In this document: one piece after another, positions 1 through 64,000 of the stretch
Layout of the letters: each line of letters opens with the position of its first letter
Numbering within the stretch: the stretch's first letter is position 1
Source of the DNA: a phage
DNA: 64,000 nt
NCBI GenBank assembly: GCA_027262695.1
Contig: GCA_027262695.1_4722.1
Strand: one strand, 5' to 3'
Program-made: the position numbers and the translations under genes
Notes under the pieces: model-generated
What the model was told of the DNA's origin: nothing
The model's database searches: none
Seen by the model: the letters and a program-made list of their open reading frames with translations, nothing else

Positions 1-452
1 TTTTTCCATCCTGTGTTTCTCTTGTTAGGCGTATGTATTAACGACGCCACCGTCTTTTCTGGATCATCCCATAATGCGCGACGAAAACTGGACACCACCA
101 TAACGGTAGGATAGATCTGTACGACCTCCCAACCGTAACGATGCGCATTCGTCGTGCGCCCAACATTGAACAAACACAATTGATTTAAGAAACAGAGCTG
201 CATCTTCGTAAACAACAGCGTGTCTTCACGTTTCACGTAACCGAGGATGTAGGCGTTCTCGAACGCTTCACGTGCTAAGACAGGACGGTTAAGATAACGT
301 AGCGACAACACCAACAACGCAGTGATACGCAACGGATCTTCGGGTCCTTTTAAATCATTCAGCTCGTTCTGCAACCAATCCGGAATCGCCACCGTTAGGC
401 GATAGGTGTCTGTTCCACGGTCAACCACATTTAATGTTGAAAAAGGCAACAT
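1..452 (-). CDS. hypothetical protein, 3' end truncated by window edge (begins MLPFSTLNVVDRG)
   Basis: Manual minus-strand translation stays open from the ATG at 452..450 to position 1; AAGGAA RBS about 10 nt upstream; not in the ORF track because no stop lies inside the window. Confidence 0.45.
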   Translation of the reverse strand, partial: MLPFSTLNVVDRGTDTYRLTVAIPDWLQNELNDLKGPEDPLRITALLVLSLRYLNRPVLAREAFENAYILGYVKREDTLLFTKMQLCFLNQLCLFNVGRTTNAHRYGWEVVQIYPTVMVVSSFRRALWDDPEKTVASLIHTPNKRNTGWK

Positions 453-1044
453 ACCCGTGAATTCCTTCTAACTCGAGGTCGTTCTCGTCGGTTTTCGGTA
501 AAAGTCCGTTAGCTGCCAGCATCCTTGTCATCGCGCCATCGAAGCACGGGAAGATAAGGTTAATAGTTTCATTAATCGCATCAACGTAGCTATACACCGC
601 TTCGAAGTAATCGCCGTCATGATCGATACTCACCAGATCTTGACATAGGTCTTCGGCAATCGTTTCATATACCGGCGGATACCACGAATGAAACGGTCGC
701 TGCATACGTAACGACCAATACTCATACGTCGTATACTGAAGCACGTCATAGGCTGATACGTTAATGCAGTCAAAGAAAGCATACGTGTCCATGTGTTGGT
801 ACAACATCGCCAACACGGTTTCCAAACACACAGCTATCCGCACGCCATCATCTTTCCCGTTAAGGAAATTCGGTTTCTGCCGGTAACGCACGAATGCCGA
901 TAGCCTTGATTGTACTATTCCACCACCAACCATAATGTCATACTCGTATCTAACGTGAAATTGAAATGCCACCAATCTTCCACGCGTGGAATCCAGGTGC
1001 GGAGGATCTGATGAACCTCGCTTCGCATCACGGACAACCGACAA
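421..1044 (-). CDS. hypothetical protein (start uncertain, possibly internal Met near 933)
   Basis: ORF track; N-terminal ~37 aa look like out-of-frame read-through of the upstream gene, the remainder has balanced composition. Confidence 0.4.
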   Translation of the reverse strand: MSVVRDAKRGSSDPPHLDSTRGRLVAFQFHVRYEYDIMVGGGIVQSRLSAFVRYRQKPNFLNGKDDGVRIAVCLETVLAMLYQHMDTYAFFDCINVSAYDVLQYTTYEYWSLRMQRPFHSWYPPVYETIAEDLCQDLVSIDHDGDYFEAVYSYVDAINETINLIFPCFDGAMTRMLAANGLLPKTDENDLELEGIHGYVAFFNIKCG

Positions 1045-1472
1045 CGGAAATCAAACTTCTCATCACGGCCGTAGTCTTCATGCAGGAAAACTTCATCCAA
1101 AACAAACTCAAGTTGTGTATCGACATCACGACCCGAGATATTTCGTTTGTACAGATAAAGTTCAATCGTGTCATAAAGCAACGTATGGATATCGTAATTG
1201 CCATTCGGTGAGAAATAAGGTAAGCGCTCATCGAACATCAAAAACAGATATTCACTGTAGTTTAAGAACGGGATGATGTACCGACGTCCTGTCTGTGGTG
1301 CGCGAATATGTATCGAAACCTGACCTGGACGCGGAATCGCCGACGGTTTAGCATCGTCTCTCTGAAATTGCTCTAAAGATCGCAACAAAGGTGGCCGCAT
1401 TGTAACTCTCCAACGCCCAATTGTAAGGCCCTTCCAACATATGTTCCCATACGTGAATAAACTCACTACCAA
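915..1472 (-). CDS. hypothetical protein (start uncertain)
   Basis: ORF track; overlaps both neighbours out of frame; only the C-terminal ~120 aa look protein-like. Confidence 0.35.
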   Translation of the reverse strand: MVVSLFTYGNICWKGLTIGRWRVTMRPPLLRSLEQFQRDDAKPSAIPRPGQVSIHIRAPQTGRRYIIPFLNYSEYLFLMFDERLPYFSPNGNYDIHTLLYDTIELYLYKRNISGRDVDTQLEFVLDEVFLHEDYGRDEKFDFRCRLSVMRSEVHQILRTWIPRVEDWWHFNFTLDTSMTLWLVVE

Positions 1473-1977
1473 AAACCGGTTCTAACGTCATCGTAAGATG
1501 CGTAAGTTCAGAAGCTGCAGCGTGATACGCGTCCACGTGTCTTTCCATCGAAGGTTCGTCTTCGTTGAAAATCCGCTCGGTATCACCAGCGCATTCAATA
1601 AGTTCGGTAATGAGATCGATCCAGGTTTCGTGGCATGTCAGCGTTTCCTGTTCTCGACTTTGTATGCCGATGTCGGCGTGTACGCTGGACTCGAACCGGT
1701 CGAAAAGGACCCGAAGAACGTGCACCTTGTCGATGTATTTCACCGTTATCCAGGAAAGCGGTTGCCATCGACTCAGCATCCATCCGGTGCTCGGGAACCC
1801 CAAACTCATATAGTACGGGTTGCACGGGGCCAAGGACGGAACGGCGTTGTTTGTAGCGTTCCTTAACGGCGAGGCCTTGTTTAACATAAATGGGTTCATT
1901 GGCGAGTTCTGCGGCTTTTCGTTTTGCGTGGGCCAATCGAAGTTCTTCCAATTGTCCAAGCCATTCAAATTGTTCAT
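1348..1977 (-). CDS. hypothetical protein (start uncertain; may be a frameshifted continuation of 1595..2572)
   Basis: ORF track; N-terminal ~60 aa are low-complexity N/P-rich (alternate frame of the upstream gene), the rest is protein-like. Confidence 0.35.
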   Translation of the reverse strand: MNNLNGLDNWKNFDWPTQNEKPQNSPMNPFMLNKASPLRNATNNAVPSLAPCNPYYMSLGFPSTGWMLSRWQPLSWITVKYIDKVHVLRVLFDRFESSVHADIGIQSREQETLTCHETWIDLITELIECAGDTERIFNEDEPSMERHVDAYHAAASELTHLTMTLEPVFGSEFIHVWEHMLEGPYNWALESYNAATFVAIFRAISERRC

Positions 1978-2572
1978 CTGTTAGCTCCTGGGGACGTTCA
2001 ACAACCACGCCCGATGGGCAGACATTGATCGTAATGTTAATTGATGGCATCGCCATCACGCGAGGATGACTGTTGCGCATCCGAACAACGTGTTGACCTG
2101 CATTCTTACGATCGACATGAAATTCTGTTTCCTTAAAGTCAAAGGCTTGTACAGGAACAGGTTTCCTTTTACGTTTCGGAACGCGGCCAAGATCGACGAT
2201 GAAAATGTAATCACAAACACGCTCGACCCCATAAACACGATTTTCAGACCAACTCTTACCGAATACATTCGGATGGTAATACGACAAATACTCGGTTACC
2301 ATTCCCTGGACAAGATCGAAGTCTTCTCGAAATTCAGGTTGGTACCAAATCGGACCGAGGATTTCTGCAAACGCTTCATGTCGATAGCGGCAATCATGCC
2401 GTGTCCAGGGCATTCTCTGATTAAGATCGAAATCCACCAACAATTCGGTTAATTGCAGTTTTGCCTTCGGAGAAAGCTGGCGTTGATGATGCAAACTCAG
2501 GCAATCGATAAGCGGTAACGAAACCCACGACGCTAACGTATACAAATCGATCCTGGCTAATCTCTTGGTCAT
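1595..2572 (-). CDS. hypothetical protein
   Basis: ORF track, 325 aa; first ~250 aa protein-like, C-terminal ~80 aa Arg-rich and possibly out-of-frame read-through. Confidence 0.45.
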   Translation of the reverse strand: MTKRLARIDLYTLASWVSLPLIDCLSLHHQRQLSPKAKLQLTELLVDFDLNQRMPWTRHDCRYRHEAFAEILGPIWYQPEFREDFDLVQGMVTEYLSYYHPNVFGKSWSENRVYGVERVCDYIFIVDLGRVPKRKRKPVPVQAFDFKETEFHVDRKNAGQHVVRMRNSHPRVMAMPSINITINVCPSGVVVERPQELTDEQFEWLGQLEELRLAHAKRKAAELANEPIYVKQGLAVKERYKQRRSVLGPVQPVLYEFGVPEHRMDAESMATAFLDNGEIHRQGARSSGPFRPVRVQRTRRHRHTKSRTGNADMPRNLDRSHYRTY

Positions 2573-2663
2573 ACTCTTTTCCTAAGTCCCCATTGTTTAT
2601 ACACACGATATCTGGGAATAGTTAAAATATACGGCGTAAAACGAAACAGGAGAGTTTCTCGCG

Positions 2664-2984
2664 CTATTTTCTTCCTCTTTTGATACAACCGATACCCCTT
2701 TCATTTAAAGCCCCCCAGGCGCGGTTTATTTCATCTTCTGTTGCTCGCGTATCTCGCGGAACCACCATCACGCAGTCTTCTATCGGCCAATGCGTCGGTC
2801 GAGGATCAGCAAATAAATCGTCCCACTCAAACGTCCATTTCCTCTTCGAACGGTTATAGTAAAGCGTGAGGTACGTACGCGTATACGCTGGGTAGCCTTG
2901 TAACACGGCGAAGTCTTTTCGATCCTGATGTGCTTGATTCCATTCGTTAAAACGGTTTCTTATTCTTGTCCACCATTTTCCCAT
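2664..2984 (-). CDS. hypothetical small protein
   Basis: ORF track, 106 aa; GGAGAG RBS upstream of the ATG; sits directly downstream of a terminator hairpin and TATGCCG box. Confidence 0.6.
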   Translation of the reverse strand: MGKWWTRIRNRFNEWNQAHQDRKDFAVLQGYPAYTRTYLTLYYNRSKRKWTFEWDDLFADPRPTHWPIEDCVMVVPRDTRATEDEINRAWGALNERGIGCIKRGRK

Positions 2985-3006
2985 AAACTCTCCTACACGG
3001 CATAAA

Positions 3007-3028
3007 AGCCTGCCCCGAAGGACAGGCT
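3007..3028 (-). terminator. rho-independent terminator hairpin with UUCG loop and T-run (minus strand)
   Basis: Minus strand reads AGCCTGTCC-TTCG-GGGCAGGCT followed by TTTTATGCCG; the same 31 nt recur at 61927 in the opposite orientation. Confidence 0.6.
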
Positions 3029-3041
3029 CATCATGATACTT

Positions 3042-3239
3042 TTAACCTTCCATCTTCAATGAGGGATGGTTGACGATATGTGCATGTTTGGTTGGGTCGT
3101 ACGACTGATAAGGGAAATAGCCATGCCATTGACGGCCTTGACATTTCGTACACAGGAACTGACCATCACGGCGTTGATGCTCGTAGGCCAGTTCAGTGCT
3201 ATCAACGTGACCGCAACGTTCGCAGATAAACAGCGACAT
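3042..3239 (-). CDS. small Cys-rich protein (CxxC...CxxC, zinc-ribbon-like)
   Basis: ORF track, 65 aa (MSLFICERCGH...CTKCQG); GGAG RBS; followed by the terminator at 3007. Confidence 0.55.
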   Translation of the reverse strand: MSLFICERCGHVDSTELAYEHQRRDGQFLCTKCQGRQWHGYFPYQSYDPTKHAHIVNHPSLKMEG

Positions 3240-3255
3240 AGCGCATCTCCATGGA

Positions 3256-4236
3256 TTAGAAAAGCAAGAAACCGCTGTTCTTCGCTTCCGCTACGGTTTC
3301 ATCACCCACCTTCGGTGCTTGTTGACGTGCGTTACGATGTTCAACAAAACGTTTTGCTTCGTCCGCGATTTGTTTGATAATACCCCCTAAACGATCGGTG
3401 CTTAATACGAACGATGTCGCTTCACGAATCGGGCTGCTTTCCGGCACAAAACCATCACAGCTATAAATAGCATTAACACCCATGACTTTCGTCGCGTCTT
3501 TCGGATACAACGTACAGAAAGCAATCGGGCTATCATGCTCTTTGGTCCACTCGTATCCCATGAACGTGTTCAATTCGGTGATGGTCGGTTCCAAACCGGT
3601 AACACGAGGATGGTTTAAGAAGTTCTCCAGATCAGCGCTATCCAAGCGACGGTTCTCACCAGAGAACAACACACAGAGTTGGCTGATAACGATCTGGACA
3701 TCCAGGTTAACGTCTTGCTCTGATTTTCCGTTTTCGCCATTCATGTGGTAGCTGACAATCACAGGACGTTTCAACCCTTCTGCGGCTGCCATCAGTCCTT
3801 TGAACGTACGGTCAGCATTGATGGTCTGACGTTCATCGTCAAAGGAGGCAACGATACAGCAAACAACACGCTCACCGCGTTCCAGCAGGTTAGCGACCAG
3901 CGCAGGGCCTGCAACGGAACCCGAACCACCGCTTAAGCTGAAGACGACGATGTTGAATTTACCTGGCGTATGCTTATTAAGAATACCTGGGATTTGTGAG
4001 CAGATCAGTTCAGCATTCTCATCGCGTTTCTTACCGGAACCATCAAGCTCGCGGCCTGCTGCATCTTTAAAGATGTAAATGTGATCATCGTCCAGTGCGC
4101 TATCACGTAGGTTAGCACGGCTGGTATCAACATACGTCATGCTGTGTAATCCTTTCGCGACTTCGCCTTCAAATGCTGAGCCGATTTCGCCACCACAACC
4201 ACCAACCGCCCAAATATGTACTTGGTTCTCTTGCAT
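3256..4236 (-). CDS. phuZ: tubulin/FtsZ-like GTPase, PhuZ-like phage tubulin
   Basis: 326 aa; N-terminal VGGCGGEIG resembles the tubulin GQCGNQIG loop and SGGSGSVAGP resembles the tubulin GGGTGSG signature; AGGAG RBS 6 nt upstream; size matches known PhuZ proteins. Confidence 0.65.
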   Translation of the reverse strand: MQENQVHIWAVGGCGGEIGSAFEGEVAKGLHSMTYVDTSRANLRDSALDDDHIYIFKDAAGRELDGSGKKRDENAELICSQIPGILNKHTPGKFNIVVFSLSGGSGSVAGPALVANLLERGERVVCCIVASFDDERQTINADRTFKGLMAAAEGLKRPVIVSYHMNGENGKSEQDVNLDVQIVISQLCVLFSGENRRLDSADLENFLNHPRVTGLEPTITELNTFMGYEWTKEHDSPIAFCTLYPKDATKVMGVNAIYSCDGFVPESSPIREATSFVLSTDRLGGIIKQIADEAKRFVEHRNARQQAPKVGDETVAEAKNSGFLLF

Positions 4237-4300
4237 GTGAACTCCTAACTTGATATGTATTTAACGCACAATGAATCTTTCTTTACTAAAGGGGTGACCC

Positions 4301-5143
4301 ATGGGTGCTATTGACTACAGTGTCGATCGTATCTGCCGTACAATACCGGCAGATATTCTACAGTATTGCTATATCGATCGTTACGATTGGCGTAACCGCT
4401 ATCCGCGTTCCGTTGAAGATATCATTACCGATTGGGTAATCCGTAAACGGGTTATCGGGGACATCGACATCTACGGGGGACTACAAACCGTTATCCCTCT
4501 TGATGATGCAGGCGTTACGATTGAAGAAGTCACCATTAACTGTTATGTTTTCCATATTCCGCTGGAAGCGACACAGGGACGTTACATCACGTCAGCCTTG
4601 TCGATTATCTCCGGAAGCGTGAATAACTACGGAATCAACTATAACGGTCAATGGGGGGCGTTCAACCAAACCCAGTTCCAACGTCAACTTTGCGGATGGA
4701 ACCCCGCAAGCAACGCATTGCAACAAGGAATGAATGCATTCGGTCCTGTGAACATCCTCAGTACCGCTAACGTTGACATCATCGCACCTAACACCATCAT
4801 GGTGAACAACGTCACACCGGTTCAATTCCCGTTGAGCTTACGCTGTTTCCTTGCCCATGATCCAGAACTAACCAACCTCAGCATGGAAGTCTGGAACGAC
4901 TTTTACAAGCTCTGTTTATACGCCACACAAAGTGACATCTATAACAGAACCGTTATTCGTCTCGATCGTGGTGTTACCGCACAAGGTCAAGAAGTCGGTG
5001 CATTCAAGGAATACATCGATCGCTTCGCTGATGCGGAAAACACCTACCAGGAATTCCTGAACGAGACGTGGGCAGGCGTTGCTGCATGGAACGACCCACA
5101 AACGAAACGTCGGGCAATACGTCTGCAAACCGGTTACTTCTAA
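4301..5143 (+). CDS. hypothetical protein
   Basis: ORF track, 280 aa; AGGGG RBS; transcribed divergently from the phuZ candidate. Confidence 0.6.
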   Translation: MGAIDYSVDRICRTIPADILQYCYIDRYDWRNRYPRSVEDIITDWVIRKRVIGDIDIYGGLQTVIPLDDAGVTIEEVTINCYVFHIPLEATQGRYITSALSIISGSVNNYGINYNGQWGAFNQTQFQRQLCGWNPASNALQQGMNAFGPVNILSTANVDIIAPNTIMVNNVTPVQFPLSLRCFLAHDPELTNLSMEVWNDFYKLCLYATQSDIYNRTVIRLDRGVTAQGQEVGAFKEYIDRFADAENTYQEFLNETWAGVAAWNDPQTKRRAIRLQTGYF

Positions 5144-5146
5144 AGA

Positions 5147-5668
5147 CTATGCCGCCTTTTCCAACAATGTTGGTTGAGGCGGTTGTTGTTTGAAAACCAC
5201 CATCATATCAGCAAACATCGCAGCCACAGTCCCTACGGACGTCGCTAACTGAATGCTCAATTCGACATCAGGTGGAAGACAATCAAAATGAACACCGTAT
5301 TGCGTATGTGTCTGTTCAACAACGATACGGGGAACGATCTTGCTCTTAACCGCATCGGTCATGAACAAACGTAAGAACGTTTCACCGTCTTCGCTATCCG
5401 TAAAGCGATACGCGTTACCAGAAAACTCGACGCTTGGCGTAACGATAAACTGCACGCGATCGTCAGTCGGATGGATATTTAGCCACCGTGCAACATCGTC
5501 CGTGTTAACGTTACGCATACTCAGCACGGTATACGCAAACAACGTATCATGGTGTTTAGAATAATGCAGTACATAAGCCGCATCTTTCTTTTTGTGAACC
5601 CCTTCATTGTATTCTATTGTCGTGTAGCCTGATTTATATAGCTTTACTTGCGGTTTCTCGCTCATCAT
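5147..5668 (-). CDS. hypothetical protein
   Basis: ORF 5147..5749 trimmed to the ATG that overlaps the upstream stop (ATGATGA). Confidence 0.5.
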   Translation of the reverse strand: MMSEKPQVKLYKSGYTTIEYNEGVHKKKDAAYVLHYSKHHDTLFAYTVLSMRNVNTDDVARWLNIHPTDDRVQFIVTPSVEFSGNAYRFTDSEDGETFLRLFMTDAVKSKIVPRIVVEQTHTQYGVHFDCLPPDVELSIQLATSVGTVAAMFADMMVVFKQQPPQPTLLEKAA

Positions 5669-5964
5669 AACAACCCTTCCCGTTTCATCGCAGAACGCAT
5701 ACTTGCGTAAAGCGCATTCTTCATTGCACCTGGACGTAACGGATAACAAATCTCATATCGACGTCCTTGTTTTACAGCGATCTTTCTTCCATTCAAAAAC
5801 AACGTTCCATTATCCAGCAAGAGCTCACCTTGCAATACCATGAGCCCTGCCTTAACATGCCGTCCTTCTTCTTTGGTTAACACTTTGTAGCCGTGTTTAT
5901 CCAATAACCACAACTCGTAAATACCGTGCGCAGCCTTTGGCGTTACTTTCTTTTTCGTCGTCAT
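5665..5964 (-). CDS. hypothetical protein
   Basis: ORF track, 99 aa; strong AAGGAGG RBS. Confidence 0.6.
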   Translation of the reverse strand: MTTKKKVTPKAAHGIYELWLLDKHGYKVLTKEEGRHVKAGLMVLQGELLLDNGTLFLNGRKIAVKQGRRYEICYPLRPGAMKNALYASMRSAMKREGLL

Positions 5965-5976
5965 GATCGATCCTCC

Positions 5977-6357
5977 TTAAACTCCTTGTCGGATCATCAC
6001 CAACCGGAGCATATTGTATTCCAACGTGGCGCTTTCTAATTCGAATTCATATCGATACCAGAAATTCGGCTCCAATTGGTTTACAATACAACAACGCACC
6101 TTCGTTTGCACCTTCCTTGACAGCTCACGTAAGAAACGGGTTACCTCCGGTTTGAAGTAATACGCCAAACCTAACTGATCGGAATAAAACAGGCCGCTAT
6201 CATTCGCAGCCTGCAGGATAACATATTCGACCATCAGATGACGTACATTCGGTTCAGGTACCGACGAACATAACGCAAGATCCAACACATCAACGATCGG
6301 ACCAACGTACACGGCAGCACGGTATTCACGAATAACATCAACGTTATCCATGGCCAC
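5977..6357 (-). CDS. hypothetical protein
   Basis: ORF track, 126 aa; AGGTGG RBS. Confidence 0.55.
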   Translation of the reverse strand: MAMDNVDVIREYRAAVYVGPIVDVLDLALCSSVPEPNVRHLMVEYVILQAANDSGLFYSDQLGLAYYFKPEVTRFLRELSRKVQTKVRCCIVNQLEPNFWYRYEFELESATLEYNMLRLVMIRQGV

Positions 6358-6364
6358 CTACTGA

Positions 6365-7189
6365 TTAGTTGTTGTTTTCCGATAAGCTGATATAGTTAAA
6401 CGTACGATCGCGTAAACAGGCATAGCGCGGTAATGCGCTAAGGATGATCATCTTCAGCTGCATCGCAAGCGATGTGCGTTCTTCATCGGTCGCATCATCC
6501 CCCCATTTACCCGGTTTAACCTGGATGGGTTCCTGAGGATCCTGCGGAAAGATAAAACTCAACAGCAGGTAATCCGTGCGGAATTCCCATACCTCCCGTC
6601 CATCGCTATTGGTTTCTTTACGCAACGTGAACGGCTGACGCTCCGTGGTAGGATCCAACATCAGTGGACGACCACGAACAACCTCAAGTTTACGTGGGCT
6701 GACGAACGTTGTTCGTTCTGGAAGATGCTTTTCAACCTCGTCGGTATCTAACAAGAACAAAATGATATCATCAAAATGCTCGGGTGCGAACGTGTGTATT
6801 GGCTCACCGTCGGTGTAGGAACAGATCGCCTGGAGTATGGGTGTTTTATCCGAGAAGCTCTGGCATGACCCGCGCGTGATCGGTAAGGTATTCCAAAGAT
6901 GTTCTGTAGACAACTCCACCGGCACCAACGGCTGATCATCGATGAACACCACGCAGGTCATCCCAACAGGAATATGTCCGTCGTTATTCGGTTCGAAGAC
7001 CAAGCGAAGTTTACCGGTGATCAATGCTAACTCATCCGGCAGTAAACGATTCGCTGAACGCGCCAAACGGAATCCGGTTGCTTGGTGATACGGTTCGGGT
7101 TTATAACCACGGACAATAAGGGAAACCTCCGCAAGTTCGATGCTTACGAAGGCGTTTTTGATGTCCTTATTGTTCATCGTTAACGTCAT
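6365..7189 (-). CDS. hypothetical protein
   Basis: ORF track, 274 aa. Confidence 0.55.
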   Translation of the reverse strand: MTLTMNNKDIKNAFVSIELAEVSLIVRGYKPEPYHQATGFRLARSANRLLPDELALITGKLRLVFEPNNDGHIPVGMTCVVFIDDQPLVPVELSTEHLWNTLPITRGSCQSFSDKTPILQAICSYTDGEPIHTFAPEHFDDIILFLLDTDEVEKHLPERTTFVSPRKLEVVRGRPLMLDPTTERQPFTLRKETNSDGREVWEFRTDYLLLSFIFPQDPQEPIQVKPGKWGDDATDEERTSLAMQLKMIILSALPRYACLRDRTFNYISLSENNN

Positions 7190-8204
7190 TGTTCATTTTC
7201 TCCGTTGCAACAAATCGTTCAAGTTCATTCAGTAAACGTGCTTTTAACGTCGCATCCACGTCTGGTGCATGTTTATCACGGTACCATTCTGTTCCGTTGT
7301 ACTGTAAACTTACATGCCATGTGCCTAATGGACTATCTTCTGCCGCTGCGATGAAGTTCTTAACACCGGTTTTGGTTGGATACTTCATGATCGGCACGGC
7401 TTTATCTGGATCCATCAGTGTAAGATCCTGGAAGTTATAATCCAGAAGCGTCAACATGCGTTGCTTGCGTAATAACACCCCGCATTGCAGGATGGTAAAA
7501 TCGATTCCCCAGAAACGAAGTTTACCTCCTACGCCTATTGGCGTATGCCCACGATAAACCGCAAGATAGATTTCCCCTTTATCGGTTTCTTTGTTGTAGC
7601 CTGCGATGAATGCCGCGGTGATCAACGGTTGATCGCCTTTCGCTAAAAAAGCGGGATGGCTACGATACAACCAATCGCTACGGATCAAATCGGTAACCTG
7701 ACCTAAACGTGCGGTTGGTACCATCGTTGATCCTAAAGTTTCATCAACAGGAATCTGATAATACTCGAACAGAACCCCATCGATTTCTTCGGTTGCATAA
7801 GGCGTACGCTCTGGATCGTTAAGCACCTTACGAAGTTTCTCATCGATTTCGTTTACACGATCGTCATGCGCTTTCTCACGGCTTCCAACAACGAAAGCAA
7901 CCAGATTGCGTACACTTACGAAGACGTCATCTTTTTCGGTCTCGGTAAGATCTTCCGCATCAGGCATCGTTGTCCAGTGCAAAGGACCTTCTACCACCTT
8001 AAGCCACTTATCTTCACGTTCAGGATAAACAAACGGTTTATGAACAGGAACATCCGTGTGTTGAACACGTAACAGTAAATTGCATAACGGAGGTAATGTT
8101 TTCTCTAACGGTGGAACAATACCTGATGTAACAGCAATGACATAACGGTTAAGAACAAGAGAAGCGGAATAGGTAATGTTATCTAATCCTGGTAATTGAT
8201 CCAT
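7167..8204 (-). CDS. hypothetical protein
   Basis: ORF track, 345 aa; AAGGA RBS; preceded by an AT-rich intergenic region. Confidence 0.6.
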   Translation of the reverse strand: MDQLPGLDNITYSASLVLNRYVIAVTSGIVPPLEKTLPPLCNLLLRVQHTDVPVHKPFVYPEREDKWLKVVEGPLHWTTMPDAEDLTETEKDDVFVSVRNLVAFVVGSREKAHDDRVNEIDEKLRKVLNDPERTPYATEEIDGVLFEYYQIPVDETLGSTMVPTARLGQVTDLIRSDWLYRSHPAFLAKGDQPLITAAFIAGYNKETDKGEIYLAVYRGHTPIGVGGKLRFWGIDFTILQCGVLLRKQRMLTLLDYNFQDLTLMDPDKAVPIMKYPTKTGVKNFIAAAEDSPLGTWHVSLQYNGTEWYRDKHAPDVDATLKARLLNELERFVATEKMNNDVNDEQ

Positions 8205-8420
8205 GATAGAAATCCTTATTGGTTTTGATCTGTTGTTTAATTAACATATTAAGTTTTAAAGAGGTTATGTTTTACGTCATATTCGATGTTTGTATTGATG
8301 AATTAGAATACTTGTATTTTTAAGCGAGTATAATAATAGTAATAAACCTAAATTAATCTCTGTTACTTACTGTTCTATCTAAAGATAGTAAACTGATATA
8401 ATGCTCCCCACCACCCCATT
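8205..8420 (-). promoter_or_regulatory. AT-rich intergenic region, putative promoter for the 7167..8204 operon
   Basis: Long AT-rich stretch with several TATAAT-like boxes between two minus-strand genes. Confidence 0.3.
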
Positions 8421-8432
8421 CTCCCAAGTAAT

Positions 8433-8488
8433 ACTGGCCTACCGGCCCTCTCCTTTTTAGGGAGAGAGGTAAGCAACCAGTATTGCTC
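8433..8488. other. nested stem-loop element (outer 11-bp stem with G-U wobble, inner CTCTCC/GGAGAG hairpin)
   Basis: AGTAATACTGG...CCAGTATTGCT enclose CCCTCTCC-TTTTTA-GGGAGAGAGG; lies downstream of gene 8542..8892. Confidence 0.3.
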
Positions 8489-8541
8489 AAATGAATAAGC
8501 AAAGCTGTAGAGATTTACTGCCGCTTTACCTCTCTTATCTA

Positions 8542-8892
8542 TCAACACCCTATCTCTGCATAAACCTTCAATGCTTCGAATGCATCTCCCTTCTTTGTCA
8601 TCGTCTTGTACAGACGTGATTGAGCAATGATTTTTACCCATTGCTTAGGATCATGAAAATTCACGTTTTCAAAATGAGGTGTGTGATCATCATTGAATTT
8701 GATGTACCCTAAAAGCAATCCGGTATGAGAACCTCGACGGAGTTCGATATGGGGTTTGAAGAAGATACGATTGTCTGGTGGATACCAGCTTACCGTGTAG
8801 TAATGGTTTCCCGAAACAACGATTTCATGAACCTGTTTTGTTTCGTCATCGATAACCGCGTTCACGCAAGGAATCATTAATTTTTGAAGCAT
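8542..8892 (-). CDS. hypothetical protein
   Basis: ORF track, 116 aa. Confidence 0.5.
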   Translation of the reverse strand: MLQKLMIPCVNAVIDDETKQVHEIVVSGNHYYTVSWYPPDNRIFFKPHIELRRGSHTGLLLGYIKFNDDHTPHFENVNFHDPKQWVKIIAQSRLYKTMTKKGDAFEALKVYAEIGC

Positions 8893-9476
8893 GGGACATA
8901 AACCTCCATCAACATCGCATAAAGCGCACCAAGCCCGTGTAGGACTCGGTTAGGGGCAAAGGTAGGTGTATAGCAGACTTGTTCAGTGGGCGCTTGCTGA
9001 CGCAGATCGAGAGGATCCCCGTTGATAAGCATTTGCAGAAGGTCGGTGTCGTCCTGTAAGGTATCTTCATCGATATATGCATCAACACAGAGCAGTCGAT
9101 GTAACTGTTCGGGTTTAATTGAAATGCCGACAACCATGCAGTTGTTGTAGGTCGCGTTGTCCAGAAAGAAGTGAATAACCCCTGCCTGCGGATCGCCGCT
9201 GTAATGTAGCCATTGAGTAAAACCCGCCGACATCATCCACAACGGGTTATGTTGCAATGCGCCGACAACACGGGTTTCGAATTCCAAACCGAACTTCTGG
9301 AAGATCGCGCCCATCTGGAAACGATCTTCATCCAAACGGTAACGGAAGATACAGGCATCAGAGCCTGTTGAGTTATCATACACCGAAAGATACCCACGAT
9401 GGATTTCCACGGTAACGTTGTTATCATTAAGCGTAGCGCTTGCGACGCCGTTAGCAAAGGTTGGTACAAAGCTCAT
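8877..9476 (-). CDS. hypothetical protein
   Basis: ORF track, 199 aa; AAGGA RBS. Confidence 0.55.
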   Translation of the reverse strand: MSFVPTFANGVASATLNDNNVTVEIHRGYLSVYDNSTGSDACIFRYRLDEDRFQMGAIFQKFGLEFETRVVGALQHNPLWMMSAGFTQWLHYSGDPQAGVIHFFLDNATYNNCMVVGISIKPEQLHRLLCVDAYIDEDTLQDDTDLLQMLINGDPLDLRQQAPTEQVCYTPTFAPNRVLHGLGALYAMLMEVYVPCFKN

Positions 9477-10024
9477 CTTGTAATCCTTAATTTACCTGAA
9501 TGAATGATTGTTGTTGGGTCGACGACGCGACCGTATTTCGCGTTACGTAGTACACGATGCCCAAAGAAGTCAGCGGTTTCTAACACAACCGTATAACAAC
9601 CCAGTTGATGTTGGTGCCCCCAAAACCGCTCAATGGGAATCCAGCATGGTGTCATGCCTTTATGTCGCCAATCGGTAACGCAACCAAATTCAGCAAACTG
9701 CTCAGTAAACCACTCGTCGATATCGGTATCCGTAAAGAGAAAGACATGATCTCTAACCAGATAAGCGAATCCAGGATAAAAAAGCTGCGGGTCGTCAGCG
9801 TCACGAAGATAGACACGAAGTTTATCTAACGTGCCCTCGATAACGATCGTATCGGGTAATCCTGGCGGTGTGAATCGAAGTTGGAAATTATCCTCGTTTG
9901 CTGAAGCGTTAACCAAATACCCCAATTGAAGAGGTCGATGCAATTCGAAGAGATTGAACGTTAGTGCATATTCGATATACTCTAATCCTATATTCATGTT
10001 TGACCTATGTGGTATGGATGACAT
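9473..10024 (-). CDS. hypothetical protein
   Basis: ORF 9473..10051 trimmed to the Met (MSSIPHR) that has a GAAGG RBS. Confidence 0.5.
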   Translation of the reverse strand: MSSIPHRSNMNIGLEYIEYALTFNLFELHRPLQLGYLVNASANEDNFQLRFTPPGLPDTIVIEGTLDKLRVYLRDADDPQLFYPGFAYLVRDHVFLFTDTDIDEWFTEQFAEFGCVTDWRHKGMTPCWIPIERFWGHQHQLGCYTVVLETADFFGHRVLRNAKYGRVVDPTTIIHSGKLRITR

Positions 10025-10135
10025 TACGTTGCCTTCCGCGGATATAATCATGAAGGTAATGTAGGTTTATTTTAATCTCCATTTCGCGATGATATGACAG
10101 TCTTTATTACGTTTACCATCTGAGGGAGCATGCTC

Positions 10136-11374
10136 ATGTCTTCTATTTTACAGGTGTTTAATGCGCATGCGGAAGGCATTGACATCGACGAGTATTTTGT
10201 TAATCAGGTTATCCGTTACGCAACACGCTTCCGTACGCAAGACCAAGAACACATGCGTTTTTTCGGTGGGGTTTTATTAGGCGTACAGAAAATCCGATTC
10301 ACAACAAGACATAACGATATGTGGTTTTCCGACGTCTTGATGATGGATGAAGAAAGCTTACGACGCGATTTAAGTAAACTACCTTTTTACAACACGCAAA
10401 CCAACCGTGTTGCGTCAAACGCGTTTAACCTTAGCTGCTGTTGGTTGCTTCATGCGATTTTCCACAGCAAACAGATCAAAAAAGAAAAGGTTCGTGAAGC
10501 CGGGATGCTTGCAGCAATGCAAGTCCTTCATTATAAATTCATTTGTGGCCTGGTGGCACGCCGTTATCCGTACAACGCTGATCCAGCGATTGCTATTAAG
10601 GCGTATGATGAGTTGACCCTCAAATCAGGCATCAAGCGCATGAACAGCTGGAACGAGTATATCGATGAACGCTGTAATGCCATCATTGCGCGTAACAGTA
10701 CCCACTTCAGTCGTTGGTCGACCTTAGAACCGGATAGCGTTGCTGAGCGTTTCGTACGTGACGTGAATACGGGGATTCGTAAAGTGATCAACCGTATCAC
10801 CGACACCTATTACGCGATGTATGAAGAAGGTAAGAAAATCGGCACGTCATCACAAACCGTAGAATTAGATGACGGTCTCGCTGTTCGCGACATTAAACGT
10901 AACGAAACCACCTACCGGCAATACCTGTTCGAAATCGCTTATGACCGAACAAGTTTCGTTAAACGCGAACTAATGGTGGTTATCCTCGACGTGCATCATA
11001 CAACCAACCTCCTGTCTCTTGAACGCGCATTAAGCTATATCAGCGCTAATGTAGAACGTCCAACGAAAGACGGAAAACAGGTCTCTCAAATGCTGCGGCT
11101 TGTAATGGAACATGCGATCGAATACATCATCTTGAATAAAGTCGATATGCGTGACTTAACGTTCTTATTCTACATGCGTAACGTCTACACGTCTAACCGT
11201 ACCAGCAACCCGAAACTGTTAGAACTTCGTAAGATCGGCTCTGAAGTCATTAAGAAAGCAACCAACGCAAGAAACGATGCTGAAGCAGCAGCAACCCGCA
11301 CCGGGGTCTTTCTGTATATCCTGCTTCGTGTGTTTAGTCGCAACTATTACGTTCGTCGTGCGATGTCACGGTAA
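10136..11374 (+). CDS. hypothetical protein
   Basis: ORF 10130..11374; second ATG preferred because of GAGGGAG RBS spacing. Confidence 0.6.
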   Translation: MSSILQVFNAHAEGIDIDEYFVNQVIRYATRFRTQDQEHMRFFGGVLLGVQKIRFTTRHNDMWFSDVLMMDEESLRRDLSKLPFYNTQTNRVASNAFNLSCCWLLHAIFHSKQIKKEKVREAGMLAAMQVLHYKFICGLVARRYPYNADPAIAIKAYDELTLKSGIKRMNSWNEYIDERCNAIIARNSTHFSRWSTLEPDSVAERFVRDVNTGIRKVINRITDTYYAMYEEGKKIGTSSQTVELDDGLAVRDIKRNETTYRQYLFEIAYDRTSFVKRELMVVILDVHHTTNLLSLERALSYISANVERPTKDGKQVSQMLRLVMEHAIEYIILNKVDMRDLTFLFYMRNVYTSNRTSNPKLLELRKIGSEVIKKATNARNDAEAAATRTGVFLYILLRVFSRNYYVRRAMSR

Positions 11375-11513
11375 AGTTTTACTGCCGTTGGTTATTATTT
11401 GAAGCATAGGGCTTCACCCAGGAGTACCATCCCTTTAAGCCATTTATCCTCTCCTGGTTAACTGTCGTTCTCTCACAGTGCTCGACAGACCAAAAATGCT
11501 CAGGCCCCATAGT

Positions 11514-11542
11514 CCTCCTCTGGGAATGGAACCCAGAGGAGG
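11514..11542. terminator. GC-rich hairpin CCTCCTCTGGG-AATGGAA-CCCAGAGGAGG, putative terminator
   Basis: Perfect 11-bp stem followed on the plus strand by CTATGTTTATT. Confidence 0.4.
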
Positions 11543-11562
11543 CTATGTTTATTATGCTGTCG

Positions 11563-11871
11563 TTAAAACTCAATTCGACCTTTTGTGGTAAATAATACAC
11601 CTCTTTGCCAACAGAAAAGATCCTCCGATTGCGCACATACACGAATACCCGCATCGAACAAATGTTTTGTTCTGGCGCTTAAACAATCTGAATCTTCTAC
11701 GTACAACAGAAGACGTTGACATTTATTCTGAATGCGTTCAACAAGAATGTTCTTATCGCTTAAAATAGAATGCGCGTTATCCGTTAAGTTATCGTCTGTT
11801 TCCAGCTGTTTAACAAGTTTGATTAAAATACGTAATTGCTCGAGTGTGTCATGATCAAGTGAATCGCCCAT
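11563..11871 (-). CDS. hypothetical protein
   Basis: ORF 11563..11883 (TTG start in track) trimmed to the ATG with a GAGGT RBS. Confidence 0.45.
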   Translation of the reverse strand: MGDSLDHDTLEQLRILIKLVKQLETDDNLTDNAHSILSDKNILVERIQNKCQRLLLYVEDSDCLSARTKHLFDAGIRVCAQSEDLFCWQRGVLFTTKGRIEF

Positions 11872-11953
11872 GGCGTACCTCAACGTTATACGTCGTTCGT
11901 ATTATAATACTTAGACTCCCCATCGGAATTAACGGGGAGTCTGCAAATCGTGC

Positions 11954-14185
11954 TTAGAAAAAACCTCCCGGACGGTATTGTCCCATCGTCATCCACGCGT
12001 TACGAGAAATATTCCGTTCGTTTGAGGAGCGGCTTATTTGACGATACGTGTTCGCGCGTTCTTCCCTTGCTTTCGTGATCATCGCGTCAATAGAAACAGA
12101 CGCTGAATCCTCCCCACGTATCTTCCCTTTATACGTAAGAAGCTCTGCCTCCAAACGATCCAAAATGAGGCCGTTGGTTTCGGTTTTGAGCAGCTCATAG
12201 ATTTCAGCAACACGTTGACGTAACTTCGCCTGCTGTTGGTTCAGATACGCTTCGTAGGGGTCTATTTCACCGGTCACCGATGCCGGTAAACGACTCATGA
12301 CTTTAAGGGGATCGATACCATAATGGATCTGTTTCTTAGCACGCTTAATGAACCACATCGCCAACATCCACGCAAAGGTCATGTCATCATGCATTCCATC
12401 TTGGTGGTCAACACGTCCGTCTTTAATCACCAGTCCGAGAATCTCAGAACACAGCATCTTGTCGCGTAATTGTCCACGCGTTTCTACAATACCTTCCATC
12501 AAGATGTCGGAATATAATTCCATACGTTTGCGCGCATCCGTGGTGAAACCCAGATGCTTCTTACGTTGTGCGTACCAGCTTTCATCACGCATGCTTAACG
12601 GTAATTTCAAGTCTTCAAACATCGCCGGGTTGTCAGCATGTCTGTCCACAATGGTGTTATAGACACGTTTGAATACATCGATACCCGCTTGTCTTAGGAA
12701 CTCCTCGATCGCGTCTAACAGCATAATCGCACTGCTTTTACGTTCAGGAATCAACGTCACATTTTTATATCGCATCAGGAAGTTCGCTATCCAGCGCGCA
12801 AATGAAAGCAAGCTTAACTTATTAAAACGACCTGTCGCCACAACCTCTGCTGTTTCCACGTCAACCATGACCAGACCGATAGCATCTCGACCAATCGCAT
12901 CACTGGTATCCAAACCCGCAACCACCTTATTGTTCTGCATGTAGGTTTCGATCTGACCTCGAGGGATATACCAGTTAACGCAGTAGCCTTCAGGTGAAAT
13001 CTCAATGTGGTCGATTTCACGTTGTCCCGCCATGATCATTTCAACCATCTCAGCGGTTAACGGGCTTTCTGCTGAACCGTTGGTCCAGATGTTCATGTAG
13101 TCGCGGTCTTTCTGGAGTTTGTCACCTTCCGTTTCGTTCATGGTTTTCGCTAACCATTCATCACTGAATCCCAGCTGGGCATGGTTCCATTGCGCACCAA
13201 TCCTGACGGTCGCCTTGCTAAGTTCGCACGGTACATTGTTCAATACCGTTTGATGTAAATGTTTTTCGTTACGGCAATCAAAGAAACTTTCAGAGAACGG
13301 CGCTGAACGCATGAAAACTTCATACGCCCATTTTCCTTCACGTTTATCCAATTCCCCAGCCGTTGTTGTGTAGATGATACTGGTTAAGTCACCGTTACTT
13401 AACGCTTCATCACGTGCCGCACCCATCGCACCGATACCGGCAGGAACAATGATTTCAATGTATTTCGTAAACGCGGTTTCGTCGCTATGGAATATCGGGG
13501 TGGTTAGACCACGGCCGATGTTCGTGGCTTGTTTCTTATCCGATCGCGGAATCTTCACCGAAAGCTTGTTCTTAAAACGCGTGTAGGTGACGTTTTCTTT
13601 GTTCGATGAGTCACGGCTATCCAGCGTCCAGAGATACGCCGGTAACAGATCACGGATACTACGCACGTCTTCTACTGTTTTCGTACGCGCATCACCGTCT
13701 TTTGTTAGCTGGATGACTTCGGTGTTACGACTGCGTACATACGTCAGATAGCAAAACAAACCTAACATGGTCATGGATTTACCAGTCTGACGTATCTGTA
13801 TCTGATACCAGTTCGTTCGTGTGAATATCCCCCACAGCATCGGAATATTACCGCGGTTAGCACGGAATGAGATTTTGTTGTCACCCGCTTTTGCTGGGAC
13901 ACGCATCACTTCACGGAAGAAGTACCATGGATTGAGGTAACATTCTGCACTGATCATCTGAATCTGTTCAGACGTCAAATTCGGCGCATGAGGATCCACA
14001 CCAATCAATCTTGGATTCAACAACGCCATGAAGAACGCGGAGTTACGAACGCCGAATTCACGACGGTATAAAATCGCTAAATCACGCCAACTTGTGTTTG
14101 TTGTTTCCCAGTGCGGAACCGCTTGAGGAAAATAATCCCAATCCTCCTCAAACAGAATGATTTTCTTCGGATCAACAATCGACAT
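11954..14185 (-). CDS. terL: terminase large subunit (ATPase plus nuclease)
   Basis: 743 aa; Walker A-like QTGKS in the N-terminal half, AGLDTSD...D nuclease-type acidic motif in the C-terminal half; GGAGGAG RBS. Confidence 0.65.
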   Translation of the reverse strand: MSIVDPKKIILFEEDWDYFPQAVPHWETTNTSWRDLAILYRREFGVRNSAFFMALLNPRLIGVDPHAPNLTSEQIQMISAECYLNPWYFFREVMRVPAKAGDNKISFRANRGNIPMLWGIFTRTNWYQIQIRQTGKSMTMLGLFCYLTYVRSRNTEVIQLTKDGDARTKTVEDVRSIRDLLPAYLWTLDSRDSSNKENVTYTRFKNKLSVKIPRSDKKQATNIGRGLTTPIFHSDETAFTKYIEIIVPAGIGAMGAARDEALSNGDLTSIIYTTTAGELDKREGKWAYEVFMRSAPFSESFFDCRNEKHLHQTVLNNVPCELSKATVRIGAQWNHAQLGFSDEWLAKTMNETEGDKLQKDRDYMNIWTNGSAESPLTAEMVEMIMAGQREIDHIEISPEGYCVNWYIPRGQIETYMQNNKVVAGLDTSDAIGRDAIGLVMVDVETAEVVATGRFNKLSLLSFARWIANFLMRYKNVTLIPERKSSAIMLLDAIEEFLRQAGIDVFKRVYNTIVDRHADNPAMFEDLKLPLSMRDESWYAQRKKHLGFTTDARKRMELYSDILMEGIVETRGQLRDKMLCSEILGLVIKDGRVDHQDGMHDDMTFAWMLAMWFIKRAKKQIHYGIDPLKVMSRLPASVTGEIDPYEAYLNQQQAKLRQRVAEIYELLKTETNGLILDRLEAELLTYKGKIRGEDSASVSIDAMITKAREERANTYRQISRSSNERNISRNAWMTMGQYRPGGFF

Positions 14186-14235
14186 ATAAACTCCTCCGAT
14201 GGAGGGTGCTCGGCACCCTCCATCGTTGTATTACC

Positions 14236-15975
14236 TTATGCGACTTTACTAATAACGACGGCAGTGATACCGAGATGGAGGTCAACGCCGTTCTGTACTT
14301 TAATCCAGCGGATATACAGGTTAGCGTTATCCTGTCCCGTACCACCTGGGACGTTATTGTTCTTATTCCATTGTGAGATTTCGAAACGTTTCTGCACGTT
14401 AGGGCCAACCATGATTTCAAAGTGGGTTGGTTCTGGTGCTTTCGATTCCGTCTTCTCAAGATAAAGCGGATGGGTTGAGTAGTAAAGCTGATTCAACCAT
14501 TCACCCAGGTCTGAGTGTTTGTTCGTCAAGTCAACGTACGCGTTACCGGCAACGTCGTAAGAGAACAACGCTTTCGTATTACGGCCGTATACATCCGTTG
14601 TTGTTGGGGTGGTCTGCGAACTGAAGGTAACTGTCCAGTAATCACCGGATGTTGCCGAACCGGCTTGCAGCAACGTCATGCGAATCGTCTGTGTATGACG
14701 TACACGTTTGTAAACGGTAGGGTCGACTTCATCCAGCCAGATGTTGTACGCAAACTCTTGAGGTTGTCCGTATTTCTTCGGACTGAACTCAGGACTGTTC
14801 AACGCTAATTGGACTTTGTCGGTAACGTTGTAATACCGTTCACGGTCAACGTTATACAGCCAGAACACCAGCTCGTAACCCACAGCGTCAGATACCCATT
14901 GCGGATAACAGAACAGCTTAACGCTATACGCGCCCTTCGCTTCTTTCGAAACGACGGTGTATGGAACACTGATGTGTTTCACTGCACCTGGTAATGCGTA
15001 GGAGGTATCTTCATCATCATCCAGGTAGTAGTGCAGCGCCAGTGGGTGTTTGCTGTTAATGACCTGAGACGTGAAGACGTTAAGGCCATCCAACACAACC
15101 TTGTTCCCGGTAACAGGCCAGTACTTGATAGAACCGTCGCTGTACGTGACTTCTGCCTGAAGGTCGACGGAGTCCAAGTTGACGTTGATTGGTAGCTCAA
15201 GGAGTTTGGAATCGCTGCTGCTAAGCCAGGTCGATTTCAGTCGTACTCCGTCTTCCAGGATGTACTTAATACCTTGGTCTGGTGTACGGACATAATCAGT
15301 AATACGAACGATCATGCGTTTCATCGACAACGGTTGTGGACCATCACCGTAACCGACCACCATCACTTGTTCGAAGTCTTCTACAGGTTTAATGCAGTAG
15401 CCTTCACGGGGTGCCCAGATGGCTTTGTTCGTTCCGTCTTTATAAGCGATAAGCTGACAGGGAATAAAATCGCTGATCTTATTACCGCTATTATCATACA
15501 TCGCACTGATGATTTCGCCGTTGGCGCTGATATCAGAACCACGGAAGACCGCAATACGTCGAATATCCGAACCGTGTAGATGGAAACGACGGTCGATGTT
15601 CATCGTTGCTGGAATAGTGTTCGTATTAATCAATACCCGCCAGGTATCGTACGACCAGGTTGGGTCGATCCCTTCAAAGGTTGTTGTTTCATCACCTTTG
15701 CCATCGAAGGGCGCTGACAATTGACCAATGAGCTTAAGGGTACTCAGTTTCGTTCTGTCATCAACAGCGATAACCCGATACACCGCGTTGGTGTCCCAGT
15801 CTTCAACTTTATCATCCACGTTAGGAACATAAAGCTTCCAGTCTTCTTCAACACCATTGTAGATCTCTTTATACGCATATGTGGTATAGCGTCTGTCGAG
15901 ATCCTGAATAGCGAGTTTATCCGGATGCTGTTGTGCGTAAAGCACCGGATTGGTAATCTCTCTTCCCATTATCAC
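14236..15975 (-). CDS. hypothetical protein (possibly virion structural)
   Basis: ORF track, 579 aa; adjacent to terL and overlaps the next gene by 4 nt. Confidence 0.55.
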   Translation of the reverse strand: MIMGREITNPVLYAQQHPDKLAIQDLDRRYTTYAYKEIYNGVEEDWKLYVPNVDDKVEDWDTNAVYRVIAVDDRTKLSTLKLIGQLSAPFDGKGDETTTFEGIDPTWSYDTWRVLINTNTIPATMNIDRRFHLHGSDIRRIAVFRGSDISANGEIISAMYDNSGNKISDFIPCQLIAYKDGTNKAIWAPREGYCIKPVEDFEQVMVVGYGDGPQPLSMKRMIVRITDYVRTPDQGIKYILEDGVRLKSTWLSSSDSKLLELPINVNLDSVDLQAEVTYSDGSIKYWPVTGNKVVLDGLNVFTSQVINSKHPLALHYYLDDDEDTSYALPGAVKHISVPYTVVSKEAKGAYSVKLFCYPQWVSDAVGYELVFWLYNVDRERYYNVTDKVQLALNSPEFSPKKYGQPQEFAYNIWLDEVDPTVYKRVRHTQTIRMTLLQAGSATSGDYWTVTFSSQTTPTTTDVYGRNTKALFSYDVAGNAYVDLTNKHSDLGEWLNQLYYSTHPLYLEKTESKAPEPTHFEIMVGPNVQKRFEISQWNKNNNVPGGTGQDNANLYIRWIKVQNGVDLHLGITAVVISKVA

Positions 15976-18566
15976 TCACCTTTGATTGTGTAAAACTTCG
16001 TGAAGTCCACGCGATCTTTCAAGAACTCACGACTGACACGTTCTAAGAACCGCAACTGTTTAACTGTGACTTCAAGCGGTGTCCAACTGTCGTGTGGATG
16101 AATAGAAACCATCCGCCAATCGTAATTGCGTAACGCAGGATCGTAATCATAGAACCATTTATACGGTTTCATGAAATCCATCAACTTAACGTCCTGCATA
16201 TCGGGATCGGGATCGATAACACCGTTGATAAGATCGTACGTTACCGCCATCAGCGTTGGACTGATCAGCTGATATTTGTTTTCGATCGTGACCGGCGTAT
16301 CGTACTGCACGCGAGGGAAATACAAGGACATATAGTCTTCAACGCGTTTGTCGGTTTCAAGACTCTTATCACGCAGGTAATACGTGTCTGTATTAACCAG
16401 ACCACGGATGGGGGCAATAACACGGTAAATCGCATAAGGCAATCCATCATTGACTTTGATGGTTGCTGGGTATTGGGTATCTTCAGCCAACACCACTTCG
16501 CTGCGATCCCAAATCCGACCACCGGCAACGATACGAACAACATGATCGTCACGAACGTTGAACACATCATCGTAAGACAGCTGACCATGCATCGTCCAAC
16601 CGGTGTCATACACGGTTTCACCGGTTAAGTCCGTACGTGGGAAACCCGTGCATCTTATCGTGACCGTATGTGTATTCCCTTCACCGAAATAACGCTTCGC
16701 ATTGATGACGATCGTTGGCCATTTTACGATATAGTCGATATCGCGTACCAGACTGTAGCTCTTAGTAGCTTTTTCGTCACCTAACCAGACTTCGATTTGA
16801 CCGGGTTCGAACGGCAGCGGGTATTCGATATCGATACCCGTAGTAACGTCCAACCACACGGTATGGTTACGATGTTGTATGGTGGTCTTGTAGGCCAAGA
16901 AGTAGGTGTCGAACAATACCAACCCGGTTTGTTTTCTTCCATCCAACGACCACTTAATCACACCGTTCTCTTCCGTTACCACAGAAGCATCATCGGTAAC
17001 ATCTTTCCATGTGTTTGCGACAGGTTGCCCATTACGAAGATTGACGCTATAGCAGCGATAACTTGCCCATTCACGAACAGGTACATCAGCAACACCCTTC
17101 ACGTAATCAAGCGTTCTTCCACCGACACCTGAACGACCCTCAACATACGACGTTGTTGGGTATTGTGGATAGAAATGTCGTCCAGCAGGATGTTGGGTGA
17201 TCCCTAACAAAAGGCCATTGCTATCATACTCGAAGAACGTTGCATTTGCACGCAACCCCCATGGGACTTCAGCAGCAGGCGTACCCATATCGTCGGTAAC
17301 ACGTTGTGGGCTATCCGCAACCAGTTTCGCCATCGCGTTATACCCGTAAGCAGAAGTCACCATGTCGATCGTGATATTGCTTTCCTTATTACGCATGATG
17401 CGTGTATAGTTGCTGGCTTCAAGTGTGCGTGCAAAGAACTCGGGTATATTCGCGTTCTGTTCTAACATCGCACCGATAATGACGTCGTCTGGAAGTTTAT
17501 ACAACTCGTGGATGCGATTATGTTCGAAGGTCAAATGCGTTTTCAAGCCGCTATCACGGACAATAACTTCCAACGTTAAATCGCGAAGTGATTCAGCCCC
17601 ATCAACACGTTCAACGAAATAGCTGACGTAATCAACAGGAATCCCGTAATCACGATGCGTAAGCATGCGGATACTATTTTCCTGGTTGGTGTGGTAGTAA
17701 CGTCCTTTTCCGTTAGGGCCTTTCACGTAAATATCGACATCATCACGATACTGAATCTTAATATCTTTCTCATCTTTCGGTGGATGAATCAGATACTTCA
17801 CTTTCTTGTCCAGATCGCTGTTATACGTTTTAAGGTCTTCGACACGGAAACTGTAACGATGGACAACCGTACCGTCGTAAACGACCTGAATGCTATCACC
17901 GATCTTAAAACTTGACGGCGGAATGTCTTCAACCGCTTCACCATTGATGCTGCAGTGCGTCCAGCCGATACCGGTTTCCTGGATCTTTTTACGCCATGCG
18001 TATAGCTGACGTTGCCACTGCAGAACCTGTGTGGAACTCGTCACGATACCGCCCAGGATATGCACTTCACGACCCGTCGGTTTTGTATACGCTGGATAAC
18101 CTTCAGCGAAGTCTGCGTTGAGATAGGTACGCCAGTAATAATCACCAACACCAAGATCGGCGATATTCGGTTGATCCAGTACGCAGATCAACATCGTTTC
18201 ATTTTCCAGGTTACCGGTCCACGTCAGTGTTAACGGGAATTCTTTACCGTCTTCGGTATAGATGTTGTAATAAGACCCTTTCACTTCGCAGAACTTGCTC
18301 AGTTCTCGCCACCATAACCGACCCGCCCCGACATTAAAATCCTCCCCCATATGGCGTCCGATAACAAACACATGGAACGTATTGGTATCATCAGGAAGAT
18401 TGAAGGTTCGATGCCAAGCGGTAAAATTTTTTACAGCGCCGGTTTTTCCGGTGATACGACGCATCTTGATACGATGCTGGTTGTCCATTAACGGACGGCA
18501 GTTCACGTTCAGCGCAGCATGATTGATCAAGTATTGCGCGGTAGGATTAGAAGCGTTCAACACCAC
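15972..18566 (-). CDS. hypothetical large protein (possibly virion structural)
   Basis: ORF track, 864 aa. Confidence 0.6.
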   Translation of the reverse strand: MVLNASNPTAQYLINHAALNVNCRPLMDNQHRIKMRRITGKTGAVKNFTAWHRTFNLPDDTNTFHVFVIGRHMGEDFNVGAGRLWWRELSKFCEVKGSYYNIYTEDGKEFPLTLTWTGNLENETMLICVLDQPNIADLGVGDYYWRTYLNADFAEGYPAYTKPTGREVHILGGIVTSSTQVLQWQRQLYAWRKKIQETGIGWTHCSINGEAVEDIPPSSFKIGDSIQVVYDGTVVHRYSFRVEDLKTYNSDLDKKVKYLIHPPKDEKDIKIQYRDDVDIYVKGPNGKGRYYHTNQENSIRMLTHRDYGIPVDYVSYFVERVDGAESLRDLTLEVIVRDSGLKTHLTFEHNRIHELYKLPDDVIIGAMLEQNANIPEFFARTLEASNYTRIMRNKESNITIDMVTSAYGYNAMAKLVADSPQRVTDDMGTPAAEVPWGLRANATFFEYDSNGLLLGITQHPAGRHFYPQYPTTSYVEGRSGVGGRTLDYVKGVADVPVREWASYRCYSVNLRNGQPVANTWKDVTDDASVVTEENGVIKWSLDGRKQTGLVLFDTYFLAYKTTIQHRNHTVWLDVTTGIDIEYPLPFEPGQIEVWLGDEKATKSYSLVRDIDYIVKWPTIVINAKRYFGEGNTHTVTIRCTGFPRTDLTGETVYDTGWTMHGQLSYDDVFNVRDDHVVRIVAGGRIWDRSEVVLAEDTQYPATIKVNDGLPYAIYRVIAPIRGLVNTDTYYLRDKSLETDKRVEDYMSLYFPRVQYDTPVTIENKYQLISPTLMAVTYDLINGVIDPDPDMQDVKLMDFMKPYKWFYDYDPALRNYDWRMVSIHPHDSWTPLEVTVKQLRFLERVSREFLKDRVDFTKFYTIKGE

Positions 18567-19494
18567 GGCATGCCTCCAGGAGGTATTTCATGTTGGCTTG
18601 GAAGTCGTTGACGTCACGCGCCATGCGACGCTGATCCGCCATGAGACGAGCCAACACGGTATCACGATAACCACGGTCGTGGTCAGCAGCAGAGCATAAA
18701 AGAATAAATGTTGGCGGATGCTCTAAAGCGATCCCGGCAACTTCTTTACTGTACCCCCCAACCCAACTGTAGGCGGTAATCTCAAACAACAGCGCTTGCG
18801 TTAACGTGTTCAAACGTGGGCTGATATTGCTTTCTTTTAATGCGGTAACAAAAGCCGCCATGTTAGGGATAAAGCCCAGGTTCTCGGTAACGATTCCGAT
18901 GCTCGCAAAGTCGTAACGAAGCGTTGTCTGGATGGTGCGTACCATCGTGAGTCTTTCATTATTTGTAAGGCTATCTTTAAATAAGCAAAGATAGTACCAC
19001 GCTGTTATGATGGCAACATCACGACGTTGTTGGAGATCCAGACCTAAACGTTGAGTAATTTGTCCGCTGATCCAATCGCAGAAGACACGCATTGGGATAG
19101 GACCAAGGCGTTCAAAAGGACGTGTGCCCAAGGATTCCCATCCTACCTGAAGATACGCACGTGATTGAAGAAAGTTATATTCACGTTCGTTAACGACGGT
19201 AGTACGCGATCCTGGGCGTGAAGTGTCAGTTGGTGTGCGGGCATAGGCACGCTGGTCGATGACGACGCGTTGCCCATCCATCACCGTTTTAATCACCAGC
19301 GGATGACCGAAGGAAGGAATATCGTCTAACGTGTTTTTGTTACCGATAACTTCTAAGACGGGGGTGTTTACACCATTTTCTTCTCCGGGTGCGCTTAACA
19401 ACCCACCGACATAAGCAACCTCGATGGCGGTGCGAATACGGTCAATCCCTTTGAGTTTTGTTCCAACAGTTGTGTCGTAAGGAGAGATGAACAT
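18547..19494 (-). CDS. hypothetical protein
   Basis: ORF 18547..19539 trimmed to Met 16 (MFISPYD), which has an AAGGAA RBS. Confidence 0.5.
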   Translation of the reverse strand: MFISPYDTTVGTKLKGIDRIRTAIEVAYVGGLLSAPGEENGVNTPVLEVIGNKNTLDDIPSFGHPLVIKTVMDGQRVVIDQRAYARTPTDTSRPGSRTTVVNEREYNFLQSRAYLQVGWESLGTRPFERLGPIPMRVFCDWISGQITQRLGLDLQQRRDVAIITAWYYLCLFKDSLTNNERLTMVRTIQTTLRYDFASIGIVTENLGFIPNMAAFVTALKESNISPRLNTLTQALLFEITAYSWVGGYSKEVAGIALEHPPTFILLCSAADHDRGYRDTVLARLMADQRRMARDVNDFQANMKYLLEACRGVERF

Positions 19495-19639
19495 AGATAA
19501 TTCCTTTATTACGGCATAGTAAGAAAACGGGTTACGCACACAGATTTAAGCATAATGGTAATATTTTACGTAATGCCTATGACATTGTGTCACGTGTGCA
19601 ATTATGTCATACAATTTCCTTAATTTAAGGAGAGTTATA

Positions 19640-21718
19640 ATGAGGCTCAAAAACAGTACGCCTCGCGCGATTTTCACGGGCTTTAAAGAGGGTCTCACTA
19701 CGGATCCGGTAACCGCCCCTGAGATCACGCCCATTCACCTCCCGTATGTATACATTCAGGGTGGTCGTGGTAAAGAGGATACCTTGCTTTTAACAGGGGA
19801 CGCCCTGTCCACCGTTTACGGTGACGAAATGTTGAATTACCGTAGTAAGTATGCTTCTCCTGCAACACTGATTGCACGTCAAGCGGCTTCAACCGGTAGC
19901 GCAATTTTCACCAAACGTTTGGTATCACCCGATGCAAAATACGCACGTATTCGTATCGGCGTAGAAGTGGTTGACGATGTTCTTCCGGTATGGCAACGTA
20001 ACCCCGACGGTTCCTATAAAAAGGATCAGGACGGCAACCGTATTCAGGACGGCGACAAAGTCACCAATAAAATCAAAATGCGTTGGGTCGTTAACCACGA
20101 CAAAGACGCTGACTCACCGCATGAATTCGGTAAAGATGAAGCCACTATCGGATCAATGACCGCAACCGCGGACGACGCTCAGAGTAACTACTATCCGATT
20201 CTGGATGGTCTGGTAAGCTGGCGCGGTGAGGAAGGTAACAATATCGGTCTGCGTTTAGAAGCGCCGACCGCATTGAGCAGCAATCCGACCCGTACCGACA
20301 TCATCGAACGCATCGGTGCATTCCTGTACCGCATCCAGTTCGTTGAACGTAAGTCTGCACGTACTGCGCCGACGGTCATCCGTACCATCAGCGGTATGGA
20401 GCAAGAAACGTTCGCATTGCAGACAGGTGTTATCCATCCGGACGACGAGACCGATCTGTCCTTTGATAAAGTCGTTGTTGATGCCTACGAGTACAATGAA
20501 ACGGGGAATACCCCGATCTTTGCACCGATGGATCAACTCCACATTTATCAGAAGAATATCGACGAGCTGACTAAGCGTCTGTATGATGCTGAGAAAGCGG
20601 AAGCCGGAAACCATCTGCTGACCGACGTGGAATTCGTTGAAGGTCAGATGAACATCCTTACCGGTGTTGACTATAACGGTATTCCGTACTACGCGGTGGA
20701 AGTCCTGGATGCAGACGAAGGCGGCGTTATCTTTGATGGCAGCAGCACCTTCTACGCGATCGACGGTAGCGATGGCACCGTTGACTGGGATACCTTCGAT
20801 GCGTTAGCGCAACAGCAGTTCGCGTCGTTCGGTAACATGGGTGAAGACCTGGAAGACATGGCGTATTATCCGTTCTCTATCGTGTACGACATTGGTTACA
20901 AAGTCGATACGAAGAAAGCAATGGCTAATGTCTTGTCCCTGCGTCCAGACGTCATGATCATTGCGTCAACCCATACCTGGAAAGGTGTGGAACTGAACGT
21001 CGACGAAGAAAGCTCCATGGGTGCAATGCTACGTAACTATTACCGCCTGCATCCAGAAAGCGTGCTTTACAACACCCCAGCGTGTCGTGCTGCTGTGTTC
21101 ATGCAGTACGGTGAAAGCATCGAAGCGCCGAGCTTAGGTAAAGTTCCATTAACCATGGAAGTGGCTAACAAGCTGGCAACCTACATGGGTGCTTCCGATG
21201 GGGTTATTCGTGGAACCCGCATCGATAACAACCCTGGTAACGTTGTCACAACGATGCGTAAAATCAACAAGACGTATCGTAACGCAACGGTTCGCGATCG
21301 TGATTGGGAAAACGGTTTGAACTATGTTCAGACTTATAACCGTAATTCCAACTTCTTCCCAGCGTGGGGCACGATATACAACAACGACCGTTCGGTATGG
21401 CGTTCGTTGATCAACGTGATCATCGGTTGCGATCTGACTCGCGTGTGCTATCGTCTCTGGGCAGAAACCACCGGTACAACAGGAATGGATGAAACCCTGT
21501 TCCTGAAACTGATGGGCGAACGCTTCCTGGAATACACCACGGGTCGTTATAACGACCACGTGACTGTTAAGGGACGTTTCTACCTGGATAAAGAAGACGG
21601 TTATAACGGCTTCAGCTATCATGGTGATATTAGCCTGATCGGTGATCCGGGTATGACCGTGGGTACGTTTACCATCACCGGGCTGCGTCGTAACACCGAA
21701 GCAGCTGAAGCGGCGTAA
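19640..21718 (+). CDS. putative tail sheath protein
   Basis: 692 aa from the ATG after an AAGGAGAG RBS; size and the following ~296-aa gene match the myovirus sheath-tube pair; no motif-level proof. Confidence 0.4.
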   Translation: MRLKNSTPRAIFTGFKEGLTTDPVTAPEITPIHLPYVYIQGGRGKEDTLLLTGDALSTVYGDEMLNYRSKYASPATLIARQAASTGSAIFTKRLVSPDAKYARIRIGVEVVDDVLPVWQRNPDGSYKKDQDGNRIQDGDKVTNKIKMRWVVNHDKDADSPHEFGKDEATIGSMTATADDAQSNYYPILDGLVSWRGEEGNNIGLRLEAPTALSSNPTRTDIIERIGAFLYRIQFVERKSARTAPTVIRTISGMEQETFALQTGVIHPDDETDLSFDKVVVDAYEYNETGNTPIFAPMDQLHIYQKNIDELTKRLYDAEKAEAGNHLLTDVEFVEGQMNILTGVDYNGIPYYAVEVLDADEGGVIFDGSSTFYAIDGSDGTVDWDTFDALAQQQFASFGNMGEDLEDMAYYPFSIVYDIGYKVDTKKAMANVLSLRPDVMIIASTHTWKGVELNVDEESSMGAMLRNYYRLHPESVLYNTPACRAAVFMQYGESIEAPSLGKVPLTMEVANKLATYMGASDGVIRGTRIDNNPGNVVTTMRKINKTYRNATVRDRDWENGLNYVQTYNRNSNFFPAWGTIYNNDRSVWRSLINVIIGCDLTRVCYRLWAETTGTTGMDETLFLKLMGERFLEYTTGRYNDHVTVKGRFYLDKEDGYNGFSYHGDISLIGDPGMTVGTFTITGLRRNTEAAEAA

Positions 21719-21733
21719 TGAGAGGAGTCCATA

Positions 21734-22624
21734 ATGCGTCCTGATAATACCCTACTCGGTGAACAGGGTGTTGGTGCTCTTAGCAACGCGGCTATGGTCG
21801 ATATTCGTGCAGGTGCCCAAAACGGGTACATCAGCAATATCGGTACGTACGTTGCTAACGCCAACTACATTCCGAACCAAATGTTCTGCCTCCTGCTGGA
21901 GGCACCACGTGGTTTCAACTACCTGCCTAACCCGGATGTCCAGATCGGCTATCTGAAAGCGCTGGTAGAAGAAGTTGCGCATTCGATTACCGGTCTGCAA
22001 CGTGGACTGGAAGTTGAATTCGTTAGCGTCCCGGTTTCTGGTTCCGGTGAAATCCAGGAAGAAGTCTCTGACGTTAAACGTCCTCGCTCTAACCCGACCT
22101 TCGGGATCTATGAGAAAGAAGGTCGTTCCGTTAGTTACTTCCTGGAACAATGGATCACGTATTTGTTGATGGATCCGGATGCCAAATACCCGATGTTGTC
22201 GTCTATCGTATCCACCGGTGGTCCAACCGACCTGCTGGCGGATTATCGTAGCGCAACAATGCTGTTCGTTGAGCCAGACCGTCAACACAAGAAAGTGGTT
22301 AACGCCTGGCTGTGCACGAACATGATGCCTCACGGTACCGGTGACTGGACATCACGTCGTAATAAGAACGACGCACCGAACGTTGTAGAACTGAGTATTC
22401 AGTTCACCGCGTTAACGCAGACCAACTACGGCGTGCGTGCATTTGCACAACGTCTGCTGGATAAGATGAACCTGCTCAAAGTTAACCCGGATTTCCGTCC
22501 GGCTTACTTAAGCGATATCGATCCGGCTGTTGCTGCACAGAAGGTGGGTTATACCTTCGACTTTGATAACAACGATACCTTCGAGGTACCGAGCGCTTAT
22601 CAAAACGTAACACCTCGCGTGTAA
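21734..22624 (+). CDS. putative tail tube protein
   Basis: 296 aa immediately after the sheath candidate, followed by a strong terminator; call by context only. Confidence 0.3.
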   Translation: MRPDNTLLGEQGVGALSNAAMVDIRAGAQNGYISNIGTYVANANYIPNQMFCLLLEAPRGFNYLPNPDVQIGYLKALVEEVAHSITGLQRGLEVEFVSVPVSGSGEIQEEVSDVKRPRSNPTFGIYEKEGRSVSYFLEQWITYLLMDPDAKYPMLSSIVSTGGPTDLLADYRSATMLFVEPDRQHKKVVNAWLCTNMMPHGTGDWTSRRNKNDAPNVVELSIQFTALTQTNYGVRAFAQRLLDKMNLLKVNPDFRPAYLSDIDPAVAAQKVGYTFDFDNNDTFEVPSAYQNVTPRV

Positions 22625-22644
22625 CGTAAAAAAAAAAAATATTA

Positions 22645-22684
22645 CATCCTCCTTCCCTAGCCATCAGGCCGGGGAAGGAGGATT
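22645..22684. terminator. bidirectional rho-independent terminator
   Basis: ATCCTCCTTCCC...GGGAAGGAGGAT hairpin flanked by an A12 run upstream and a T-rich run downstream, between convergent genes. Confidence 0.6.
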
Positions 22685-22693
22685 ATGGTTTAT

Positions 22694-23233
22694 TTACTGT
22701 TGGTTCTTAGCTTCACGAATGAAAATGACATCAGGGTATTCTTGGGATTCAATGAATTCAGGATTACGATAACGACGAATATGACGCATCGTCGTACAGG
22801 CAAGTTTGTAAAGGTGTTCCTCCTCACGTTGGGTTAACAACATCAATTGCGCATCAGGGATCACAAAAGGAAGCCTCTCATTCACGTATTCTCGCAGATC
22901 ATCGAGATCGTCATGATGTATCCCCTCTGAGAGTTTGTAGAGCGCTTCTAATAGCTCCAAACCACCGAACTGGTAGCTTCCTATTGTTGTTTTAAACAAT
23001 GCGCCAGAACGCGTGGTGGATGCCCTATCGGCAACATCGTACTGTTCTAGCATATAACCATAAACCATGCTGCGTTTATCTAGCGTATCCTTAACGAGAT
23101 TACGCCATCGTTCTAACCTTTCGAGTGCCTTGTCGATAGAATAGACGATCATACCGTGCTCATCTAACTCTTCGGCGATACCCAGAAGTTCTGTATCGTT
23201 AGGTTTTGCAGCACCGATAAGAAAAACGCTCAT
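22694..23233 (-). CDS. hypothetical protein
   Basis: ORF track, 179 aa. Confidence 0.55.
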   Translation of the reverse strand: MSVFLIGAAKPNDTELLGIAEELDEHGMIVYSIDKALERLERWRNLVKDTLDKRSMVYGYMLEQYDVADRASTTRSGALFKTTIGSYQFGGLELLEALYKLSEGIHHDDLDDLREYVNERLPFVIPDAQLMLLTQREEEHLYKLACTTMRHIRRYRNPEFIESQEYPDVIFIREAKNQQ

Positions 23234-23646
23234 TACTCAAACTCCTTATTCCAAAACTCGATTAATGAATCGAGCTGTTCCTTACTGGTTATCTCACCCC
23301 CTCTAACAAAATGGAATCGTTCTTGGATTGCGATCTTTTCAAGAATGTCGGTGAGTAAGTGACGGTGACAGAAACTCCCTGCCGGACAGTAACACCCTAA
23401 CACAACAACTGGATGGGAAAATAACGCCAGCCATGACGGGGTGTTTTCAACGAAGCTTTTACGCATCATCGCGTAAAAGCCTGCTGTGTATTCATCCTCG
23501 GTTAACGTTTTTGATTTGATTCCGGTAACAAGCTCCCATGAGGGTGCAAAAAGCGGGTTACCTGTTTTCACCGTCGTGTCCAGTAGGAACGCTCGTGTGT
23601 CTGAAAGCCAACGGTATTTGGCTAATTGAAGGGTATATAAAAACAC
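23233..23646 (-). CDS. DUF488-family protein
   Basis: 137 aa; FAPSWEL ... VVVLGCYCPAGSFCHRHLL matches the DUF488 (YeaO-like) pattern APSxxL...LLCxC...CHR. Confidence 0.5.
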   Translation of the reverse strand: MFLYTLQLAKYRWLSDTRAFLLDTTVKTGNPLFAPSWELVTGIKSKTLTEDEYTAGFYAMMRKSFVENTPSWLALFSHPVVVLGCYCPAGSFCHRHLLTDILEKIAIQERFHFVRGGEITSKEQLDSLIEFWNKEFE

Positions 23647-23688
23647 AGCGCTAACCCCAAAGGATAAAAATAAAACCGTAACATAGCC

Positions 23689-23719
23689 ACCACCGCAACC
23701 CCATGACAGGGCTACGGTG
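23689..23719 (-). terminator. possible terminator hairpin
   Basis: CCACCG...CGGTGG stem; on the minus strand a T-rich run follows after a ~14-nt spacer; weak. Confidence 0.25.
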
Positions 23720-23752
23720 GGGTTTATACAGAGAGACGAGTTAAATTACAAA

Positions 23753-24232
23753 TTAGCCTTTCAGCAGCTCAGCGGCATATGCACTGATGTTATCGCGAAT
23801 ATGCTTAACCTGAGTTGTTGGGAAGGATTTCTTATACGCGGTAGTCAGACGTCCGTAAACCTGTTTCTTCTCGTTAGAACCGAAACCAACTTCAGCGCTA
23901 CGTTGAACGGTTGCTGATACAACGTCTTTACCCAGCGGCAGCGTAACAGAAACAACGTCAACCTGCTTGTTGTCTGCCATGAACTGCGCACCAACGCGAC
24001 CTACTGCCAGACCATGAGCCAGACCGATGTCTGTTGTCAGTTTCTGTGCTTTTTCCAGGATTTCTTTTTCTTCTGGTGTTACCAGCGTACCAATGAAATC
24101 ACTGCCCAGCTTCTGGCTACCTGATTCGTCCAGTTTGAGACCAGCAGCGATTTTATCAGAAAGAGCCTGAACTTCCGGACGTACGTTAGAAGTGGTTTCA
24201 GTCGCTACGGTGGTTTCTACAGCTTCAGACAT
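23753..24232 (-). CDS. hypothetical protein (Ala/Val/Thr-rich)
   Basis: ORF 23753..24265 trimmed to Met 12 (MSEAVETT), which has a GGAG RBS. Confidence 0.55.
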   Translation of the reverse strand: MSEAVETTVATETTSNVRPEVQALSDKIAAGLKLDESGSQKLGSDFIGTLVTPEEKEILEKAQKLTTDIGLAHGLAVGRVGAQFMADNKQVDVVSVTLPLGKDVVSATVQRSAEVGFGSNEKKQVYGRLTTAYKKSFPTTQVKHIRDNISAYAAELLKG

Positions 24233-24367
24233 GTTAATACTCCAATTAGTTTTTCGATCGATCAAAAGGATAAAATCAGAAGATTCATTTCTTCATAGGG
24301 AAAACACAAGTCGGTTAAGGTTTACTTCTCAAACTCCTTGCGTTCTATCAGTTAGGTAATATAGACC

Positions 24368-25165
24368 TCAACTTTTTTCCAATAATGTCGCAACGGAACG
24401 GGCGAATCGGATAACCTTGTAGTTGCGTGTCTGTGTGACATCTTCCCCATCGCTGTCCTCTTCGGACGGATCTTCCCACGTGAACTCTTGTTCCTCCGCT
24501 TTCTGGAGGTAACGATACAACTGCACCATACTGCGGGCTGTCGGAGAGATCGCTTGAAGTTCAGTTAAGTCATCTTCCGTCAACAACACGTGCGGTGAAC
24601 GCAGCGGTTCCATCGTGGTATTGCATAACAGACGAATCAGAAGATCCACGCATGGAATAATCGAACCTGGTGACGCGATTTCAGGATGCAGCGTATACTG
24701 CCAATATACGGTGTTGTAATACGTCAATACCGCAGGTAACGACGGGTGTTCCATTACACGTGCGATTTGCTGTCTTACGATAGAAGCGCGATCATTCAGA
24801 ACATCAAGCGTGATCTGTTGTGGTTCCATCACCGCCATTGAAATGCCGTATGCGTCAGCCACGCCCAGGATTTCATGAAGGGACTGACGTTCTTCTTCAA
24901 CAGATGTTGTTCCAACGGCTTTACGTCCAGCCAGCTCAATAAGCATGGGTGTAACGGTCTCTTTAACCGCGTTAAAAGAAGCCTGGTAAGCATGCTTGTG
25001 GAGATACAACGTCCAGGCTAATGCACGTTCTGCCGTATGCAGAAGATCAACATAAGACAGATCTTGATAACAAGGTCCGTATACGCTTACGGCAAGCTTG
25101 GTGGCTTTCTCGGATGCAGCCATAATAGCATCTGGTGATTTAGGCATATCGCGTTCTTCTTGCAT
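24368..25165 (-). CDS. hypothetical protein
   Basis: ORF track, 265 aa. Confidence 0.6.
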   Translation of the reverse strand: MQEERDMPKSPDAIMAASEKATKLAVSVYGPCYQDLSYVDLLHTAERALAWTLYLHKHAYQASFNAVKETVTPMLIELAGRKAVGTTSVEEERQSLHEILGVADAYGISMAVMEPQQITLDVLNDRASIVRQQIARVMEHPSLPAVLTYYNTVYWQYTLHPEIASPGSIIPCVDLLIRLLCNTTMEPLRSPHVLLTEDDLTELQAISPTARSMVQLYRYLQKAEEQEFTWEDPSEEDSDGEDVTQTRNYKVIRFARSVATLLEKS

Positions 25166-25273
25166 CTTTTTAATTCCTACTCAACAAAAGGTTCATGTTC
25201 GACATCACGTGTCATGTATCCGTAGAATAATGAGTCCTGGTAAGCTTTTACATCAAAAGGCGGCATAAAAAGT

Positions 25274-25302
25274 ACCTCCTCACCCACAAGGGGCAAGGAG
25301 GT
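25274..25302 (-). terminator. terminator hairpin followed by TTTTTATGCCG (minus strand)
   Basis: Minus strand: ACCTCCTTGCCCCTTGTGGGTGAGGAGGT then ACTTTTTATGCCG; downstream of gene 25450..26259. Confidence 0.5.
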
Positions 25303-25449
25303 TCGTCCATCACGACGGAAGGACGTTATGTGACGCGGTGTCCATAACGGCCCTGGTAGCAGGCATTAAAGATAACAAAAAGGATGTAAGTTGAGCTAAA
25401 CCACCTAAATACGGTAACGATGACTTCCGTACACAATATACTGCAACAC

Positions 25450-26259
25450 TTACCACTGATTAAAGCTTCCTGCTTTAACGACGTCGCAACGCAGATGGTT
25501 ACGTAATTGATCCAGGAAGACAACCGGGCTATCGCCGGATAGCATGGTCAGGGCGTGCTGCCCACCGGAACGAACAACCAGCTCATCAACCATCGGTGCG
25601 GTAATCGGAAGATCGTACGCATCCATGATGGCTTTAGCTTCCTGTTCGAGGTCTTTCTGGAAGCCTTCCATCGTCGGAGAGTCGTATTTGGTTGCAAACT
25701 CGATCCCAGGTAAGTTGACATAATCGTACGTCATAACGCGGGTCATTACACGACGTCGCTCACGTTGCCAAATCTGAGGATCGGTTAACGCACGTACTGA
25801 AAAACACACGTTCACCAACGGCGTTTCAAAGTCTTTACGTAACGCATCGCCATACGGACCACAAGGAATAACATCCCCCATCACCATCACGACAGGACGA
25901 CCGCGACGATCGCGTCCCGATTCCTCTAACCAAATCTTAGAAAAGCAATGGCTTACCTTGGTTTCTTCGATTCGTAACGCACGCTGTAAAAAACTGGTTG
26001 CGTCCTGCCCAACTTCTGGTTTCGGATGACCGTACTCACCTTTCAATGAACGGTTACGTGCGTTCGTTTGCAACAAGCTGTTTTCTAAGAACAGCGGTTT
26101 CGAACGTTCAAGTTCGTAATATTCTTCGGTATTGTTAAAGCAGTTAAATCCGCCTATGACACAGGTGTAGGCACCGTCGGCGTTAGGACGGATAATGCCT
26201 TTCTTATTCACACCAAGATAACTGGTGCAAACAAGATTACTAATTGGTGGTTGCATCAT
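25450..26259 (-). CDS. hypothetical protein
   Basis: ORF track, 269 aa. Confidence 0.6.
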   Translation of the reverse strand: MMQPPISNLVCTSYLGVNKKGIIRPNADGAYTCVIGGFNCFNNTEEYYELERSKPLFLENSLLQTNARNRSLKGEYGHPKPEVGQDATSFLQRALRIEETKVSHCFSKIWLEESGRDRRGRPVVMVMGDVIPCGPYGDALRKDFETPLVNVCFSVRALTDPQIWQRERRRVMTRVMTYDYVNLPGIEFATKYDSPTMEGFQKDLEQEAKAIMDAYDLPITAPMVDELVVRSGGQHALTMLSGDSPVVFLDQLRNHLRCDVVKAGSFNQW

Positions 26260-26292
26260 AACCCCTTAATAAGCAACTAAATGAAAACACGA

Positions 26293-27024
26293 TTACCACG
26301 CATACGATCCAGCGCTTTGATGTCCTAAAAGGACTAACGCATCATCTTTAGCAGCCAGGTATTTATCCATTGTAATTTTCGTTACCGACACATTGGAAAA
26401 ATCCATAACCCCCAATCGATGATCGTAATGGTTAATTTGCATTCGGTAATACCCTTTCTTTACAACCAGGAACTCACCTTGACGCAACCATAACGGAACA
26501 TCATCGACTTCCGCATGAATGTAGAACACAGGACACTCTGTCGATACGGAGCTGTCTTTTCCGTCTTTGTCCTTGATCTTACCTTTGGGTATAGCCGCAA
26601 TAAAACATTCGCCAATACGCTTGGTGTGATAACCTTCCGGGTATCGTGGGTCGTGAAATAACCAATGTTCGTCACTGATATCAACATCAGATAACAGCGT
26701 ACGATGAGGACGTAATGCAAGATCGAATGGAACCCGATAGATGACATACCCGCCCAACCAGTGCGCGAGATTACCACCGGAATAGTACTGCTTAATGGCG
26801 GTGCTATAACCGTATATGCAACCCATCAGGCTGCTGGATACACAAATCCGTGGAAATGAACCATCCTCCATTCTCAAGGTACGCTGAGGAATACGAGGTG
26901 TCATCGTTTTCAATTCGGTATCGGTGCTGATGTGTAATAAGCCGAACGGTAACGTTCTGCTGGGTACCCACGCACAGCGTTCCATAATTGCTCTTGGGAC
27001 AATTGTCTCGATAGCCGATAACAT
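26293..27024 (-). CDS. hypothetical protein
   Basis: ORF track, 243 aa. Confidence 0.6.
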   Translation of the reverse strand: MLSAIETIVPRAIMERCAWVPSRTLPFGLLHISTDTELKTMTPRIPQRTLRMEDGSFPRICVSSSLMGCIYGYSTAIKQYYSGGNLAHWLGGYVIYRVPFDLALRPHRTLLSDVDISDEHWLFHDPRYPEGYHTKRIGECFIAAIPKGKIKDKDGKDSSVSTECPVFYIHAEVDDVPLWLRQGEFLVVKKGYYRMQINHYDHRLGVMDFSNVSVTKITMDKYLAAKDDALVLLGHQSAGSYAW

Positions 27025-27025
27025 A

Positions 27026-27736
27026 TTACCCCCTCAGAATCGCTTCTGTTTCGCTGATCGTATCCGCAGGATAAACCAAACTACTGTCGATGGCGTTATT
27101 GACGTAACCACCCATTAAGTTGGTGATGGTGTTTGTACCGCTATCGATGATGTTTCGTAATCCGATATCGATGGCTTTTAACGTACTGCGTTCCTCATCA
27201 GAAAGCAAACGCCAGGCTCGACGACGGTCGTTGGGATCACGCGTGGTGATAGACGCCAGAACAGAATAAATGCTGCTGTCTGCGTTCAGCTTAACCCCAG
27301 CTAATTTTGCAGAGGTATACAACAACTGATATTTCTCTTTCTCGGTGTACCACCATGGCACCTTACCGAGTGTATAGATCTCGTTATACATCAACCAAGG
27401 AAAAGAGTTGCGCATAACAACATCGGTCGATACCAACACGGTATCACCTGGAAGAAAGACAAATTCATAAAACGGTTGACCATCCATGGTAATCTCACGG
27501 ATGTCGGACGGGTCGATATGGAGCTGGGTCAATGCGTGGCTGACACCATACTGACCATCGGGAAGAATAATCGGGCAGCACGCACAAACCCGGTTCTCAC
27601 TCCCGATGATAGATAAACCCAATCCCTCGTAACGGACGGGTGTCAGAATCGAACACCCGCCACGAGTAACAACAGATTTATCTTCTTGTATGTCCCAGTC
27701 CGCAAGCACCGCAGCACCGTTGCGGACAAGCGCCAT
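27026..27736 (-). CDS. hypothetical protein
   Basis: ORF track, 236 aa. Confidence 0.6.
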   Translation of the reverse strand: MALVRNGAAVLADWDIQEDKSVVTRGGCSILTPVRYEGLGLSIIGSENRVCACCPIILPDGQYGVSHALTQLHIDPSDIREITMDGQPFYEFVFLPGDTVLVSTDVVMRNSFPWLMYNEIYTLGKVPWWYTEKEKYQLLYTSAKLAGVKLNADSSIYSVLASITTRDPNDRRRAWRLLSDEERSTLKAIDIGLRNIIDSGTNTITNLMGGYVNNAIDSSLVYPADTISETEAILRG

Positions 27737-29257
27737 TTACACCTCGCTAATCTGGATAACGTAAAGCTGCTGGGCCACGTAATCGGTGGTCAGATGCATC
27801 GTTGCGATCGTTGCAGCTTCGAAAACGGTAAGCTCCGGACGTTCGCGCATGATCAAATCGATCTCGTCGATCAAACGGTTAACGCCCTGGGCGTCTTCAT
27901 GATGCATGACTTTGACGTATAGCGTACGGAAGTATTGCTGGAAGTTAGCCACGTCGGTATCGGTCAGATTAGCCACTTCACCACGCACGATTTCCAACAC
28001 TTTCTTACGGGTGTCTTCATCAAGGTCTACCGTAATCAAATCAGCAAATACGCCTTGCAGCGCCAACGCGTATGCGCGTAAGCGGTTTGCAGCTTGCTGG
28101 CTGGCTTTCATGTTAATATAATTACGATAGTGCTGCATGAAGCCTGCACCGTTCGCTAACAGTTCATCTTTGCTGATGAGTTCACGTTCCAACAGAACCG
28201 CTGCGGTTAATGCTTCTGGTGATCCACCTTCTTGCAGATAACTCATGTAGACGTCAGCATTCACGAAGATCGTCATCGTTGATGCATCTTCGGCGCGTTG
28301 AATCTGAGACACGGATGGCGCAGAAAGAATCAGTTCGCCACGCTCCATACGCAGGATACGATCACGACCAATACGTGCCATCCCGTTGATCGCTGCACTA
28401 CGGGCCTGTTGCATCTTCGCACGATAGTTCTCGAGCATCATGTCGTTACCGTCCTGGATATCTTCCAGTAGGTTAACCGCCCACATATAGCAGAGGAAAG
28501 CCGGTGTTGCAGCAGCACGTGAACCCTGGAAGGCGACGTTGTCGCTATCTGGATACGTGATCAGGAAAACGTTGTTGGTAGCGGACGCCGAACCACGGAA
28601 GAAATGATTGTAAATATCTTCCAGTGCTTGATCGCTCATTCCTTCGGTCGCTTGCTGTACGAAACGATCCAGGTTTTCATTACCGGTATACAACAAATTG
28701 CGGAGTTTGTCGCCGGTGATATAAGCCAGCTTCTCGGTTGGGGTAAATTCATTGTTAACATCGATCAGGCCGTTAAGGTTATACTCGCCCACCAACGCCT
28801 GATATTCTTCAGAGTTATAAAACTCAGGATAGTAACTCAAACTTACTGTCGGGATCAGTTTAGGTGCCAGGATGATCGCGTCGATGCGTTTCTCCAGTTC
28901 CGGGTACAAGGCACGGCATTTCGGCAGGATGGTATTACGTGCCAGCTCTTTGGCATACACCACCTTTTCCACCACGTCTTGAACTGCGGTCTGTAGAACT
29001 TCATCATGGATATAAACCTCGCGTTCACCAGCAGGTCGTACGGCACCGTCCTCGGTTTCATCAAGGGTTTCAGCGACCATCACACGCTCAGCACTCAGCT
29101 GTACTAACGCATCAGCATCTTCTGGCGGTTGGTTCCAATGCATGGTTTCACAAACCGCAGCAAGCGGGGTACCTGGAATTGCTGCAACGATTTGATTGCG
29201 TTTAATAAACCCTTCAACGATCGGCTCAACAGCATAAACGGTTTTATTGGTAATCAT
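27737..29257 (-). CDS. hypothetical protein
   Basis: ORF track, 506 aa; start overlaps the upstream stop. Confidence 0.6.
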   Translation of the reverse strand: MITNKTVYAVEPIVEGFIKRNQIVAAIPGTPLAAVCETMHWNQPPEDADALVQLSAERVMVAETLDETEDGAVRPAGEREVYIHDEVLQTAVQDVVEKVVYAKELARNTILPKCRALYPELEKRIDAIILAPKLIPTVSLSYYPEFYNSEEYQALVGEYNLNGLIDVNNEFTPTEKLAYITGDKLRNLLYTGNENLDRFVQQATEGMSDQALEDIYNHFFRGSASATNNVFLITYPDSDNVAFQGSRAAATPAFLCYMWAVNLLEDIQDGNDMMLENYRAKMQQARSAAINGMARIGRDRILRMERGELILSAPSVSQIQRAEDASTMTIFVNADVYMSYLQEGGSPEALTAAVLLERELISKDELLANGAGFMQHYRNYINMKASQQAANRLRAYALALQGVFADLITVDLDEDTRKKVLEIVRGEVANLTDTDVANFQQYFRTLYVKVMHHEDAQGVNRLIDEIDLIMRERPELTVFEAATIATMHLTTDYVAQQLYVIQISEV

Positions 29258-29490
29258 TACTGCGCTCCCTCCAACGCGTTATTACGTACCGGCTCTTTGG
29301 TTTCCAGACGGCTGTTCAAGCGCGCAGCAACCGCATCTTCCAATCCCAACGGCATAACCTTTTTATTCACATCAGGATCCGCTGCATCGTTACCGACGGT
29401 CTGACGGACGACCTCAGCAACCAACGTTACCGCGTTCGTCAGCGCAACAAAGCTCGCTGCCCGAGCCGTATTAAGTTGTTCTTGGTTCAT
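29257..29490 (-). CDS. hypothetical small protein
   Basis: ORF track, 77 aa; AGGAA RBS. Confidence 0.5.
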   Translation of the reverse strand: MNQEQLNTARAASFVALTNAVTLVAEVVRQTVGNDAADPDVNKKVMPLGLEDAVAARLNSRLETKEPVRNNALEGAQ

Positions 29491-29524
29491 TCACTTTTCC
29501 TTTACCACGTTCAGCGAAATAAAT

Positions 29525-29550
29525 GAGCAGGGGCATAACGCCCCTTGCTC
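29525..29550 (-). terminator. terminator hairpin after the RNAP beta 3' exon
   Basis: GAGCAGGGGC...GCCCCTTGCTC; on the minus strand followed by ATTTATTTCG. Confidence 0.5.
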
Positions 29551-30651
29551 TTATTTGGCTTCGTTAAAATAAATATCAACGGCACGTTCCGTTGCGTAGA
29601 GAAGACCCAGATTCACGGTCCCTACCACTTCCGGTGAACCGATGATACGGTTAGCGATACTGGTGCCACTGAAGATAGCATCAAGGGTGTGCCCGTCTTC
29701 GGTTTTGTTCACACCATGACCCACGGAAGAGACAACGGATTTTGCCTGTGCTGCGAAGGTACCTTTATCCCCCATTCCCGCACCCAGGTCGTAACGCATG
29801 AAAATACGGATGGCGATCTGGTTCTCGCCTAACGGATTACCGTCTATTCTCACGTTACTGTTGTTGATGCGTCCCGTTGTTGCTTCGTTGAGTTTCAGTT
29901 CCTTAACGCGTTTAGCTCGCGCTTTATCCGCTTCACCCACAAGTGCTGCCATGGTTTCACTCATGTCTTCAATCTGGGCACGATACAACACATCGATCTG
30001 TACGACTTCACCATGCACGTCAGCCCGTGGGTTATACTGACTCATACGGCGTAACGCTTCAACCGCTTCCTGACTTTCATCGCTCAGATCGGTCGCAATC
30101 GGTTCTTCCAGTGTTGCCAGGATCGTCCGAGGTTCAACATGATCGCCGATTTTCACCAAACCACGAATGTTGAGATGAGCGTCAACAATGAGCGTACGAC
30201 TCTTAATCGATGGTGTTACGAGACGATCAGCGAGATTGTCGAAGATATACGAACTGTCCTCGTGCGTTTCTGGAATATCCAAAATACCAACCAAAGACAG
30301 AACGCCTGCGCGCCAAACCACCTGACCTGGGTTCCACCAATCCCGTTTGAAATAAAGACGATGGAATACCACTACATCCTGATCCTTAACGCGATCACCA
30401 ACTTTATAATCGGTAATGAGATCGTGAGGATAATACTTACCTGGTCCTTTCCCGATTATCGTACCGAGTTGGAAAACCTCTTCCCCTAATTCTGGATCGT
30501 CGTATTGTATCGTAAGCGCTGTTTTGGTGACCTTCTTCACAACACCATCGCCTTGAGCAGCTGCTGCGAAGAGTTTACCAACACGATGCGCGATAACAGT
30601 CTCACCACCTGTACGCCATGGTTGTACGTCGTAACCTTCAGCAGCTATCAT
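29551..30651 (-). CDS. RNA polymerase beta-subunit segment, 3' exon (GDK catalytic-region motif)
   Basis: 366 aa ORF; ...YDLGAGMGDKGTFAAQAKSVVS aligns to the E. coli rpoB GDKMAGRHGNKGVIS region, and IGDHVEPRTILATL / PRADVHGEVVQIDVLY align to upstream rpoB segments; the frame stays open upstream to a stop at 30796..30798, so the exon probably starts between 30652 and 30795. Confidence 0.6.
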   Translation of the reverse strand: MIAAEGYDVQPWRTGGETVIAHRVGKLFAAAAQGDGVVKKVTKTALTIQYDDPELGEEVFQLGTIIGKGPGKYYPHDLITDYKVGDRVKDQDVVVFHRLYFKRDWWNPGQVVWRAGVLSLVGILDIPETHEDSSYIFDNLADRLVTPSIKSRTLIVDAHLNIRGLVKIGDHVEPRTILATLEEPIATDLSDESQEAVEALRRMSQYNPRADVHGEVVQIDVLYRAQIEDMSETMAALVGEADKARAKRVKELKLNEATTGRINNSNVRIDGNPLGENQIAIRIFMRYDLGAGMGDKGTFAAQAKSVVSSVGHGVNKTEDGHTLDAIFSGTSIANRIIGSPEVVGTVNLGLLYATERAVDIYFNEAK

Positions 30652-31148
30652 GCGGTTGTGCTGTATACCTATAAATACGAGACGCTTTGGCGAAATCCAG
30701 CAAAATACAATTACTGTGCGTCTAGATTGTTCAGATAAGGTCGTTAATCTTATCCCGGTGGTGATGATAGGTGCATCACCAACCCGCTTGCGCTCTCACG
30801 CAAGAGCAGACTATATCACATCTCGTTTCAAACGGTGCTTCTTCAGCGCCTCAACGAGAGTTCACTTCTTCCCAGCGCATCCAGCGCCATTCTCTTATCC
30901 AAGGAGAATGCCTCACTCGAGGGGTACAGGGGGATGAATCCCTTAGTCGTTGAACCGTCACCCTAGAACGTTTCACAACGATCCTTAGGCGATTGGCTGC
31001 GGATTGTCCTTAAGCTATTATCTGTTTTATAACCATACCGTCTTTCTTTTCAGAATCCGTTTTGGTCGATAACAGCGATGGATGTCTTCGCAATTCAGTG
31101 AATCTCATCTACATGTCGCCATATAGACGGACCCTGCTATTAAAAGCG
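30652..31148 (-). ncRNA. group I self-splicing intron (boundaries approximate) in the RNAP beta gene
   Basis: Minus strand carries an R-like element GGTTCAACGACTAAGGGATT (30956..30937) and an S-like element TGATATAGTCT (30818..30808) that can form P7 (GACTA/TAGTC), followed by a P9-like hairpin (30806..30786); no ORF >60 aa in the correct orientation. Confidence 0.55.
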
Positions 31149-34100
31149 TTAATCATCTCTGTCGGCAGCAGGTACTGCAAGTGCCGATGTACTCATTATT
31201 GACGAGCTACCATCCGTTTTCTCGTCGTAAGGTTTTGTTTCACCGTATACAGACACGATGTTTGCGTTAGGTGCAAGATAAGCAGAGATACCTACATCGC
31301 CACTGTCCTTCGTACCTTCAGATACCACACCGATGTCTGACTTGTCGTATTCACGATCGCGTGCGCGTCGAAGCGATGTTTTCGAACGACCCCCGATACC
31401 GGTCATCGTTGCTTCTTCACCCTGCTTGATATCCAACATCGGGTTGGTTTCATCGATGACAATAGAAGCACTGTCGTCAAGGATTTGGTTCCAAACGCTC
31501 ACCGGACTGATTGAGATCTTCTGTCGGTTGCCTTGGCTGCTGTTCTCGTTTTGACGAATAGCACCAACCAGATCCTTATACACCAACTCAGCGAACTTAT
31601 CGTACGTTTTGAAGCGCTGGTAGTTCACATCGTTCGTGTTCGGTGCCCAATCATCCAGAAGCAGTTCAACAGCACGTAATAACAACATGGCGAAATCAGT
31701 CGGTTCACCCATGTTCTGCAATAATGTACGACTTACCGGGTCGACGAAAAGACGCTCCATGAGTTCAAGTTCGCGAAGATGACGAACCTTAAGACCTGCA
31801 CCATCGACAACGTTAAAATAGATATCCCGATTGTCAAAAGCGCCGCGAGCGTAACCGATGTAATTACGGTATTCGTTAAATCCACCCAACAACAATGTCG
31901 TCATTCGATCATCTTTACTGAAGATCAAACTTTCATCGTCGAAGCTTACCGCGAATTCATCCGATGCTAAGCCCATACGAGAACCACGAACTACCGTACG
32001 GTAGTTCGCTTTAAGATGTTCTAATAACGGAGTAAGTCCGCCTAGGTAACTTAGCACAACGCCAACCGGGATACGTACGCCCATGAACTCAAGGTCAGCG
32101 GCTTCGATAGGCATCTTCGCGGCATTGATACCGAAGAAATCAGGGAACGTTCCAACCGGCGTTGGGGTTTGATTCGGTTCGTAAACGTACAACTGATTCT
32201 GATTATCCACCGCCAGGAATTCACCGTTGGTGTTTTTGGCGAACGTTAAGAATCCACCCGCCAGCTGTTCGGTGAACAAATCTGCGCCGATATGTTCTGG
32301 CAACGTTTTGATATCGAGGCGTATGTCCCAATCCGCAAATTGAATTTGGGTGTAGTTACGCGCAAGCACAGCGAAGTAATACGGAACTTTGACAGCCGGA
32401 TCAAAGACGTTACCACGTTTTAAGGTGGTTAGCGGGGAGGTTTTATCGTAATACATCGCTGTGAGTTGACGTGTTAACCAACGACCAGCATTATTCACGA
32501 CACGCTCTGAACGTTTAACAAACACCTTACCGTAGGCGGTACTCAACGCAACTTCGGATGATGATACCTTTCTGATAGGTTTATCAACACGTTGTTTACG
32601 CATCCGGTATTTAATACCGTTAACGACATAAATACCGTCCTTACGAACCTTCGGTAACATCACCGGGAACGTCGTTGGAACACCACCCACCGGAGCCAGC
32701 TTGATCGTGATGACCTGGTAATCACCCATCACGTCAACAACATCTTCAACTTTATATCCGGTAACAGGATAGCCTGCTTGTTGCACTGCCACAACGGCCG
32801 CTGCGATGTCCTTTTGCATCACGTGTTCAACGTAATGTTTATCCCACACCGCAAGCGTCGATTTACATAGGCTCTTATCGACGATAACATCCGCTTCCGG
32901 CATAACCTTTGCTGGCGCTAATTTCGCGGCTTTTGGTTTAACCTCAACGTATTCAGCAAGCGTTAGTCCAGAACCGTCAGGTGCTTCAATTTCATGAATC
33001 GCGTCAGCGTTACGCATCGCGGCTTTATATTGAACGCCGCTTAATTGACCCGCATCCGCGAGGTCGCTCGCACGTACCAACACCGCATCGGATAACGACT
33101 GAATATATTCACCGTGCGTTTTCGGCAACGTTGCCGCATCGAAGACATCATCTTTTTCTTCCGGCACGTCGTCGTTGACGACCTCAAAGAGATCATCGGT
33201 GATGTCTTGATCTTCGTCCGGTTGAAAATCGGGCTGAACTTCAACGCCCGGGACTTCACGAACATCTTCGAACGCACGCTCAACAACCGCGTTCCATGCT
33301 TCAGCGTCGTCATCCTCATCCGATCCTCCGATCAACTCGCTTTCCAGTTCATCGGGGTCAAGAACGGTATCGAGATCCTCACCGTTAGGAAGCACGACAT
33401 CACGTTCATCGTACTCCGCATCGGGACTGTCTGCGAGAATATCACGCTCCTGACGAAGAACCTGCTCCTCTTCTTGTTTCTGTTCTTCTTCGTTGGCGCT
33501 CTGCGACCACAGACGGGTTACCGCCATCATCCAACGACGCTGGAATGTTTCAAGCGTTGTCTTATCAAGTTCCTCGCCTTCCTTCGCCAAACCCGAACGC
33601 CATTCTTCCATTAAACCAAGATTCAGGGTAAAGAAATAGACGCCGTCCGTAAATACAACGTTAAGCTTATCCAGCGAAGCACGATCCAATGACGCCATCG
33701 TACTGTTCTCACGATCGACACCTAACCAGCGGAAGAAGTCAAAGAACGACAGCTCCTCTGAGGTGGCAAAATTCATGAGGTTATTACGGGTTGGGGCTTG
33801 TTGTGTCGTACGCATCAACGATATCTTCGGTAACGTCGACGGGATACGGAATAACAAGAACTGCTGACGGTCGCTTTGCTTGGCGATCTCGTTTGCTTGC
33901 GTCCAAATCGTTTTACGCACGTTGAACCACTCATCATACCAACGTGTTAGCGTCGGACGATAGATGTACATGTGGTTAAGATGCGCATAGTTAGCCACGA
34001 TCTGGGCGTTGATGTTCTTCTCAACCTTGCTAAGATCGGTGACCAAACGAAAACGACGATGCGATGCACGGTAATCCAGTTTCGCACGCGGTAGCTGAAA

Positions 34101-34358
34101 TCGCTGATCGCGTCGAGGCGCGCCTTGCTTGGTTGCGAGGTCATCCGCGAACGATATCCAAAGCTGTGCACTTTCTTTGCTCAGCATGTATTCGTTTTCA
34201 GGAGGACCTATTAACGAAGGATCGGTTGCTGTGTAATGATAAACAGCATAACGCGGCAGCTGCAAAAGCTGCACCAAACGCAATCTAGGTGATAATAACT
34301 CTTGATAACGTCGTACACCGAATTGTCTGTAGTAATCAAGGTATTTAAGTTTTGCCAT
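31149..34358 (-). CDS. RNA polymerase beta-like subunit, N-terminal and middle part (5' exon), with a long N-terminal extension
   Basis: 1069 aa; C-terminal region NPMLDIKQGEEATMTGIGGRSK...VSVYGETKPY aligns to the rpoB fork segment [26 protein letters not shown]...LSVYAQTNEY; own ATG with a GGAG RBS; acidic low-complexity insert. Confidence 0.65.
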   Translation of the reverse strand: MAKLKYLDYYRQFGVRRYQELLSPRLRLVQLLQLPRYAVYHYTATDPSLIGPPENEYMLSKESAQLWISFADDLATKQGAPRRDQRFQLPRAKLDYRASHRRFRLVTDLSKVEKNINAQIVANYAHLNHMYIYRPTLTRWYDEWFNVRKTIWTQANEIAKQSDRQQFLLFRIPSTLPKISLMRTTQQAPTRNNLMNFATSEELSFFDFFRWLGVDRENSTMASLDRASLDKLNVVFTDGVYFFTLNLGLMEEWRSGLAKEGEELDKTTLETFQRRWMMAVTRLWSQSANEEEQKQEEEQVLRQERDILADSPDAEYDERDVVLPNGEDLDTVLDPDELESELIGGSDEDDDAEAWNAVVERAFEDVREVPGVEVQPDFQPDEDQDITDDLFEVVNDDVPEEKDDVFDAATLPKTHGEYIQSLSDAVLVRASDLADAGQLSGVQYKAAMRNADAIHEIEAPDGSGLTLAEYVEVKPKAAKLAPAKVMPEADVIVDKSLCKSTLAVWDKHYVEHVMQKDIAAAVVAVQQAGYPVTGYKVEDVVDVMGDYQVITIKLAPVGGVPTTFPVMLPKVRKDGIYVVNGIKYRMRKQRVDKPIRKVSSSEVALSTAYGKVFVKRSERVVNNAGRWLTRQLTAMYYDKTSPLTTLKRGNVFDPAVKVPYYFAVLARNYTQIQFADWDIRLDIKTLPEHIGADLFTEQLAGGFLTFAKNTNGEFLAVDNQNQLYVYEPNQTPTPVGTFPDFFGINAAKMPIEAADLEFMGVRIPVGVVLSYLGGLTPLLEHLKANYRTVVRGSRMGLASDEFAVSFDDESLIFSKDDRMTTLLLGGFNEYRNYIGYARGAFDNRDIYFNVVDGAGLKVRHLRELELMERLFVDPVSRTLLQNMGEPTDFAMLLLRAVELLLDDWAPNTNDVNYQRFKTYDKFAELVYKDLVGAIRQNENSSQGNRQKISISPVSVWNQILDDSASIVIDETNPMLDIKQGEEATMTGIGGRSKTSLRRARDREYDKSDIGVVSEGTKDSGDVGISAYLAPNANIVSVYGETKPYDEKTDGSSSIMSTSALAVPAADRDD

Positions 34359-34361
34359 GGG

Positions 34362-34548
34362 TTAGGCTCCACGAGGTCCCGTTAAGTTGCGTAATAGGAA
34401 CGCAACCGTATCGTAACCAATATCAATGTTGAATTTATTTTTACCGCTTACCCAGAAAGCACGCTTCTTGTGCGAGTTGGTAATTTCGTCGATGGCTTCC
34501 ATGGAATAAAGAACGTTAACCGAGACCGTATCACCGTCGAACCTTGTC
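34362..34548 (-). CDS. RNA polymerase beta-prime N-terminal subunit, 3' exon carrying the FDGD catalytic motif
   Basis: Minus-strand frame open from 34562: RTEAKTRFDGDTVSVNVLYSMEAIDEITNSHKKRAFWVSGKNKFNIDIGYDTVAFLLRNLTGPRGA-stop; resembles rpoC [20 protein letters not shown]...SQDVVLGLYY; stop TAA lies 3 nt before the beta-gene ATG. Confidence 0.5.
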
Positions 34549-35198
34549 TTCGCCTCAGTTCGCTACGCTGAGACCGCCTGCATGGATACGTACATGACAG
34601 GCTGCTTGCACTTTCATGCAAGAGGAGACTATATCAAACCGGCAGCTTCACCTTCTCGATCGTATCGAGAATGCGGTGCTGAAGTATTCTTCAGCAGCAC
34701 CTGCTACGGTAACCTACACTTCGAAGACGCTTGTCCTCTACAGGGTGGTAAATCCCTTAGTCGTTGAACCTGCGTTGTTTCCCATTCTTGGTTGCAAGAA
34801 TGCCGTATTACTACGCAACAACCAGGCTGCTGATTGCCCATTGTCTCGCACCTTAGCACCGCTTACGCGGCTTTTCTTTCAGCCTAAGCCTCTTACGGAG
34901 GTAGTGCATCTCAACTGTTGTTTCTGCCTTTCGGCACCCCATGGGTCGTTGAGCTTTAGGGGTTCCCAGCAATTCGTAGGTTTTTCAAGCACTCCCTTTC
35001 GGGAATACCGGACAACTTCCCTTGAAAAAAGTCTTTATTTTTCAAGGACTTATCCCCGCCGAGTCCCTGGAGGTACGGGCTCGGAATGCAAACCGTTTCT
35101 ACGAACGATGCTTTTTGTTTCCAATCAGGGTATTCCCATGCGATATATCGTTCGTCAGTAATCGGTTCCCAATTACTATCAAGTTCTGTCTTGGGAGA
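34549..35198 (-). ncRNA. group I self-splicing intron (boundaries approximate) in the RNAP beta-prime gene
   Basis: Minus strand carries R-like GGTTCAACGACTAAGGGATT (34770..34751), S-like TGATATAGTCT (34636..34626) and a P9-like hairpin (34622..34605) that shows a compensatory pair change relative to the other intron. Confidence 0.55.
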
Positions 35199-36518
35199 AG
35201 CGTTAACGGTTGTACGCGCATAACAGGTTAACGGAATGACTGACTGCATGCCCGATACCGGATAACGTGTTACCATCGCAGCCAGGTTGTTCCAGTATTT
35301 ATATCCTGCGATATAGATAAGCTCAGTATAAGTAATGGGGTGAACATCCGCACCAGGTTTGTTAAGCATCTCTGGCGGTATTTCACTCATACCGCGGAAA
35401 AGTCGGAATGAATCGTTGTTTACATAAACCAAACAGAGATAACGACCATTCACCATGATAGGTTCGTTACGTACGCCTGGATCGCTTAGCGTGTTCAATA
35501 AACGTTCGATACCATCCCAAGTAGTAAAGTCATCGATGGTGTCAGGATCAAGTACGACTCGTTCACGTTCCATCGTTTCGGTATCGATAAGCTCAACCTC
35601 GGTAACATCACGGACGAAGATCTCTTGCAAAATACCAGTACGTAATGCGTGTTGCGTTATCGGAAGGGCTGCTTTGCTCATCTGGTATAGACCAAGCTGT
35701 ACAGATGTACATGACGTTTGGTTTGGAGAACCGAGAACCTCCGTTGTGGGGTTAATTGCCGAAATAACGTTACGGGTTGAGTTCCAAACACGACGTGAAC
35801 CGAACTTACCTTGGAAGATCCCTTTCTTACCCTGGAACATATCCAACAGCAATGCGTAGATATCATTGAAGGTTCTTTGCAGGCTCCAGCGCTGTCCGTC
35901 GTAGACAGGATCGTTGTAGTCCTTTAATCCATCGGGAACGGTATTGGAGATAGCAAGGAAACGACGGTAGAGCTCCGTGATTTCTTGTTCGCTTTCATAC
36001 CCGCCTTCCTTTACTTCTATTTCACGAAGACCAGCAGGTAACACCAATAAATGACGGGTCATCGCTTTGAACATGTTTTCTTCGACAACTTTAATACGCA
36101 GTTCTCGTTGCGCTGAACCTGTTGAAACGAACTTGATCTCCGCAACGTGTTGTGCGAAGAAACCGTAGCCGGTTTGTCCCGTTAATGCGTCAGCAGCAAC
36201 GAAATCACGCTGTTCTGGATCCCATCGTGCATAAGCTTTACCGGACATGATATCGCCATAAAGGTGTTTCAATCGAATAAGGCGATCGTAAATGACCGGA
36301 TGCAAGATTTCCACTTTACACTCGATGACCGCAAAGCGGCGATCACGATCTTCACTACCCGCACTCCCAAAGATGGTGTATGAATAAAAACCATCATCAT
36401 GGAAATTACCCGTACTCGGGTCACGGATACTCATGCTGGTAATCTTAGGAAGGAAACGCAACTGCTGCTTATCAAGATGCAGTATACTGATATTGAACGG
36501 CTCTCTGACTTTAGCCAT
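35199..36518 (-). CDS. RNA polymerase beta-prime N-terminal subunit, 5' exon (ORF reads through into the intron to 34956)
   Basis: ORF 34956..36551; start trimmed to Met 12 (AAGGAG RBS); LPAGLREI...GGYESEQEITELYRRF resembles rpoC [44 protein letters not shown] resembles GKRVDYSGRSVI; homology ends near ...ARTTVNA (about 35199). Confidence 0.6.
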
Positions 36519-36691
36519 GGATGCACTCCTTAAATAAGGCGGCGGTATCATCTGAACACATGAGAGACGTAATGGGTGAAGCCATCACCCATCGCTTCCC
36601 TGCTTGATGCGAGGAAGGTATTAAATTACGTACCTGTCCGATGGCCTCGAACAGGCGATGTATGAAGCTATGCTTCAATTTGGAGGTATAC

Positions 36692-39600
36692 ATGGTAGAT
36701 AAAACCCGTGTTGAGGGTGATGATAATTGGGATAACTGGGATGAGGACTTCTCCCTGGATCTCGATTTTGATGAACCCAAAGACGACCGTAAGCCCATAA
36801 CCCGTTATGCAATAGGTGTCGCCAAAGGGGCTGCTGAAGATCTTACTTCCTACGAAAGAATGAAGGAGATCGCCAGAAACGCATTACCTAAGGGTTATAG
36901 CGACGGTATGGATCTTATCGATTCCGCCGTCGGATCCACGAAGGAACTATACAATGAAGCCGTTCGTGACATTCTTCCGAAGGTACAAAGCTCAAAACGG
37001 TTAGCCGCACAACTGACGAAAAAATACCGTGCGAGCATGCCCGATTTCTCGAAGAAAATTATCGAGCGTTGGGAGCAAGAAGCCAAGGAAGAAGACGAAC
37101 GTAAACAGGCGGAAGCCGATCTTAAACAACGCATGGCGAATGCAGGTGATGAAGAAATCGCTCGCAAGGTCGCTGAGGCGTTAGGAGAAGCGGCTAACCA
37201 GAACGCGGATCAGTTTGCAGAACAACAAGCAAAAGAAAGTATCCGTGACGATATTGCTGATAAACGTTATAATGTCACCAACAAACAGATGAGCGCGATG
37301 CAGGAAGGCATCGCCAAGATGGTTGGTTTCAATAACGAATTCGCCGCACGCTATATGCGTAAAAGCCTGGAACTAAAATACCGTTCTTTGGCGATACAAC
37401 GCGCGAGTTTCGATCAGCATAAAAAGTTAGCCGAAGTCTATATCGGTTTATTACAGAACATCCAAAAGAACACGGCTTTACCGGATGCGGCTAAAGCAAA
37501 AATGTCGGAAGAATTTCGTCGCACAGCGTACCAACGTTTCTTTGGTAACGCATTGAATGCGATGAGTTCTTTCGAGAACCGTTTCTTTGCTGATGTTAAG
37601 AAAAACCTTGCAACCAATGCGTTGGGTGCGTTGAAAGGTGTTGTGTCTGGCGCACACGACGCCCTCTCCGGTTTAAACGAAGCACGCGACTCGATGTCCA
37701 TGATGGACGGTATGGGGTCAGAAGGCGATATTAAGGAAATGCAAGGGAAGATGCTGGGTCAGTTGATCGGCTCAACCGTTGCACCATGGATGGCGAATAA
37801 AGGCATGACGGCATTGCGGGATTTAGCAAAACGTCATCCTAACGCTAAATTCGCCAACGCGTTAAAAGCGGTCGATCAAGGCGGTGAAGCTGCTGCTTAT
37901 ACAACGCGTAACGTTGGGAAACTGCTGCAAGAAGATCTTCGTAAAAACGAATTCAACCTCAGCGATCCCTTCTACAAACAGTTCCTGCGTGGGGCTGGAC
38001 GTTGGGCCTTCAATCTGGACGGTGGTCGTAACTTCCGTGTGATGAACGACACCGCGGAGACGTTAGCTGAACAAACATCTTTCGATGGTTTAACCTATCG
38101 TAGCATCAACGAGGTCATTCCCGGATTTCTTGCTCGTATACTGAAAAGCACTGAAGGTATCCGTACCGGTGAAAATGATCCTGATTACGAGGTCTATGAT
38201 GGCATCAGCGGGCAATTCGTTGCTCAACGTACCCGCGAACAAGGTGTAACCGACACCCTCTTTAACAAACGTTCGTTCGGTTATTACGCCGGTCGTTTTA
38301 ATGAAGTTATCTCGGTTATCGATCCCGATAAACAGCTGTCAGAAAAGGCAAGGAAAGCCTTGGCTAAACAGTTAGCACGCGACAGCGATGCGAACATGGC
38401 TTTCGATCCTGCTCGATATACCGACGAAAGTAACTTTGATCGCAGCATCGATAGAGACGCCATTAAAGAACTTTCTGCGTATTTCAAAGATCGTTACGGC
38501 ATTCGTGACGATGTTGATGATGAAGGTAACCGTCAACAGGTTATTGAAAACCGTGGGCAGTACTACACGGAACGTAACCGCGCTGATCTGCGGTACGGTA
38601 ATCTGAAATCCTTGCAGCCGGATATCCAACGCAACCTTAACCTTCTGAAACGTACCGGTGATGTTCAATACCTGGAACGCATCGGGATCGTAACAAGAAA
38701 CAGCGATGGCAGTTATTCGGTTAATCACGATCGTTACTTCTCTGAAATCGATCAATACATCGACCGACCGGAATACGCTGACCGTGGTGATGTTAACACG
38801 CGACTCAGTGCCCAACAGACCAGGGCGTTGGCGTTAGGCTATCGTGACGACGTTGCGTCAAACGCTGACGTACAAAATCGTGCGTTACCAAACCTCGATC
38901 GAACAACGGTCGGAACGGTAAACATCGATGAGAACATCGGATACGAGAAATGGTGGAACGATGCGGGTGTTATCACCACATCGCTTGAAGACCAAAATCG
39001 AGCATGGCAAGAACTCTATCTTGAAGCGCTTCAGGAAGCTTCGCATCAACGTGAAACGATGCTGGAACTTCTGAAAGCGATCTCAGAAAAAGAATGGGGT
39101 GGTAGCGGCGTTGGCCGCCAGGGCGAACCTGGCGGTGAAGAAAGTGATGATCGCTCTATGTTAGGTCGGATCTCCGACCTAACACTAGGTAAAGCCGGTA
39201 GCTATGCCTGGAAAGGTGCAAAAGGAGCTGCCAAGTTCGGATGGAAATGGGGTCGAAAAGCGGCGACATGGGGCGCAAAACGTACGTGGGGAAGCTTCGT
39301 AAACTCAGCGCGTCGAATTATCAACTTCAACCGTTTTGTGTTCGGTGCGTTATCCAAGGTCGATCAAGTTCCGTTTGACATTTACGTTAAAGGTGAAGAT
39401 CGTCCACGTATCTTAGCTGCAAAACTTCGTCAAGGTCTGTATTTCGATGAAGCCACCGGCAAAGCCGTCAAACGGATGAAGGATATTAAAGGTCCGTTAG
39501 TTGATGCTGACGGCAACATCGTCATCAGCGCTGAAGATATCGAGAAGGGATTGATTACGCGCGCTGGACGTGCCTTCGAAAACTCCGGTTTGAAAGCATG

Positions 39601-42600
39601 GGCACGTGAAGGTATCAACGGCATCACCACGGTATTAAGTTTACCAAGACTTTTAAAACGCGGTGCTACGGAGCTTTACAAGCATTTCGATAAAACACCT
39701 GACGTATACGTGACTGGTGAATCCACTCCACGTCTGCTTTCTCTGGTGATGGCGGCAGGCGGTTATTTCCGTAAGTCCGATGGGAAAGTCATCAAGCATC
39801 TGGAAGACATCGACGGTGATGTGGTTGACGCACAAGGAAACGTCATCCTGACCCACGCTGATATGCAGAAAGGGTTGGTCGATAAATACGGTAAGAAGAT
39901 ACGTCGCCTGAAAGAAAAGCTGATCAACTTCGGTGTGAAAGCTTTCACCTTACCGTTAACCTTATTGCGTAAGACAAAAGACATCCTGAAGAATCTCCCC
40001 ACGAAAGCCATGAACGGGTTGCGTCGTATGGGCCTGAACTTCCGTTTACCGGAAGAGGTGCTTATCGGTACAACCGCAGGCATGGTGGATCGTCTCGACG
40101 CTATTTATCAGCTTCTTGATAAACGCATGCCAGGTGGGGATAAGGATTATCGTGATTGGAACGGTGATGGTGTTCGTGAAGGATCGCTTGAAGATCTGAA
40201 ACGTAAACGCGCTGAGAAAGAAGGAGAAAAAGGAGAAGGTACAGGTAAAGGATCCGGGAAAGGAGAAGAGAAGGAGAAGAAAAAAGGAATTCTTGGGAGC
40301 CTTTTCGACATGCTTGGTGACACCGCACTTGGTAAACGTTTAATGGCGAGTCCGCTTGGAAAGATTCTGGGTGGCCTTGGATCCATTCTCAGCGGTGGTG
40401 CATCATTAACGGGGTTACTTGGGAAAGGTTTGCTTAAAGGCTCAGGCGCACTCCTCAGAGGGGGTTTAAGTGCTGCGGGTTGGTTAGGACGTGGTGCCCT
40501 GATGGCAGGCGGTGCTGCGCTTAATGCGGTAGGAGGATTATCCGGGCTTGGTGCTGCGCTTATCTCCCCGGTTGGGTTAGCGATTGCGGGCGGCGCATTA
40601 GCTGCCTATGCGGGTTGGAAAATCTATCAACATTTCGCTGATAAGCCTGACCCGATGCAGAAACTTCGTCTTATTGCATACGGTGCAAAAGGGGATGATA
40701 AGGACTTCAACAAGAAGTTATTGCAAACCGAAACCTACCTTACCGACCATGTGGTCATGACGGGAGATACCATCGGATTCAATCCAAAAGCAGATTCTGA
40801 AAAGATTCTTGAAATCTGGGAACTGTCATTGGAAGATACTGACCGGATGAATGAATGGAAGCGCTGGTATCTACATCGCTTTATCCCCGTTTTCGCTCGT
40901 GCGTTTAAACTCTGGAAAGAGCACATGCCGGACGAGAAGAAGTTCATGGAGATGGACGACTACCCCAACGGTGAGAACAAAGTCAAATGGTCAGAAGCCT
41001 TCATCTGGCCATCGGATAGTCCAGACAGCCCGTACTATGTTGAAGCTAACCCGTTAGGTTCGGCTGGCGCAACGTTATACATCGCGGGACAGGATGTTAA
41101 AAAGCTCATGGAAAGCCAGCTGGAAGTCATCAGGAAGGAATATCAAAACCAGATCAAGAAATACACGCACGATGAAGCGATTAAAGACTGGTCGAAGCTG
41201 TCTGACGCCCAACGTAAGTCCGTTGCGCCTAACGCGTTACGTGGACAGAAAGCCTCTTTACGTTTCAGCGATAACAAGTATAACAGTGCGGGTGTTAAAG
41301 GTCGTCAGAAACTGGACGCTACTGCGGTTGTTGAAAGCGTGGATCGTCGCGGTAAGAAATGGATGGCCGGTGGGTACATCGATGAACTTACCAGTTTACG
41401 TATCCGCGCCTACGGGTTAGAGGTTCCGCTGTTAAGCCAAATCAAGGTATTGATGGAACTGGAAGACGCGGTTGAACCTGGCGTTGTTGCTGAAGGTAAA
41501 GGCGTCAAATACGGCGGTAATCTCGCGGAGCTGTATAAGAAGTTCGCATCGAAATTCGGTCGGGATGTCAACGGCAAACAAGACCAGAACATCTGGTTTG
41601 CCTGGATGAACAACCGTTTCTTGCCGGTCTTCTTAACGTACTATCAGCAAGTTGGCGAGATGGGCGGACAAGGGCTGTTATCAGATGTTGTACAGAATCT
41701 GAAAGACAGCCAGCGTTGGGAAATCGGTGAGGCGTTGGTTGCTGCGCAATACAAGGATGAGAAGGGTGCGCTACAGCCGGTATGGTCGTGGAACAGTTGT
41801 GGTTTCTCTGGCACCAAAGCAAACATGTCCAGCAGTTCAACCAAGAGCCAACTCGATCTGTTAAAAGAATACGCAGATAAAGAGAAGGTTCGTGAGAAGA
41901 ACGCTGAAGCATCGCAGGAGGATGAAGATAAATTATCGAAAATCCAAGAGCAGTTGATGAAGCAAGCGGGATATGAGAAGAAGGACGGTGTTTGGCAGAA
42001 GAAATCACGTATCACGGGTGGGATGAGCAACGCGGAGGCGAACTACAATCCGAACCGTAACGAGGTTGGCAGAAGTAGCTTTACTGCTTCAGCAACCTCC
42101 AGCGCAGGTTTGGGTAGTGGTGGACCGGATATCACCGGGTTACCGAACATGGGACTGAAGAAACCCGCATCAGGTCCTGGTCCAGAAGCGGGTCGTCGTG
42201 CGGCAATTAAATCAGCGGTGAAGCACGGTATTACCGATCCGATGGAAATGGCGATGTTCTTATCGAACCTCGAACATGAATCCGGTAACTACAGGTATGT
42301 CCGCGAACTTAACTACACAAAACCCGACAGTCTGAAGAAAGCGTTCAGTCGTAAATTCAGGGATGAGCAGGACGCTGCCCAGACCATCAGCATGGGTCCA
42401 GAGGCGGTATTCGAACGTGTGTATGGAATGCGTAAGGATCTGGGAAATACCCAGAAAGGTGACGGAGCGAAATATCTGGGGCGTGGTTATATCCAGGTTA
42501 CAGGTAAAGCCAACTACGCACGATTGTCGAAGATCCTGAATAAAGATCTGGTTAGCGATCCATCGTATTTGGAAACCCCAGAAGGTGCAGCCGAAGGGAG

Positions 42601-43363
42601 TGTTGCGTGGTGGCTTAACAGGGGTAACGTATTACGCGATCCCGCAAAGCGTGGCGATGTTCGCCAGGTTCGTTACCTGGTTAACGGGGGGTATAACGGG
42701 CTACGCGATGTTGAGCAACGTTCAGCGTATTGGATTCAAGCTGCTAAAAGCGGTACATTGAAGAAAATGATGGATGAGGTTGCAGGTTCAACCTCAGACG
42801 ATCAAGCTGAAGGTCCGTCTACCGCCAGCCAAGTGAAGAACGAGGAGGCGCAAGAAACCAACAGCACACCAACATCAAGCAACGATCCGCAAGCACCGTC
42901 GGCAACCGCGACGCCTGAAGTCAAACCGTCAGCGGCCTCCGGTACCGCACCGGCACCCGGAACGGCAACACCGACACCAGGAAGTTTCGATACCGCAAAA
43001 GCTGCTGCTGGACAACCAGCGTCAACACCAGCGCCTAGCGAATTACCGTCAAACCCTGGTGCAAATCGAGGAATTTCAGTTCCAAATACACCTGCACAGG
43101 TTGCGCAGTCCGCAACACAAACATCGGCAGCAAGTGAAAACTTCTACGGTAGTGCAGGTGAGATTCTTCGTCAGCAGTTGACCGTGCAACAAAACATCGA
43201 GAAGAACACCGGTAAGACCAACGAACTGATCTCAGAATTGATCCAGGCTGTTAAAGGATCAACGATCGGTAAAGGTTCGACAGGATCTTCTCAACAACAG
43301 ACGATGTCGCTACCTAATCGTCCGCAAGGAATCTCTCCAACACGGACAAGGTACGCGCAGTAG
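36692..43363 (+). CDS. giant virion-associated protein with a C-terminal GH19 lysozyme-like domain (tape-measure or ejection-type)
   Basis: ORF 36641..43363 trimmed to the ATG after a GGAGG RBS; coiled-coil-rich N-terminal two thirds, Gly-rich hydrophobic block, GH19 motifs LEHESGN and YLGRGYIQVTGKANY plus SVAWWLNRG (about 42200..42760), then an Ala/Pro/Thr-rich tail; length close to phiKZ gp181 as recalled. Confidence 0.75.
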   Translation: MVDKTRVEGDDNWDNWDEDFSLDLDFDEPKDDRKPITRYAIGVAKGAAEDLTSYERMKEIARNALPKGYSDGMDLIDSAVGSTKELYNEAVRDILPKVQSSKRLAAQLTKKYRASMPDFSKKIIERWEQEAKEEDERKQAEADLKQRMANAGDEEIARKVAEALGEAANQNADQFAEQQAKESIRDDIADKRYNVTNKQMSAMQEGIAKMVGFNNEFAARYMRKSLELKYRSLAIQRASFDQHKKLAEVYIGLLQNIQKNTALPDAAKAKMSEEFRRTAYQRFFGNALNAMSSFENRFFADVKKNLATNALGALKGVVSGAHDALSGLNEARDSMSMMDGMGSEGDIKEMQGKMLGQLIGSTVAPWMANKGMTALRDLAKRHPNAKFANALKAVDQGGEAAAYTTRNVGKLLQEDLRKNEFNLSDPFYKQFLRGAGRWAFNLDGGRNFRVMNDTAETLAEQTSFDGLTYRSINEVIPGFLARILKSTEGIRTGENDPDYEVYDGISGQFVAQRTREQGVTDTLFNKRSFGYYAGRFNEVISVIDPDKQLSEKARKALAKQLARDSDANMAFDPARYTDESNFDRSIDRDAIKELSAYFKDRYGIRDDVDDEGNRQQVIENRGQYYTERNRADLRYGNLKSLQPDIQRNLNLLKRTGDVQYLERIGIVTRNSDGSYSVNHDRYFSEIDQYIDRPEYADRGDVNTRLSAQQTRALALGYRDDVASNADVQNRALPNLDRTTVGTVNIDENIGYEKWWNDAGVITTSLEDQNRAWQELYLEALQEASHQRETMLELLKAISEKEWGGSGVGRQGEPGGEESDDRSMLGRISDLTLGKAGSYAWKGAKGAAKFGWKWGRKAATWGAKRTWGSFVNSARRIINFNRFVFGALSKVDQVPFDIYVKGEDRPRILAAKLRQGLYFDEATGKAVKRMKDIKGPLVDADGNIVISAEDIEKGLITRAGRAFENSGLKAWAREGINGITTVLSLPRLLKRGATELYKHFDKTPDVYVTGESTPRLLSLVMAAGGYFRKSDGKVIKHLEDIDGDVVDAQGNVILTHADMQKGLVDKYGKKIRRLKEKLINFGVKAFTLPLTLLRKTKDILKNLPTKAMNGLRRMGLNFRLPEEVLIGTTAGMVDRLDAIYQLLDKRMPGGDKDYRDWNGDGVREGSLEDLKRKRAEKEGEKGEGTGKGSGKGEEKEKKKGILGSLFDMLGDTALGKRLMASPLGKILGGLGSILSGGASLTGLLGKGLLKGSGALLRGGLSAAGWLGRGALMAGGAALNAVGGLSGLGAALISPVGLAIAGGALAAYAGWKIYQHFADKPDPMQKLRLIAYGAKGDDKDFNKKLLQTETYLTDHVVMTGDTIGFNPKADSEKILEIWELSLEDTDRMNEWKRWYLHRFIPVFARAFKLWKEHMPDEKKFMEMDDYPNGENKVKWSEAFIWPSDSPDSPYYVEANPLGSAGATLYIAGQDVKKLMESQLEVIRKEYQNQIKKYTHDEAIKDWSKLSDAQRKSVAPNALRGQKASLRFSDNKYNSAGVKGRQKLDATAVVESVDRRGKKWMAGGYIDELTSLRIRAYGLEVPLLSQIKVLMELEDAVEPGVVAEGKGVKYGGNLAELYKKFASKFGRDVNGKQDQNIWFAWMNNRFLPVFLTYYQQVGEMGGQGLLSDVVQNLKDSQRWEIGEALVAAQYKDEKGALQPVWSWNSCGFSGTKANMSSSSTKSQLDLLKEYADKEKVREKNAEASQEDEDKLSKIQEQLMKQAGYEKKDGVWQKKSRITGGMSNAEANYNPNRNEVGRSSFTASATSSAGLGSGGPDITGLPNMGLKKPASGPGPEAGRRAAIKSAVKHGITDPMEMAMFLSNLEHESGNYRYVRELNYTKPDSLKKAFSRKFRDEQDAAQTISMGPEAVFERVYGMRKDLGNTQKGDGAKYLGRGYIQVTGKANYARLSKILNKDLVSDPSYLETPEGAAEGSVAWWLNRGNVLRDPAKRGDVRQVRYLVNGGYNGLRDVEQRSAYWIQAAKSGTLKKMMDEVAGSTSDDQAEGPSTASQVKNEEAQETNSTPTSSNDPQAPSATATPEVKPSAASGTAPAPGTATPTPGSFDTAKAAAGQPASTPAPSELPSNPGANRGISVPNTPAQVAQSATQTSAASENFYGSAGEILRQQLTVQQNIEKNTGKTNELISELIQAVKGSTIGKGSTGSSQQQTMSLPNRPQGISPTRTRYAQ

Positions 43364-43411
43364 TCATTAGTTCGGGGTGGGGAATCCCCACCCCCTTCTT
43401 GAGGAATGGTA

Positions 43412-45554
43412 CATGGGTATTCTTGTTCAAAACGCCCTCATCACAAAACAAGCCTTTTTATTACCCGGTGACAGCAGCACGCTTAGTGCTGACATGATTA
43501 AAGCGAGACATACACCCTATTCCTACGATAACGTCGATGATACAACACTGGGTGGTAACTGGGTACTTAACCCGCCACCGCAATATACGAAATTTGCTGA
43601 TATCAAAGAACGACGACGTGCGGTTATGCCTGGATCAACGGGCATGGGTCGAGGCTATAGTGAAAGCATCAACAGCTTTAAAGAAGTTGTTACCTTACGA
43701 TTCGGTAAACCGCGCTTTACCGGCGCAGCTATCTTCTTTACTGACTTCTACGACGCGGATGTTGCGGTTACCGTGAAAACCGGTCGCGATCCCGGTATTC
43801 TTTATTACGCCGCCAAAGCGTATACCACCGTGCTTTCTTACCTCACACCGTTACCCTATATCTACATGCTGGGTCGTATCGGTCGATACTTCATGGGCAA
43901 ACCGACCAGCCAGTATTATTATCAAGTACCGACCATGCACGTTTATTGGTCTTCGTTCCAGACGTTGGTCAACCAAGCAGCAATAAACATGGGTATTGTT
44001 GCAGGGATGGGTAAGGACAAAGGGTACGTTGAGGAAGGCGGTACTGTACTCCACCAATTCTCGATTGGTGGTCAGGATGTTGAAGAATTCATCAACTACG
44101 CTTCTAAAACGCTCCCAGGCATTTACAAGAAAGGCGGTGGGATCGATATCTATCAAATTGCAACACGTCGTCAGCGTATACAGAACGCATGGGTTCGACG
44201 TATTCAATCCATGATGGAAAACGATTACGCGTCTTACGAGGAATTCTGGAACGATCTTGATAAACGACTTGATAGCGGCGCGTTTCCATCGGACGTTACC
44301 GGTCGTACGCTAACACAATACCTTGCTGATACACAGAAGTCTGCTGTTTACAGTGCAGCAGCAGGTGATAACAAACAGACGATGGACGACCTGTTATTCG
44401 GAAGGGCTTCCTACAGCAACAAAGATGCTGATGCTAACTTCAATGTCTCTGCTGCCACCTCCGACGGCGGTACGTCAACACATAGTCAAGGTACGACAGC
44501 CAACGTCGGTAATTCAACATCAGGGACCACACAGGCTTCAACTACAGCATCAACGGCTGGAGGTGCGAACGTACAGAGCAAAGGCATCGGGCAAACGAAT
44601 GCGGCTGAAGAAGCGACGTTCCTTGATCTGATGGATGCTGAACTGGCCGATGGTGCTCAGTTTATCAGTTTTCGAGTCGATTCCGTAACCAGTGTAACCG
44701 AAACATTCTCAAACAGTGCATCGGAAAGTTCAATCGCTCAGACGATGAACAGCAAAGCGCAAGCGAACATCGAACGGCGCTTTACGTTGTCAGGTGGTCA
44801 AACCGGTTGGGGTACGCTGGACGCGGCGATAAAGGGTGTGTCGGATACCATCAACGGTGCTATTTCAGGAATGGGTTTGGATGGTATCTTTGGTGCCTTC
44901 ATGGGTTCTGGCTTCGCAGACATTCCAAAGTTCTATTCTGGGTCATCGGTAAGCCTTCCACGTGCAGATCTGACAATGGAATTACGTTCCTGGAGTGGAG
45001 ATCGTTGGTCGATCTTTACGAACCTCATGGTACCGCTTTTAGCGATCCTTGCAGGCGGTTTACCGCAGTCTACCGGTAAATCGTCTTACGGGATGCCATT
45101 CATGTGCGAGTGTTATATTCCTGGTAAGGTCCAGATTAAAATGGGTCTTATTGATAATATCACAGTTACACGCCATGTCGGGAACGTGCCGTCAACACGT
45201 GAACGCTTACCGTTAGGTATTGATGTCAGTTTCAGTGTGTATGACCTGTCGTCGATCGTTGCAATGCCGATCACCACCACAGCAGCATCATTAGCAAAAT
45301 TGGATCCTCGTGGCTTCTTAAGTGATCTTCTTGCTGATGATACGCCGCTGAACAACTATCTTGCTGTGTTATCGGCGTTGACGCTTACCGAACAGGTTTA
45401 CATGGTCCCGGATTTAAGTCGTCGTATGCATAAGACCATGGCTGATATCGATAGTTTCTGGAGCAAAGGTAATTTTGCTAACTGGTTATCGGACACCATG
45501 CCTGGCAGGATAGCATCAGGGCTGTTATGGAAACGTACCGAACGACCGTTCTGA
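43412..45554 (+). CDS. hypothetical protein with Ser/Thr-rich linker (possibly structural)
   Basis: ORF 43377..45554 trimmed to the ATG with a GAGG RBS; follows the giant protein in the same direction. Confidence 0.6.
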
Positions 45555-45570
45555 TATTCGCCGCATAGAA

Positions 45571-45602
45571 CCCTCCTCCAACCCGTAAGGGAAGGAGGAG
45601 GG
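45571..45602 (+). terminator. terminator hairpin CCCTCCTCCAACCC-GTAA-GGGAAGGAGGAGGG
   Basis: Long GC stem with a GNRA (GTAA) tetraloop followed by TTTATGTT; the identical 32-mer recurs at 58419..58450. Confidence 0.6.
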
Positions 45603-45608
45603 TTTATG

Positions 45609-46676
45609 TTAACCTAACGTCACTGTCGGTAAATCAGAATAAAGTTTCTTCAATCCTGCCATCGTGGTCGTCGTTGTGTAATTCTTACCCACCACAGCAA
45701 GCGATGCGTATTTCTTACTGCGTGAGAAAAGAGAATAAAACCCACTGGAGGTTTCCATCCACATCGTGAGGCGTTCTGCATCCTTACCGTGGTAATTCGT
45801 TTTACCCCATCCTGGTTTAAACGCATCAGCAAAATCAATTAAACGTGACGCTTCAGCGTCGTATTCTTTAAGGGTGATGTACGACGGTATACGGTAATTA
45901 CGAAACAGCAAAGTAATCAGTTCAGGAACCACGCTACGTGCGCGTTCAGCCGTAATAAGTTCGGTGATAACAGCAGCTGTACGGAAATCGCCGTTCTGTC
46001 CAACGCTACTTAATGACTCTGCTAAAGTGGTTGCCATCGCCACTTTATCTTCCGCTGATCCTGAATCATACAAACTACGCACGTCGATATAGTTGCCCGC
46101 TAATGCAGCTTGACGAATCAACGACGTAACAACAGTTTGGTTCGTCTTGTAGTCGTTATAGCTGAACGACGTACGTTCCTTTCCTTGATCAGAAAGATAC
46201 TGATCAACGATCGTAGACAGTTTGTAATACTCATCGCCAGACATCAGACTGTCGAGAAGTTTTACATTACCCTCTTTATCGATAAGCTTCCCTAGCGCAC
46301 CATTAGACTGTTGGTTGATGGTGCTGTAAATCTGATCTTTGACTTGCGATAAGATGTTATCCGTTGATGTGATATTCAAGCCGGTAACATCTTTGATCTT
46401 ATTCATTAACGCGTTTTCATTCAGCGAGATTTTACCGCCGCTGATGTCGATGAAAGAGTTAAGATCACTGATGGAAATCAGGTTTCCTGTTAACGCTGAT
46501 AATGTACTGTTGATGCTGTTCGTAATACTGCTACGAAAACTGGTTAACGCGTCTGCTGCTGAAACAGCGGTACCGCTAACCGCTTTAAGGAGCGTGTCAC
46601 GCCCGGTTGAAAAATCGCTGGTGATAGTTTTGATCTTGGACGTATCTATACTCGGCAGTTTGTCGTAAAGACTCAT
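45609..46676 (-). CDS. hypothetical Ser/Thr/Ile-rich protein (possibly structural)
   Basis: ORF 45609..46727 trimmed to Met 18 (MSLYDKL), which has a CAGGAGG RBS. Confidence 0.55.
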   Translation of the reverse strand: MSLYDKLPSIDTSKIKTITSDFSTGRDTLLKAVSGTAVSAADALTSFRSSITNSINSTLSALTGNLISISDLNSFIDISGGKISLNENALMNKIKDVTGLNITSTDNILSQVKDQIYSTINQQSNGALGKLIDKEGNVKLLDSLMSGDEYYKLSTIVDQYLSDQGKERTSFSYNDYKTNQTVVTSLIRQAALAGNYIDVRSLYDSGSAEDKVAMATTLAESLSSVGQNGDFRTAAVITELITAERARSVVPELITLLFRNYRIPSYITLKEYDAEASRLIDFADAFKPGWGKTNYHGKDAERLTMWMETSSGFYSLFSRSKKYASLAVVGKNYTTTTTMAGLKKLYSDLPTVTLG

Positions 46677-46758
46677 CACGTCCTCCTGAAAAAGAAAAAA
46701 GAAATACGGCATAAAGCCTACCCACACAATGGTGGGTAGGCTAAGATCAACATCGATG

Positions 46759-47271
46759 TTAAACTTCTTCGTTTTCTGAACCTAATGATTCAGCATCTGG
46801 ATCGTCAACAGGAACGGTTGCATCAAAATACCGCTTCGTATGCGTGGTTGTGTACCCTACGCTATCCGTAATGGAAATCGTAAACGTCACTTCCCTTGCA
46901 CGTATTAAACGCAACTTGTTCATGAAGTTCCGAAAAGGCATGGATCCACGATTCAACTCCTTGATGACGTTTCCTCGAATGCTGGAAATGTCTTTATTCG
47001 TTTTATCGGGATGCCGTTTCTTCACGTCACGCATATGTCGGGTGATATACGAATTGAGCTGATTTGCGCCGATCCCTCTCTCCGTATAAATCTGCAACAA
47101 GAACTCCGTCAGGAAATCCTGTCTACCCGTAGGCGTCCAGAAGTTGTTACCGTGGTTATAGTTAGTCGCTCGTCCTCGATTACTTTGAGGATTTTCATCA
47201 TCGCTTTCGTCACGACGCTTAAGCGGATTAATGCGTGCGCGAAAAGAGACTTCGTTATATTTATCTATCAT
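46759..47271 (-). CDS. hypothetical basic protein
   Basis: ORF 46759..47316 (TTG start in track) trimmed to the first ATG (MIDKYNE); RBS weak. Confidence 0.45.
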   Translation of the reverse strand: MIDKYNEVSFRARINPLKRRDESDDENPQSNRGRATNYNHGNNFWTPTGRQDFLTEFLLQIYTERGIGANQLNSYITRHMRDVKKRHPDKTNKDISSIRGNVIKELNRGSMPFRNFMNKLRLIRAREVTFTISITDSVGYTTTHTKRYFDATVPVDDPDAESLGSENEEV

Positions 47272-47783
47272 AGTACACCAGTGTATTGACTGAGTGCGAA
47301 GGTTAGGAGTTCGCAACAGTCTCTCGCTAGTTTCCTTGTTTTGCGTAATCCATAAGCCGCATCCAAATCGTCACGTTCCGCCAGCGCGTCTAACCACGTC
47401 GCAAGTATGCGTCCATACTCGATAACGTCACGCATGAGAACGTCGAACTGGATAACACGACCATCGGCATCAGCAAGCCAACGATTGAATGTAATTTGTG
47501 GTGCTAATATTGCATAGGTTCTCTCCTCTAATGTTATTATGTTTATGTTGCCTTCGTTATCGAACGCTTGATGCCAACGGCGTAGGTCAAGCATCAACGA
47601 CTCAGCATCCATATACCACAACGGTAAATACGTTTTACGTGCAACACGTATATCGTAGATGTTGTGAACCCAGGACGTTGTTTTATAGAGCAACAAGAGT
47701 TCGTTTAACCGTTGCCTATCATCTTGAAACGTCTTCCTTTTATAACGTTGGAAAGCACGCCTCAAGAAAAAGCGATGTAACAT
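47268..47783 (-). CDS. hypothetical protein
   Basis: ORF track, 171 aa; ATG start confirmed in the sequence. Confidence 0.55.
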   Translation of the reverse strand: MLHRFFLRRAFQRYKRKTFQDDRQRLNELLLLYKTTSWVHNIYDIRVARKTYLPLWYMDAESLMLDLRRWHQAFDNEGNINIITLEERTYAILAPQITFNRWLADADGRVIQFDVLMRDVIEYGRILATWLDALAERDDLDAAYGLRKTRKLARDCCELLTFALSQYTGVL

Positions 47784-47851
47784 GGCATCACCTATGTATC
47801 ATTCTTGCAGGTATCAATGATACCGTCACAAGAAGGTAACGTTTTACGTCG

Positions 47852-47875
47852 CCTCCATGACTGTTATCATGGAGG
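47852..47875 (+). promoter_or_regulatory. leader hairpin CCTCCATGA-CTGTTA-TCATGGAGG with a nearby T-tract upstream of gene 47918
   Basis: Perfect 9-bp stem with a T7 run about 18 nt downstream; overlaps a CTATATTAC box on the minus strand. Confidence 0.3.
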
Positions 47876-47917
47876 TAATATAGTCCTGATATTTTTTTCA
47901 ATACGGAGAATAGAATA

Positions 47918-48532
47918 ATGAGCGAATACGGTGTTGTCCCCGTAGATGATGAACCGCAAGAGGCACCCGATAAATTCGAGGTCCGTCTCGATGAAACTCG
48001 TAACATCCGTCAACGATTTATTCAGCGTCTTGAAATGCTGTTAGATAGCGAATTCAAGGAATTTGAGCATAATCCCGGTGCGGATAATAAAGCCATCGTT
48101 GACGTAGAAAACGTCGACCGAATCGGGAAACTATTGCTGAAATCGTTGGGTGATAATGATAAAGTCGACTTAACGCTGAAACGTATTAGTGCTGACCAGG
48201 CCATGAACGACAGCGCATTGAAAACAGCGCAGGCCCTAACCGAAACCATGCTGCGCCGCTTAGGTCAGATGGATCAACATCCTCTCGCAGCAGGGGCTGT
48301 TTATGATGGCGAAGTCGTGCAACCGGTTACACCGGAAGAGCGCGATCGTCGACTTGGTTTTGCGTCGTTGGAAGAATTCGACAGCAAAGAGTTTTCACCG
48401 GGTATTCTCATCCAGGGACGTGTTGAAGAAACCAGCGATGCTTTTTACGCTAGAATGGCTCAACTGACGGCGTCGGTTCGTGAAGAGGTGTCTCAGCAGA
48501 TGACTGCTGAGGACGCACGCGAGGGGGAATAA
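47918..48532 (+). CDS. hypothetical acidic protein
   Basis: ORF track, 204 aa; GGAGAA RBS. Confidence 0.6.
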   Translation: MSEYGVVPVDDEPQEAPDKFEVRLDETRNIRQRFIQRLEMLLDSEFKEFEHNPGADNKAIVDVENVDRIGKLLLKSLGDNDKVDLTLKRISADQAMNDSALKTAQALTETMLRRLGQMDQHPLAAGAVYDGEVVQPVTPEERDRRLGFASLEEFDSKEFSPGILIQGRVEETSDAFYARMAQLTASVREEVSQQMTAEDAREGE

Positions 48533-49229
48533 AATAACTGAACCATTTTATTCCAAAGAACCGCATGAACATCACGGGTGCGTTAGAAAGTTCAATCGCT
48601 TCGTAAAGTTGATCGTAAGCCAGATCGGAGTCAGGAATGGTTTCGCTGATCCGTCTGGCTACCACCAATACGTTACAAATCGGATTATCTTCCAACAGCA
48701 TTTGATTCGGGAGATGCCAACGTTTGAAATCGTAAAAGAACATCGCGTTATACGTTTTACGGATTTCTGCGGGATGCATCGTCGCCGGATGACGGTAGAT
48801 AATCTCGACGATATCTTGCGCACCGAGATACTGTTGAATACCCTCTTTTAACGCAACAGCTGCATCACCGACAAACTCAAACGGGTATGTGTTGACATGA
48901 ACCGAAAAATCCGGCGATGCGATACCGGTTAATCGATCCTTCATGTAATCCGCAACCACATAACACAACCGCCACATTAACTCCGTAGGAATGCATTTAT
49001 CGAGAATGGTTTCGTCAATATTTGCTAACGCGTTCTTAAACTCCTCGTAGGTGTAGTTTACTCCCGCCTGTTTCTCAGGTTCCAGGTTATAGGGCCTGTA
49101 ATGCCATTTCTTTCCCCACTTCCTGATCGCTTCTGGATCCAACGTTGTCGCTACTGCCATCTCAATGTCGAGCAGCGCTTCGAGTTCGACATAAACCGTA
49201 ACATACGCTGCGCTTTCAATCATCATCAC
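48450..49229 (-). CDS. hypothetical protein
   Basis: ORF track, 259 aa; its 3' end overlaps the 3' end of the convergent gene 47918..48532 by 83 nt. Confidence 0.5.
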   Translation of the reverse strand: MMMIESAAYVTVYVELEALLDIEMAVATTLDPEAIRKWGKKWHYRPYNLEPEKQAGVNYTYEEFKNALANIDETILDKCIPTELMWRLCYVVADYMKDRLTGIASPDFSVHVNTYPFEFVGDAAVALKEGIQQYLGAQDIVEIIYRHPATMHPAEIRKTYNAMFFYDFKRWHLPNQMLLEDNPICNVLVVARRISETIPDSDLAYDQLYEAIELSNAPVMFMRFFGIKWFSYFIPPRVRPQQSSAETPLHEPTPSVEPF

Positions 49230-49927
49230 TCTCCAGTATTACCCGTTAGCATCTGCGCGTCAGGCGACGTTGCCATTTTCTTCTCGTACTCTTTGGTTTG
49301 TTTGAAGACCAACTCACCGATTTCTTCCAGTTCTTCAACGGTGACGGTATGCAAATAGAGTAGCGGAATAATCCAGGTGTTCGCATTAAGCATGTCGCGG
49401 ATATCATCAACGGATGGGAGTTCGGTAAAGAACTGTTCATCAACTGCGAATAAATCCCGTGCGATGCCGTCAACGAGTTTGTGATTGCTTTCATGGATCC
49501 ATGCGAAACTTTCAGCAAGATGTTCCACGAGCATTTTAATATCATCGTCCGTTGAGAACACCGTACGACGAACATGCGTTGTAAGATCCATCGTGAATCC
49601 CATCAGCGAAGGGGTATCCTCAGAACGGAGTTCGCGCCACAAACGAAGCATGTTTTCAGGGATAAACAAATCATGGATAAAGGTGACACTGAACTTCGTC
49701 ACCCAATCTCGAATCGTCGCGCCTTTCGAATACTGTTGCGGCGGGGAATACAAATACACCCAGCGTTTTGTATACGCGATGACTTCCTTTCGCATCATCG
49801 CATCTAAAACAAGCACATAACGATCGGAAGCAAGTTCTTCCAATAAAAGCTCGAACGCCGTATCGCTTTCTGGAGAGAACGATCGTTTGATCTCTGCAAT
49901 ACGTCGTGATAACGAACTACGTAGCAT
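49226..49927 (-). CDS. hypothetical protein
   Basis: ORF track, 233 aa. Confidence 0.6.
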   Translation of the reverse strand: MLRSSLSRRIAEIKRSFSPESDTAFELLLEELASDRYVLVLDAMMRKEVIAYTKRWVYLYSPPQQYSKGATIRDWVTKFSVTFIHDLFIPENMLRLWRELRSEDTPSLMGFTMDLTTHVRRTVFSTDDDIKMLVEHLAESFAWIHESNHKLVDGIARDLFAVDEQFFTELPSVDDIRDMLNANTWIIPLLYLHTVTVEELEEIGELVFKQTKEYEKKMATSPDAQMLTGNTGE

Positions 49928-49929
49928 GA

Positions 49930-50604
49930 TTAACCCTCGTCGAGATTATTCTGGAGATGCATTGCGGTGAGAATAACGCCAACTGCTGAAACCGATTTTG
50001 CTTTACTGTCTTCCGGAAGCTGTTCCAGACTTACCGTACCGGTTTCTAACAACATGCGGTTCATCGCGTTGAACTTCTTATCGTCACCACCACGCGCCTG
50101 CATCAACTCTCGGTTTACGTTCGGCATCGACCGTCCTAACGTCGCCTGCATTTCTGGCTGGCTCCACGTTGAGCCTTTACTGCCACCCGTCGGCTGGTTG
50201 GTCAACTGGTCTTTGGTGTTGTTGTTTTTCGGGATCGATATTTTAGCACTCAACGTTTCGGCTTGTCGGCGGTTTGGAATCAGGTACAATCTGGTTGGGC
50301 GGTCACGAAGCACCAATTGCCCTGTTTTCTGGTCGGTGAGATAAATGCGCTGGAAGAAGGGGAAACCGTATTTCTTACCAACTTCCAACGCACGTTTTAT
50401 CGTCACCTCGTTTTTGTTCATGTTGGGTACCCAGATGGGTAGAATCTCTTTCTTATCCCGACATAAACGCATATAGGCATCAAACGTCTCATCATCGATT
50501 TCAGCAAAACGTTTTTTGTAAATAGCGTAAGTCGGGCTAGATTCACCCACCAGGTCTTTGATATACCCAAGAATGAATTTTTCTGCTGCAGCGCGGTTGG
50601 ACAT
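49930..50604 (-). CDS. hypothetical protein
   Basis: ORF track, 224 aa. Confidence 0.6.
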   Translation of the reverse strand: MSNRAAAEKFILGYIKDLVGESSPTYAIYKKRFAEIDDETFDAYMRLCRDKKEILPIWVPNMNKNEVTIKRALEVGKKYGFPFFQRIYLTDQKTGQLVLRDRPTRLYLIPNRRQAETLSAKISIPKNNNTKDQLTNQPTGGSKGSTWSQPEMQATLGRSMPNVNRELMQARGGDDKKFNAMNRMLLETGTVSLEQLPEDSKAKSVSAVGVILTAMHLQNNLDEG

Positions 50605-50613
50605 AAACGTCTC

Positions 50614-50955
50614 CTATTGTCGTGTCTGTTGCGGAAATACCCGAAACACCTGGACAATGATGTTCTTGTCCTCGCGGTTGGCGATGTCGATCATGTGTTT
50701 TGTTCCAGGACTTTTGAAATCCCAGAACGCAATTAGATGCGTAATGACATCACCCATCCACTCATTGCGTCTGAATCCAGCACCTTTACGATAAGGACCA
50801 TCCCAATCGGCAGGAAACGTGGTGTATTTAAACCCGTAATCCTTCGCGTAGCGGCGCACATGCAAATCAGCACCTGAATGCGCACCGCCAGCAATGAGAT
50901 GAACTTTGTCGTGAGGAAGGTTGTGTAACATCTGGTTCATACGCTTTTCGAACAA
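50614..50955 (-). CDS. DUF2493-like (SLOG / DprA-like fold) protein
   Basis: 113 aa; HLIAGGAHSGADLH...FPADWD...GAGFRRNEWMGDVITHLIAFWDFKSPGTKHMIDIA matches the DUF2493 pattern GGxxGAD...ADW...AGxxRN...AFWDGxSxGT as recalled. Confidence 0.45.
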   Translation of the reverse strand: MFEKRMNQMLHNLPHDKVHLIAGGAHSGADLHVRRYAKDYGFKYTTFPADWDGPYRKGAGFRRNEWMGDVITHLIAFWDFKSPGTKHMIDIANREDKNIIVQVFRVFPQQTRQ

Positions 50956-51008
50956 GGGATAATCATCCCAGTAGCGTGATCCCGATACCCCTACACGATA
51001 GGGTTCGC

Positions 51009-51329
51009 TTATCTTCCACCGCGCAATGACTTTACGTTGCGTGCAATAAACGGTGCAACGTAGTCGCGGAAATTATGGATCCATCCTTTAATGGGTTGGT
51101 TGTCGAGCAAACATTCTCGTACTGAGAATGTGCTGACTTCTAATACGCCAAACTGCAATCGCCAATAACGGTTAATTTCAGCTTGGGTATGTTCTAATGT
51201 CATGTACTCAGGAACACGAGCCAGCAGGTCGTGTTTAAATTGCTCAGCAATCGCTGGTTGATGTGACGCAATTGTCTGCGTGATAACATCAATCAGTTCA
51301 TGCGCGTGCTTGATAGCAGGTGCTGTCAT
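51009..51329 (-). CDS. hypothetical protein
   Basis: ORF track, 106 aa. Confidence 0.55.
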   Translation of the reverse strand: MTAPAIKHAHELIDVITQTIASHQPAIAEQFKHDLLARVPEYMTLEHTQAEINRYWRLQFGVLEVSTFSVRECLLDNQPIKGWIHNFRDYVAPFIARNVKSLRGGR

Positions 51330-51341
51330 TTATTTAGCCTT

Positions 51342-52832
51342 TTATTTTTTACTCGGACGATTCAGCGCAGGCACCGGATTTTTCGGTTGCTTTGTTTTTT
51401 CATCCATCCAGTACGGGAAGTATTCACCTGTACGCATGCGCAGTAAGTCCATGGTGGAAAGGAACGGAAGCGGATTTGGGTCGTCCAGATACGTCCAATA
51501 ACCACGTGTGTTTAACAGTACATCCCAGTCGAAACCTTTTGCTTTAAGATCGTCGTACAGTTCCTGTGGGGTGCAATAGAGCTGTGGGTTCTCGTAAACT
51601 TCTTGACGCCAGAGATTATGCATCTGGCACAACTCCGAGGTAATCTCCAGAGCGCGTTGCAGATACTCATCTTCTTCACAGAGAGAACGAATGGTTGTAC
51701 GCTGTAGTGCAACATCCGGATAAATATCCAAATACACCGTAGAAGCACCCTCAGCAGGTTTACCACCGGATGCATGCATACCCCAACCACGCATCCATTC
51801 TTTATCGCGTAGGTAATGGTATTCTGTTAACGACGGTTTAACGCCTTCGCTCTGACTGACGACAATCGGAAACGGTAAACCTGTCGGTCCGTTTTTAGCA
51901 CGCATGTTGAAAACCTGAATCAACTGCAGATCGGTATCACCAATAAGGTTATCACCAGGTCCACGAGGATACAACACACGTTTATCGGCGTTCTGAAGAA
52001 TCGTCAGTTTATCGATTTTCCAGAGGTTGTTAGTATAAAACGTAAAACGTTCAGGGACGTTCTTAAACTTCTCGTCACCTTTAAACCCTTTCAGTTTTCG
52101 TACCGGTTGCTGGCCTGGCATACCGCCAACGTTGACACCATCACCAAGGTGGGCCGTCATGGTGATATAAATGCCTGCTGACGCGGTGAGTACCGGCATC
52201 TGGGATAAAATCTGGCTTTTTGCTGCTGCTGAACGCATGGCTTCAGCATTTAGCTTTGCACCACCTGCGGTTTCTTTATCGAACAATGCATCAACAGCAT
52301 CGATTGGTAATCCAGAGAAACTGTCAATGAGGACAACGGTTGGTAACCACCAGGTGTAGTTCTCGCCGTGTTTGTTAATAAATGGAACGGCTTTGCGTTG
52401 TGACTTGTCTTTAACTTTGTCGTCACGGAATTTCTTGATTGCGTCGAACCAGATGTTACCACTCATCTGAACAGCGTCGGTGATAAACACACGTTCTTCT
52501 TCGAACAGGTCAACACCCGCGATATTAGACATGTTCATCGCAAGCGTTAAGATACGTGTTGTCGTTAACGACATTTCTGTGTCGTAAACGCTACTATTGC
52601 TGTTCGCGTAACGATCGATAACACGTAACAAGCGAAACATTATGAACGTGGTTTTGTTCATGTTGCCGCGAGCGCCTGCGCCCTCAACAAGCATCATACC
52701 GCCGTTACAAATGCTTTCACCGTGTTTACCGACGTAGTACCGACCACCAGATGTGGGAATATCCATTAAGCAACCAATGTTGAGATTAAAACGCATCTCT
52801 TCACCGGGAGAAAGGTACTTATTAAGATTCAT
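51342..52832 (-). CDS. putative RecA/UvsX-fold recombinase-like protein with a degenerate Walker A
   Basis: 496 aa; LVEGAGARGNMNKTTF (P-loop-like, not canonical GxxxxGKT), VVLIDSFSGL (Walker B-like) and AMRSAAAKSQIL / GIYITMTAHLGDG resemble the RecA core as recalled. Confidence 0.35.
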   Translation of the reverse strand: MNLNKYLSPGEEMRFNLNIGCLMDIPTSGGRYYVGKHGESICNGGMMLVEGAGARGNMNKTTFIMFRLLRVIDRYANSNSSVYDTEMSLTTTRILTLAMNMSNIAGVDLFEEERVFITDAVQMSGNIWFDAIKKFRDDKVKDKSQRKAVPFINKHGENYTWWLPTVVLIDSFSGLPIDAVDALFDKETAGGAKLNAEAMRSAAAKSQILSQMPVLTASAGIYITMTAHLGDGVNVGGMPGQQPVRKLKGFKGDEKFKNVPERFTFYTNNLWKIDKLTILQNADKRVLYPRGPGDNLIGDTDLQLIQVFNMRAKNGPTGLPFPIVVSQSEGVKPSLTEYHYLRDKEWMRGWGMHASGGKPAEGASTVYLDIYPDVALQRTTIRSLCEEDEYLQRALEITSELCQMHNLWRQEVYENPQLYCTPQELYDDLKAKGFDWDVLLNTRGYWTYLDDPNPLPFLSTMDLLRMRTGEYFPYWMDEKTKQPKNPVPALNRPSKK

Positions 52833-52930
52833 TGGGTAAAAACTCCTTCGATTCTTCGACTAATTCTTAGTGTTCAGAGAATAACTATTTTTAGTTAAGA
52901 CTGACAACCGCTATTTCCACGAGGACAATC

Positions 52931-53773
52931 ATGCATAAATTTACCATTCCTGAAGACCCGATTACACTGCAGACCCTTTGGGATTCACATCGTGCTCTAT
53001 CAATGGAAGGCTTTGCACAAGACTTCGCTTCACTTACTGCAGTAACGAATCTTCGTAGTATGTTTACTAACGGTAAGAAGTTCGTTACCGATTGGCTTAA
53101 AAAACGTGATGTGACGGTTTATCCTAAAGTCTCCGATGACCTCGATACCATCTTTAGCAACAACGCTTACAGCGATCTCATTGGGTATCGTGCTTTTATT
53201 CCGAATGGTTTAAATGCGCCGATGTCAGATTATGTTGTTGCTTTAACCCAGAGCCTGGATAGCGTAATTGGTACCATCTTGCCCGATTTGGATAAGTTGA
53301 CCGTAACGTGCGCTAAAGCCGTCAACGACGTTAACTTCCGTCGTAGTAGTGGTATGGCTCAAACACTACCTAAAAACGACCCAGAGAACGTTTTAGAGAC
53401 GTTACGTGCGATGTTCAAACGTGGGACGGTAACACAGACCACTGTAGGTCGTGCATATAAGAACGAAGACGATATCCGTCAGATCGGAAAAGATCTGGAT
53501 GTTTCCCGTACCCGTGCGCTCGACGTTAATCCTAAAGACGTGAAGAAAGCAATCGAACGTTTCATGGAGGTGGCTGACCGCTTAACCGAAATCCTGGTTC
53601 AAGATTACAATGAGGGTGCGGTGAGCAACGCAATGATTCGTGATATTAGCGACGCTATCTACCAAACAGCCAAGCAGGCTGAACTGTATGCGTTTCTCGT
53701 GAACGCTTTGGCTGAAGCGATCATCGCATATAACGACACATGGGACGCCGTTAAAAAGAACGCGAAAAAATAA
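52931..53773 (+). CDS. hypothetical protein
   Basis: ORF track, 280 aa; GAGGA RBS. Confidence 0.6.
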   Translation: MHKFTIPEDPITLQTLWDSHRALSMEGFAQDFASLTAVTNLRSMFTNGKKFVTDWLKKRDVTVYPKVSDDLDTIFSNNAYSDLIGYRAFIPNGLNAPMSDYVVALTQSLDSVIGTILPDLDKLTVTCAKAVNDVNFRRSSGMAQTLPKNDPENVLETLRAMFKRGTVTQTTVGRAYKNEDDIRQIGKDLDVSRTRALDVNPKDVKKAIERFMEVADRLTEILVQDYNEGAVSNAMIRDISDAIYQTAKQAELYAFLVNALAEAIIAYNDTWDAVKKNAKK

Positions 53774-53781
53774 CATAATAA

Positions 53782-53817
53782 CCCACCCTACTACCCCGTT
53801 AAGGGCGGTAGGGTGGG
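53782..53817. terminator. bidirectional terminator hairpin
   Basis: CCCACCCTAC...GTAGGGTGGG 10-bp stem with inner CCCCGTTAAGGG, between convergent genes; T-rich run follows on the plus strand. Confidence 0.55.
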
Positions 53818-53824
53818 ATAAGGT

Positions 53825-54256
53825 TTATTTGCTGTATAGCTGTACCACTCGTTGTGTCGTAGGAACGCAGACTCTTACCAGAAGCTTTTTAATCTCCTGA
53901 CGAATCGTTGCTTTATCATCATAATAAAGCCATGGTGGAACGCGTTGCATTATGCGCTGCACGGCTTCATCGTAGTTCGTCGTCTCATTGAGTAACGTCT
54001 CACTATCCAGATCTTTCCATGCAGTAATACCAAGCCGCGCAGCAAACATCAGCGCTGAAACTGACTCCGCTATCTCCAGTCGCTCATTCATATCCGCAAG
54101 ACCTTTTAGCATGATGTAATTATCATCGTGCCGATGTAAGGTACCAAACAAACTTCCAAAGAGGAGGATGCGTTTGGCTTTTGCGGTTAAGAGGAACGAC
54201 AGGAGAGCGTGTTTCAACGGTTGTTTCTCACGTTCTACCTGTTCGACCATCTCCAT
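53825..54256 (-). CDS. hypothetical protein
   Basis: ORF track, 143 aa. Confidence 0.55.
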   Translation of the reverse strand: MEMVEQVEREKQPLKHALLSFLLTAKAKRILLFGSLFGTLHRHDDNYIMLKGLADMNERLEIAESVSALMFAARLGITAWKDLDSETLLNETTNYDEAVQRIMQRVPPWLYYDDKATIRQEIKKLLVRVCVPTTQRVVQLYSK

Positions 54257-54259
54257 TGA

Positions 54260-55786
54260 TTACTCCAACACATAACGTGGGTTACTGTATATGTTAGCCC
54301 ATATCCCCACATCGTTACCTGATTCAATAATCACAGCAAAACGAAACGCAATATCAGACTCACGATAGGTTACTGCATACGCTTTCGTTTCGGGCGATGC
54401 TAAATAGCTCAAGTTCAGACGTTGAGGCAGGTCTAACCCCAAGGACATGGTACATGACGTAACACCTTGTTTATCAGGGTTCAGTCTGTAGTTCATGTCC
54501 ACTTTTAGGCTTTTCGTCACCTGCGTAATCGCACTATGCACTTTGGTAACCGTTTTGCCTTTCTTATCCTTTTCTGTTTCGAAAAGAACGTCGGTAATTT
54601 CGGTTACGACCAGACGCGGTGTGGATTCACGGTTATTGTCCAGCCATTCATCCAGTAACGTCTTCAAGAAGTTCAAGGAATCAATCGCACGCCAAGCAAG
54701 GTTCGGCGGATTACATGCTTCCATGAGAATCGCGGTGTTCGATCCACCCAACGGAAGATGCACGCTCTTACCGAGGCCCGTTGGACGCATGGTAAGATCG
54801 CACTCGCCCTCAAGAATATCGCGATGGTATTGACGATGATGAAGGTTATCGATGTATGCAATATACACTGATTCCGTTGTCCCATGCTCTAATACCCGAG
54901 ATGCATGCATACGCATAATCTCGACAGCATCATCTGGTTTGCTTAGATAGACAACGCTATACGCACTATCGCTGATTCTTTTCCCTAATTCAAGACGTCC
55001 TTTATTATCTTTATCGGTGTTACCACCGAAGTAGATATAGCGACCATCTTTCGCACGTTCTTGCTGCTGGTTGGTGGTGAAGTAACAGCGCGAGAACGTA
55101 AAGAACGGGCTTATTTCCGGCTCGGGGTTCCAATAACCTTTCGCTGGAAGCTCTCGGCGTATTTGGGTTCGTACAGCCCAGTCCTGGTTTTGTGACAGAT
55201 ACGTTCCACGCGTCGCCAGCATATCGGCACGCTCGTTACCGATATTGCCCTCGTGTCCAGGAACGTATCGCAGCGAAATATCGATAGCGTCGCGCTTTGC
55301 ATCCCTGATTGCACTATCGAGTTTTCGCCACCGTTCAGCATTCAACAACGGTTTATTATCGGATTTCACCCAGTTGTTTTCTCGCCAGTTAGCAAGATGG
55401 TTGGTGGTACCTACAACAACATATTGGCTATCCGACAATAGCTGAATCCGTTTTGCCCCCTTCGCTTTTCCAAGTTCAATCGCACGAATCGCTGCGTCCA
55501 ACTCCGCCTGATTGTTCGTCACGTTGAAACCTAACGCTTCTAACTCATCCACGTACTCTTTGGGTTCGACCAGCACAGCGTCTTTAGGAAAGTCGAGTTT
55601 AGGATCGACGTAACCGTATTGCGTCGGTTTGGGCTTTCCACTTTTTGAAGGTTCCAAGGTGCCTTTCACTTCTTTCATCAAATCGTAGGTGTAGCCATGT
55701 ACACCATAGCCACCGTACCCACTTGACGTTGGACGGGATCCCCCGTCACAATAGAAAACGGCACCAAGCTCGTTATTTCCTGCCAT
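54260..55786 (-). CDS. RNase HI-domain protein with a ~320-aa C-terminal extension of unknown function
   Basis: ORF 54260..55798 trimmed to the Met (MAGNNE) with a GAGGT RBS; RNase HI motifs CDGGSR, NNQAELDAAIRA, LLSDSQYVV, VPGHEGNIGNERADMLA in the N-terminal ~190 aa. Confidence 0.65.
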   Translation of the reverse strand: MAGNNELGAVFYCDGGSRPTSSGYGGYGVHGYTYDLMKEVKGTLEPSKSGKPKPTQYGYVDPKLDFPKDAVLVEPKEYVDELEALGFNVTNNQAELDAAIRAIELGKAKGAKRIQLLSDSQYVVVGTTNHLANWRENNWVKSDNKPLLNAERWRKLDSAIRDAKRDAIDISLRYVPGHEGNIGNERADMLATRGTYLSQNQDWAVRTQIRRELPAKGYWNPEPEISPFFTFSRCYFTTNQQQERAKDGRYIYFGGNTDKDNKGRLELGKRISDSAYSVVYLSKPDDAVEIMRMHASRVLEHGTTESVYIAYIDNLHHRQYHRDILEGECDLTMRPTGLGKSVHLPLGGSNTAILMEACNPPNLAWRAIDSLNFLKTLLDEWLDNNRESTPRLVVTEITDVLFETEKDKKGKTVTKVHSAITQVTKSLKVDMNYRLNPDKQGVTSCTMSLGLDLPQRLNLSYLASPETKAYAVTYRESDIAFRFAVIIESGNDVGIWANIYSNPRYVLE

Positions 55787-55836
55787 TGTAAACCTCATTA
55801 ATCATTGTCCGTATGATAGCCCAAAGTTGTACGGTA

Positions 55837-56388
55837 TTACCGATTCTGTTCTGTTGATGTCGATTGATTGCGATTGACCTTCATTGACCTTAATTTTCCT
55901 CCGTTAATCACGCATTGATCGCGTTGTTCGACAGTAGTGAGGCTATTGCAGACGTAGTAAGTATCAATGAAACGATCCACGCGTTCTTGAAACTTCCTTT
56001 CATCAGCTTGTTCTCGTTCGTAAGTTCGTAACGCACGATCAACTTCACCCTGCAGGATCCGGTTCTGTTCAACCATACTGTCGATTAAACGGCCTCTTAC
56101 TTCGTTCGATGTGTAGAGTTGACGAATCAGTTCTCGGTTGGTATCACGCGCATAACGCAATGTTGCATTCTCCTGACGTAAGCTATTAACATCAGCCATC
56201 AGGGTAATGATTTTTTCGCCAGCAAATAACGTCACGATACCCAATACGATGAAAAAACCCGTAATCAAGAATATCGAGGACTGCCGAGCTCCATCTCGAC
56301 GAGAACGTGCAGGCGGTCGCTTACTTCGCCGAAACAGCTCGCGAAGAAAAGGGAAAAGCCAGGGCAACGCCTTGAGTGTAGTAAACAT
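55837..56388 (-). CDS. membrane-anchored coiled-coil protein (i-spanin-like topology)
   Basis: ORF 55837..56532 trimmed to Met 49 (MFTTLK) with an AAGGA RBS; basic N-terminus, one TM helix (IFLITGFFIVLGIVTLFAG), then a coiled-coil region containing Cys. Confidence 0.45.
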   Translation of the reverse strand: MFTTLKALPWLFPFLRELFRRSKRPPARSRRDGARQSSIFLITGFFIVLGIVTLFAGEKIITLMADVNSLRQENATLRYARDTNRELIRQLYTSNEVRGRLIDSMVEQNRILQGEVDRALRTYEREQADERKFQERVDRFIDTYYVCNSLTTVEQRDQCVINGGKLRSMKVNRNQSTSTEQNR

Positions 56389-56442
56389 GCGTGTGTCCTT
56401 GATAGTATGAAATTTCCAATACAACTTAACCGAGGACGTCGA

Positions 56443-57783
56443 ATGATTAATATTTTTGGTTTTTATACGTACAAAGGGTACGCTAATAACCACCCAAAAA
56501 CCACGGCGAAATTCGGTGAGTTCAGTCAGCACAGTGCTACGTTCAGTCGCGAGATCGGCATCTATACCAACACGGCGTACGCACGTACGACCTTATTAGT
56601 GTTGAATGCAGAAAACGAAGCTGGTGAGGCACAAACGCTGGATGACGACACCGCAGGCCGCATTCTTCAGGTTGGTCAATGGTTGCTGGAAAAAGCCTCA
56701 TCGGGCGAAATCCAGGAAGACAGAGACCAAGTTATCAGCTACCTAAAAGACGACTTCACAACGTATCTTGATTCTATCGACATCCCAACACCCACCACCG
56801 ATGGGAAAGTCTATCTACCGGCGTGGATCAGTTTCAAGATAACAGCCACCGGCGATGTTGTCAAGATTTGGTTGTCTGATAGCGTATTCCAAAGTCAATA
56901 TCCAAAATACGAATATGAAGTCGTTCCTCCTGTTCCTAAGGATCAGTTAGATACCTTCTTCGAAGATCTGGCAACATTGAAGAAACTGGTTGACAGTCGA
57001 AGCAGCGAGAAACTGACCGAAGAAATCAACGAGGTGCGCGACCAATTCCCAGACACACAATTGTGGACGAAAACCTATAAAGCGTACGATTACACCGACG
57101 ATTCGAAATACATTAATACCGATTGGACGGTGATCATCTACGGTGCGGCAGGTAACAACATTGATAATATCAAGGAGTTCCTGCAAAACTGGGTTCTTAG
57201 CAACAGCACGCACGGACGTCCAGACTGGGAAATCGTTCTGCCGGATCTTTTTATTCCGACGGAACACATCTTCATCCCAATCTGGAACCGCCACAGCGCC
57301 CCGGAAATGACCAATCAGGCACGTATCTATAGTCCTATCTTCGATGATTCGTTGATGGATACCTACCTGAAAAACTTTGCTGATGGTTACGGTGAAACCA
57401 CCGAAGTCCGTAAATCGCTTCAAGCTGTGCCGACGTTGTGGCGCTCGATCGGTTTCTTAAGCGTTGGTAACTCACGTAACCGTGACGGTAAGCTTAAGTT
57501 CTACGATCGCTGGCCGCAATACGCACTTATCAGCACAACCAGTATCGACATTAACCGTATCGACGATGCGACACGTGAATTCATCACCTTCACTTACGAA
57601 ATGCTGAAACTGGCAGAATCGCTCACCGAAGACGATCCAGTACCGTTGGGCTATAGTCGTGTTACGCGTGGCAGCAATAGCTTCTTAGCGAAAAGCCACA
57701 ACGATGTTCAGTATCTCTTCTTAACAAAAGAAGCGTTCCTGAAGAAAATGCCGGATGAAGCCGACACACCTGTTGGAGGTTGA
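56443..57783 (+). CDS. hypothetical protein
   Basis: ORF 56407..57783 trimmed to the Met (MINIFGF) with a GAGGA RBS. Confidence 0.6.
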   Translation: MINIFGFYTYKGYANNHPKTTAKFGEFSQHSATFSREIGIYTNTAYARTTLLVLNAENEAGEAQTLDDDTAGRILQVGQWLLEKASSGEIQEDRDQVISYLKDDFTTYLDSIDIPTPTTDGKVYLPAWISFKITATGDVVKIWLSDSVFQSQYPKYEYEVVPPVPKDQLDTFFEDLATLKKLVDSRSSEKLTEEINEVRDQFPDTQLWTKTYKAYDYTDDSKYINTDWTVIIYGAAGNNIDNIKEFLQNWVLSNSTHGRPDWEIVLPDLFIPTEHIFIPIWNRHSAPEMTNQARIYSPIFDDSLMDTYLKNFADGYGETTEVRKSLQAVPTLWRSIGFLSVGNSRNRDGKLKFYDRWPQYALISTTSIDINRIDDATREFITFTYEMLKLAESLTEDDPVPLGYSRVTRGSNSFLAKSHNDVQYLFLTKEAFLKKMPDEADTPVGG

Positions 57784-57785
57784 TT

Positions 57786-58412
57786 ATGGCTGTAACACGC
57801 ATGACGCCAAGTCCCGGTGCGGTCGGGGTATTCACAGTATCAGCGCCGTTCTCCGTTGGTGCATCGACGTTATATACCGTTACAGCGTTGCGAAGATTCA
57901 GCGAAGTCATCGGTAGTGGAATCGATCTATTTACGGAACTATACGAACCGTTATCGATAGACAAATCCACTTTCGAAGCGCATCTTGAAGCAAATGCTTA
58001 TCTCGTCACGTTACAGCCGGATTATGGTGCGCCAGTACTGGTACCAGATACGTATATCACGTCGTACCCAAAGAACGATTCCTTACGGTATCGCCGCATT
58101 ATTCTGGGTATTGATTTCGGGCCTCTTCCTCCCGGTCTTGACCTTTCGTATTTAACAACGATATTGAAAGGTAAAGCCAGTGATATTCTTGGTGTCGAAC
58201 CTGAAGTTAAAACGATGGAAATCACTCTCGATGATACCGTTACTCAGGAACAACATCAGATAAACGAAGCCCGTCGTCAGGCTGCGATAAAAGAGCGAGA
58301 TACCATTTACGCACGCTGTGAAACACAAGAGAAGCAGATAACGGCTTTACTTGCAACCCAAAAGCAACTTATCAAATTGCTTCAAGACGCCGGAATCAAT
58401 CCGACACCTTAA
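57786..58412 (+). CDS. hypothetical protein
   Basis: ORF 57780..58412 (TTG start in track) trimmed to the ATG after a GGAGGT RBS. Confidence 0.55.
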   Translation: MAVTRMTPSPGAVGVFTVSAPFSVGASTLYTVTALRRFSEVIGSGIDLFTELYEPLSIDKSTFEAHLEANAYLVTLQPDYGAPVLVPDTYITSYPKNDSLRYRRIILGIDFGPLPPGLDLSYLTTILKGKASDILGVEPEVKTMEITLDDTVTQEQHQINEARRQAAIKERDTIYARCETQEKQITALLATQKQLIKLLQDAGINPTP

Positions 58413-58418
58413 CATATT

Positions 58419-58450
58419 CCCTCCTCCAACCCGTAAGGGAAGGAGGAGGG
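58419..58450 (+). terminator. terminator hairpin, exact copy of the 45571..45602 element, followed by CTATGCCGTAAAG
   Basis: Identical 32-nt CCCTCCTCCAACCCGTAAGGGAAGGAGGAGGG directly after the stop of gene 57786..58412. Confidence 0.5.
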
Positions 58451-58481
58451 CTATGCCGTAAAGCAAAAAAAAAAAATGATA

Positions 58482-58514
58482 GTCACGAGCCCTCCAATGA
58501 AGGAGAGCCGTGAC
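58482..58514 (-). terminator. rho-independent terminator for minus-strand gene 58522..59223
   Basis: Minus strand: GTCACGGCTCTCC...GGAGGGCTCGTGAC hairpin followed by a T13 run. Confidence 0.55.
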
Positions 58515-58521
58515 CGTCAGT

Positions 58522-59223
58522 TTAGGATGCGGATAATCTAGCGTACTTTTGTCGAATATGGTTCTTACGGCGAACTTCGTCATCCTCGTCGCGCCATTCG
58601 AGGTAAGCTACGAATCGCCGTAACTGCGCTGCAGTCATTGTTGCTGACAGATCTTCTATTTCTAAAACAACATAGTGAACTTCGCCGACACCATCGCAGT
58701 CAGTATAACGGAATACCAAAAGATCCTTATCATATTCCGTGATAATAACCTTGAATCGTTTCTCGAACAAATAAAACAGTTCCGATTCGATAATCATCGG
58801 GATAACACAATTATCGTCACGTTCAATGATTTTCATCATCACACGTAACGCACGAAGCGCGTGATGGGCGAACGAACCATTAAATCGTTGATTCATTGCT
58901 TGTCCCACATCAACGATCTTTGTTCCTGGCCAGGGACGGATTACTGATTTCGGTGGTGTAAGACGGCAGCGGTACGCTTGTATAAACAACAGAATATCGG
59001 CGACATTAGGAAATTCTTCCTGGTCTTTGTACAGCTTACGGATAATATCCGGGATCGTAGTCAACAAATATTTCCTATCGCCTCCTACTTTCTCGAGATT
59101 AGCGATATGCCCTTCTACCACTGGCTGGTAAACGAAATTATACCAGTGGTGGTATTTTGCAACGTGTTGGTATTTCGGGATGAAATTAAGAACAGCGTTC
59201 ACTGCGCGTTTTAATGGGTTCAT
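58522..59223 (-). CDS. hypothetical protein
   Basis: ORF track, 233 aa. Confidence 0.6.
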   Translation of the reverse strand: MNPLKRAVNAVLNFIPKYQHVAKYHHWYNFVYQPVVEGHIANLEKVGGDRKYLLTTIPDIIRKLYKDQEEFPNVADILLFIQAYRCRLTPPKSVIRPWPGTKIVDVGQAMNQRFNGSFAHHALRALRVMMKIIERDDNCVIPMIIESELFYLFEKRFKVIITEYDKDLLVFRYTDCDGVGEVHYVVLEIEDLSATMTAAQLRRFVAYLEWRDEDDEVRRKNHIRQKYARLSAS

Positions 59224-59237
59224 CAGAAGAATCCTTC

Positions 59238-59672
59238 TTATGTTTTAATATGCACATCGTCAATCCCCTCGGTAATCCAGCCGATGGGAAGGACAATCGT
59301 TGTTATCGTGTTATGGGTGTAAGGATTAAGAAAATGGAAATAGTAATTTGTGTTAGATTGTTCGATGCGTAGGTCGAGCTGTGCGTCTTCAGGTAACCGT
59401 AACCAGGCACCGTACAGTTCATTAAACTTACGCTGAATTTTACCTGGGTTCATTGGAACCCCACGACCACGTTGATGTAGCTGACGTAATGATTCAATCA
59501 AACACTCAGAGATACCCGTTGTCGTTCCGTTATCGCTTGTATCGACAACGATGAACTCTCGTGACCCACGACCAAGATAAAAACCAGCAACAAAAGCTGC
59601 AGCAACAAAAAATATCGTACCGATACCAATATACCAATAGTAAGTATCCATAACGGCCTCACTTATACCCAA
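59238..59672 (-). CDS. hypothetical membrane protein (N-terminal TM helix)
   Basis: 144 aa; N-terminal YYWYIGIGTIFFVAAAFVAGFYLG hydrophobic segment. Confidence 0.55.
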   Translation of the reverse strand: MGISEAVMDTYYWYIGIGTIFFVAAAFVAGFYLGRGSREFIVVDTSDNGTTTGISECLIESLRQLHQRGRGVPMNPGKIQRKFNELYGAWLRLPEDAQLDLRIEQSNTNYYFHFLNPYTHNTITTIVLPIGWITEGIDDVHIKT

Positions 59673-60190
59673 TAGTCGGCAAGCGGTTTCACCTTATTAA
59701 CGGGTAATTGTACTTTACCGATATTCTCTACATCTGCATCCGCGTAGAGAACAATTTTATCATTGTCTCTTTCCCAACGAATAATAAATCGACCAGGAAG
59801 AAGATTACCCTGTTCAAGAGACGCAGTAACCTGCTGCGTTAACACCGACAACCAAGCAGGCATCAGTGTTGCAATATCTAAGTCATTTGACCATTCAGCA
59901 CGTTGCTCCACAGGGCGTAACATCCGTTGGATGGTGCGTTGAACCGTCGCAGTGATATAGCCTTTATCTTCATCACTGATCGGATCCGGACGAGACACAA
60001 AACGTTCAGTAGGCTTGTGGGTAATATGTTCATGCAATTCGATGAGTGGTGTTGTCATAGTACTCGCTCCGTCAGAATGTAATTGGGTAACCCGCAGGGT
60101 TGTCTGCATGGTATTCAGAAGCGCAAAAGCGCCATAAACAACAACGACACTAAGTACAACCAAAACAGAAATCATTAACGTATATTGCAT
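59663..60190 (-). CDS. hypothetical membrane protein (N-terminal TM helix)
   Basis: ORF 59663..60238 trimmed to Met 17 (MQYTLMISVLVVLSVVVVYGAF) with a GAGGAG RBS. Confidence 0.5.
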   Translation of the reverse strand: MQYTLMISVLVVLSVVVVYGAFALLNTMQTTLRVTQLHSDGASTMTTPLIELHEHITHKPTERFVSRPDPISDEDKGYITATVQRTIQRMLRPVEQRAEWSNDLDIATLMPAWLSVLTQQVTASLEQGNLLPGRFIIRWERDNDKIVLYADADVENIGKVQLPVNKVKPLADYWV

Positions 60191-60291
60191 TGATATCTCC
60201 TCTTCATACGCATCTTGAAGATTAGTTAAAATCAACAAAAGAAAAAACGATATAAAGCAAGGTCCTCTGATATCAGAGGACCTTGGATCAA

Positions 60292-60948
60292 TTAGCTTGC
60301 AGCTTCTTCATTTGTTTCAGGTTTGCTTCCCCCTAACAAACCGTCGAACAGACCCGTATGTTTCAGGTAGAAGAGAGCGATAGCGCCCATTGCTGCTGCG
60401 CTCGTCGCCGTTAATGCAACCCCTGCACGATACTGCCATTTACGGTCAGGCTTTTGATCAAGCGCCATACGACGCATGTATTCAGCCTCTGCTTCATTCC
60501 GATGAATTTCGGATTCGGCCAAGCGGGCTAAGGTATCGCGGTCAAGGTTATCATAACGTGCGTTCATGGTGGTTTCCTCTTGTTTGGAAGTTGATTGCTT
60601 GGTAGATTCTTGGTCAACAGTCGTTTCGGTTGGTTCAAACGGCTGGTTGTTCATTTTCTGATCTTTATTGGACATGATAGGCTCCTTCGATTTTTGAGAC
60701 GAAATTGATTTAAACCATCGTGGATGGCGGTATTCGGTTTTACATGTGCAGTTAAGTTTCTCGTGCAGGAAAGCGTAAAAACGTTTTGCGCCTACACGTA
60801 AGGCTTTCAGCATTACCCATCCACGAGCACTCAAACGGTGTAGCTGTTGCGGTATGTCGAGTTTCCTAGCCAAGCGAAAGTATCTTTCAATCACTTCGAT
60901 AGGAAACCATTGTTGTTCCACATCGGTGAGACTGAAAGTCTTATCCAT
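60292..60948 (-). CDS. hypothetical protein with C-terminal hydrophobic segment; strong internal in-frame start at 60675
   Basis: ORF track, 218 aa; internal MSNKDQ start has a GAAGGAGC RBS; C-terminal ALTATSAAAMGAIALFYL is TM-like. Confidence 0.5.
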   Translation of the reverse strand: MDKTFSLTDVEQQWFPIEVIERYFRLARKLDIPQQLHRLSARGWVMLKALRVGAKRFYAFLHEKLNCTCKTEYRHPRWFKSISSQKSKEPIMSNKDQKMNNQPFEPTETTVDQESTKQSTSKQEETTMNARYDNLDRDTLARLAESEIHRNEAEAEYMRRMALDQKPDRKWQYRAGVALTATSAAAMGAIALFYLKHTGLFDGLLGGSKPETNEEAAS

Positions 60949-61098
60949 GATTGAAATCTCGCTGGCTTACTTCACTTAAGTAATATAGCCGTGAAAAATG
61001 TTGGATTAAGTTAAATACCGCAACCGCAGCTAATTTTATAGGCTTTTAGCCTAAACCAATCATCTTCGGAATCATCATCTTTGAAACAGGAATCTATC

Positions 61099-61920
61099 AT
61101 GGAAAAAGTATTTGTTTGTAAGTTGTTTACCAACGGCAATAGCCAACCAATGTATCTGACCGATCCTGTTCTAGGTAATCGGAACAGTACCGTATTCAAA
61201 GAGGCTTTCGAATACGCTAAAAATAAAGCCGTGAGAACACTGACGTCTGATGACTGTATCGACGGTATCACGTGGGCAGAGTTAATCGGTGATGCCGTTC
61301 GACACTTCGTTCGGGATGCGAGAAAACGGGAAATCTGTCTCACGACTATTGTTGTGCGTGAAAACGCAGAAATTTTATCAAACGTTTTGGTTGATTTTAA
61401 TGACGTTTGCGTGTTTAATCCAGAGAACACGTTTGAACAATACCTTACTGCCCTGAACAACCAGCTCGGTAAAGATATTCATCCCGAATTCGCCAAGTTA
61501 ACGTATCAAGTGCTTTTTAACGACGTCGATCCAAACACAAAGATCAACACCAGCTTATCGCCCCTGGTAAAGAAATACGGATCGGTTCTTGCTACGGCAA
61601 CACCCACCACCGATGGCGGTTATGATATCGAATTGGATGGTCCATTAAAAGAACAAGAACCTACTGGGATTCGGGCGGTACATCACAACCTCGTCGTTAA
61701 ATCTGATGGATGCGATGAACATTACGCTATGATAAACGATGAAAACAATTACCGTTTAAGTCAAGCGATTGGTGTTCTACGCTATACCGAACCCACTGTT
61801 GTAGACGATTATACATCGACAACAACACACACCACGTGTTTCATTTTCATCTATCCCAATGAAAGTGTATACATTACCGACTGCTATGGCAATACCGTAG
61901 ATAGCTTACGTCGTTATTAA
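61099..61920 (+). CDS. hypothetical protein
   Basis: ORF 61081..61920 (TTG start in track) trimmed to the first ATG (MEKVFVCK). Confidence 0.55.
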   Translation: MEKVFVCKLFTNGNSQPMYLTDPVLGNRNSTVFKEAFEYAKNKAVRTLTSDDCIDGITWAELIGDAVRHFVRDARKREICLTTIVVRENAEILSNVLVDFNDVCVFNPENTFEQYLTALNNQLGKDIHPEFAKLTYQVLFNDVDPNTKINTSLSPLVKKYGSVLATATPTTDGGYDIELDGPLKEQEPTGIRAVHHNLVVKSDGCDEHYAMINDENNYRLSQAIGVLRYTEPTVVDDYTSTTTHTTCFIFIYPNESVYITDCYGNTVDSLRRY

Positions 61921-61926
61921 TCATCA

Positions 61927-61952
61927 AGCCTGTCCTTCGGGGCAGGCTTTTA
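61927..61952 (+). terminator. rho-independent terminator, UUCG-loop hairpin plus T4, followed by ATGCCGTTAAA
   Basis: AGCCTGTCC-TTCG-GGGCAGGCT then TTTTATGCCG; identical to the reverse complement of the 3000..3028 region. Confidence 0.65.
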
Positions 61953-62019
61953 TGCCGTTAAATAACTGGAATAAGAATTAACAAAATAGGAAAATGGTGT
62001 GAATATAACACAAAGGAGG

Positions 62020-62136
62020 GAGATGATTATGTTACTCATTCTAATGGAGAGAGCATTGCTGGCGGGTATCTGCGCATTCTCTGTTAAACACGCTGTTACT
62101 ATCATGACTGAAGAAAGGCGTAATACGCATAATGTA
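62020..62136 (+). CDS. candidate small hydrophobic peptide (38 aa)
   Basis: AAAGGAGGGAG RBS 8 nt before the ATG at 62020; MLLILMERALLAGICAFSVKHAVTIMTEERRNTHNVLR; below the ORF-track size cutoff; stop lies within a CGTAATAC/GTATTACG palindrome. Confidence 0.3.
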
Positions 62137-62255
62137 TTACGCTGAAAACAATGTCTGCATTAGTGTATGACGAGAAATCGTCGAGGCCCCCGTCTTCACG
62201 AGGGCCAACACCTATGCATGATTATTCATCGTCTGTTAAACAAAAGGTTATAAAC

Positions 62256-62564
62256 ATGAGCAATTTGAACGTTGAATTTACTTCAACAACGCCTGTCATG
62301 AATGGTGTTGGCACTGAAACCAAAATCGTATTAGAACCCATTCCAGGGTTACGCGATCTCGGTGATTTTTATCAACTGATGCCGCGTATACGGAAGGCCT
62401 TAAACAGTATCGATCTTGATTCTAATAAAGATTTCCAACACGATACAGAAAATACCGATCATGTATTGCTGCCATCAGGGATCGCAAAATTCACCTACAC
62501 GCAAACATTGAAAGCCTCCGATGGTGAAATCCGTCGTTTTATCGTTGAAGTAGAAAGCGCATAA
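62256..62564 (+). CDS. hypothetical protein
   Basis: ORF 62151..62564 trimmed to Met 36 (MSNLNVE) with an AAAGG RBS; the upstream part may be 5' leader. Confidence 0.45.
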   Translation: MSNLNVEFTSTTPVMNGVGTETKIVLEPIPGLRDLGDFYQLMPRIRKALNSIDLDSNKDFQHDTENTDHVLLPSGIAKFTYTQTLKASDGEIRRFIVEVESA

Positions 62565-62568
62565 AAAC

Positions 62569-62600
62569 CATCCTCCCGACCCGTAAGGGAAGGGAGGATG
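62569..62600 (+). terminator. terminator-family hairpin CATCCTCCCGACCC-GTAA-GGGAAGGGAGGATG followed by AAATATGCCGTTAAACG
   Basis: Same CCCGTAAGGGAAGG core as the 45571 and 58419 elements; lies between convergent genes. Confidence 0.45.
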
Positions 62601-62617
62601 AAATATGCCGTTAAACG

Positions 62618-63259
62618 TTATTCAACAAACCCTGCATTCAACAGATTGTCGTAAACACGATTAGCGACATCAACAGGAGAATGTGTGTTACTGGTATCTA
62701 TACGCAGCGTTTTCGCGTCGCCGAGATAGTCCATAAAATCCATGTAACGATAACGTCGTTTATTGAATGTCGCTTCATCGATGTTATCAAACATCTGATG
62801 TTTAGCGTGACGAACACGGAACCGCCTTAAATACGTAGGATAGTCGATATCCAGATAAACATAGTAAGACGGCATGATAATCGACGGTAGGTTCGGCAAC
62901 AATGCGTCAAACAACTTAACGTTGGCATCATTAACCTGATAAACATACGTCGAAGCAATCGAACGATCGCTAAGCACAGTCTTCCCTTCGTTAAGGGCTG
63001 GATGAATCACCTTGTTGAAGAGATGATTACGTTGCGACATCATCGCCAATAGTTCAGTTTCTGGATCGAATCTGTTCGTTGGTGTCTGATCTTCCAGGAT
63101 AAGTTTACGAATGGCTTCTCCGTAGAGCGTACCACCGGGTTCACGTACGACACAGACGTTGTTTAAACGACTGTGTAAAGACGAGATAACCGAACTCTTT
63201 CCTGAATAATCCAGACCTTCAATAACGATATATTTATTACGAGACATTCCCCGCTCCAA
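62618..63259 (-). CDS. tmk: thymidylate kinase (dTMP kinase)
   Basis: 213 aa; KYIVIEGLDYSGKSS P-loop, REPGGT, DRSIASTYVYQ match E. coli Tmk KYIVIEGLEGAGKTT, REPGGT, DRHDLSTQAYQ as recalled. Confidence 0.85.
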   Translation of the reverse strand: MERGMSRNKYIVIEGLDYSGKSSVISSLHSRLNNVCVVREPGGTLYGEAIRKLILEDQTPTNRFDPETELLAMMSQRNHLFNKVIHPALNEGKTVLSDRSIASTYVYQVNDANVKLFDALLPNLPSIIMPSYYVYLDIDYPTYLRRFRVRHAKHQMFDNIDEATFNKRRYRYMDFMDYLGDAKTLRIDTSNTHSPVDVANRVYDNLLNAGFVE

Positions 63260-63263
63260 TTAA

Positions 63264-63983
63264 CTACTTCGTTTTCGCCGTTATCGGCTGCGATACTGTA
63301 ATCTCGACCCGATCGACATCGGTACGTTTAACGATGATAAGGCTGCGTTCATCACCGAATGGTTCTGAGATCTTACAAGCCTCTTTAAGATTTTCGAGAA
63401 TCGTGCCATGGGGTTCAAACACCGCAAAACCGGAACTAGCGTCGATTCTTATTAAATATACACGCACATTGTTTACGGTAATGGTGTCATCCGTCTTGAA
63501 CCCACAGCAGGAGGGTAGACAGAACTGACCATTAACGCAATTAGCTAAGTATGCCTCACCACCGAACATTTCTATTAACGTCACCGGTTTAAATGTTTTC
63601 TCTGGGAAAGCATTATTAAGAATATCGTTTCCATTCACAAACCAGATCGTTACTTTATCTTCGGAATACGCTAGTCTGTATGGTTGGGTTGCGGACGCCT
63701 GCGCTTTATGCTGGTTAAATAACTTTGATTTTGTCGCAATCACAGCACGACCTTGGGCGTCAAAGTACAGAACTTCATACCCAACACATCCGATAAACAC
63801 GCGACGGTTATTAAGTTCCGGAATTCTGACTACTAACGCATTACCATCTTCCGTCGGTGTAATACCACGTAGGATGATAGATTCGTTGTTCAATGTTGAG
63901 TTGCTCACGATGACGCTTCGCATTACCGCTGGCGACACTATTTCATCTGCTGCAGGTTCAAGTTGCTCAGCTGTTACAGTCAC
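63264..63983 (-). CDS. hypothetical protein (GTG start as listed)
   Basis: ORF track, 239 aa; first codon is GTG with an AGGAAG RBS about 9 nt upstream. Confidence 0.5.
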   Translation of the reverse strand: MTVTAEQLEPAADEIVSPAVMRSVIVSNSTLNNESIILRGITPTEDGNALVVRIPELNNRRVFIGCVGYEVLYFDAQGRAVIATKSKLFNQHKAQASATQPYRLAYSEDKVTIWFVNGNDILNNAFPEKTFKPVTLIEMFGGEAYLANCVNGQFCLPSCCGFKTDDTITVNNVRVYLIRIDASSGFAVFEPHGTILENLKEACKISEPFGDERSLIIVKRTDVDRVEITVSQPITAKTK

Positions 63984-64000
63984 GGATCTGTCTTCCTTTT

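Follow-up and report, generated by a model that had tools for sequence, protein, structure and literature searches.

A probable td-like group I intron, free of a homing-endonuclease gene, in the gene for the virion RNA polymerase beta subunit of a Goslar-like jumbo phage

We examined a 64,000-nt stretch of phage DNA (the window) from a Goslar-like chimallivirus, a jumbo phage of E. coli. Contig ABJYRE010000004.1 of NCBI assembly GCA_027262755.1 matches it without a difference over 7.1 kb. Its minus strand at 31151..30691 is, at a probability that we put near 90%, a self-splicing group I intron resembling that of T4 td, carrying no homing-endonuclease gene and situated within the virion RNA polymerase beta gene. 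The intron is 461 nt long; it opens with UAA, the stop codon of a 1069-aa ORF, and closes with the omega-G at G30691 (3' splice site between 30691 and 30690). Guanosine-dependent self-splicing is the activity predicted for it from the sequence.

Exons and product of the beta gene

The first-pass annotation had proposed that two ORFs of the window are exons of one beta gene. The upstream ORF (31149..34358, minus strand, 1069 aa) ends in ...VSVYGETKPYDEKTDGSSSIMSTSALAVPAADRDD and its stop, 25 codons past VSVYGETKPY as claimed (ORF list and translation), and the downstream ORF (29551..30651, minus strand, 366 aa) includes the motif reported for it, GMGDKGTFAAQAKSVV. Removal of 31151..30691 left a stop-free ORF of 4347 nt, the same length as the single uninterrupted ORF of Goslar gp207, and this conceptual splicing, which had been suggested as a check, demonstrated exact collinearity with gp207 (88% identity, zero gaps). 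The profile PHROG 3148 (RNA polymerase beta subunit) was likewise continuous, with positions 2-1050 covered by exon 1 (E = 1e-289), 1051-1422 by exon 2 (E = 2e-120), and positions 1050 and 1051 abutting at the junction; the 461-nt deletion and the unbroken profile together upheld the two-exon proposal. The spliced product would be a beta subunit of 1448 aa with the sequence ...AADRDD-PKRLVFIGIQHNR... and the junction DRDD/PKRLVF (within sequences a slash marks a splice site), the predicted spliced RNA ...GACAGAGATGAT/CCAAAGCGTCTC and the predicted protein segment AADRDDPKRLVF. By BLASTP, exon 1 was 36% identical to PhiPA3 gp211, reaching ...NDD, and exon 2 was 39% identical to gp209, starting at KR. 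Judged by its sequence, the split gene is the homologue of phiKZ gp178, PhiPA3 gp211-209 and Goslar gp207.

Exon 2 starts 13 codons upstream of its first ATG (30651). These codons, PKRLVFIGIQHNR, are conserved, with changes relative to Goslar that are mostly synonymous; in L017 the first four carry synonymous replacements throughout (CCA AAG CGT CTC to CCT AAA AGA TTG). No ATG, GTG or TTG start codon was found in frame between the TGA at 30798-30796, which does bound the open frame at 30795 as described earlier, and ATG 30651. A scan of the spacer for promoters and terminators found no such site on the gene's strand, contrary to the idea that the spacer acts merely as a terminator or promoter.

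The junction motif is the conserved beta Asp-Asp, in the D675 region of E. coli RpoB (PMC11620839). The region between the fork and region F, suspected earlier of being divergent or absent, is at least partly present, and its Asp-Asp motif falls exactly at the intron site. Sequence searches of the 495-aa junction region against Pfam and PDB gave no match at E<=1 because the protein is very divergent, and the tie to cellular RpoB is made by short motifs and the alignment published in PMC11620839.

Boundaries and fold of the intron

The minus strand was matched by Rfam RF00028 at 30787..31153 over the full model (1-253; E = 5e-10) with 51.0 bits, barely over the gathering score of 50, and the same check returned 54.0 and 51.4 bits for this intron in L006 and L005, respectively, and also matched the other intron of the window (34605..35037). 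The minimum free energy z-score of the intron fold was -3.26. The intron extends 96 nt past the end of the Rfam model, to 30691. The 3' boundary was not placed at 30787 because of the collinearity with Goslar and because the 96 nt that follow fold as P9.1, P9.2 and tail. The frame is open back to 30795 as claimed, but the stretch 30795..30691 is intron RNA, and exon 2 begins at 30690. The features are listed in the table.

Features of the split beta gene and its intron (window coordinates)
Feature	Position	Strand	Content and basis
Exon 1, virion RNA polymerase beta	31152..34358	-	1069 codons, ends GAU GAU = D1068 D1069; ORF list and translation
Internal guide sequence GGGUC	31130..31134	-	predicted P1 with exon-1 GAU and intron U1; predicted P10 with exon-2 CC
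P2 hairpin, 10 bp, GCGA loop	31106..31129	-	fold; 1 compensatory and 5 one-sided pair-preserving changes
P4-P5(extension)-P6 domain	30954..31092	-	Rfam alignment, fold; compensatory changes in P5, P6a, P6b
P6'/J6-7/P7 5' strand and P7.1 start	30937..30956	-	GGTTCAACGACTAAGGGATT; Rfam consensus GGUUCAaAGACUA
P7.1 and P7.2 peripheral hairpins, between P7 and P3 3' strand	30871..30943	-	sub-domain fold
P7 3' strand/J7-9	30808..30818	-	TGATATAGTCT, UGAUAUAGUCU; Rfam consensus
P9 hairpin, GAGA loop	30787..30804	-	Rfam model end, not 3' splice site
P9.1 (30784..30757) and P9.2 (30755..30733)	30728..30784	-	fold, td match; one compensatory pair in P9.1
Lineage-specific 3' tail	30691..30727	-	AGACGC, P9.3 hairpin, GAUUUCG up to omega-G 30691; fold
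Exon 2, beta gene	29551..30690	-	379 codons and stop; starts CCA AAG CGU CUC = PKRL

The fold was demonstrated by comparison of three variants: 98.8% of 330 pair cells (110 proposed pairs) were paired, against 37-45% in slid controls, and 5 compensatory (double) and 9 one-sided pair-preserving changes were counted, a covariation of limited power with n=3 sequences. P7 is formed by CGACUA with UAGUC. The P7.1 and P7.2 hairpins, predicted at td-like positions, were invariant across the three variants and hence gave no covariation signal. All the elements described in the first-pass annotation were found where it placed them, and together they exceed chance by far. Of its two conserved intron elements, the one at 30956..30937 (GGTTCAACGACTAAGGGATT) was 20/20 identical to the other window intron, and the one at 30818..30808 (TGATATAGTCT) lies inside a 29/33 match to it and is followed by the P9 hairpin.

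Splicing would follow the standard group I pathway. The pre-mRNA would fold into the P3-P9 core, and the guide GGGUC would pair with the final three exon bases, GAU, U31152 forming a wobble with G31132; in the local fold of exon 1 with the intron 5' end this P1 helix is GAUU:GGUC, and it is weak, with 3 exon bp and one wobble. External guanosine would attack after U31152, exon 2 would be aligned by the guide (P10, read from the sequence, requires its CC to pair with the guide GG), and the freed 3'-OH of exon 1 would attack after omega-G 30691, giving the ligated GAU GAU/CCA AAG and the 1448-aa subunit. Without splicing, translation would end at the UAA formed by the first three intron bases. 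A guide GUC immediately 5' of P2 and able to pair with exon GAU was found in L005, Haymo, PhiPA3, Vibrio C-ZP2022 and L019, and a G/CCAAA(G/A)CG junction is common to the window, the Serratia phage Haymo (GAUGAU/UAAUG...UUUUCG/CCAAAACG) and L019 (GACGAU/...CUG/CCAAAGCG).

Several other readings were tried and dropped. The Rfam automatic alignment differs from the inferred junction both in its P1 (ACGCUUUUA with AGGGUCCGU) and in its 3' end (30787); that P1 has 3 non-canonical pairs, would make the in-frame UAA part of the exon, and loses its C4-G24 pair in L005. The segment GIRLTTLSEQSRR of the open frame had resembled RpoB NRALMGANMQRQ; this stretch is missing in Goslar, and the true counterpart is DRDDGKRLVFVGIQHNR. 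UGGAUUU (30699..30693) forms a 7-bp match with guide GGGUCCG that includes wobbles and has an estimated chance expectation of ~0.5 per 460 nt. The pairing of CGCUUU (intron 4-9) with exon-2 AAAGCG is not kept in L005. The repeat GAUUAACG, with one copy at the 5' splice site and the other in the loop of P9.2, is not kept in any of L005, PhiPA3 and Haymo. Further junctions that preserve the frame (GAU/AUU..., GAUGAU/AUUUCG...) change the product length and lose the P10 pairing.

Alleles, related introns and the td-like 3' segment

Polymorphism at the site was demonstrated by three states among relatives: an intron without ORF, an intron with a gp210-like HNH endonuclease, and an empty site, the last in Goslar (predicted sequence GACGAT/GGAAAACG). 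The HNH ORF is absent from the intron of the window, where the lone listed ORF of at least 40 aa on the gene's strand is a 41-aa GTG ORF; it is 403 aa in L005 and 373 aa in L019. The L005 ORF has HNH, NUMOD1 and I-TevI-DNA-binding domains, and its best phage match was PhiPA3 gp210 (36% identity, 5e-46). Over the whole gene, the identity of L005 and L006 to Goslar is 93-97%, but it falls to 70-73% in the final 100 nt of exon 1; there the two match the window at 96-97%. The exon sequence flanking the intron is distinct over 100-200 nt and common to the intron-bearing alleles, as is expected from homing, by which the beta-gene intron has probably spread. From these sequences, the intron appears to be a member of a mobile intron family, with flanks that were co-converted in the intron-bearing alleles.

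The intron is a further, ordinary example of an already known mobile element, for which PhiPA3 gives the precedent. The PhiPA3 gp210 intron follows directly after two conserved Asp of the vRNAP beta subunit (Birkholz et al. 2024 Science, PMC11620839), and comparison demonstrated that the intron of the window has the same position, in vRNAP beta (gp211/gp209) directly after the Asp-Asp codons (GAU GAU/); the site reads DRDD/ in the window, NDD/ in PhiPA3 and YDD/ in Haymo. In both introns a guide GUC lies immediately 5' of a P2 with a GCGA loop, and both have the P9.2 loop motif UAACGA; a homologue of gp210 occupies the same intron in the sister genome L005. They differ in that the window's copy is without the endonuclease ORF and largely different in ribozyme sequence, with large extensions of P5 and P7.2, a P9.2 identical to that of td over 31 nt and a 3' tail of 37 nt, and belongs to a phage of E. 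coli rather than Pseudomonas. A second relative is the window's intron 1 (34605..35037), which is the "Intron_gpI" of Goslar (NC_048170 211817..212245). It sits in the adjacent, beta-prime-like gene, within one RNA polymerase cluster with the beta gene, matches the beta intron at 20/20 positions in the P7 region and 29/33 in P7'-P9, and is likewise known with and without an HNH ORF, whereas Goslar has no intron in the beta gene itself. The vRNAP beta homologue of Klebsiella phage phiKp_32 has the same layout of exon 1, HNH ORF and exon 2 as the beta-intron family, but with the intron ~5 codons further downstream (after DDPKRL) and a more distant endonuclease (30% identity).

With the td intron of T4 and the T-even phages, which we take to be of subgroup IA2 (Michel-Westhof classes), the intron of the window shares the opening UAA stop, a GNRA-capped P2 beside the guide sequence, a predicted P7.1/P7.2 and P9.1/P9.2 layout, and, in the P7 3' strand/J7-9, identity at 15/15 positions of GATATAGTCTGCTCT. 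The host gene is different, the remainder of the sequence could not be aligned by BLAST, and td carries I-TevI (GIY-YIG) in P6, whereas the family described here carries HNH in the P1 loop. Also, td ends 5 nt past the shared segment while the intron of the window runs on for 37 nt.

Positions 30758..30728 were 31/31 identical to the P9.2 of the T-even td intron (pairwise with TuIa td), and a blastn search of phages gave 226 T-even-like records with an identity of at least 95%. In the tail that follows, AGACGC (30723..30718) is complementary to exon 2 (AGACGC:GCGUCU), and a P9.3 hairpin is formed at 30716..30698. The tail is missing from td, PhiPA3, Haymo and L019; in L017 its place is taken by another sequence of like architecture, which could pair with exon 2 as CCAAUCU:AGAUUGG. 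In a shuffle test the tail-exon 2 helices individually gave only p ~0.07 and ~0.10, which leaves them a side observation, and a metagenome scan with TTAACRACCTTATCTGAACAATC for further tail variants found no match. It is possible, though we hold it only tentatively, that the intron is a recent chimera in which P9.2 was swapped with T-even td introns and the 3' splice site moved 31 nt downstream. The P9.2 module (31/31 nt) would then have been exchanged across phage families that share E. coli, despite the chimallivirus nucleus, and the lineage-specific tail, by pairing with exon 2 and through its hairpin, would present the new 3' splice site.

Alternative readings and significance

The gene could be truly split, with the ribozyme an inactive relic and two beta fragments made, the second from ATG 30651. 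Beta and beta' subunits made as separate polypeptides are common, indeed the rule, among chimalliviruses. P1 has few pairs, the Rfam score scarcely clears its threshold, and in phiKZ full-length transcript sequencing gave no sign of splicing at the predicted endonuclease-containing "introns" gp56/72/179 (PMC10914365). We nevertheless consider a split gene improbable, since the 13 conserved codons before ATG 30651 evolve synonymously and contain no start codon, the beta profile crosses the junction with no gap or loss, a split would sever the Asp-Asp/Lys-Arg motif, compensatory changes preserve the ribozyme helices, and the spacer shows neither a promoter/terminator signal nor an obvious Shine-Dalgarno sequence before 30651.

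Splicing at other sites was weighed as well. That the Rfam and open-frame boundaries are used, with the 5' site in CGCUUUU and/or the 3' site at G30787 and ~32 extra residues (RVGDAPIITTG...CWIS), draws on the Rfam P1 placement and model end and on the frame open from 30795. However, an open stretch of 32 codons has a probability of ~0.2 by chance, a 5' site in CUUUU keeps the in-frame UAA, and a 3' site at 30787 inserts 32 residues into the conserved DD-KR motif that are missing from Goslar, PhiPA3, Haymo and L019, from a stretch that folds as P9.1/P9.2 and has 31 nt identical to td intron RNA; we give this reading hardly any weight. Slightly less remote, and still very unlikely, is that splicing can instead end at 30722, the last position of the td-like terminal motif CUGAACAAUCUAG, and so yield a truncated beta in a shifted frame, whether by error or for regulation. 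The motif lies right after P9.2 and aligns with the 3' splice site of the td, PhiPA3, Haymo and Vibrio introns, but the product is out of frame and stops after 27 codons, the exon ACG is unable to pair with the guide GG, and L017 lacks the CUAG motif. A group I intron at 31151..30691 remains the preferred reading.

In the annotation the two ORFs should become one gene (exons 34358..31152 and 30690..29551) for a virion RNA polymerase beta subunit of 1448 aa. The finding leaves the knowledge of group I introns and of jumbo-phage polymerases unchanged. The Asp-Asp site of the "weaponised" intron of PhiPA3 is occupied in chimalliviruses of E. coli too, and the empty, ORF-less and HNH-bearing states near the model phage Goslar offer a natural system for intron-mediated competition in E. 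coli.

Intron boundaries and the predicted spliced beta gene

Scanning the whole window against Rfam at gathering thresholds gave exactly two matches, both to RF00028 (group I intron) and both on the minus strand: intron 1, in a beta-prime-like gene, and the intron studied here, in the gap of about 500 nt between the 1069-aa and 366-aa ORFs. The first-pass annotation had read these ORFs as exons of one beta gene, separated by an intron sharing R and S elements with intron 1. Both ORFs and both elements were present where it had placed them; R (30956..30937) and S (30818..30808) are the strands of P7, and between the two introns R is identical at 20/20 positions and the S-P9 region at 29/33. 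The RF00028 search of the minus-strand spacer that was proposed there as a check is covered by this whole-window scan, with its match above gathering.

Features of the beta gene and its intron (window coordinates for ORFs and Rfam matches; intron positions numbered from 31151 = 1)
Feature	Position	Strand	Remarks
1069-aa ORF	31149..34358	minus	ORF listing; C-terminus ...VSVYGETKPYDEKTDGSSSIMSTSALAVPAADRDD, then stop
366-aa ORF	29551..30651	minus	ORF listing; frame open upstream as far as 30795
Intron 1, RF00028 match	34605..35037	minus	58.4 bits
Studied intron, RF00028 match	30787..31153	minus	51.0 bits, E=5e-10, full model
P1	exon GAU + U1 with G19 G20 U21 C22 (window 31133..31130)	minus	plus small GCU/AGC extension (predicted fold)
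P2	23-46	minus	10 bp, GCGA loop
P3	50-55 with 286-291	minus	
P4/P5			long P5 extension; next P6/P6a/P6b with GUGA loop
P7	204-208 with 339-343	minus	
P7.1, branched P7.2, P8			predicted fold
P9	348-365	minus	GAGA loop
P9.1	368-395	minus	
P9.2	397-419	minus	
3' tail			37 nt; contains hairpin P9.3 (436-454)
omega-G	461	minus	

We compared the region with Escherichia phage vB_EcoM_Goslar, a chimallivirus to which it is 90% identical. There the homologous gene, gp207 ("RNA polymerase beta subunit"), is undivided: one 4347-nt ORF that reads ...STSALAVPAVDRDDGKRLVFVGIQHNRMIAAEG.... Relative to Goslar, the insertion in the window begins directly after GAT GAT and stops just before AAG CGT. Excision of 31151..30691 (461 nt) gave a stop-free 4347-nt ORF whose gap-free alignment to gp207 was 88% identical, with U at -1, G as the last intron base, and an in-frame junction (GAU GAU/CCA AAG) encoding DRDD/PKRLVF. 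The 1424-position beta profile PHROG 3148 was covered at 2-1050 by exon 1 and at 1051-1422 by exon 2, which supports the junction independently. The one-gene reading of the two ORFs was thus right, and an intron does lie between them. The frame noted as open back to 30795 is fortuitous (the chance of a 32-codon open run is about 0.2), and the collinearity with gp207 together with PHROG 3148 places the end of the intron 96 nt beyond the 3' end of the Rfam match. Only the 3' boundary of the earlier interpretation required correction.

No in-frame ATG, GTG or TTG was found between TGA 30798 and ATG 30651, nor were promoter- or terminator-like sites found on the gene's strand in the spacer. The 13 codons PKRLVFIGIQHNR located 5' of ATG 30651 are conserved despite the absence of a start codon, differing from Goslar by six synonymous changes, one Ile/Val and a Gly/Pro replacement. 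At the compared locus L017 the first four exon-2 codons are all synonymously replaced (CCA AAG CGT CTC to CCT AAA AGA TTG), and at L019 (66% protein identity) exon 2 likewise begins CCA AAG CGT. These start-less yet conserved codons count as evidence that exon 2 would be translated from the splice junction.

Ribozyme fold, td-like segment and 3' tail

The structural elements were taken from the Rfam alignment and fold prediction. The MFE of the intron was below all 100 shuffles (z = -3.26). Standard pairs occupied 98.8% of 330 pair cells for the window, L006 and the core of L005 (the latter two being Goslar-like genomes from IMG/VR; three sequences, hence limited power). In this three-sequence alignment five pairs were changed on both sides (P2, P5, P6a, P6b, P9.1) and nine one-sided changes were still paired, so that nearly every within-helix substitution kept the pairing; when partners were slid by 1-3 columns as a control, 37-45% paired and double changes fell to 0-1. 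P1 is short, with three exon base pairs; a three-base guide is likewise known for the Azoarcus intron. The GUC just 5' of P2 that pairs with exon GAU is also seen in L005, L019, Serratia phage Haymo, PhiPA3 and Vibrio phage C-ZP2022, whereas P1 is longer in PhiPA3 (GAUUGU:ACAGUC) and pairs as GACGAU:GUCGUC in the Vibrio phage.

Intron positions 394-424 (window 30758..30728, minus strand, P9.2 region) were 31/31 identical to the td (thymidylate synthase) introns of T-even phages. The 31-nt stretch matched 226 records at 95% identity or more, TuIa among them; 40 of these reached at least 99% and the other 186 lay at 95-99%. PhiPA3, Haymo, the Vibrio phage and L019 have the same P9.2 element with different stem sequences, and BLAST of the rest of the intron against td gave no alignment except a 15-mer in P7'/J7-9. 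This suggests that introns in unrelated E. coli phages may have swapped an RNA module; shared ancestry with constraint could also have produced the identity.

The 37-nt tail 3' of the td-like segment is missing from other family members. In the window (30680..30727, minus strand) its 5' part, AGACGC, is complementary to exon-2 GCGUCU (+6..+11), with P9.3 between; in L017 (~2900..2975) the tail and exon-2 start differ in sequence but the layout is kept, with CCAAUCU complementary to AGAUUGG at +7..+13 and AAAAUCAA/UUGAUUUU as the tail hairpin. Shuffle tests of the tail-exon 2 helices gave p ~0.07 and ~0.10, each alone, which is weak statistical support. L017 also has an extra 19-nt hairpin (CUUGU-GAUA-ACAAG) in the P8 region (~2790..2810), and several paired changes relative to the window in P9 and P9.1.

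Proposed splicing and its alternatives

The best-supported reading is standard guanosine-initiated two-step self-splicing, the catalysis being what we infer. Self-splicing would remove the 461 nt and leave a message for a 1448-aa beta subunit, and the UAA with which the intron opens would halt ribosomes translating an unspliced message, as in T4 td. The main alternative holds that the gene is truly split and the ribozyme dead, in keeping with the split polymerase genes common in chimalliviruses and with phiKZ transcript data in which endonuclease loci are unspliced; however, it leaves unexplained the 13 start-less, translated-looking codons, the seamless profile match and the maintained helices. 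Splicing at the boundaries of the Rfam alignment or of the open frame would either retain the UAA or put 32 residues into the DD-KR motif. The td-like motif CUGAACAAUCUAG (ending at 30722) occupies the place of the 3' splice site in related introns, but splicing there would put exon 2 out of frame, and L017 lacks the motif.

Intron family, insertion site and mobility

The insertion site has been described: the PhiPA3 gp210 intron follows two conserved Asp of virion RNA polymerase beta, with counterparts in the D675 region of E. coli RpoB and at D1072 of phiKZ gp178, and gp210 was shown to be a nicking HNH homing endonuclease (Birkholz et al., PMC11620839). PhiPA3 gp211 and gp209 are 36% and 39% identical to the window exons, with alignments that reach ...DD and begin at KR.... 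Both IMG/VR genomes carry an intron at the Asp-Asp site: the same 461-nt intron in L006, and a 1583-nt version in L005, where a 403-aa ORF bears NUMOD1, I-TevI DNA-binding and HNH signatures. Of 50,697 phage genomes searched, PhiPA3 gave the top match to this ORF, namely gp210. As in PhiPA3, the ORF follows the 5' splice site and precedes the guide sequence, and its 3' end overlaps P2-P5. Chimalliviruses of Serratia, Pectobacterium and Vibrio share the exon-HNH-exon layout, as does the more distant L019. An endonuclease gene is missing from the window's copy; its spread would be passive only, or by way of an endonuclease from a co-infecting relative.

Within L005 the P2-P3(5') segment is present twice (1418..1495 and 2495..2560): the upstream copy, 5' of the ORF, is window-like and lacks a matching guide sequence, and the second, within the ORF 3' end, carries a GGGUC guide. 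The two versions suggest that the endonuclease cassette may have come with its own 5' ribozyme segment. In Klebsiella phage phiKp_32 (L010 1250..2700) an HNH-containing intron interrupts the same beta gene about 5 codons 3' of this site, following DDPKRL; the motif therefore hosts at least two neighbouring insertion points.

Across the gene, the identity of L005 and L006 is higher to Goslar (93-97%) than to the window (87-93%), whereas in the final 100 nt of exon 1 the order is reversed (Goslar 70-73%, window 96-97%), and window-Goslar identity drops locally to 67-80% from -190 to +30. Such flanks would be expected if the intron had moved between lineages by homing with exon co-conversion. Farther 5' in exon 1, 1000-1200 nt ahead of the intron, window ~32150..32360 (minus strand) is 63-76% identical to L005/L006 and 71% to Goslar, against ~90% elsewhere; the corresponding protein segment, ...LPEHIGADLFTEQLAGGFLTFAKNTNGEFLAVDNQNQLYVYEPNQ..., looks like a variable surface insertion.

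Window positions 26551..33651 are 100% identical over 7.1 kb to the 248-kb contig ABJYRE010000004.1 (GCA_027262755.1). The exact exon-2 protein is encoded by 24 public contigs, which came from several sequencing runs, and this intron-bearing Goslar-like phage type is therefore widespread; it was not found in the phage genome collection searched. The intron was present in 6/6 public variants examined of the window's own lineage (96-100% identical).

At intron 1 (window 34362..36551, minus strand; L001, a compared locus, 8540..12231) the polymorphism is the reverse. The window ORF 34956..36551, a homologue of Goslar gp205 (95% identical), runs straight into the ribozyme, whereas in Goslar an additional 490-aa HNH-like ORF (gp206) separates exon 1 from the ribozyme core. 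Encoded in exon 2 of this gene is ...AKTRFDGDTVSV..., a beta-prime catalytic-type motif, which identifies the product as a beta-prime-like subunit.

The studied intron is thus related to the PhiPA3 gp210 intron and shares its already known site, but lacks an ORF; its practical value lies in annotation, and in a natural polymorphism around the model phage Goslar.

Follow-up and report, generated by a model that had tools for sequence, protein, structure and literature searches.

What are the short repeated sequences that lie within the RNAP region of this phage, and do they mean that one element has spread from one site to the other? The window analysed here, i.e. the whole stretch of 64,000 nt of phage DNA (GenBank assembly GCA_027262695.1, contig GCA_027262695.1_4722.1), derives from a Goslar-like nucleus-forming jumbo phage. 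As described in a sequence-only reading of this DNA, the 20-mer AATCCCTTAGTCGTTGAACC is present in exactly two copies (30937-30956 and 34751-34770), and no match to it was obtained in 100 dinucleotide shuffles, even with two mismatches allowed. The second shared segment, the 11-mer AGACTATATCA, is exact at 30808-30818 and 34626-34636, and the two hairpins, CTTGCG-CTCTCA-CGCAAG (30787-30804) and CTTGCA-CTTTCA-TGCAAG (34605-34622), are both present. All of these motifs lie within two group I introns, A and B, whose RNA strand is the minus strand. We put at about 90% the probability that these are phage td-like (IA2-type) group I introns, predicted to be self-splicing. The span originally given for the motifs, 30786-34770, extends from P9 of intron B to P7 of intron A, with approx. 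3.2 kb of exon in between.

Introns and splice junctions

The genes, introns and elements close to the 5′ splice sites are as follows.

35052..36518, minus strand: gene A exon 1 (phrog_2986 RNAP subunit, E=1.6e-162)
34542..35051, minus strand: group I intron A, 510 nt, no ORF (Rfam RF00028, 58.4 bits vs gathering score 50)
35020..35047, minus strand: intron A P1-extension hairpin, CCUUGAAAAA-UAAAGACU-UUUUUCAAGG
35010..35015, minus strand: intron A putative internal guide UUGUCC (read from sequence)
34362..34541, minus strand: gene A exon 2, 59 codons plus stop, begins FDGDTVSVNV (intron-less L017 allele; beta′ alignment)
31152..34358, minus strand: gene B exon 1, 1069 codons, ends ...AADRDD (phrog_3148, E=1.3e-289)
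30691..31151, minus strand: group I intron B, 461 nt, no ORF (Rfam RF00028, 51.0 bits vs gathering score 50)
31128..31134, minus strand: intron B candidate guide GGGUCCG (read from sequence)
29551..30690, minus strand: gene B exon 2, begins PKRLVFIGIQHNRM (phrog_3148 positions 1065-1422; Goslar alignment)

Intron A interrupts a beta′-N-like virion RNAP gene and splits its catalytic motif as GGD/FDGD (the slash marks the junction). The 5′ junction follows GGC GGG GAT (T at 35052) and the 3′ junction precedes TTC GAC GGT GAT (34541); both are fixed by the intron-less allele of sister genome L017 and by alignment to the beta′ NADFDGD motif. When spliced, the product (GLGGD/FDGDTVSVNV) aligns with the beta′ chain of a solved structure. 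The mechanical ORF of exon 1 starts at 36551; the probable start is at 36518 (MAKVREPF), as in Goslar gp205.

Intron B is inserted after ...DRDD in a beta-like virion RNAP gene (phiKZ gp178 homologue). Its insertion point, which is defined by the intron-less Goslar gp207 allele, is the same as that of the PhiPA3 gp210 intron, and the last residue of exon 1 (1069) matches D1072 of phiKZ gp178 and the PhiPA3 intron site. Gene B was identified from PHROG, from the annotation of Goslar and from the PhiPA3 paper; a phmmer search of the junction region against PDB sequences gave no match, and Pfam found no domain in any unspliced exon ORF. Removal of the introns restores continuous conserved frames, with NADFDGD-like and HDD-like motifs.

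Shifting the splice sites of intron B by 1-3 bases either violates the U(-1)/omega-G rules or disrupts the frame, and these variants were rejected. An alternative 3′ splice site six bases upstream (..GCUGG/AUUUCG), which would add Ile-Ser (DD-IS-PKR), is possible but disfavoured: it breaks the P9.3 hairpin, in which a U.G to C-G change is found in L002, and ParM-25 and Yaphecito share the 3′ junction adopted here (/CCA AAx CGA, i.e. /PKR).

Both 5′ exons end in GAU/, both introns end in G, and GUCC or GUC guides lie upstream of P2. The UUGUCC of intron A could pair with the exon/intron sequence GGAU/AA to form P1, with a G.U at the splice site. In intron B, the GUC of the candidate guide would pair with the exon GAU/, although this P1 is short and less certain; in the L002 copy of this intron, a convincing P1 or an obvious GUC guide was looked for and not found.

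Conserved core and covariation of the 3′ domain

The elements of the core and of the 3′ domain are located as follows.

34751..34770, minus strand: 20-mer of intron A, GGUUCAACGACUAAGGGAUU, J6/7, P7 5′ strand and P7.1 5′ strand (Rfam alignment)
34626..34636, minus strand: 11-mer of intron A, UGAUAUAGUCU, J8/7 and P7 3′ strand (Rfam alignment)
34605..34622, minus strand: P9 of intron A, CUUGCAU-GAAA-GUGCAAG (Rfam alignment, covariation)
34552..34601, minus strand: P9.1 (34601..34577) and P9.2 (34574..34552) of intron A
30937..30956, minus strand: 20-mer of intron B, J6/7, P7 5′ strand and P7.1 5′ strand (Rfam alignment)
30808..30818, minus strand: 11-mer of intron B, UGAUAUAGUCU, J8/7 and P7 3′ strand (Rfam alignment)
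30787..30804, minus strand: P9 of intron B, CUUGCGU-GAGA-GCGCAAG (Rfam alignment, covariation)
30694..30784, minus strand: P9.1 (30784..30757), P9.2 (30756..30734) and P9.3 (30728..30694) of intron B

Both introns match positions 1-253 of the RF00028 model, i.e. the full length from P1 to P9, and by this alignment the shared motifs are assigned to the P7/J6-7/J8-7 guanosine-binding core. The P7 helix is GACUA/UAGUC in both, with a U-A to C-G change in Proteus phage 7 and Staphylococcus phage S6. P7.1 (AGGG...CCCU) and P7.2 hairpins are found in both introns, and P9.1 and P9.2 are supported by covariation; the IA2 label rests on the published classification of the td intron. After P9.2, intron A closes with the tail GAAGACAAGG, whose last base is omega-G (34542); intron B has an extra hairpin, P9.3, and then UCG, the G of which is omega-G (30691).

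Folded in isolation, each 3′ domain gives P9, P9.1 and P9.2. Read as RNA, P9 is in both introns a 7-bp stem whose closing pair, on a GNRA tetraloop, is U.G. Between the two hairpins, A-U is replaced by G-C; this change, previously placed at the closing pair, is truly compensatory, but because of this 7-bp stem with its U.G closing pair in the minus-strand RNA it affects the second pair from the loop.

That selection acts here on RNA structure rather than on coding was borne out: both elements score above the Rfam gathering threshold, and P9, P9.1 and P9.2 covary strongly when homologues are included. In 21 distinct sequences aligned with a covariance model, pairing in P9/P9.1/P9.2 was 92.6%, vs 59.1% when shuffled (0/500) and 33-46% in slid controls, these percentages being inflated to some degree in an alignment fitted to a structure model. 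Changes on both sides were seen for 14 of the 17 pairs, and cells with such changes numbered 117, compared with 38. Within the window the model matched introns A and B and nothing else; it also found 23 homologues, several of them outside the seed. This model was adopted because plain MAFFT left divergent stems out of register; with MAFFT and RNAalifold, only the three innermost pairs of P9 were recovered. Between the window and L004, intron B also shows C-G to U-A in P6a and U-A to C-G in P6b.

These structures suggest the following splicing pathway. The introns would be part of the minus-strand transcripts of two adjacent virion RNAP genes, each intron placed directly after the GAU codon of an active-site Asp (beta′ NAD/FDGD, 510 nt; beta HDD/, 461 nt). 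The terminal exon GAU would pair with the GUC guide upstream of P2, giving a P1 whose splice-site pair is a G.U wobble; P7 and its flanking joiners, built from the 20-mer and the 11-mer, would create the guanosine-binding catalytic pocket; and P9 (with its GNRA loop), P9.1 and P9.2 would serve as a 3′ peripheral domain stabilising the core. Guanosine-initiated transesterification should then excise the intron after its terminal G and ligate the exons, giving ...LGGDFDGDTV... and ...ADRDDPKRLVF....

Relationship of the two introns

The near-identical catalytic core that had been ascribed to the two introns is confined to P7, J8/7 and P9, whereas P3, P5, P6 and P8 differ or are unalignable. Introns A and B share about 62% identity in the 3′ half and cannot be aligned outside it. 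A whole-intron MAFFT alignment was unreliable in the 5′ half, and local BLAST segments were used instead. To judge by their sequences, the introns are not recent copies of each other. The shared 20-mer and 11-mer are hardly informative on whether the two introns are specially related, because most of these bases (12/20 and 10/11, respectively) are invariant across the intron family. Of the proposal that one intron family has spread within the RNAP locus, the single family holds, and spread within the locus is only plausible: A and B are members of a td-like (IA2-type) family found repeatedly, across chimalliviruses, at Asp codons of the RNAP active site. None of 185,579 bacterial and archaeal genomes scanned contained the 20-mer.

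Alternatively, different introns from a widespread pool of phage IA2 introns may have invaded the two sites independently, the shared motifs reflecting family-wide conservation, and we give this account somewhat less than even odds. GUUCAACGACUA and GAUAUAGUCU are invariant in nearly all of the 18 family members examined, the intron of Vibrio phage pir03 (in a different beta′ gene) scores 85-111 bits against A and B vs 76-89 bits between A and B, the 5′ halves (P5, P6, P8) cannot be aligned, and each intron has its own same-site orthologues and its own pattern of presence and absence in sister phages. On the other hand, outside their orthologues A and B are mutual near-best matches, although closest to each other only jointly with the pir03 intron. 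Of the other named phage introns in the comparison, pir03 alone has the complete 20-mer with the P7.1 strand AGGGAUU. A and B also share the GUCCG segment of the guide, and their J7/9-P9 sequences (CUCUUGCNUGANAGNGCAAGC) are nearly identical. Similarity to the PhiPA3 intron, which occupies the very site of B, is much lower (62 bits), and therefore the site does not determine lineage.

A more far-reaching scenario, which we consider unlikely, is that a single ribozyme scaffold, its GUC guide conserved, has transferred several times from one Asp-GAU codon to another at the catalytic centres of different RNAP genes (virion beta′ NAD/FDGD, a second beta′ gene, beta HDD/), that ORF-less copies have been kept for immunity, and that the identity with td reflects module exchange. 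Such moves could have occurred by reverse splicing or by illegitimate homing. If this were true, an occupied site would resist the HNH nucleases of Goslar-like phages infecting the same cell, a nuclease-free defence that fits interference competition of the kind shown for PhiPA3 and phiKZ, and the 31-nt identity with td would indicate exchange of intron modules between unrelated families of E. coli phages.

Distribution in sister phages and homing

No ORF overlapping either intron in the window has a Pfam or PHROG match; the homing endonuclease of a mobile intron is thus missing from both. Orthologous copies in Goslar and L002 encode HNH_3/NUMOD1 proteins. Both introns are present and ORF-less in the window and in L004; Goslar has A with an ORF and lacks B; L017 and L002 lack A and have B with an ORF; and in L057 and L064 A is present and B absent.

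The introns are 96-98% identical to the Goslar, L004 and L002 copies, while the upstream exons of those copies are 81-87% identical. Intron A is, however, only 79-93% identical in more diverged metagenomic relatives, and higher conservation of the intron than of the exon does not hold for every pair. Besides the presence/absence polymorphism, a tract resembling co-conversion adjoins intron B, the flanking exon being 92-95% identical in intron-plus genomes vs 83% in the intron-less genome.

Since the introns of sister phages either carry I-HmuI-type HNH genes or are absent, the window copies may be read as ORF-less derivatives that have presumably lost their endonuclease genes and stand midway through the homing cycle, and the occupied sites should be immune to the cognate endonucleases. 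Because empty sites, ORF-less introns and endonuclease-bearing introns coexist at two neighbouring sites, the Goslar-like group can readily serve as a natural system in which to study homing, the loss of endonucleases and competition, mediated by introns, between co-infecting phages in E. coli.

It is very improbable that the introns are decaying, splicing-defective relics in RNAP genes that yield split subunits or have become pseudogenes. Both introns do lack endonuclease genes, intron B is just 1 bit over the Rfam threshold and has a weak P1, and the RNAP genes of jumbo phages are naturally split at other places (PMC7598289). However, a split within NAD/FDGD would separate three catalytic aspartates, with no translation signals for exon 2, which in gene A has no in-frame start codon of its own at the junction. 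Moreover, the core helices are all intact and held by compensatory changes across sister phages, and Goslar, a viable cultured phage, has the same intron A.

That the shared segments are remnants of duplicated protein-coding sequence, as the mechanical ORFs overlapping both regions might suggest (e.g. a 181-aa antisense ORF at 34616-35161), is virtually excluded by the intron-less alleles at both sites, where the regions are precisely missing and the RNAP genes intact, by the restored RNAP motifs, by ORFs that match no family, by substitutions that keep base pairing and not codons, and by the significant Rfam matches.

Comparison with known introns

HNH-endonuclease introns in chimallivirus RNAP genes have been published, and none of this is conceptually new. 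Among the closest known systems are the PhiPA3 gp210 intron, whose host gene encodes the beta subunit of the virion RNAP (Birkholz et al. 2024, Science, PMC11620839), and the 201phi2-1 gp273/274 intron. Intron B lies at the same site of the homologous gene as the PhiPA3 intron, after two conserved Asp residues, and has the same group I P9/P9.1/P9.2 3′ domain; its L002 sister copy contains an HNH/NUMOD gene of the gp210 type. In contrast to PhiPA3, the window copy has no endonuclease gene, its exon 2 begins with PKR and not MKR, and its ribozyme lineage differs (62 bits, vs approx. 100 for pir03 and 89 for Goslar intron A).

Intron A is the orthologue of Goslar Intron_gpI (NC_048170, ncRNA HOV27_gs002), with 96.4% identity over 472 nt and the same GGD/FDGD site. 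Goslar differs in lacking intron B entirely and in that the P1 loop region of its intron A holds a 490-aa HNH_3 ORF (gp206). At this position the window has the 28-nt P1-extension hairpin, which resembles the final ~25 nt of the gp206 ORF region. The Goslar genome paper (PMC6563267) makes no mention of an intron, and in the GenBank record the exons are unjoined, gp205 reads into the intron and exon 2 is unannotated. The junctions given above correct the models of two essential virion RNAP subunits that are truncated or split in current Goslar-like annotations.

Introns at the DFDGD motif were also found in beta′ genes of other jumbo phages (Vibrio pir03/C-ZP2022, Proteus phage 7, PhiPizzaParty and Vibrio phage 2 TSL-2019), although none of these phage records annotates an intron at that motif. 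All have Rfam group I cores, exon 2 begins with FDGD or YDGD where resolvable, and pir03 has the exact 20-mer; unlike the window introns, most carry HNH ORFs, and those of pir03 and Proteus 7 are in a second beta′ gene, probably that of the non-virion RNAP. Group I introns thus target the beta′ NADFDGD motif recurrently in nucleus-forming jumbo phages, as they do the reported beta 'DD' site.

The T-even td intron (subgroup IA2) differs in its host gene (thymidylate synthase) and in its GIY-YIG endonuclease, I-TevI, whose ORF is placed elsewhere, and the rest of its ribozyme has diverged beyond BLAST detection. It nevertheless shares the 3′ order J8/7-P7′-GCUCU-P9 (GNRA)-AGC-P9.1-P9.2, with the loop AUUAACGAC and the tail CUGAACA, and a stretch of 31 nt of intron B (30758..30728), in which P9.2 sits, is 100% identical to td in 226 phage records.

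Two group I introns in neighbouring RNA polymerase genes

The sequence-only reading had described two intron copies in an RNA polymerase (RNAP) locus, and this finding is real. Searches with the Rfam group I intron family (RF00028) revealed full-length minus-strand matches at both sites, above the gathering score, and the window gave no further match above the threshold of any Rfam family.

RF00028 matches in the window
35037..34605, minus strand: intron A, 58.4 bits
31153..30787, minus strand: intron B, 51.0 bits

PHROG assigns the flanking ORFs to jumbo-phage RNAP subunit families, and the nearest known genome is that of the E. coli jumbo phage Goslar (NC_048170; 88.5% nucleotide identity over the RNAP locus).

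PHROG matches of the flanking ORFs
531-aa ORF: phrog_2986, RNAP subunit
1069-aa ORF: phrog_3148, positions 2-1050 of 1424
366-aa ORF: phrog_3148, positions 1065-1422 of the same 1424

The boundaries were set by uninterrupted alleles. Alignment with Goslar gp207 shows a clean 461-nt insertion in the window between ...GAC AGA GAT GAT and CCA AAG CGT of the beta-like gene (gene B), which places intron B at 31151..30691, its 3' end extending approx. 95 nt past the Rfam match. For the beta'-N-like gene (gene A), an intact allele in the IMG/VR genome 3300011560_000001 (locus L017; GGT GGG GAC TTT GAT GGT GAT, i.e. GGDFDGD) defines intron A as 35051..34542 (510 nt). Splicing, which we infer from sequence comparison for both introns, would yield proteins reading ...YLQGLGGD/FDGDTVSVNV... 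(gene A; 559 aa counted from the mechanical ORF start) and ...AADRDD/PKRLVFIGIQHNRM... (gene B; 1448 aa), where the slash marks the junction. The gene A junction aligns with the RNAP beta' motif of solved structures, so intron A splits the universal Mg-binding NADFDGD motif; the gene B junction is the equivalent of E. coli beta HDD/ANR.

The mechanical gene A ORF starts at 36551 (MIPPPYLRSASM...); the true start is probably 36518 (MAKVREPF), the position that matches the start of Goslar gp205. A divergent 2240-aa ORF (36641-43363, plus strand) adjoins the RNAP genes and matches by position Goslar gp204, annotated as a tail fiber protein.

Shared motifs and intron architecture

The plus-strand 20-mer AATCCCTTAGTCGTTGAACC is present in two exact copies in the 64-kb window (30937-30956 and 34751-34770); even at two mismatches, neither the rest of the window nor any of 100 dinucleotide-preserving shuffles contained another. 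The 11-mer AGACTATATCA is exact at 30808 and 34626. The RNA corresponds to the minus strand (the gene direction), on which these motifs read GGUUCAACGACUAAGGGAUU and UGAUAUAGUCU, respectively, and the hairpins CUUGCAU-GAAA-GUGCAAG and CUUGCGU-GAGA-GCGCAAG, with stems of seven pairs. All of the pairs of motifs originally claimed (20-mers, 11-mers and hairpins) were therefore located as described. The compensatory A-U/G-C swap is likewise genuine, but it does not affect the closing pair: a U.G pair closes the stem on the GNRA tetraloop, and the swap thus lies at the neighbouring pair, one step farther from the loop.

Aligned to the Rfam model, the 20-mer comprises J6/7, the 5' strand of P7 and an insertion after this strand, the 11-mer corresponds to J8/7 and the 3' strand of P7, and the hairpin is P9. 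In group I introns, P7 and its joiners make up the guanosine-binding site. Both introns contain P1, P2, P3 to P8, P7.1/P7.2 (between P7 and P3') and P9/P9.1/P9.2, while only intron B has an extra hairpin, P9.3, ahead of the terminal UCG. A GUCCG segment immediately upstream of P2 in both introns can pair with the exon-terminal GAU, which would put a G.U pair at the splice site; exon 1 also ends in GAU in every resolved relative. The P1 predicted for intron A (GGAU/AA with UUGUCC) is convincing, and that of intron B would be short. ORFs overlapping either intron, sense or antisense, gave no Pfam or PHROG match, and we therefore regard both introns as ORF-less.

In the P8 region of intron A (34638-34710), Goslar and the Goslar-like locus L004 differ from the window by G-to-A (GUAGCAGG to GUAACAGG) and C-to-A (GCUGCCGG to GCUGACGG) changes. 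One register loses a G-C pair by these changes and another gains U-A and A-U, which leaves the base register of P8 uncertain.

Covariation

The homologues comprised copies from four Goslar-like genomes, the td intron of T-even phages and other jumbo-phage introns, the phage copies being found by BLAST and tblastn, and a metagenome scan added more. When the 3' domains were folded singly, i.e. independently of any alignment, the same three consecutive hairpins appeared in all but td, despite differing stem sequences; in td, P9.2 is absent from the minimum free energy fold of the isolated fragment. A plain MAFFT/RNAalifold analysis yielded only three P9 pairs, all covarying, since the stems were out of register. 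We therefore relied on a covariance model of P9/P9.1/P9.2, which detected only introns A and B in the window (78.9 and 74.7 bits) and 23 further copies in the retrieved loci, several of them outside the seed.

Standard pairs occupied 92.6% of the cells (21 distinct sequences) compared with 59.1% in shuffles, none of 500 of which reached this value, and partners slid by 1-3 columns gave 33-46%. Changes on both sides of a pair were found in 117 cells (38 expected) and in 14 of the 17 pairs. Fitting the alignment to the model biases it towards the structure, but the margin over the controls is still large, and the structural covariation proposed for the hairpin thus survives the addition of homologues. 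The pair originally flagged in P9 is AU in eight sequences, GC in six, UA in three, and CG and GU in one each. Outside this domain, Proteus phage 7 and Staphylococcus phage S6 have C-G in place of U-A at a P7 pair, and a P4 pair is U-A versus G-C between introns A and B. The intron B copies of the window and L004 differ in P6a (C-G to U-A), P6b (U-A to C-G) and P2 (A-U to G.U).

Relationship between introns A and B

The term "copies" holds only in part: in the 3' half, the two introns share approx. 62% identity across about 200 nt, rising to 80-90% in patches, but P5, P6 and P8 could not be aligned. The GUUCAACGACUA part of the 20-mer and the GAUAUAGUCU part of the 11-mer are invariant across almost the whole intron family and so carry no specific A-B signal. 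More specific likenesses lie in the GUCCG guide segment, the AGGGAUU strand of P7.1 and the J7/9-P9 sequence.

When the introns were compared all against all (orthologues score about 630 bits), introns A and B and the intron of Vibrio phage pir03, located at the /FDGD position of a different beta' gene, were mutual best non-orthologous matches (76-111 bits). A second cluster grouped the site-B introns of PhiPA3, 201phi2-1, ParM-25 and Yaphecito with the site-A intron of PhiPizzaParty. The ribozyme lineage therefore does not track the insertion site, which fits occasional site-switching inside a shared intron pool but is not in itself proof that a single intron spread within this particular locus. 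The initial interpretation is essentially right.

Comparison with known introns

The 3'-domain order and spacing are the same as in td, and 31 nt of intron B (30758..30728, minus strand) are 100% identical to td (L005, 1801-1831) as it occurs in 226 phage records; the remainder of the two introns has diverged past BLAST detection. On these grounds we name the introns td-like and of IA2 type, a label for which we rely on the published classification of td. The identical stretch contains the P9.2 hairpin (GGGAUAAG-AUUAACGAC-CUUAUCU) plus GAACA; it covers P9.2 and the CUGAACA behind it. Other members of the family retain the loop but have different stems, which suggests that this module either passed from intron to intron across unrelated E. 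coli phage families or is under unusually strong constraint.

HNH-bearing group I introns in chimallivirus RNAP genes are already known (published for PhiPA3, annotated for 201phi2-1, in which the homologue of gene B is likewise recorded as interrupted by a mobile element). The PhiPA3 gp210 intron is placed at the second Asp, to which D1072 of phiKZ gp178 aligns (PMC11620839); this Asp is window residue 1069, and intron B occupies exactly the same site. The window contributes members that lack ORFs, at two neighbouring positions in active-site motifs. In the published genome of Vibrio phage C-ZP2022 (L013, L016), group I cores occupy both the beta' GAD/ and the beta DD/ position of the virion RNAP, and each is accompanied by an ORF called a "putative endonuclease"; this is the layout of the window in endonuclease-bearing form. 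Its site-A junction looks slightly different (GADFD...).

Group I introns were also found at /FDGD in another gene resembling beta', which probably belongs to the non-virion RNAP, in pir03 (L006, 2752-3179) and Proteus phage 7 (L007, 2928-3304); neither record annotates them as such, and the virion beta' homologue of Proteus phage 7 is uninterrupted. DFDGD therefore seems to act as a hot-spot for introns in the two RNAP paralogues, and the NAD/FDGD position is a recurrent intron target.

The 3'-domain model also matched the jumbo Staphylococcus phage S6 (L008, 4044-4127) and loci L060 and L063, which contain the exact 20-mer and are not Goslar-like. Locus L056 has the 20-mer, with no match to the 3'-domain model and no BLAST match to the window introns or exons.

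Intron states among relatives and mobility

Intron states at site A (beta' GGD/FDGD) and site B (beta DD/)
Window: A, intron, no ORF; B, intron, no ORF
L004/L018: A, intron, no ORF; B, intron, no ORF
Goslar: A, intron with 490-aa HNH gene (gp206) in P1 loop; B, empty
UViG 3300011560 (L017/L002): A, empty; B, intron with 403-aa HNH gene running into P3-P6
L057, L064: A, intron; B, empty
OGZS01000006 (L059/L061): A, intron (diverged); B, intron (diverged)
L062: A, intron with approx. 1.6-kb insert; B, not covered
L058: A, intron (546 nt); B, not covered

All of the intron ORFs examined are of the HNH_3/NUMOD1, I-HmuI type, as in PhiPA3 gp210. The P1-extension hairpin of intron A in the window is similar to the final ~25 nt of the region holding the gp206 ORF, which suggests that an endonuclease gene may have been deleted from this intron. 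Between the window and the relatives Goslar, L004 and L002/L017, identity is 96-98% for the introns and 81-87% for the upstream exons, and the terminal 300 nt of exon 1 at site B share 92-95% identity with intron-plus genomes versus 83% with intron-less Goslar. This is the pattern that would be expected of homing with co-conversion. The intron-over-exon contrast is not universal, since intron A is 79-93% identical in more diverged metagenomic relatives. An immunity function may be envisaged for the window introns.

GenBank already records the Goslar copy of intron A as Intron_gpI, with the exons unjoined (L001, 1591-5285): gp205 runs 13 codons into the intron and then stops, the 59-codon exon 2 (FDGDTVSV...) is unannotated, and gp206, recorded as hypothetical, is the HNH_3/NUMOD1 endonuclease within the P1 loop. 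In L002 (3054-4265), the 403-aa HNH ORF and the ribozyme core (P3-P4-P5-P4'-P6) share approx. 175 nt at the 3' end of the ORF, and a near-repeat (GUUUCACUG ... GAUUCAUUG) lies on either side of the ORF. At its 5' end, this intron B has no GUC guide and carries the direct repeat AUUAAGGC; a search for P1 pairing there gave no workable arrangement.

The exact 20-mer was absent from 185,579 bacterial and archaeal genomes and present on eight metagenomic contigs, mostly of 180-250 kb. Most chimalliviruses are unsplit: one of the two sites is uninterrupted in 244 of 286 known-phage records and the other in 269 of 292. A minority are split at exactly the site A or B residues, and group I cores were identified in all eight of those fetched.

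Follow-up and report, generated by a model that had tools for sequence, protein, structure and literature searches.

A probable intron-interrupted gene for the virion RNA polymerase beta subunit of a Goslar-like jumbo phage, and a possible packaging role for its N-terminal domain and acidic linker

The window considered here is a stretch of 64,000 nucleotides of phage DNA (GenBank assembly GCA_027262695.1, contig GCA_027262695.1_4722.1). Its list of open reading frames (ORFs) includes a frame of 1069 codons on the minus strand at 31149..34358, with the stop codon TAA included. This ORF is very probably exon 1 of the intron-interrupted gene for the beta subunit (beta-N) of the virion RNA polymerase (vRNAP) of a Goslar-like, nucleus-forming jumbo phage (Chimalliviridae). 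Exon 1 (codons 1-1069; 31152..34358, minus strand) ends in ...GAT GAT, which encodes Asp1068-Asp1069. It is followed on the same strand by a 461-nt group I intron (30691..31151) and by exon 2 (codons 1070-1448 plus stop; 29551..30690), which starts with CCA AAG CGT (PKRLVFIGIQHNRM...). Both exons match PHROG 3148 "RNA polymerase beta subunit": exon 1 covers profile positions 2-1050 of 1424 (E 1.3e-289) and is collinear with Goslar gp207, while exon 2 covers positions 1065-1422 (E 3.1e-114) and continues the frame after the intron. The intron was assigned by Rfam model RF00028 and as an insertion relative to Goslar gp207. The ORF has an apparent stop because the first three bases of the intron read TAA. 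Once joined, the two exons would give a protein of 1448 aa collinear with Goslar gp207, phiKZ gp178, and SPN3US gp241. Exon 2 contains the downstream catalytic motif blocks of beta, and its C-terminal end lies near E. coli RpoB residue 1110. The initial annotation described a beta homologue of 1069 aa; the homology holds, together with an N-terminal module absent from cellular beta, but that length is only the exon 1 part of a 1448-aa protein.

Goslar gp207 (YP_009820912): The Goslar protein is the orthologue, and the predicted spliced product aligns to it with 96.5% identity and without gaps, both being 1448 aa long. The neighbours are also shared, with the beta'-N gene upstream, gp208-210 downstream, and a divergent tail lysin gene. 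Nucleotide identity to Goslar is only 88.5%, and the window therefore belongs to a different phage. The Goslar beta gene has no intron, whereas that of the window is interrupted after Asp1069.

Group I intron: RF00028 is matched over the whole model (1-253) at 30787..31153 with 51.0 bits against a gathering score of 50, and conserved group I core segments, for example GAUAUAGUCU and CCGCAGCCAA, are aligned within the match. The match is marginal, lying 1 bit over the gathering score. The intron starts with TAACGC and ends with ...TTTCG (terminal G), and the last base of the 5' exon is U. Compared with the intron-less Goslar gp207 it is an exact 461-nt insertion (...GAU/UAACGC...UUUCG/CCAAAG), and its removal leaves a gap-free reading frame of 1448 aa. 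It is placed directly 3' of two Asp codons that are universally conserved (D674-D675 in E. coli RpoB). In the comparison with Goslar, identity dips to 0.67 in a co-conversion-like manner. No homing endonuclease ORF was found inside 30691..31151: the ORF list gives no sense-strand ORF of at least 60 aa there, and 461 nt is too short for one. Inspection by eye for P1 and an internal guide sequence near the 5' end of the intron gave no convincing pairing. The sole P1 candidate is GUUAUC, located about 80 nt into the intron, which could pair with GAUGAU.

In its 3' part, the intron carries a td-like segment of 31 nt (30728..30758, minus strand). Its sequence is the same as that of the hairpin region at the 3' terminus of the group I intron in td, the thymidylate synthase gene of T4-like phages. 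By blastn this segment is identical at 31/31 positions in more than 200 Tevenvirinae records, and its counterpart in phage G2469 lies within the td intron region. Placing the 3' splice site instead after CTGAACAATCTAG, by analogy with td, was rejected because exon 2 would fall out of frame.

PhiPA3 gp211/gp209: In the vRNAP beta gene of PhiPA3, the gp210 intron directly follows the same two Asp residues (Birkholz et al. 2024, PMC11620839), and the insertion site is thus identical. The gp210 mobile intron carries an HNH endonuclease, whereas the intron in the window carries none and is related in its 3' part to the T4 td intron, unlike that of PhiPA3. At the blastn level, no similarity between the intron in the window and Pseudomonas phage introns was detected. 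The annotation of 201phi2-1 gp273/274 likewise gives an interruption by a mobile element. The neighbouring beta' gene in the window is also split by an intron, within the catalytic DFDGD motif; the intron of this upstream beta'-N gene contains a homing-endonuclease gene in Goslar (gp206) but not in the window. The gene calls of most family representatives terminate at one of two conserved motifs, RKQRxD or DD. The comparison suggests that the vRNAP beta gene is a major hotspot of introns or gene splits among jumbo phages. For annotation, this means that the beta "subunit" ORF of the window is half of an intron-split gene, and that gene callers will misreport beta and beta' alike.

Joining of the two exons by splicing is predicted from coding constraint and from RpoB homology that spans the junction. 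The 13 codons 5' of the first ATG of exon 2 remain in frame with 6 synonymous and 2 non-synonymous differences from Goslar, and there is no upstream start codon for them. Moreover, no Shine-Dalgarno sequence was found before the downstream ATG (30651). The hhalign alignment of the family profile with RpoB 660-870 (residues 1054-1279; probability 91%, E 1e-6) is unbroken over the exon junction. It is very unlikely that splicing does not occur and that a dead intron remnant separates two polypeptides of 1069 aa and 366 aa (the latter from ATG 30651) as one more natural split. Such a split would agree with the ATG owned by the downstream ORF, with the natural splits of beta and beta' in the family, with the gene calls of many relatives that terminate at the same Asp-Asp, and with the marginal Rfam score (51 against 50). 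On the other hand, it leaves the in-frame conservation of the pre-ATG codons without a start or a Shine-Dalgarno sequence, and the Rfam match covers the full model with its core segments. It is further opposed by the U...G boundary and the gap-free frame obtained on removal of the insertion, and by a break that falls inside a motif aligning unbroken to RpoB, at the very site of the PhiPA3 intron.

Beta body: According to Foldseek and hhalign, residues ~481-1069 (31152..32918, minus strand) correspond to E. coli RpoB ~1-675 and build the N-terminal half of a standard RNAP beta, with protrusion, lobe, and fork. The AF2 model has a pLDDT of ~90 across residues 421-985. Foldseek of this model matches the beta-N subunit of the AR9 non-virion polymerase (nvRNAP), 7s00_c, with probability 1.00, E 1.4e-8, and a target TM of 0.61. 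It also matches the phiKZ nvRNAP chains 9rjs_E and 8que_E as well as bacterial, archaeal, and eukaryotic second-largest subunits; many of the matches to bacterial RpoB chains have 600-711 aligned columns. By hhalign, the family profile aligns with E. coli RpoB in short blocks: residues 568-594 with 127-153 (E 0.018), 969-1050 with 516-597 (E 0.031), 1053-1069 with 659-675 at the end of exon 1, and, beyond the junction-spanning block, 1310-1418 with 1005-1107 (E 0.0055). All blocks are collinear and include the Asp-Asp and the GDK...KG motifs, although the individual N-terminal blocks are weak.

The very weak sequence similarity to RpoB reported earlier was borne out. Pfam, including the RNA_pol_Rpb2 models, gave nothing at E<=10 on exon 1, its sub-regions, or exon 2; this reflects a family that has diverged beyond the reach of these models, and is not evidence against homology. 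No RNAP chain was found among PDB sequences by phmmer or with the family profile, and for sequence methods the similarity to RpoB begins only at about residue 568. The initial annotation had set the part without a bacterial counterpart at about 700 aa. In the predicted structure, it shrinks to ~450-490 aa, and standard beta begins at about residue 480 rather than 720; residues ~480-720, counted earlier in that part, align with standard beta domains by structure (Foldseek), an outcome that the initial annotation had itself named as refuting. A complete beta subunit of 1069 aa whose first ~700 residues have no RpoB counterpart is hardly tenable: the ORF does have an ATG and a stop, and sequence methods are blind to RpoB before residue ~568, but the stop codon is that of the intron, the fold of ~480-1069 matches the AR9 and phiKZ nvRNAP beta-N and cellular beta over 600-711 columns, and the RpoB 127-153 motif aligns to residues 568-594.

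Escherichia coli RpoB: The protein of the window shares with RpoB the fold found by Foldseek, collinear motif blocks from 127 to 1107, and the conserved Asp-Asp and GDK...KG motifs. In contrast, it has ~450-490 extra N-terminal residues and an identity of only ~10-12%. It stops at about RpoB 1110, and a separate small subunit presumably supplies the remainder.

Non-virion polymerases: The best structural matches to residues ~480-1069 are the nvRNAP beta-N subunits (phiKZ gp71/73 in 9rjs_E and 8que_E; AR9 7s00_c), which belong to non-packaged polymerases. These subunits are 484-493 aa long and thus too short to hold the N-terminal domain and the acidic linker described below, both of which they lack.

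N-terminal domain: Residues 1-265 (33564..34358, minus strand) form a vRNAP-specific alpha/beta domain (NTD), which is compact and predicted with confidence by AF2. Fold searches, including BFVD, returned neither an RNAP nor any other close match as a structural relative of the NTD, and no nucleic-acid-binding fold was detected in it. Against Goslar, the NTD has 101 synonymous and 10 non-synonymous differences, which indicates purifying selection. A long helix of residues 266-299 (33462..33563, minus strand; AF2 secondary structure) joins the NTD to the linker, and Gln273 in its QRRW / QKRFLR motif is invariant.

Acidic linker: Residues ~300-420 (33099..33461, minus strand) form an acidic, disordered linker, as judged by AF2 pLDDT, charge, and family comparison. 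Pronounced acidity, with 14-15 D+E per 40-residue window, extends over residues ~281-420. The 141-residue linker contains 50 D+E against 9 K+R (35% D+E, net charge -41), and pLDDT is 29-50 over residues 290-420. Identity to homologues is 15.7% in the linker compared with 27-43% in its flanks. Even so, it is acidic in all 155 of 155 family members, with a median net charge of -23, and its 50 synonymous against 11 non-synonymous differences from Goslar indicate purifying selection. The strongly acidic tract noticed initially is therefore real, and the strings quoted for it lie at residues ~346-408; it is not an insert in beta, however, but the connection between the phage-specific NTD and the beta body.

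Helical segment: Residues ~421-480 (32919..33098, minus strand; DLADAGxxSGxxY...) form a small segment recognized by AF2 and conservation. It has a pLDDT of 80-90, helices at 422-435 and 441-451, and conserved G437 and P460. The segment precedes both the standard beta N-terminus and the first motif that can be aligned with RpoB. It may belong either to the extension or to beta.

The NTD and acidic linker are universal in the family, have already been noted in print, and are not peculiar to the phage of the window. The NTD was found by HMMER in 1059 cluster representatives and is N-terminal in all of the best 150 of these 1059. A tblastn search with residues 1-428 gave 244 jumbo-phage records, the alignments spanning roughly the first 180-290 residues. 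A word-index query that included the linker gave a single match, probably because acidic low-complexity words crowded the candidates, and homologues were collected with a query from which the linker was left out; querying with an alignment contributed just four further proteins. Sharing of the NTD with other packaged proteins, such as a portal propeptide, was considered and rejected; no other virion protein with the NTD fold was seen in BFVD or among the best 150 of the 1059 HMMER matches.

phiKZ gp178, SPN3US gp241, and 201phi2-1 gp273/274: These members of PHROG 3148 share the domain order of NTD, acidic linker, and beta body, and occupy the same position as in the window, in a head-gene module near the prohead protease. 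NTD identity to the window is ~22-35%, and the linkers are acidic as well, with net charges of -35 in phiKZ and -27 in 201phi2-1. The window's neighbourhood is conserved, with the beta'-N gene upstream, the prohead protease gene downstream, and the tail lysin gene divergent; the gene order agrees with phiKZ gp180-179-178 and 201phi2-1 gp275-273/274, with the prohead protease close by. The three proteins are virion-packaged. Goslar gp207 is among five vRNAP subunits found in virions by mass spectrometry, and the 201phi2-1 and SPN3US homologues are also present in virions by the same method (PMC5694885). By homology, the protein of the window is thus predicted to be a vRNAP subunit equivalent to phiKZ gp178, virion presence having been shown for the homologues.

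Propeptide processing: In 201phi2-1, the N-terminal 275 aa of vRNAP beta are removed at TFE-275 as a head-maturation propeptide, whereas SPN3US retains the region removed in 201phi2-1 (PMC5694885), and processing thus varies between phages. In the window, a weak candidate prohead-protease site, T268-L269-E270 (S/A/G/T-x-E; 33549..33557, minus strand), was picked from the alignment and a motif list. It lies at the boundary between the NTD and the helix, and its distance to the conserved NLGxLxxWR motif is about that of TFE-275 in 201phi2-1; the register between the two sites is ambiguous because 201phi2-1 carries an insertion of ~60 aa there. Conservation of a protease site at this boundary was rejected, since just 8 of the 143 family members have the motif there. 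The region resembles the T4-type capsid targeting sequences and the head propeptides of jumbo phages in being N-terminal on a packaged protein, and removal by the prohead protease at S/A/G/T-x-E is shown for 201phi2-1. In contrast, the NTD is a folded domain of 265 aa rather than a targeting peptide of 10-20 aa, and at least one relative keeps it.

A packaged polymerase of five subunits has to be loaded into the capsid, remain inert beside DNA, pass the tail, and be reactivated. The NTD and the always-acidic linker are the only parts of the packaged beta subunit that are absent from the matched non-packaged ones. A module of the packaged polymerase, with the NTD for docking in the prohead and the linker as a tether, is tentatively favoured, with a likelihood somewhat short of even. 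Through the NTD, the pre-assembled polymerase would dock onto internal components of the prohead, and the flexible acidic linker would tether this domain to the enzyme. The prohead protease would then remove the NTD in some lineages, while it would stay in others. Up to ejection, the linker may also separate the DNA-binding face from the densely packed genome. A packaging function is favoured by the matched nvRNAP subunits that lack the module and by the cleavage of the N-terminal 275 aa in 201phi2-1. It is opposed by the lack of the NTD fold in any other BFVD virion protein and by the cleavage-type motif in only 8 of 143 members. The virion-packaging module proposed initially thus still describes the most reasonable role, in line with the packaged Goslar gp207 and the 201phi2-1 propeptide, but this role is inferred, and the extension is a family-wide feature. 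The SPN3US vRNAP is active with the region attached, and the region is therefore not merely a disposable signal.

This activity of the virion enzyme with the region retained also fits an alternative, possible though rather unlikely, in which the NTD and linker form a transcription module. By analogy with sigma70 region 1.1, the linker would be a DNA mimic that fills the DNA channel of its own enzyme, and the NTD might give promoter specificity to a polymerase without sigma. A charge-based mimic agrees with the acidity kept in 155/155 members while the sequence varies, and the linker attaches beside the jaw of the DNA channel that the lobe and protrusion of beta form. In addition, no sigma factor was found in these phages, each of the five listed vRNAP subunits is a fragment of beta or beta', and strong purifying selection acts on the NTD. 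However, 201phi2-1 cuts off the NTD before the enzyme is used, even though the acidic linker would remain, and the NTD has no detected nucleic-acid-binding fold.

Less likely still, and best described as improbable, is a built-in gate, in which the NTD and linker would keep the enzyme off the packed genome through a DNA mimic in the channel comparable with sigma70 region 1.1. The linker would be displaced, or the NTD cleaved, only after ejection, in the early-infection vesicle, and the NTD might also supply the promoter specificity missing from the sigma-less enzyme. Interaction with the nucleus shell, also proposed initially, appears unlikely, since tagged phiKZ vRNAP is cytoplasmic and is kept out of the phage nucleus (PMC10612078).

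The minus-strand open reading frame (ORF) at 31149..34358 comprises 1069 codons and contains 14-15 Asp+Glu per 40-residue window across residues ~281-420, so that the coordinates and the strongly acidic tract of the initial annotation are real. The 141-residue acidic linker carries 50 D+E versus 9 K+R. Similarity to RpoB is faint at the sequence level, as had been noted: Pfam gave no match at E<=0.1, nor at E<=10, and no RNA polymerase chain was matched among PDB sequences with phmmer and the family profile. In PHROG 3148 ('RNA polymerase beta subunit', 1424 positions), the ORF covers positions 2-1050 (E 1.3e-289), and positions 1065-1422 are covered by the next downstream ORF, 29551..30651.

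The ORF had been taken for a complete gene. Judged from sequence, it forms the first exon of a split gene for the beta subunit of the virion-packaged multisubunit RNA polymerase (vRNAP), with splicing predicted. Rfam reports two group I introns for the window. One match, on the minus strand at 30787..31153, falls exactly where the ORF ends on its 3' side; it spans the full-length model and scores 51 bits (gathering score 50). In the closest sequenced genome, Escherichia phage Goslar (nucleotide identity 88.5%), gp207 is a single 1448-codon gene without interruption, and alignment of both shows 30691..31151 of the window to be a 461-nt insertion. Beta exon 1 (coding part 31152..34358) terminates with GAT GAT (Asp1068-Asp1069), the intron runs from TAACGC to TTTCG, and exon 2 (29551..30690) starts with CCA AAG CGT (PKRLVFIGIQHNRM...). 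Since the intron starts with TAACGC, the apparent stop codon of the ORF is its first three bases. The U and G typical of group I introns are present at the boundaries, and the joined exons encode 1448 aa with 96.5% identity to gp207 and no gaps.

Splicing is favoured over the production of two polypeptides by codon constraint, continuity with RpoB and an identity dip at the junction. No start codon occurs in the 13 codons that separate the 3' splice site from the downstream ORF's first ATG; compared with Goslar they show six synonymous and two non-synonymous changes, and no Shine-Dalgarno sequence precedes that ATG. Moreover, a 36-sequence family profile aligns with E. coli RpoB 660-870 unbroken through the junction (probability 91%, E 1e-6). 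Over the 60 nt spanning the junction, nucleotide identity to Goslar is 0.67 (0.88 overall), a drop of the kind that exon co-conversion would leave in intron homing.

The exon flanks at ~31100..31220 and 30630..30720 have identities to Goslar of 0.67-0.77 within ~60-90 nt, and their changes are nearly all synonymous; they look like a co-conversion tract or the outcome of selection for homing-endonuclease resistance. The mobile intron of PhiPA3 occupies the same insertion site and encodes the HNH endonuclease gp210, whereas the beta intron has no sense-strand ORF of at least 60 aa. What is new is a Goslar-like phage in which this known hotspot of the vRNAP beta gene is occupied by an intron lacking an endonuclease. 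In more than 200 T4-like phages from E. coli, Shigella, Yersinia and others, the td (thymidylate synthase) group I intron has a 3'-terminal hairpin region that matches a 31-nt segment of the beta intron, CCGGGATAAGATTAACGACCTTATCTGAACA at 30728..30758 (minus strand), with 100% identity. The 3' splice site lies 7 nt past this segment in the td intron but 37 nt further on in the beta intron. The match suggests that unrelated coliphages have exchanged intron segments.

The second group I intron, 510 nt long (34542..35051, minus strand), is matched by Rfam at 34605..35037 with 58 bits. It divides the upstream beta'-N gene (34362..36551), the homologue of phiKZ gp180 and Goslar gp205, into exons at 35052..36551 and 34362..34541 on the minus strand. 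The split falls inside the catalytic Mg-binding motif, with exon 1 ending in GLGGD and exon 2 starting with FDGDTVSV; the spliced reading frame encodes 559 aa and stops 3 nt ahead of the beta ATG. The 531-aa ORF at 34956..36551 therefore has an intron-encoded tail. The Goslar copy of this intron contains a ~1.6-kb insert with gp206, a phiKZ ORF179-like protein and presumably a homing endonuclease; the window copy lacks the insert.

Goslar gp207 is one of five vRNAP subunits (gp78, gp196, gp205, gp207 and gp210) found by mass spectrometry of purified virions (10.64898/2026.04.21.720040). The local order is the beta'-N gene, the beta gene, two small virion-protein genes and the homologue of Goslar gp210 (27026..27736, minus strand; PHROG 2926, 'virion structural protein'), so that three of the five subunit genes, including two split ones, lie within 10 kb. 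This order matches phiKZ gp180-gp179-gp178 and 201phi2-1 gp275-gp273/274. The prohead maturation protease gene is at 25450..26259 (minus strand; PHROG 3014). The divergent tail lysin gene at 36641..43363 (plus strand) has a 2240-aa product, a tail protein whose C-terminal domain is of the lysozyme/endolysin type; by position it is the homologue of phiKZ gp181. The spliced beta product stops at ~RpoB residue 1110, and the remaining part of beta must lie on another subunit, as published for SPN3US (PMC5694885). The gene product is vRNAP beta-N.

The AlphaFold2 model (21-sequence alignment, mean pLDDT 77.5) has three distinct zones: residues 1-289 are folded (pLDDT ~85), 290-420 disordered (29-50) and 421-985 very confident (~90). 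All listed Foldseek matches in the PDB had probability 1.00 over 600-711 alignment columns. They include the non-virion RNAP beta N-terminal subunit of phage AR9 (7s00_c, 484 aa, E 1.4e-8, target-normalised TM 0.61), the phiKZ non-virion RNAP subunit (9rjs_E and 8que_E), dozens of bacterial RpoB chains, and archaeal, eukaryotic and ASFV second-largest subunits. As the Foldseek output gave no residue ranges, the match was placed with hhalign (98-sequence family profile versus E. coli RpoB). Three collinear blocks pair residues 568-594, 969-1050 and 1053-1069 with RpoB 127-153, 516-597 and 659-675, respectively. Their offsets place RpoB residue 1 at ~450-490, so that standard beta begins near residue 480. 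The initial annotation had left ~700 aa without bacterial counterpart; residues ~480-720 match standard rpoB domains, the outcome which that annotation had itself named as its refutation. Its phage-specific module exists but ends near 480 rather than 720, and the suggested link to packaging is plausible.

On the model, the true N-terminal extension has four parts: an alpha/beta N-terminal domain (NTD, residues 1-265), a long helix with invariant Gln273 (266-299), the disordered acidic linker (~300-420) and a small, conserved helical segment (421-480) of uncertain assignment. Modelled separately, residues 1-300 reach pLDDT 91.6 and pTM 0.89. The NTD also has a weak structural match to an uncharacterised 921-aa protein of Bacillus phage PBS1 (BFVD A0A223LD65, E 2.8e-3, query TM 0.36); because PBS1 is related to AR9, a divergent NTD may occur in vRNAP beta of non-chimallivirus jumbo phages too.

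The extension is not special to one phage; NTD and linker are a family-wide feature, of which the earlier observation was a correct but incomplete view. With residues 1-428 as query, tblastn hit 244 records of jumbo phages, among them phiKZ, PhiPA3, SPN3US-like, RAY and Vibrio phages, with alignments spanning roughly the first 180-290 residues and ending at or before the linker start. In an exhaustive HMMER scan, the NTD profile matched 1059 cluster representatives, 917 of them at E<=1e-10, and the domain was N-terminal in every one of the best 150. Linker identity among the first homologues found is only 15.7% versus 27-43% in flanking regions, but its composition is conserved. Across 155 members it measures 65-238 aa (median 136), with a median of 26% D+E versus 12% elsewhere and a median net charge of -23; the charge is negative in every member (phiKZ gp178, -35; 201phi2-1, -27). 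Differences from Goslar (101 synonymous and 10 non-synonymous in the NTD, 50 and 11 in the linker) point to purifying selection on both. The structure-matched non-virion paralogues, at 484-493 aa, have no room for this module.

We infer that the NTD and linker are an adaptation accompanying packaging. In our preferred model, tentative and held at a little under even chances, the NTD would dock the pre-assembled polymerase to internal prohead components and then be cut off (201phi2-1) or retained (SPN3US), while the flexible acidic linker would tether the NTD and shield the face that binds DNA from the packed genome. An N-terminal propeptide is removed from the 201phi2-1 subunit at TFE-275 (Ali et al. 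2017, PMC5694885). A candidate protease-type motif, TLE268-270, lies near that site at the NTD-helix boundary with an ambiguous alignment register, and only 8 of 143 relatives have such a motif there. The main rival, which we consider rather unlikely, is a role in transcription, as a DNA mimic resembling sigma region 1.1 or as an element that gives a sigma-less enzyme its promoter specificity; the invariably acidic linker and the retention of the region in SPN3US fit it. The proposed role at the nucleus shell is argued against, as tagged vRNAP is cytoplasmic and kept out of the phage nucleus, and ~10 copies are packaged per virion and delivered together with DNA (Antonova et al. 2023, PMC10612078). 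No solved vRNAP structure was found.

Among 146 NTD-carrying cluster representatives, 35 are full length. In the 940-1140 aa class, 47 of 48 end at, or at most 16 aa past, the conserved DD (D1068-D1069 in the window), and for 54 of the 56 members measuring 500-720 aa the end lies on or just beyond a conserved RKQRxD (D592, uninterrupted in the window). The vRNAP beta family thus has two or three recurrent interruption hotspots, which may represent introns or true gene splits.

Follow-up and report, generated by a model that had tools for sequence, protein, structure and literature searches.

Locus and gene context

The window analysed here, a stretch of 64,000 nucleotides, derives from a Goslar-like nucleus-forming jumbo phage, whose closest sequenced relative is Escherichia phage Goslar (87.5% DNA identity). 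It contains an open reading frame at 36551..34956 (-) that belongs to a gene interrupted by a group I intron. The features of this gene are as follows:

35052..36518 (-), exon 1, 489 codons, MAKVREPF... to ...YLQGLGGD, last codon GAU
34542..35051 (-), group I intron, 510 nt, without an endonuclease ORF; RF00028 match and intronless allele
34956..34958 (-), stop reached by the exon-1 frame in unspliced RNA after 31 intron codons; lies in the P5 region
34542 (-), terminal G (omega G), 3' splice site 34542|34541; G in all six introns at this site
34362..34541 (-), exon 2, 59 codons FDGDTVSV...RNLTGPRGA plus TAA

The start of exon 1 was taken as annotated for Goslar gp205. A beta-like gene starts at 34358, 4 nt after the end of exon 2, and the gene order matches that of phiKZ gp180-gp179-gp178. 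Judged by its homologs, the interrupted gene does not correspond to a full rpoC but encodes the N-terminal beta-prime subunit of the jumbo-phage virion RNA polymerase (phiKZ gp180 family); PhiPA3 gp212 is likewise annotated as similar to phiKZ gp180. Since phiKZ gp180 is a virion-packaged protein that works in early transcription (PMC10612078), orthology and gene order suggest that the subunit encoded here would have the same location and role.

Intron identity and splice sites

A first-pass annotation of this DNA had proposed a group I intron in a beta-prime-type gene at the Mg-binding motif and had suggested a cmsearch with RF00028 on the minus strand as a check. This search confirms the proposal: RF00028 (Intron_gpI, Rfam) matches 35037..34605 (-) over the full model (1-253) with 58.4 bits and an E-value of 3.1e-12, above the gathering score of 50. 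The splice sites are placed by comparison of alleles at 35052|35051 and 34542|34541. Hereby, the junction is fixed by the intronless close relative L017 (96% amino-acid identity), which reads GLGGDFDGDTVSV uninterrupted, and the end of exon 1 is also supported by five intronless homologs. In tblastn searches with two junction-spanning queries, 209 of the 234 phage records for one query and 220 of the 244 for the other covered at least 80% of it in one place, and the five records that were examined read straight across the junction. A U at position -1 is found in all six intron-bearing alleles vs one of six intronless alleles, and the last intron base is G in 6/6 introns at the site.

With these boundaries, the intron lies inside the NADFDGD-type motif, where it separates the codon of the first catalytic Asp from those of FDGD (GGD|FDGD, corresponding to bacterial NAD|FDGD), rather than just upstream of the FDGD motif as initially described. 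Several further details of the first-pass annotation need correction. Homology is not lost at ...ARTTVNA (about 35199), a position 147 nt too early, but continues to ...YLQGLGGD at 35052; only 31 intron-encoded codons, instead of 80 unrelated ones, precede the stop at 34958..34956; the 'TR' of the supposed exon start TRFDGD is intronic, exon 2 beginning at the F codon (34541); and the gap of about 640 nt is in fact an intron of 510 nt.

Four other placements were considered and rejected. The 3' end of the Rfam match (34605) is impossible as a splice site, with a TAG at 34565..34563 in the FDGD frame. The P1 of the Rfam alignment (GACUUU|UUUCAAGGGAAGUU, splicing after 35028) adds eight residues, KSLKNKDF, after GGD, which are absent from every homolog. 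A junction ...YLQGL|FDGD, with P1 formed from CCGGACUU and AAGGUCCGG in Goslar, was dropped, as five intronless homologs keep LGGD, LGAD or LTAD before FDGD, i.e. three residues beyond ...YLQGL. Finally, a junction ...L-KTR-FDGD has the right length, but places Arg at the invariant first catalytic Asp and is contradicted by L017.

Exons and spliced product

The spliced product comprises 548 aa, the same length as the product of the intronless L017 gene, with which it is colinear across the junction (GLGGDFDGDTVSV). Aligning the spliced translation with phiKZ-like subunits, as had been advised, gives an end-to-end match: phrog_2986 (phiKZ gp180 family) covers spliced residues 3-543 of 548 with profile positions 3-538 of 539 (E 8.7e-181). 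Among PDB matches, GLGGDFDGDTVSV is found opposite NADFDGD of the chloroplast beta-prime subunit (8qma_T) and opposite LSGDYDGD of the AR9 nvRNAP beta-prime subunit (7s01_d). Because Pfam gave no matches for exon 1 and the beta-like ORFs, family identity was drawn from PHROGs and PDB.

The downstream frame with FDGD is indeed present as the continuation of the gene (exon 2, 34541..34362). Between the TAG at 34565..34563 and FDGD this frame has no ATG, GTG or TTG; the FDGD exon is therefore not translatable alone, which speaks against its expression as a separate protein, the outcome named in the first-pass annotation as a refutation. At the amino-acid level exon 2 is 100% identical to its counterparts in Goslar, L018 and the intronless L017, with 4-6 nucleotide differences that all fall on third codon positions, and is under strict purifying selection. 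The GGDFDGD motif is predicted to be present only after splicing. Gene callers predict a protein of 520 aa and miss exon 2 with its catalytic FDGD; this 520-aa protein, which lacks the active site, is the only one that would be possible without splicing. The two products would differ in their predicted tryptic peptides, ASFVETVCIPSPYLQGLGGDFDGDTVSVNVLYSMEAIDEITNSHK if spliced vs ASFVETVCIPSPYLQGLGGDK if read through (...GLGGDKSLK...).

Compared to Goslar, 244 of 1467 bases differ in exon 1 vs 17 of 472 in the intron core. Directly 5' of the insertion site lies an unusually divergent stretch of 170 nt, and a search for its donor gave no match other than Goslar and, in further jumbo phages, short matches to the core.

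Predicted ribozyme structure

The predicted elements, listed from the 5' to the 3' end of the intron, are:

35019..35048 (-), 5' hairpin, read as P1 extension, UCCUUGAAAAA / UUUUUCAAGGG, 11 bp with 8-nt loop; RNAfold -11.9 kcal/mol
35010..35013 (-), proposed internal guide GUCC; would pair with exon GGAU (35055..35052) as P1, with U.G at the splice site
34988..35009 (-), P2 hairpin, GAAA loop; RNAalifold (window, L018, Goslar), one C-G to U-G change with the pair kept
34975..34982 (-), P3 5' strand (AACCUACG), pairs with 34718..34711; Rfam alignment and RNAalifold
34828..34971 (-), P4-P5 domain, large multi-hairpin P5 extension with several GNRA loops; RNAalifold helices
34768..34827 (-), P6 with internal hairpins P6a (GUAA loop) and P6b; RNAalifold, stems kept and loops varying among the three phages
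34754..34770 (-), R element GGTTCAACGACTAAGGG (J6/7 and P7 5' strand, GACUA 34762..34758); aligned to RF00028 consensus GGUUCAaAGACUA
34723..34757 (-), P7.1 and P7.2 hairpins between P7 5' and P3 3' strands, 37-nt insertion relative to RF00028; both predicted by RNAalifold
34711..34718 (-), P3 3' strand (UGUAGGUU); Rfam alignment and RNAalifold
34640..34710 (-), P8 domain, branched; Rfam alignment and RNAalifold
34626..34636 (-), S element TGATATAGTCT (P7 3' strand, UAGUC 34631..34627); aligned to RF00028 consensus GAUAUAGUC
34605..34622 (-), P9 hairpin CUUGCAU GAAA GUGCAAG, at the end of the Rfam match; Rfam and RNAalifold
34552..34602 (-), P9.1 and P9.2 hairpins, beyond the Rfam match; RNAalifold

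The R and S elements that had been proposed to form P7 are recovered as exact matches (34770..34754 and 34636..34626, -), with GACUA (34762..34758) complementary to UAGUC (34631..34627), and the P9-like hairpin noted earlier corresponds to P9 (34605..34622, -). Both R and S occur in two copies in the window, where chance alone would give 0.00 and 0.02; the additional copies are located in another intron. Rfam aligns P3, P4, P6, P8 and P9, and RNAalifold arrives at the same helices independently; the Rfam alignment additionally contains a 95-nt insertion in L5. P9.1 and P9.2 must be intronic because of the TAG in the exon-2 frame. Across the three phages most of the predicted stems are preserved, and changes cluster in variable hairpin loops. 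Among these close relatives RNAalifold finds zero double compensatory changes; of the 139 predicted pairs, 5 are disrupted in one sequence. The covariation count covers these close relatives, as the MAFFT alignment of the six intron cores is unreliable beyond P7. P7.1/P7.2 hairpins are a feature of subgroup IA introns, to which this intron would probably belong.

At the 5' splice site, P1 may form by pairing of GUCC with exon GGAU. All six introns at the site, and a second intron of the window (see below), have this guide immediately 5' of P2. The proposed P1 comprises 4 bp in the window, 3 bp in Goslar and RTH11, and 3-6 bp across phages, covariation being absent; P10 comprises 2-3 bp.

Related introns and the missing endonuclease gene

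An intron at this site is not new as a phenomenon, as phiKZ and Goslar already carry one. The phiKZ intron was predicted in 2002 (PMC10914365, PMC11512511); published work regards gp179 as an endonuclease encoded in the intron and places DFDGD in gp180 (PMC12676376, PMC10612078, PMC11512511). Full-length ONT transcriptomics of phiKZ, under the conditions of that study, did not yield a single spliced read from the gp179 locus (PMC10914365). Related introns at the D|FDGD site include those of Goslar, phiKZ (gp180/gp179) and one phage each of Vibrio and Xanthomonas; an HNH gene is present in three of these four.

The phiKZ intron occupies the identical site (LGAD|FDGD vs LGGD|FDGD in the window), with a gp178-like beta gene next in both phages, and shares the RF00028 core (92 bits in phiKZ), the GUCC guide and a helix after the 5' splice site. 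In contrast to the window intron, it is 1443 nt long and carries a 357-aa HNH_3 endonuclease in the helix loop, which in the window measures 8 nt; the peripheral domains differ too, phiKZ lacking a long P5 extension, and MAFFT finds little to align outside the P3-P7 core segments. The Goslar intron is far closer, with 455 of 472 ribozyme core bases identical and the same site, exon 2 protein and splice-site bases. Yet it is 2044 nt long, encodes a 490-aa HNH_3/NUMOD1 endonuclease (gp206) within a helix completely different in sequence from the window hairpin, and is not accompanied by the second intron of the window. The Goslar GenBank record annotates an Intron_gpI feature (Goslar_00229) and leaves the two exons unjoined. 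In Vibrio phage Yong MS31 a long-range helix at the same position encloses the HNH gene. Xanthomonas phage RTH11 shares with the window an endonuclease-free intron (405 nt) at the D|FDGD site, with a short 5' hairpin followed by GUCC, whereas its peripheral sequence is only distantly related and an unrelated 433-aa ORF follows its exon 2.

HNH_3 ORFs lie in the corresponding loop in Goslar, phiKZ and Yong MS31, and cofolding of the flanks of these inserts yields helices at the equivalent position with unrelated sequences. Members of the intron family at the D|FDGD site in several chimalliviruses normally have a gene for an HNH homing endonuclease in the loop of a helix directly downstream of the 5' splice site. 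As already stated in the first-pass annotation, the window intron lacks an endonuclease ORF: sense ORFs that overlap it reach at most 57 aa, and a 181-aa antisense ORF, considered as a hidden endonuclease, was discarded as it has no Pfam match. The homing endonuclease ORF expected of a mobile group I intron is hence absent, and the window intron cannot mobilise itself, because only an 8-nt loop replaces the endonuclease gene.

A second intron in the beta-like gene

The neighbouring beta-like gene is also interrupted, by a second endonuclease-free intron (31151..30691) at the site of the PhiPA3 gp210 intron. This second window intron follows ...AADRDD and has R and S elements and the GUCC guide in common with the first intron. 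The PhiPA3 gp210 intron is likewise a group I intron in a virion RNAP beta gene (gp211/gp209), directly after conserved catalytic aspartates (PMC11620839). It thus interrupts a gene other than beta-prime and, in contrast to both copies in the window, carries an active nicking HNH endonuclease, which harms a competing phage lacking the intron, at the site that corresponds to the second window intron (PMC11620839). Close relatives differ in occupancy. The first site is intronless in L017, carries an intron without an endonuclease gene in the window and L018, and an endonuclease-bearing one in Goslar; at the second site the intron is absent in Goslar, lacks the endonuclease gene in the window and L013, and is endonuclease-bearing in L014.

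Proposed splicing and persistence of the intron

In conclusion, we consider it highly probable (roughly 90%) that the group I intron at 35051..34542 (-) interrupts the gene for the N-terminal beta-prime subunit of the virion RNAP, and that its splicing yields an intact DFDGD. The pre-mRNA, presumably made inside the phage nucleus, would have to fold into the ribozyme. Free guanosine would then attack after U35052, held by a short P1 with the GUCC guide; the freed exon would attack after the terminal G at 34542, and translation of the ligated mRNA would give the 548-aa subunit, its DFDGD centre intact. The exon-1 frame is open for 31 codons into the intron core, which would disturb folding in a host that couples translation to transcription.

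A further question concerns the persistence of the intron, not its identity. Possibly, albeit with considerable doubt, the intron is kept by selection as protection, the occupied site hiding the target from HNH endonucleases of co-infecting Goslar-like phages; with equal reserve, the endonuclease-free copies at both catalytic-Asp sites can be viewed as immunity against 'weaponised' intron endonucleases instead of decaying selfish DNA. The occurrence of all occupancy states at both sites among close relatives, the damage caused by PhiPA3 gp210 and the well conserved intron core are in line with protection. However, a neutral cycle of gain, decay and loss of homing introns predicts the same pattern, and in the phiKZ/PhiPA3 case the phage nucleus excludes foreign endonucleases (PMC11620839). 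Somewhat more speculative still is a combined scenario in which the two endonuclease-free introns, each directly behind the GAU codon of a catalytic Asp in neighbouring virion-RNAP genes, would be kept for immunity against HNH weapons and tolerated despite the 31-codon open frame, as the nucleus would separate splicing from ribosomes.

With respect to splicing itself, it appears unlikely that the ribozyme is not self-sufficient and needs a phage or host protein cofactor in vivo, such as an RNA chaperone or a trans maturase-like factor. P1 and P10 are short, ONT sequencing of phiKZ saw no splicing (PMC10914365), and proteins could bind to the large extensions at the periphery (P5 extension, P9.1, P9.2); but RF00028, a model built from self-splicing introns, scores the core above its gathering threshold, and phage introns that stabilise themselves typically have peripheral hairpins with GNRA loops. 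That the intron is a dead relic, the gene being a pseudogene or its two parts being made as separate polypeptides, might be read from the missing endonuclease gene and from the called 520-aa product with exon 2 unannotated, but is highly improbable given that exon 2 is strictly conserved yet has no in-frame start codon, that an essential virion enzyme would lose its catalytic DFDGD centre, that the identical 510-nt arrangement is kept in two independent phages and that the ribozyme core is conserved.

The finding leaves the understanding of how group I introns or these polymerases work unchanged. With the correct splice sites, the gene gives the real 548-aa subunit, where gene callers stop at the 520-aa read-through. 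Moreover, four closely related Goslar-like genomes present empty sites as well as endonuclease-bearing and endonuclease-free introns at two RNA polymerase active-site codons. Intron-mediated competition has been shown for PhiPA3 and phiKZ (PMC11620839), and because all occupancy stages are present, the Goslar-like clade is convenient for testing such competition; it could also help to ask whether splicing occurs inside the phage nucleus.

The split gene and the boundaries of intron 1

Among the phages of the collection, only the nucleus-forming chimallivirus Escherichia phage vB_EcoM_Goslar (PMC12908238) is closely related to the window, matching 90% of a 6.2-kb query at 87.5% identity. The ORF at 36551..34956 (-) is present as described in the first-pass annotation, which had proposed an RNA polymerase beta-prime gene split by a group I intron near the Mg-binding FDGD motif. 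Neither this exon-1 ORF nor the C-terminal 76 aa after joining has a Pfam match. The spliced 548-aa protein, in turn, matches phrog_2986, the phiKZ gp180 family ('RNA polymerase beta subunit'), over residues 3-543 with E 8.7e-181. In a PDB sequence search ETVCIPSPYLQGLGGDFDGDTVSVNVLYSMEAIDE aligned with a 35-residue stretch of a beta-prime chain, and the AR9 non-virion polymerase beta-prime N-terminal subunit was also matched by the spliced protein. Moreover, the annotation of the ortholog in PhiPA3 notes similarity to phiKZ gp180, and the next gene (34358.., minus strand) matches phrog_3148, the phiKZ gp178-like beta subunit. Taken together, these homologies identify the split gene as that of the N-terminal beta-prime subunit of the virion RNA polymerase.

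The Rfam group I model RF00028 matches 35037..34605 (-) with 58.4 bits (gathering score 50, E 3.1e-12), a positive outcome of the covariance-model check suggested in the first-pass annotation. The proposed R (34770..34754) and S (34636..34626) elements are present and have exactly two copies each in the window, one in either intron, where chance predicts about zero. The end of the Rfam match at 34605 cannot be the 3' splice site, since the FDGD frame contains a TAG at 34565..34563 (-). In tblastn with a trial spliced C-terminus, a single place accounts for 80% or more of the query in 209 of 234 chimallivirus-type records. An alignment of five of these across the junction yields the consensus ...L-G-G-D-F-D-G-D-T..., so that exon 1 extends through ...YLQGLGGD (GAU, ending at 35052) and exon 2 starts at the F codon (34541). 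Among scanned viral contigs there is, in addition, a Goslar-like genome without intron 1 (L017, a locus of IMGVR_UViG_3300011560_000001; 96% amino-acid identity), whose gene reads ...PAPYLAGLGGDFDGDTVSVNVLYS... on to the same stop as the window. The aligned homologues and this intronless allele thus place intron 1 at 35051..34542, and the same 510-nt form is found in L018, a locus of the Goslar-like IMGVR_UViG_3300045988_173921.

Hence, the core of the initial proposal holds, while its coordinates and exon continuation need revision: the loss of homology had been set at about 35199, 147 nt too early according to the five homologues and L017; the 80 unrelated codons before the stop are in fact 31 intron codons (stop at 34958..34956); and the 'TR' of TRFDGD is intron sequence. 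The NADFDGD motif of bacterial beta-prime carries three Mg-binding aspartates. By equivalence with that protein, intron 1 lies between the first of the three and the remaining FDGD.

Ribozyme structure

Structure elements were taken from the agreement of the Rfam alignment and RNAalifold on window, L018 and Goslar ('both' in the list).

Features of intron 1
35051..34542 (-): intron 1, 510 nt, preceded by U, last base G
35048..35019 (-): 11-bp hairpin directly after the 5' splice site, -11.9 kcal/mol
35009..34988 (-): P2 (both)
34982..34975 paired with 34718..34711 (-): P3 (both)
34971..34828 (-): P4-P5, long P5 extension rich in GNRA loops (both)
34827..34768 (-): P6 with two inner hairpins (both)
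34762..34758 (GACUA) paired with 34631..34627 (UAGUC) (-): P7
34757..34723 (-): two hairpins between the P7 5' strand and the P3 3' strand (both)
34710..34640 (-): P8, branched (both)
34622..34605 (-): P9 (both)
34602..34552 (-): two extra 3' hairpins, outside Rfam coverage (RNAalifold)

A pair of hairpins in the segment from P7 to P3, as at 34757..34723, is associated with subgroup IA. At the place equivalent to the 11-bp hairpin in Goslar, phiKZ and Vibrio phage Yong MS31, the sequences on either side of the endonuclease gene form a helix that is unrelated in sequence; the gene thus sits in the helix loop, which in the window measures 8 nt. GUCC follows 2-6 bases past the 5' helix in every intron at the D^FDGD site (^, splice site) and may act as internal guide that would pair with (G)GAU of the exon and place a U.G at the cleavage site. 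This putative pairing is shortest in Goslar and Xanthomonas phage RTH11 (3 bp each), comprises 4 bp in the window and 6 bp in Yong MS31, and shows no covariation. P10 is at most 2-3 bp. A 181-aa ATG ORF antisense to intron 1 and the exon 1 end (34616..35161 (+)) has no Pfam match and is most likely spurious.

Conservation and probable expression through splicing

Exon 2 (59 codons) encodes an identical protein in window, L018, Goslar and L017, the 1-6 nucleotide differences per pair all falling at third codon positions. The first-pass annotation had considered that the FDGD frame might be expressed from its own start, but there is no in-frame ATG, GTG or TTG between the TAG and FDGD. An unchanged protein sequence in four phages, in spite of the lack of a start codon, suggests that exon 2 reaches expression by splicing. 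Compared to Goslar, 17 of 472 bases differ in the ribozyme core and 244 of 1467 in exon 1. Of the 139 predicted pairs, most are the same in window, L018 and Goslar; several variable positions are located in hairpin loops.

In window and L018 the exon-1 frame stays open for 31 codons into intron 1 (34956..35051 (-)), reaching the P5 region, whereas in phiKZ, Yong MS31, RTH11 and Goslar a stop follows after 0-13 codons. Translation running into the core would interfere with folding, unless splicing were finished out of reach of ribosomes. The exact 520-aa read-through product is also encoded on L020 (NCBI GCA_027262755.1, ABJYRE010000004.1, 248,053 nt) and on three other contigs, two likewise >200 kb and one of 20-50 kb; the gene calls on L020 include neither the intron nor exon 2 (locus 4564..5160).

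The same site in other phages

In tblastn, phiKZ, U1B and PhiPizzaParty match a contiguous PA7 query at 100% identity only to residue 76 (D of LGAD), the remainder aligning at another place of the same record. The order in phiKZ is gp180, gp179 (HNH_3), an RF00028 match of 92 bits, the FDGD exon and gp178. Yong MS31 and Goslar show the same layout, each with an HNH_3 ORF, whereas RTH11 carries a 405-nt intron at D^FDGD without endonuclease ORF. According to the literature, gp180 carries DFDGD (PMC10612078) and gp179 is an intron-encoded endonuclease inside the gp180 operon (PMC12676376, PMC11512511); a long-read transcriptome of phiKZ saw no splicing at the gp179/gp180 locus (PMC10914365).

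The splice sites read GAU^...G^UU(C/U)GA(C/U) in all six intron-bearing alleles, while the last exon codon is GAC in five of six intronless ones. This fits the group I need for U at -1, the sequences being phylogenetically non-independent. At the L017 junction (5459..5479, compared with window 35060..34530) the intronless allele reads GAC^TTT GAT, window and Goslar GAT^TTC GAC and L018 GAT^TTC GAT, i.e. up to three synonymous changes within 7 nt of an otherwise near-identical exon 2. These could reflect an endonuclease-resistant target or simply the lack of a U(-1) constraint.

Segments of the window intron core (52-70 nt, 79-85% identity, blastn) match MT679221 (Proteus phage 7), OM456492 (Salmonella phage SaP7), LC680885 (Staphylococcus phage S6) and MT811961 (Vibrio phage vB_pir03), the last match adjoining a gene annotated as RNA polymerase beta-prime. 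Introns related to that of the window could be common among jumbo phages. Via the common 19-nt R element we located L012 4770..5824 (-) (IMGVR_UViG_3300022332_000002), where three RF00028 matches (76-98 bits) within 1.1 kb appear to split a terminase-large-subunit-like gene (Walker A GGAAGSGKT in ORF 5812..6330).

Intron 2 and the mosaic around site 1

A second RF00028 match (31153..30787 (-), 51 bits) lies in the neighbouring beta-like (phiKZ gp178-like) gene, split after ...AVPAADRDD (GAU^), at the site of the PhiPA3 gp210 intron. Goslar has no counterpart of window 31151..30689. The best junction, 31152^30690, gives DRDD^PKRLVFIG compared with DRDDGKRLVFVG in Goslar, so that our best guess for intron 2 is 31151..30691 (461 nt), its 3' site being less certain than that of intron 1. 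R, S and the putative guide GUCC are common to both introns. No endonuclease ORF is found in intron 2 of the window; its counterpart in IMGVR_UViG_3300011560_000001 (locus L014) carries a 403-aa HNH/NUMOD1 ORF near the 5' end.

Occupancy of site 1 (beta-prime, D^FDGD) and site 2 (beta, DD^)
Window: site 1, intron, no endonuclease gene; site 2, intron, no endonuclease gene
IMGVR_UViG_3300045988_173921 (L013/L018): site 1, intron, no endonuclease gene; site 2, intron, no endonuclease gene
Goslar: site 1, intron with endonuclease gene; site 2, empty
IMGVR_UViG_3300011560_000001 (L014/L017): site 1, empty; site 2, intron with endonuclease gene

In sliding windows against the three Goslar-like relatives, identity is about 80-88% across the beta-prime gene and falls to 65-76% in the last 170 nt before the insertion site (35213..35047). 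Between 35046 and about 34327, a stretch that comprises the intron, exon 2 and the first bases of the next gene, it reaches 91-100% against a background of about 85%, and beyond this stretch it is again about 85-89%. Half of the 20 exon-1 amino-acid differences from Goslar fall in the last ~50 codons, and L017, although intronless, has a nearly identical exon 2 as well. Part of this pattern could be due to strong constraint on the ribozyme. As a whole, the identity mosaic looks like recombination or co-conversion tracts around a homing site; blastn of phage records found no donor of the divergent 170 nt.

In conclusion, intron 1 is not a new kind of element but a further member of an intron family that had been predicted earlier at this codon in phiKZ and that the Goslar record flags as well. 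Its interest is modest and lies in the exact placement inside DFDGD, the endonuclease-less form and the clade-level polymorphism at two active-site codons.
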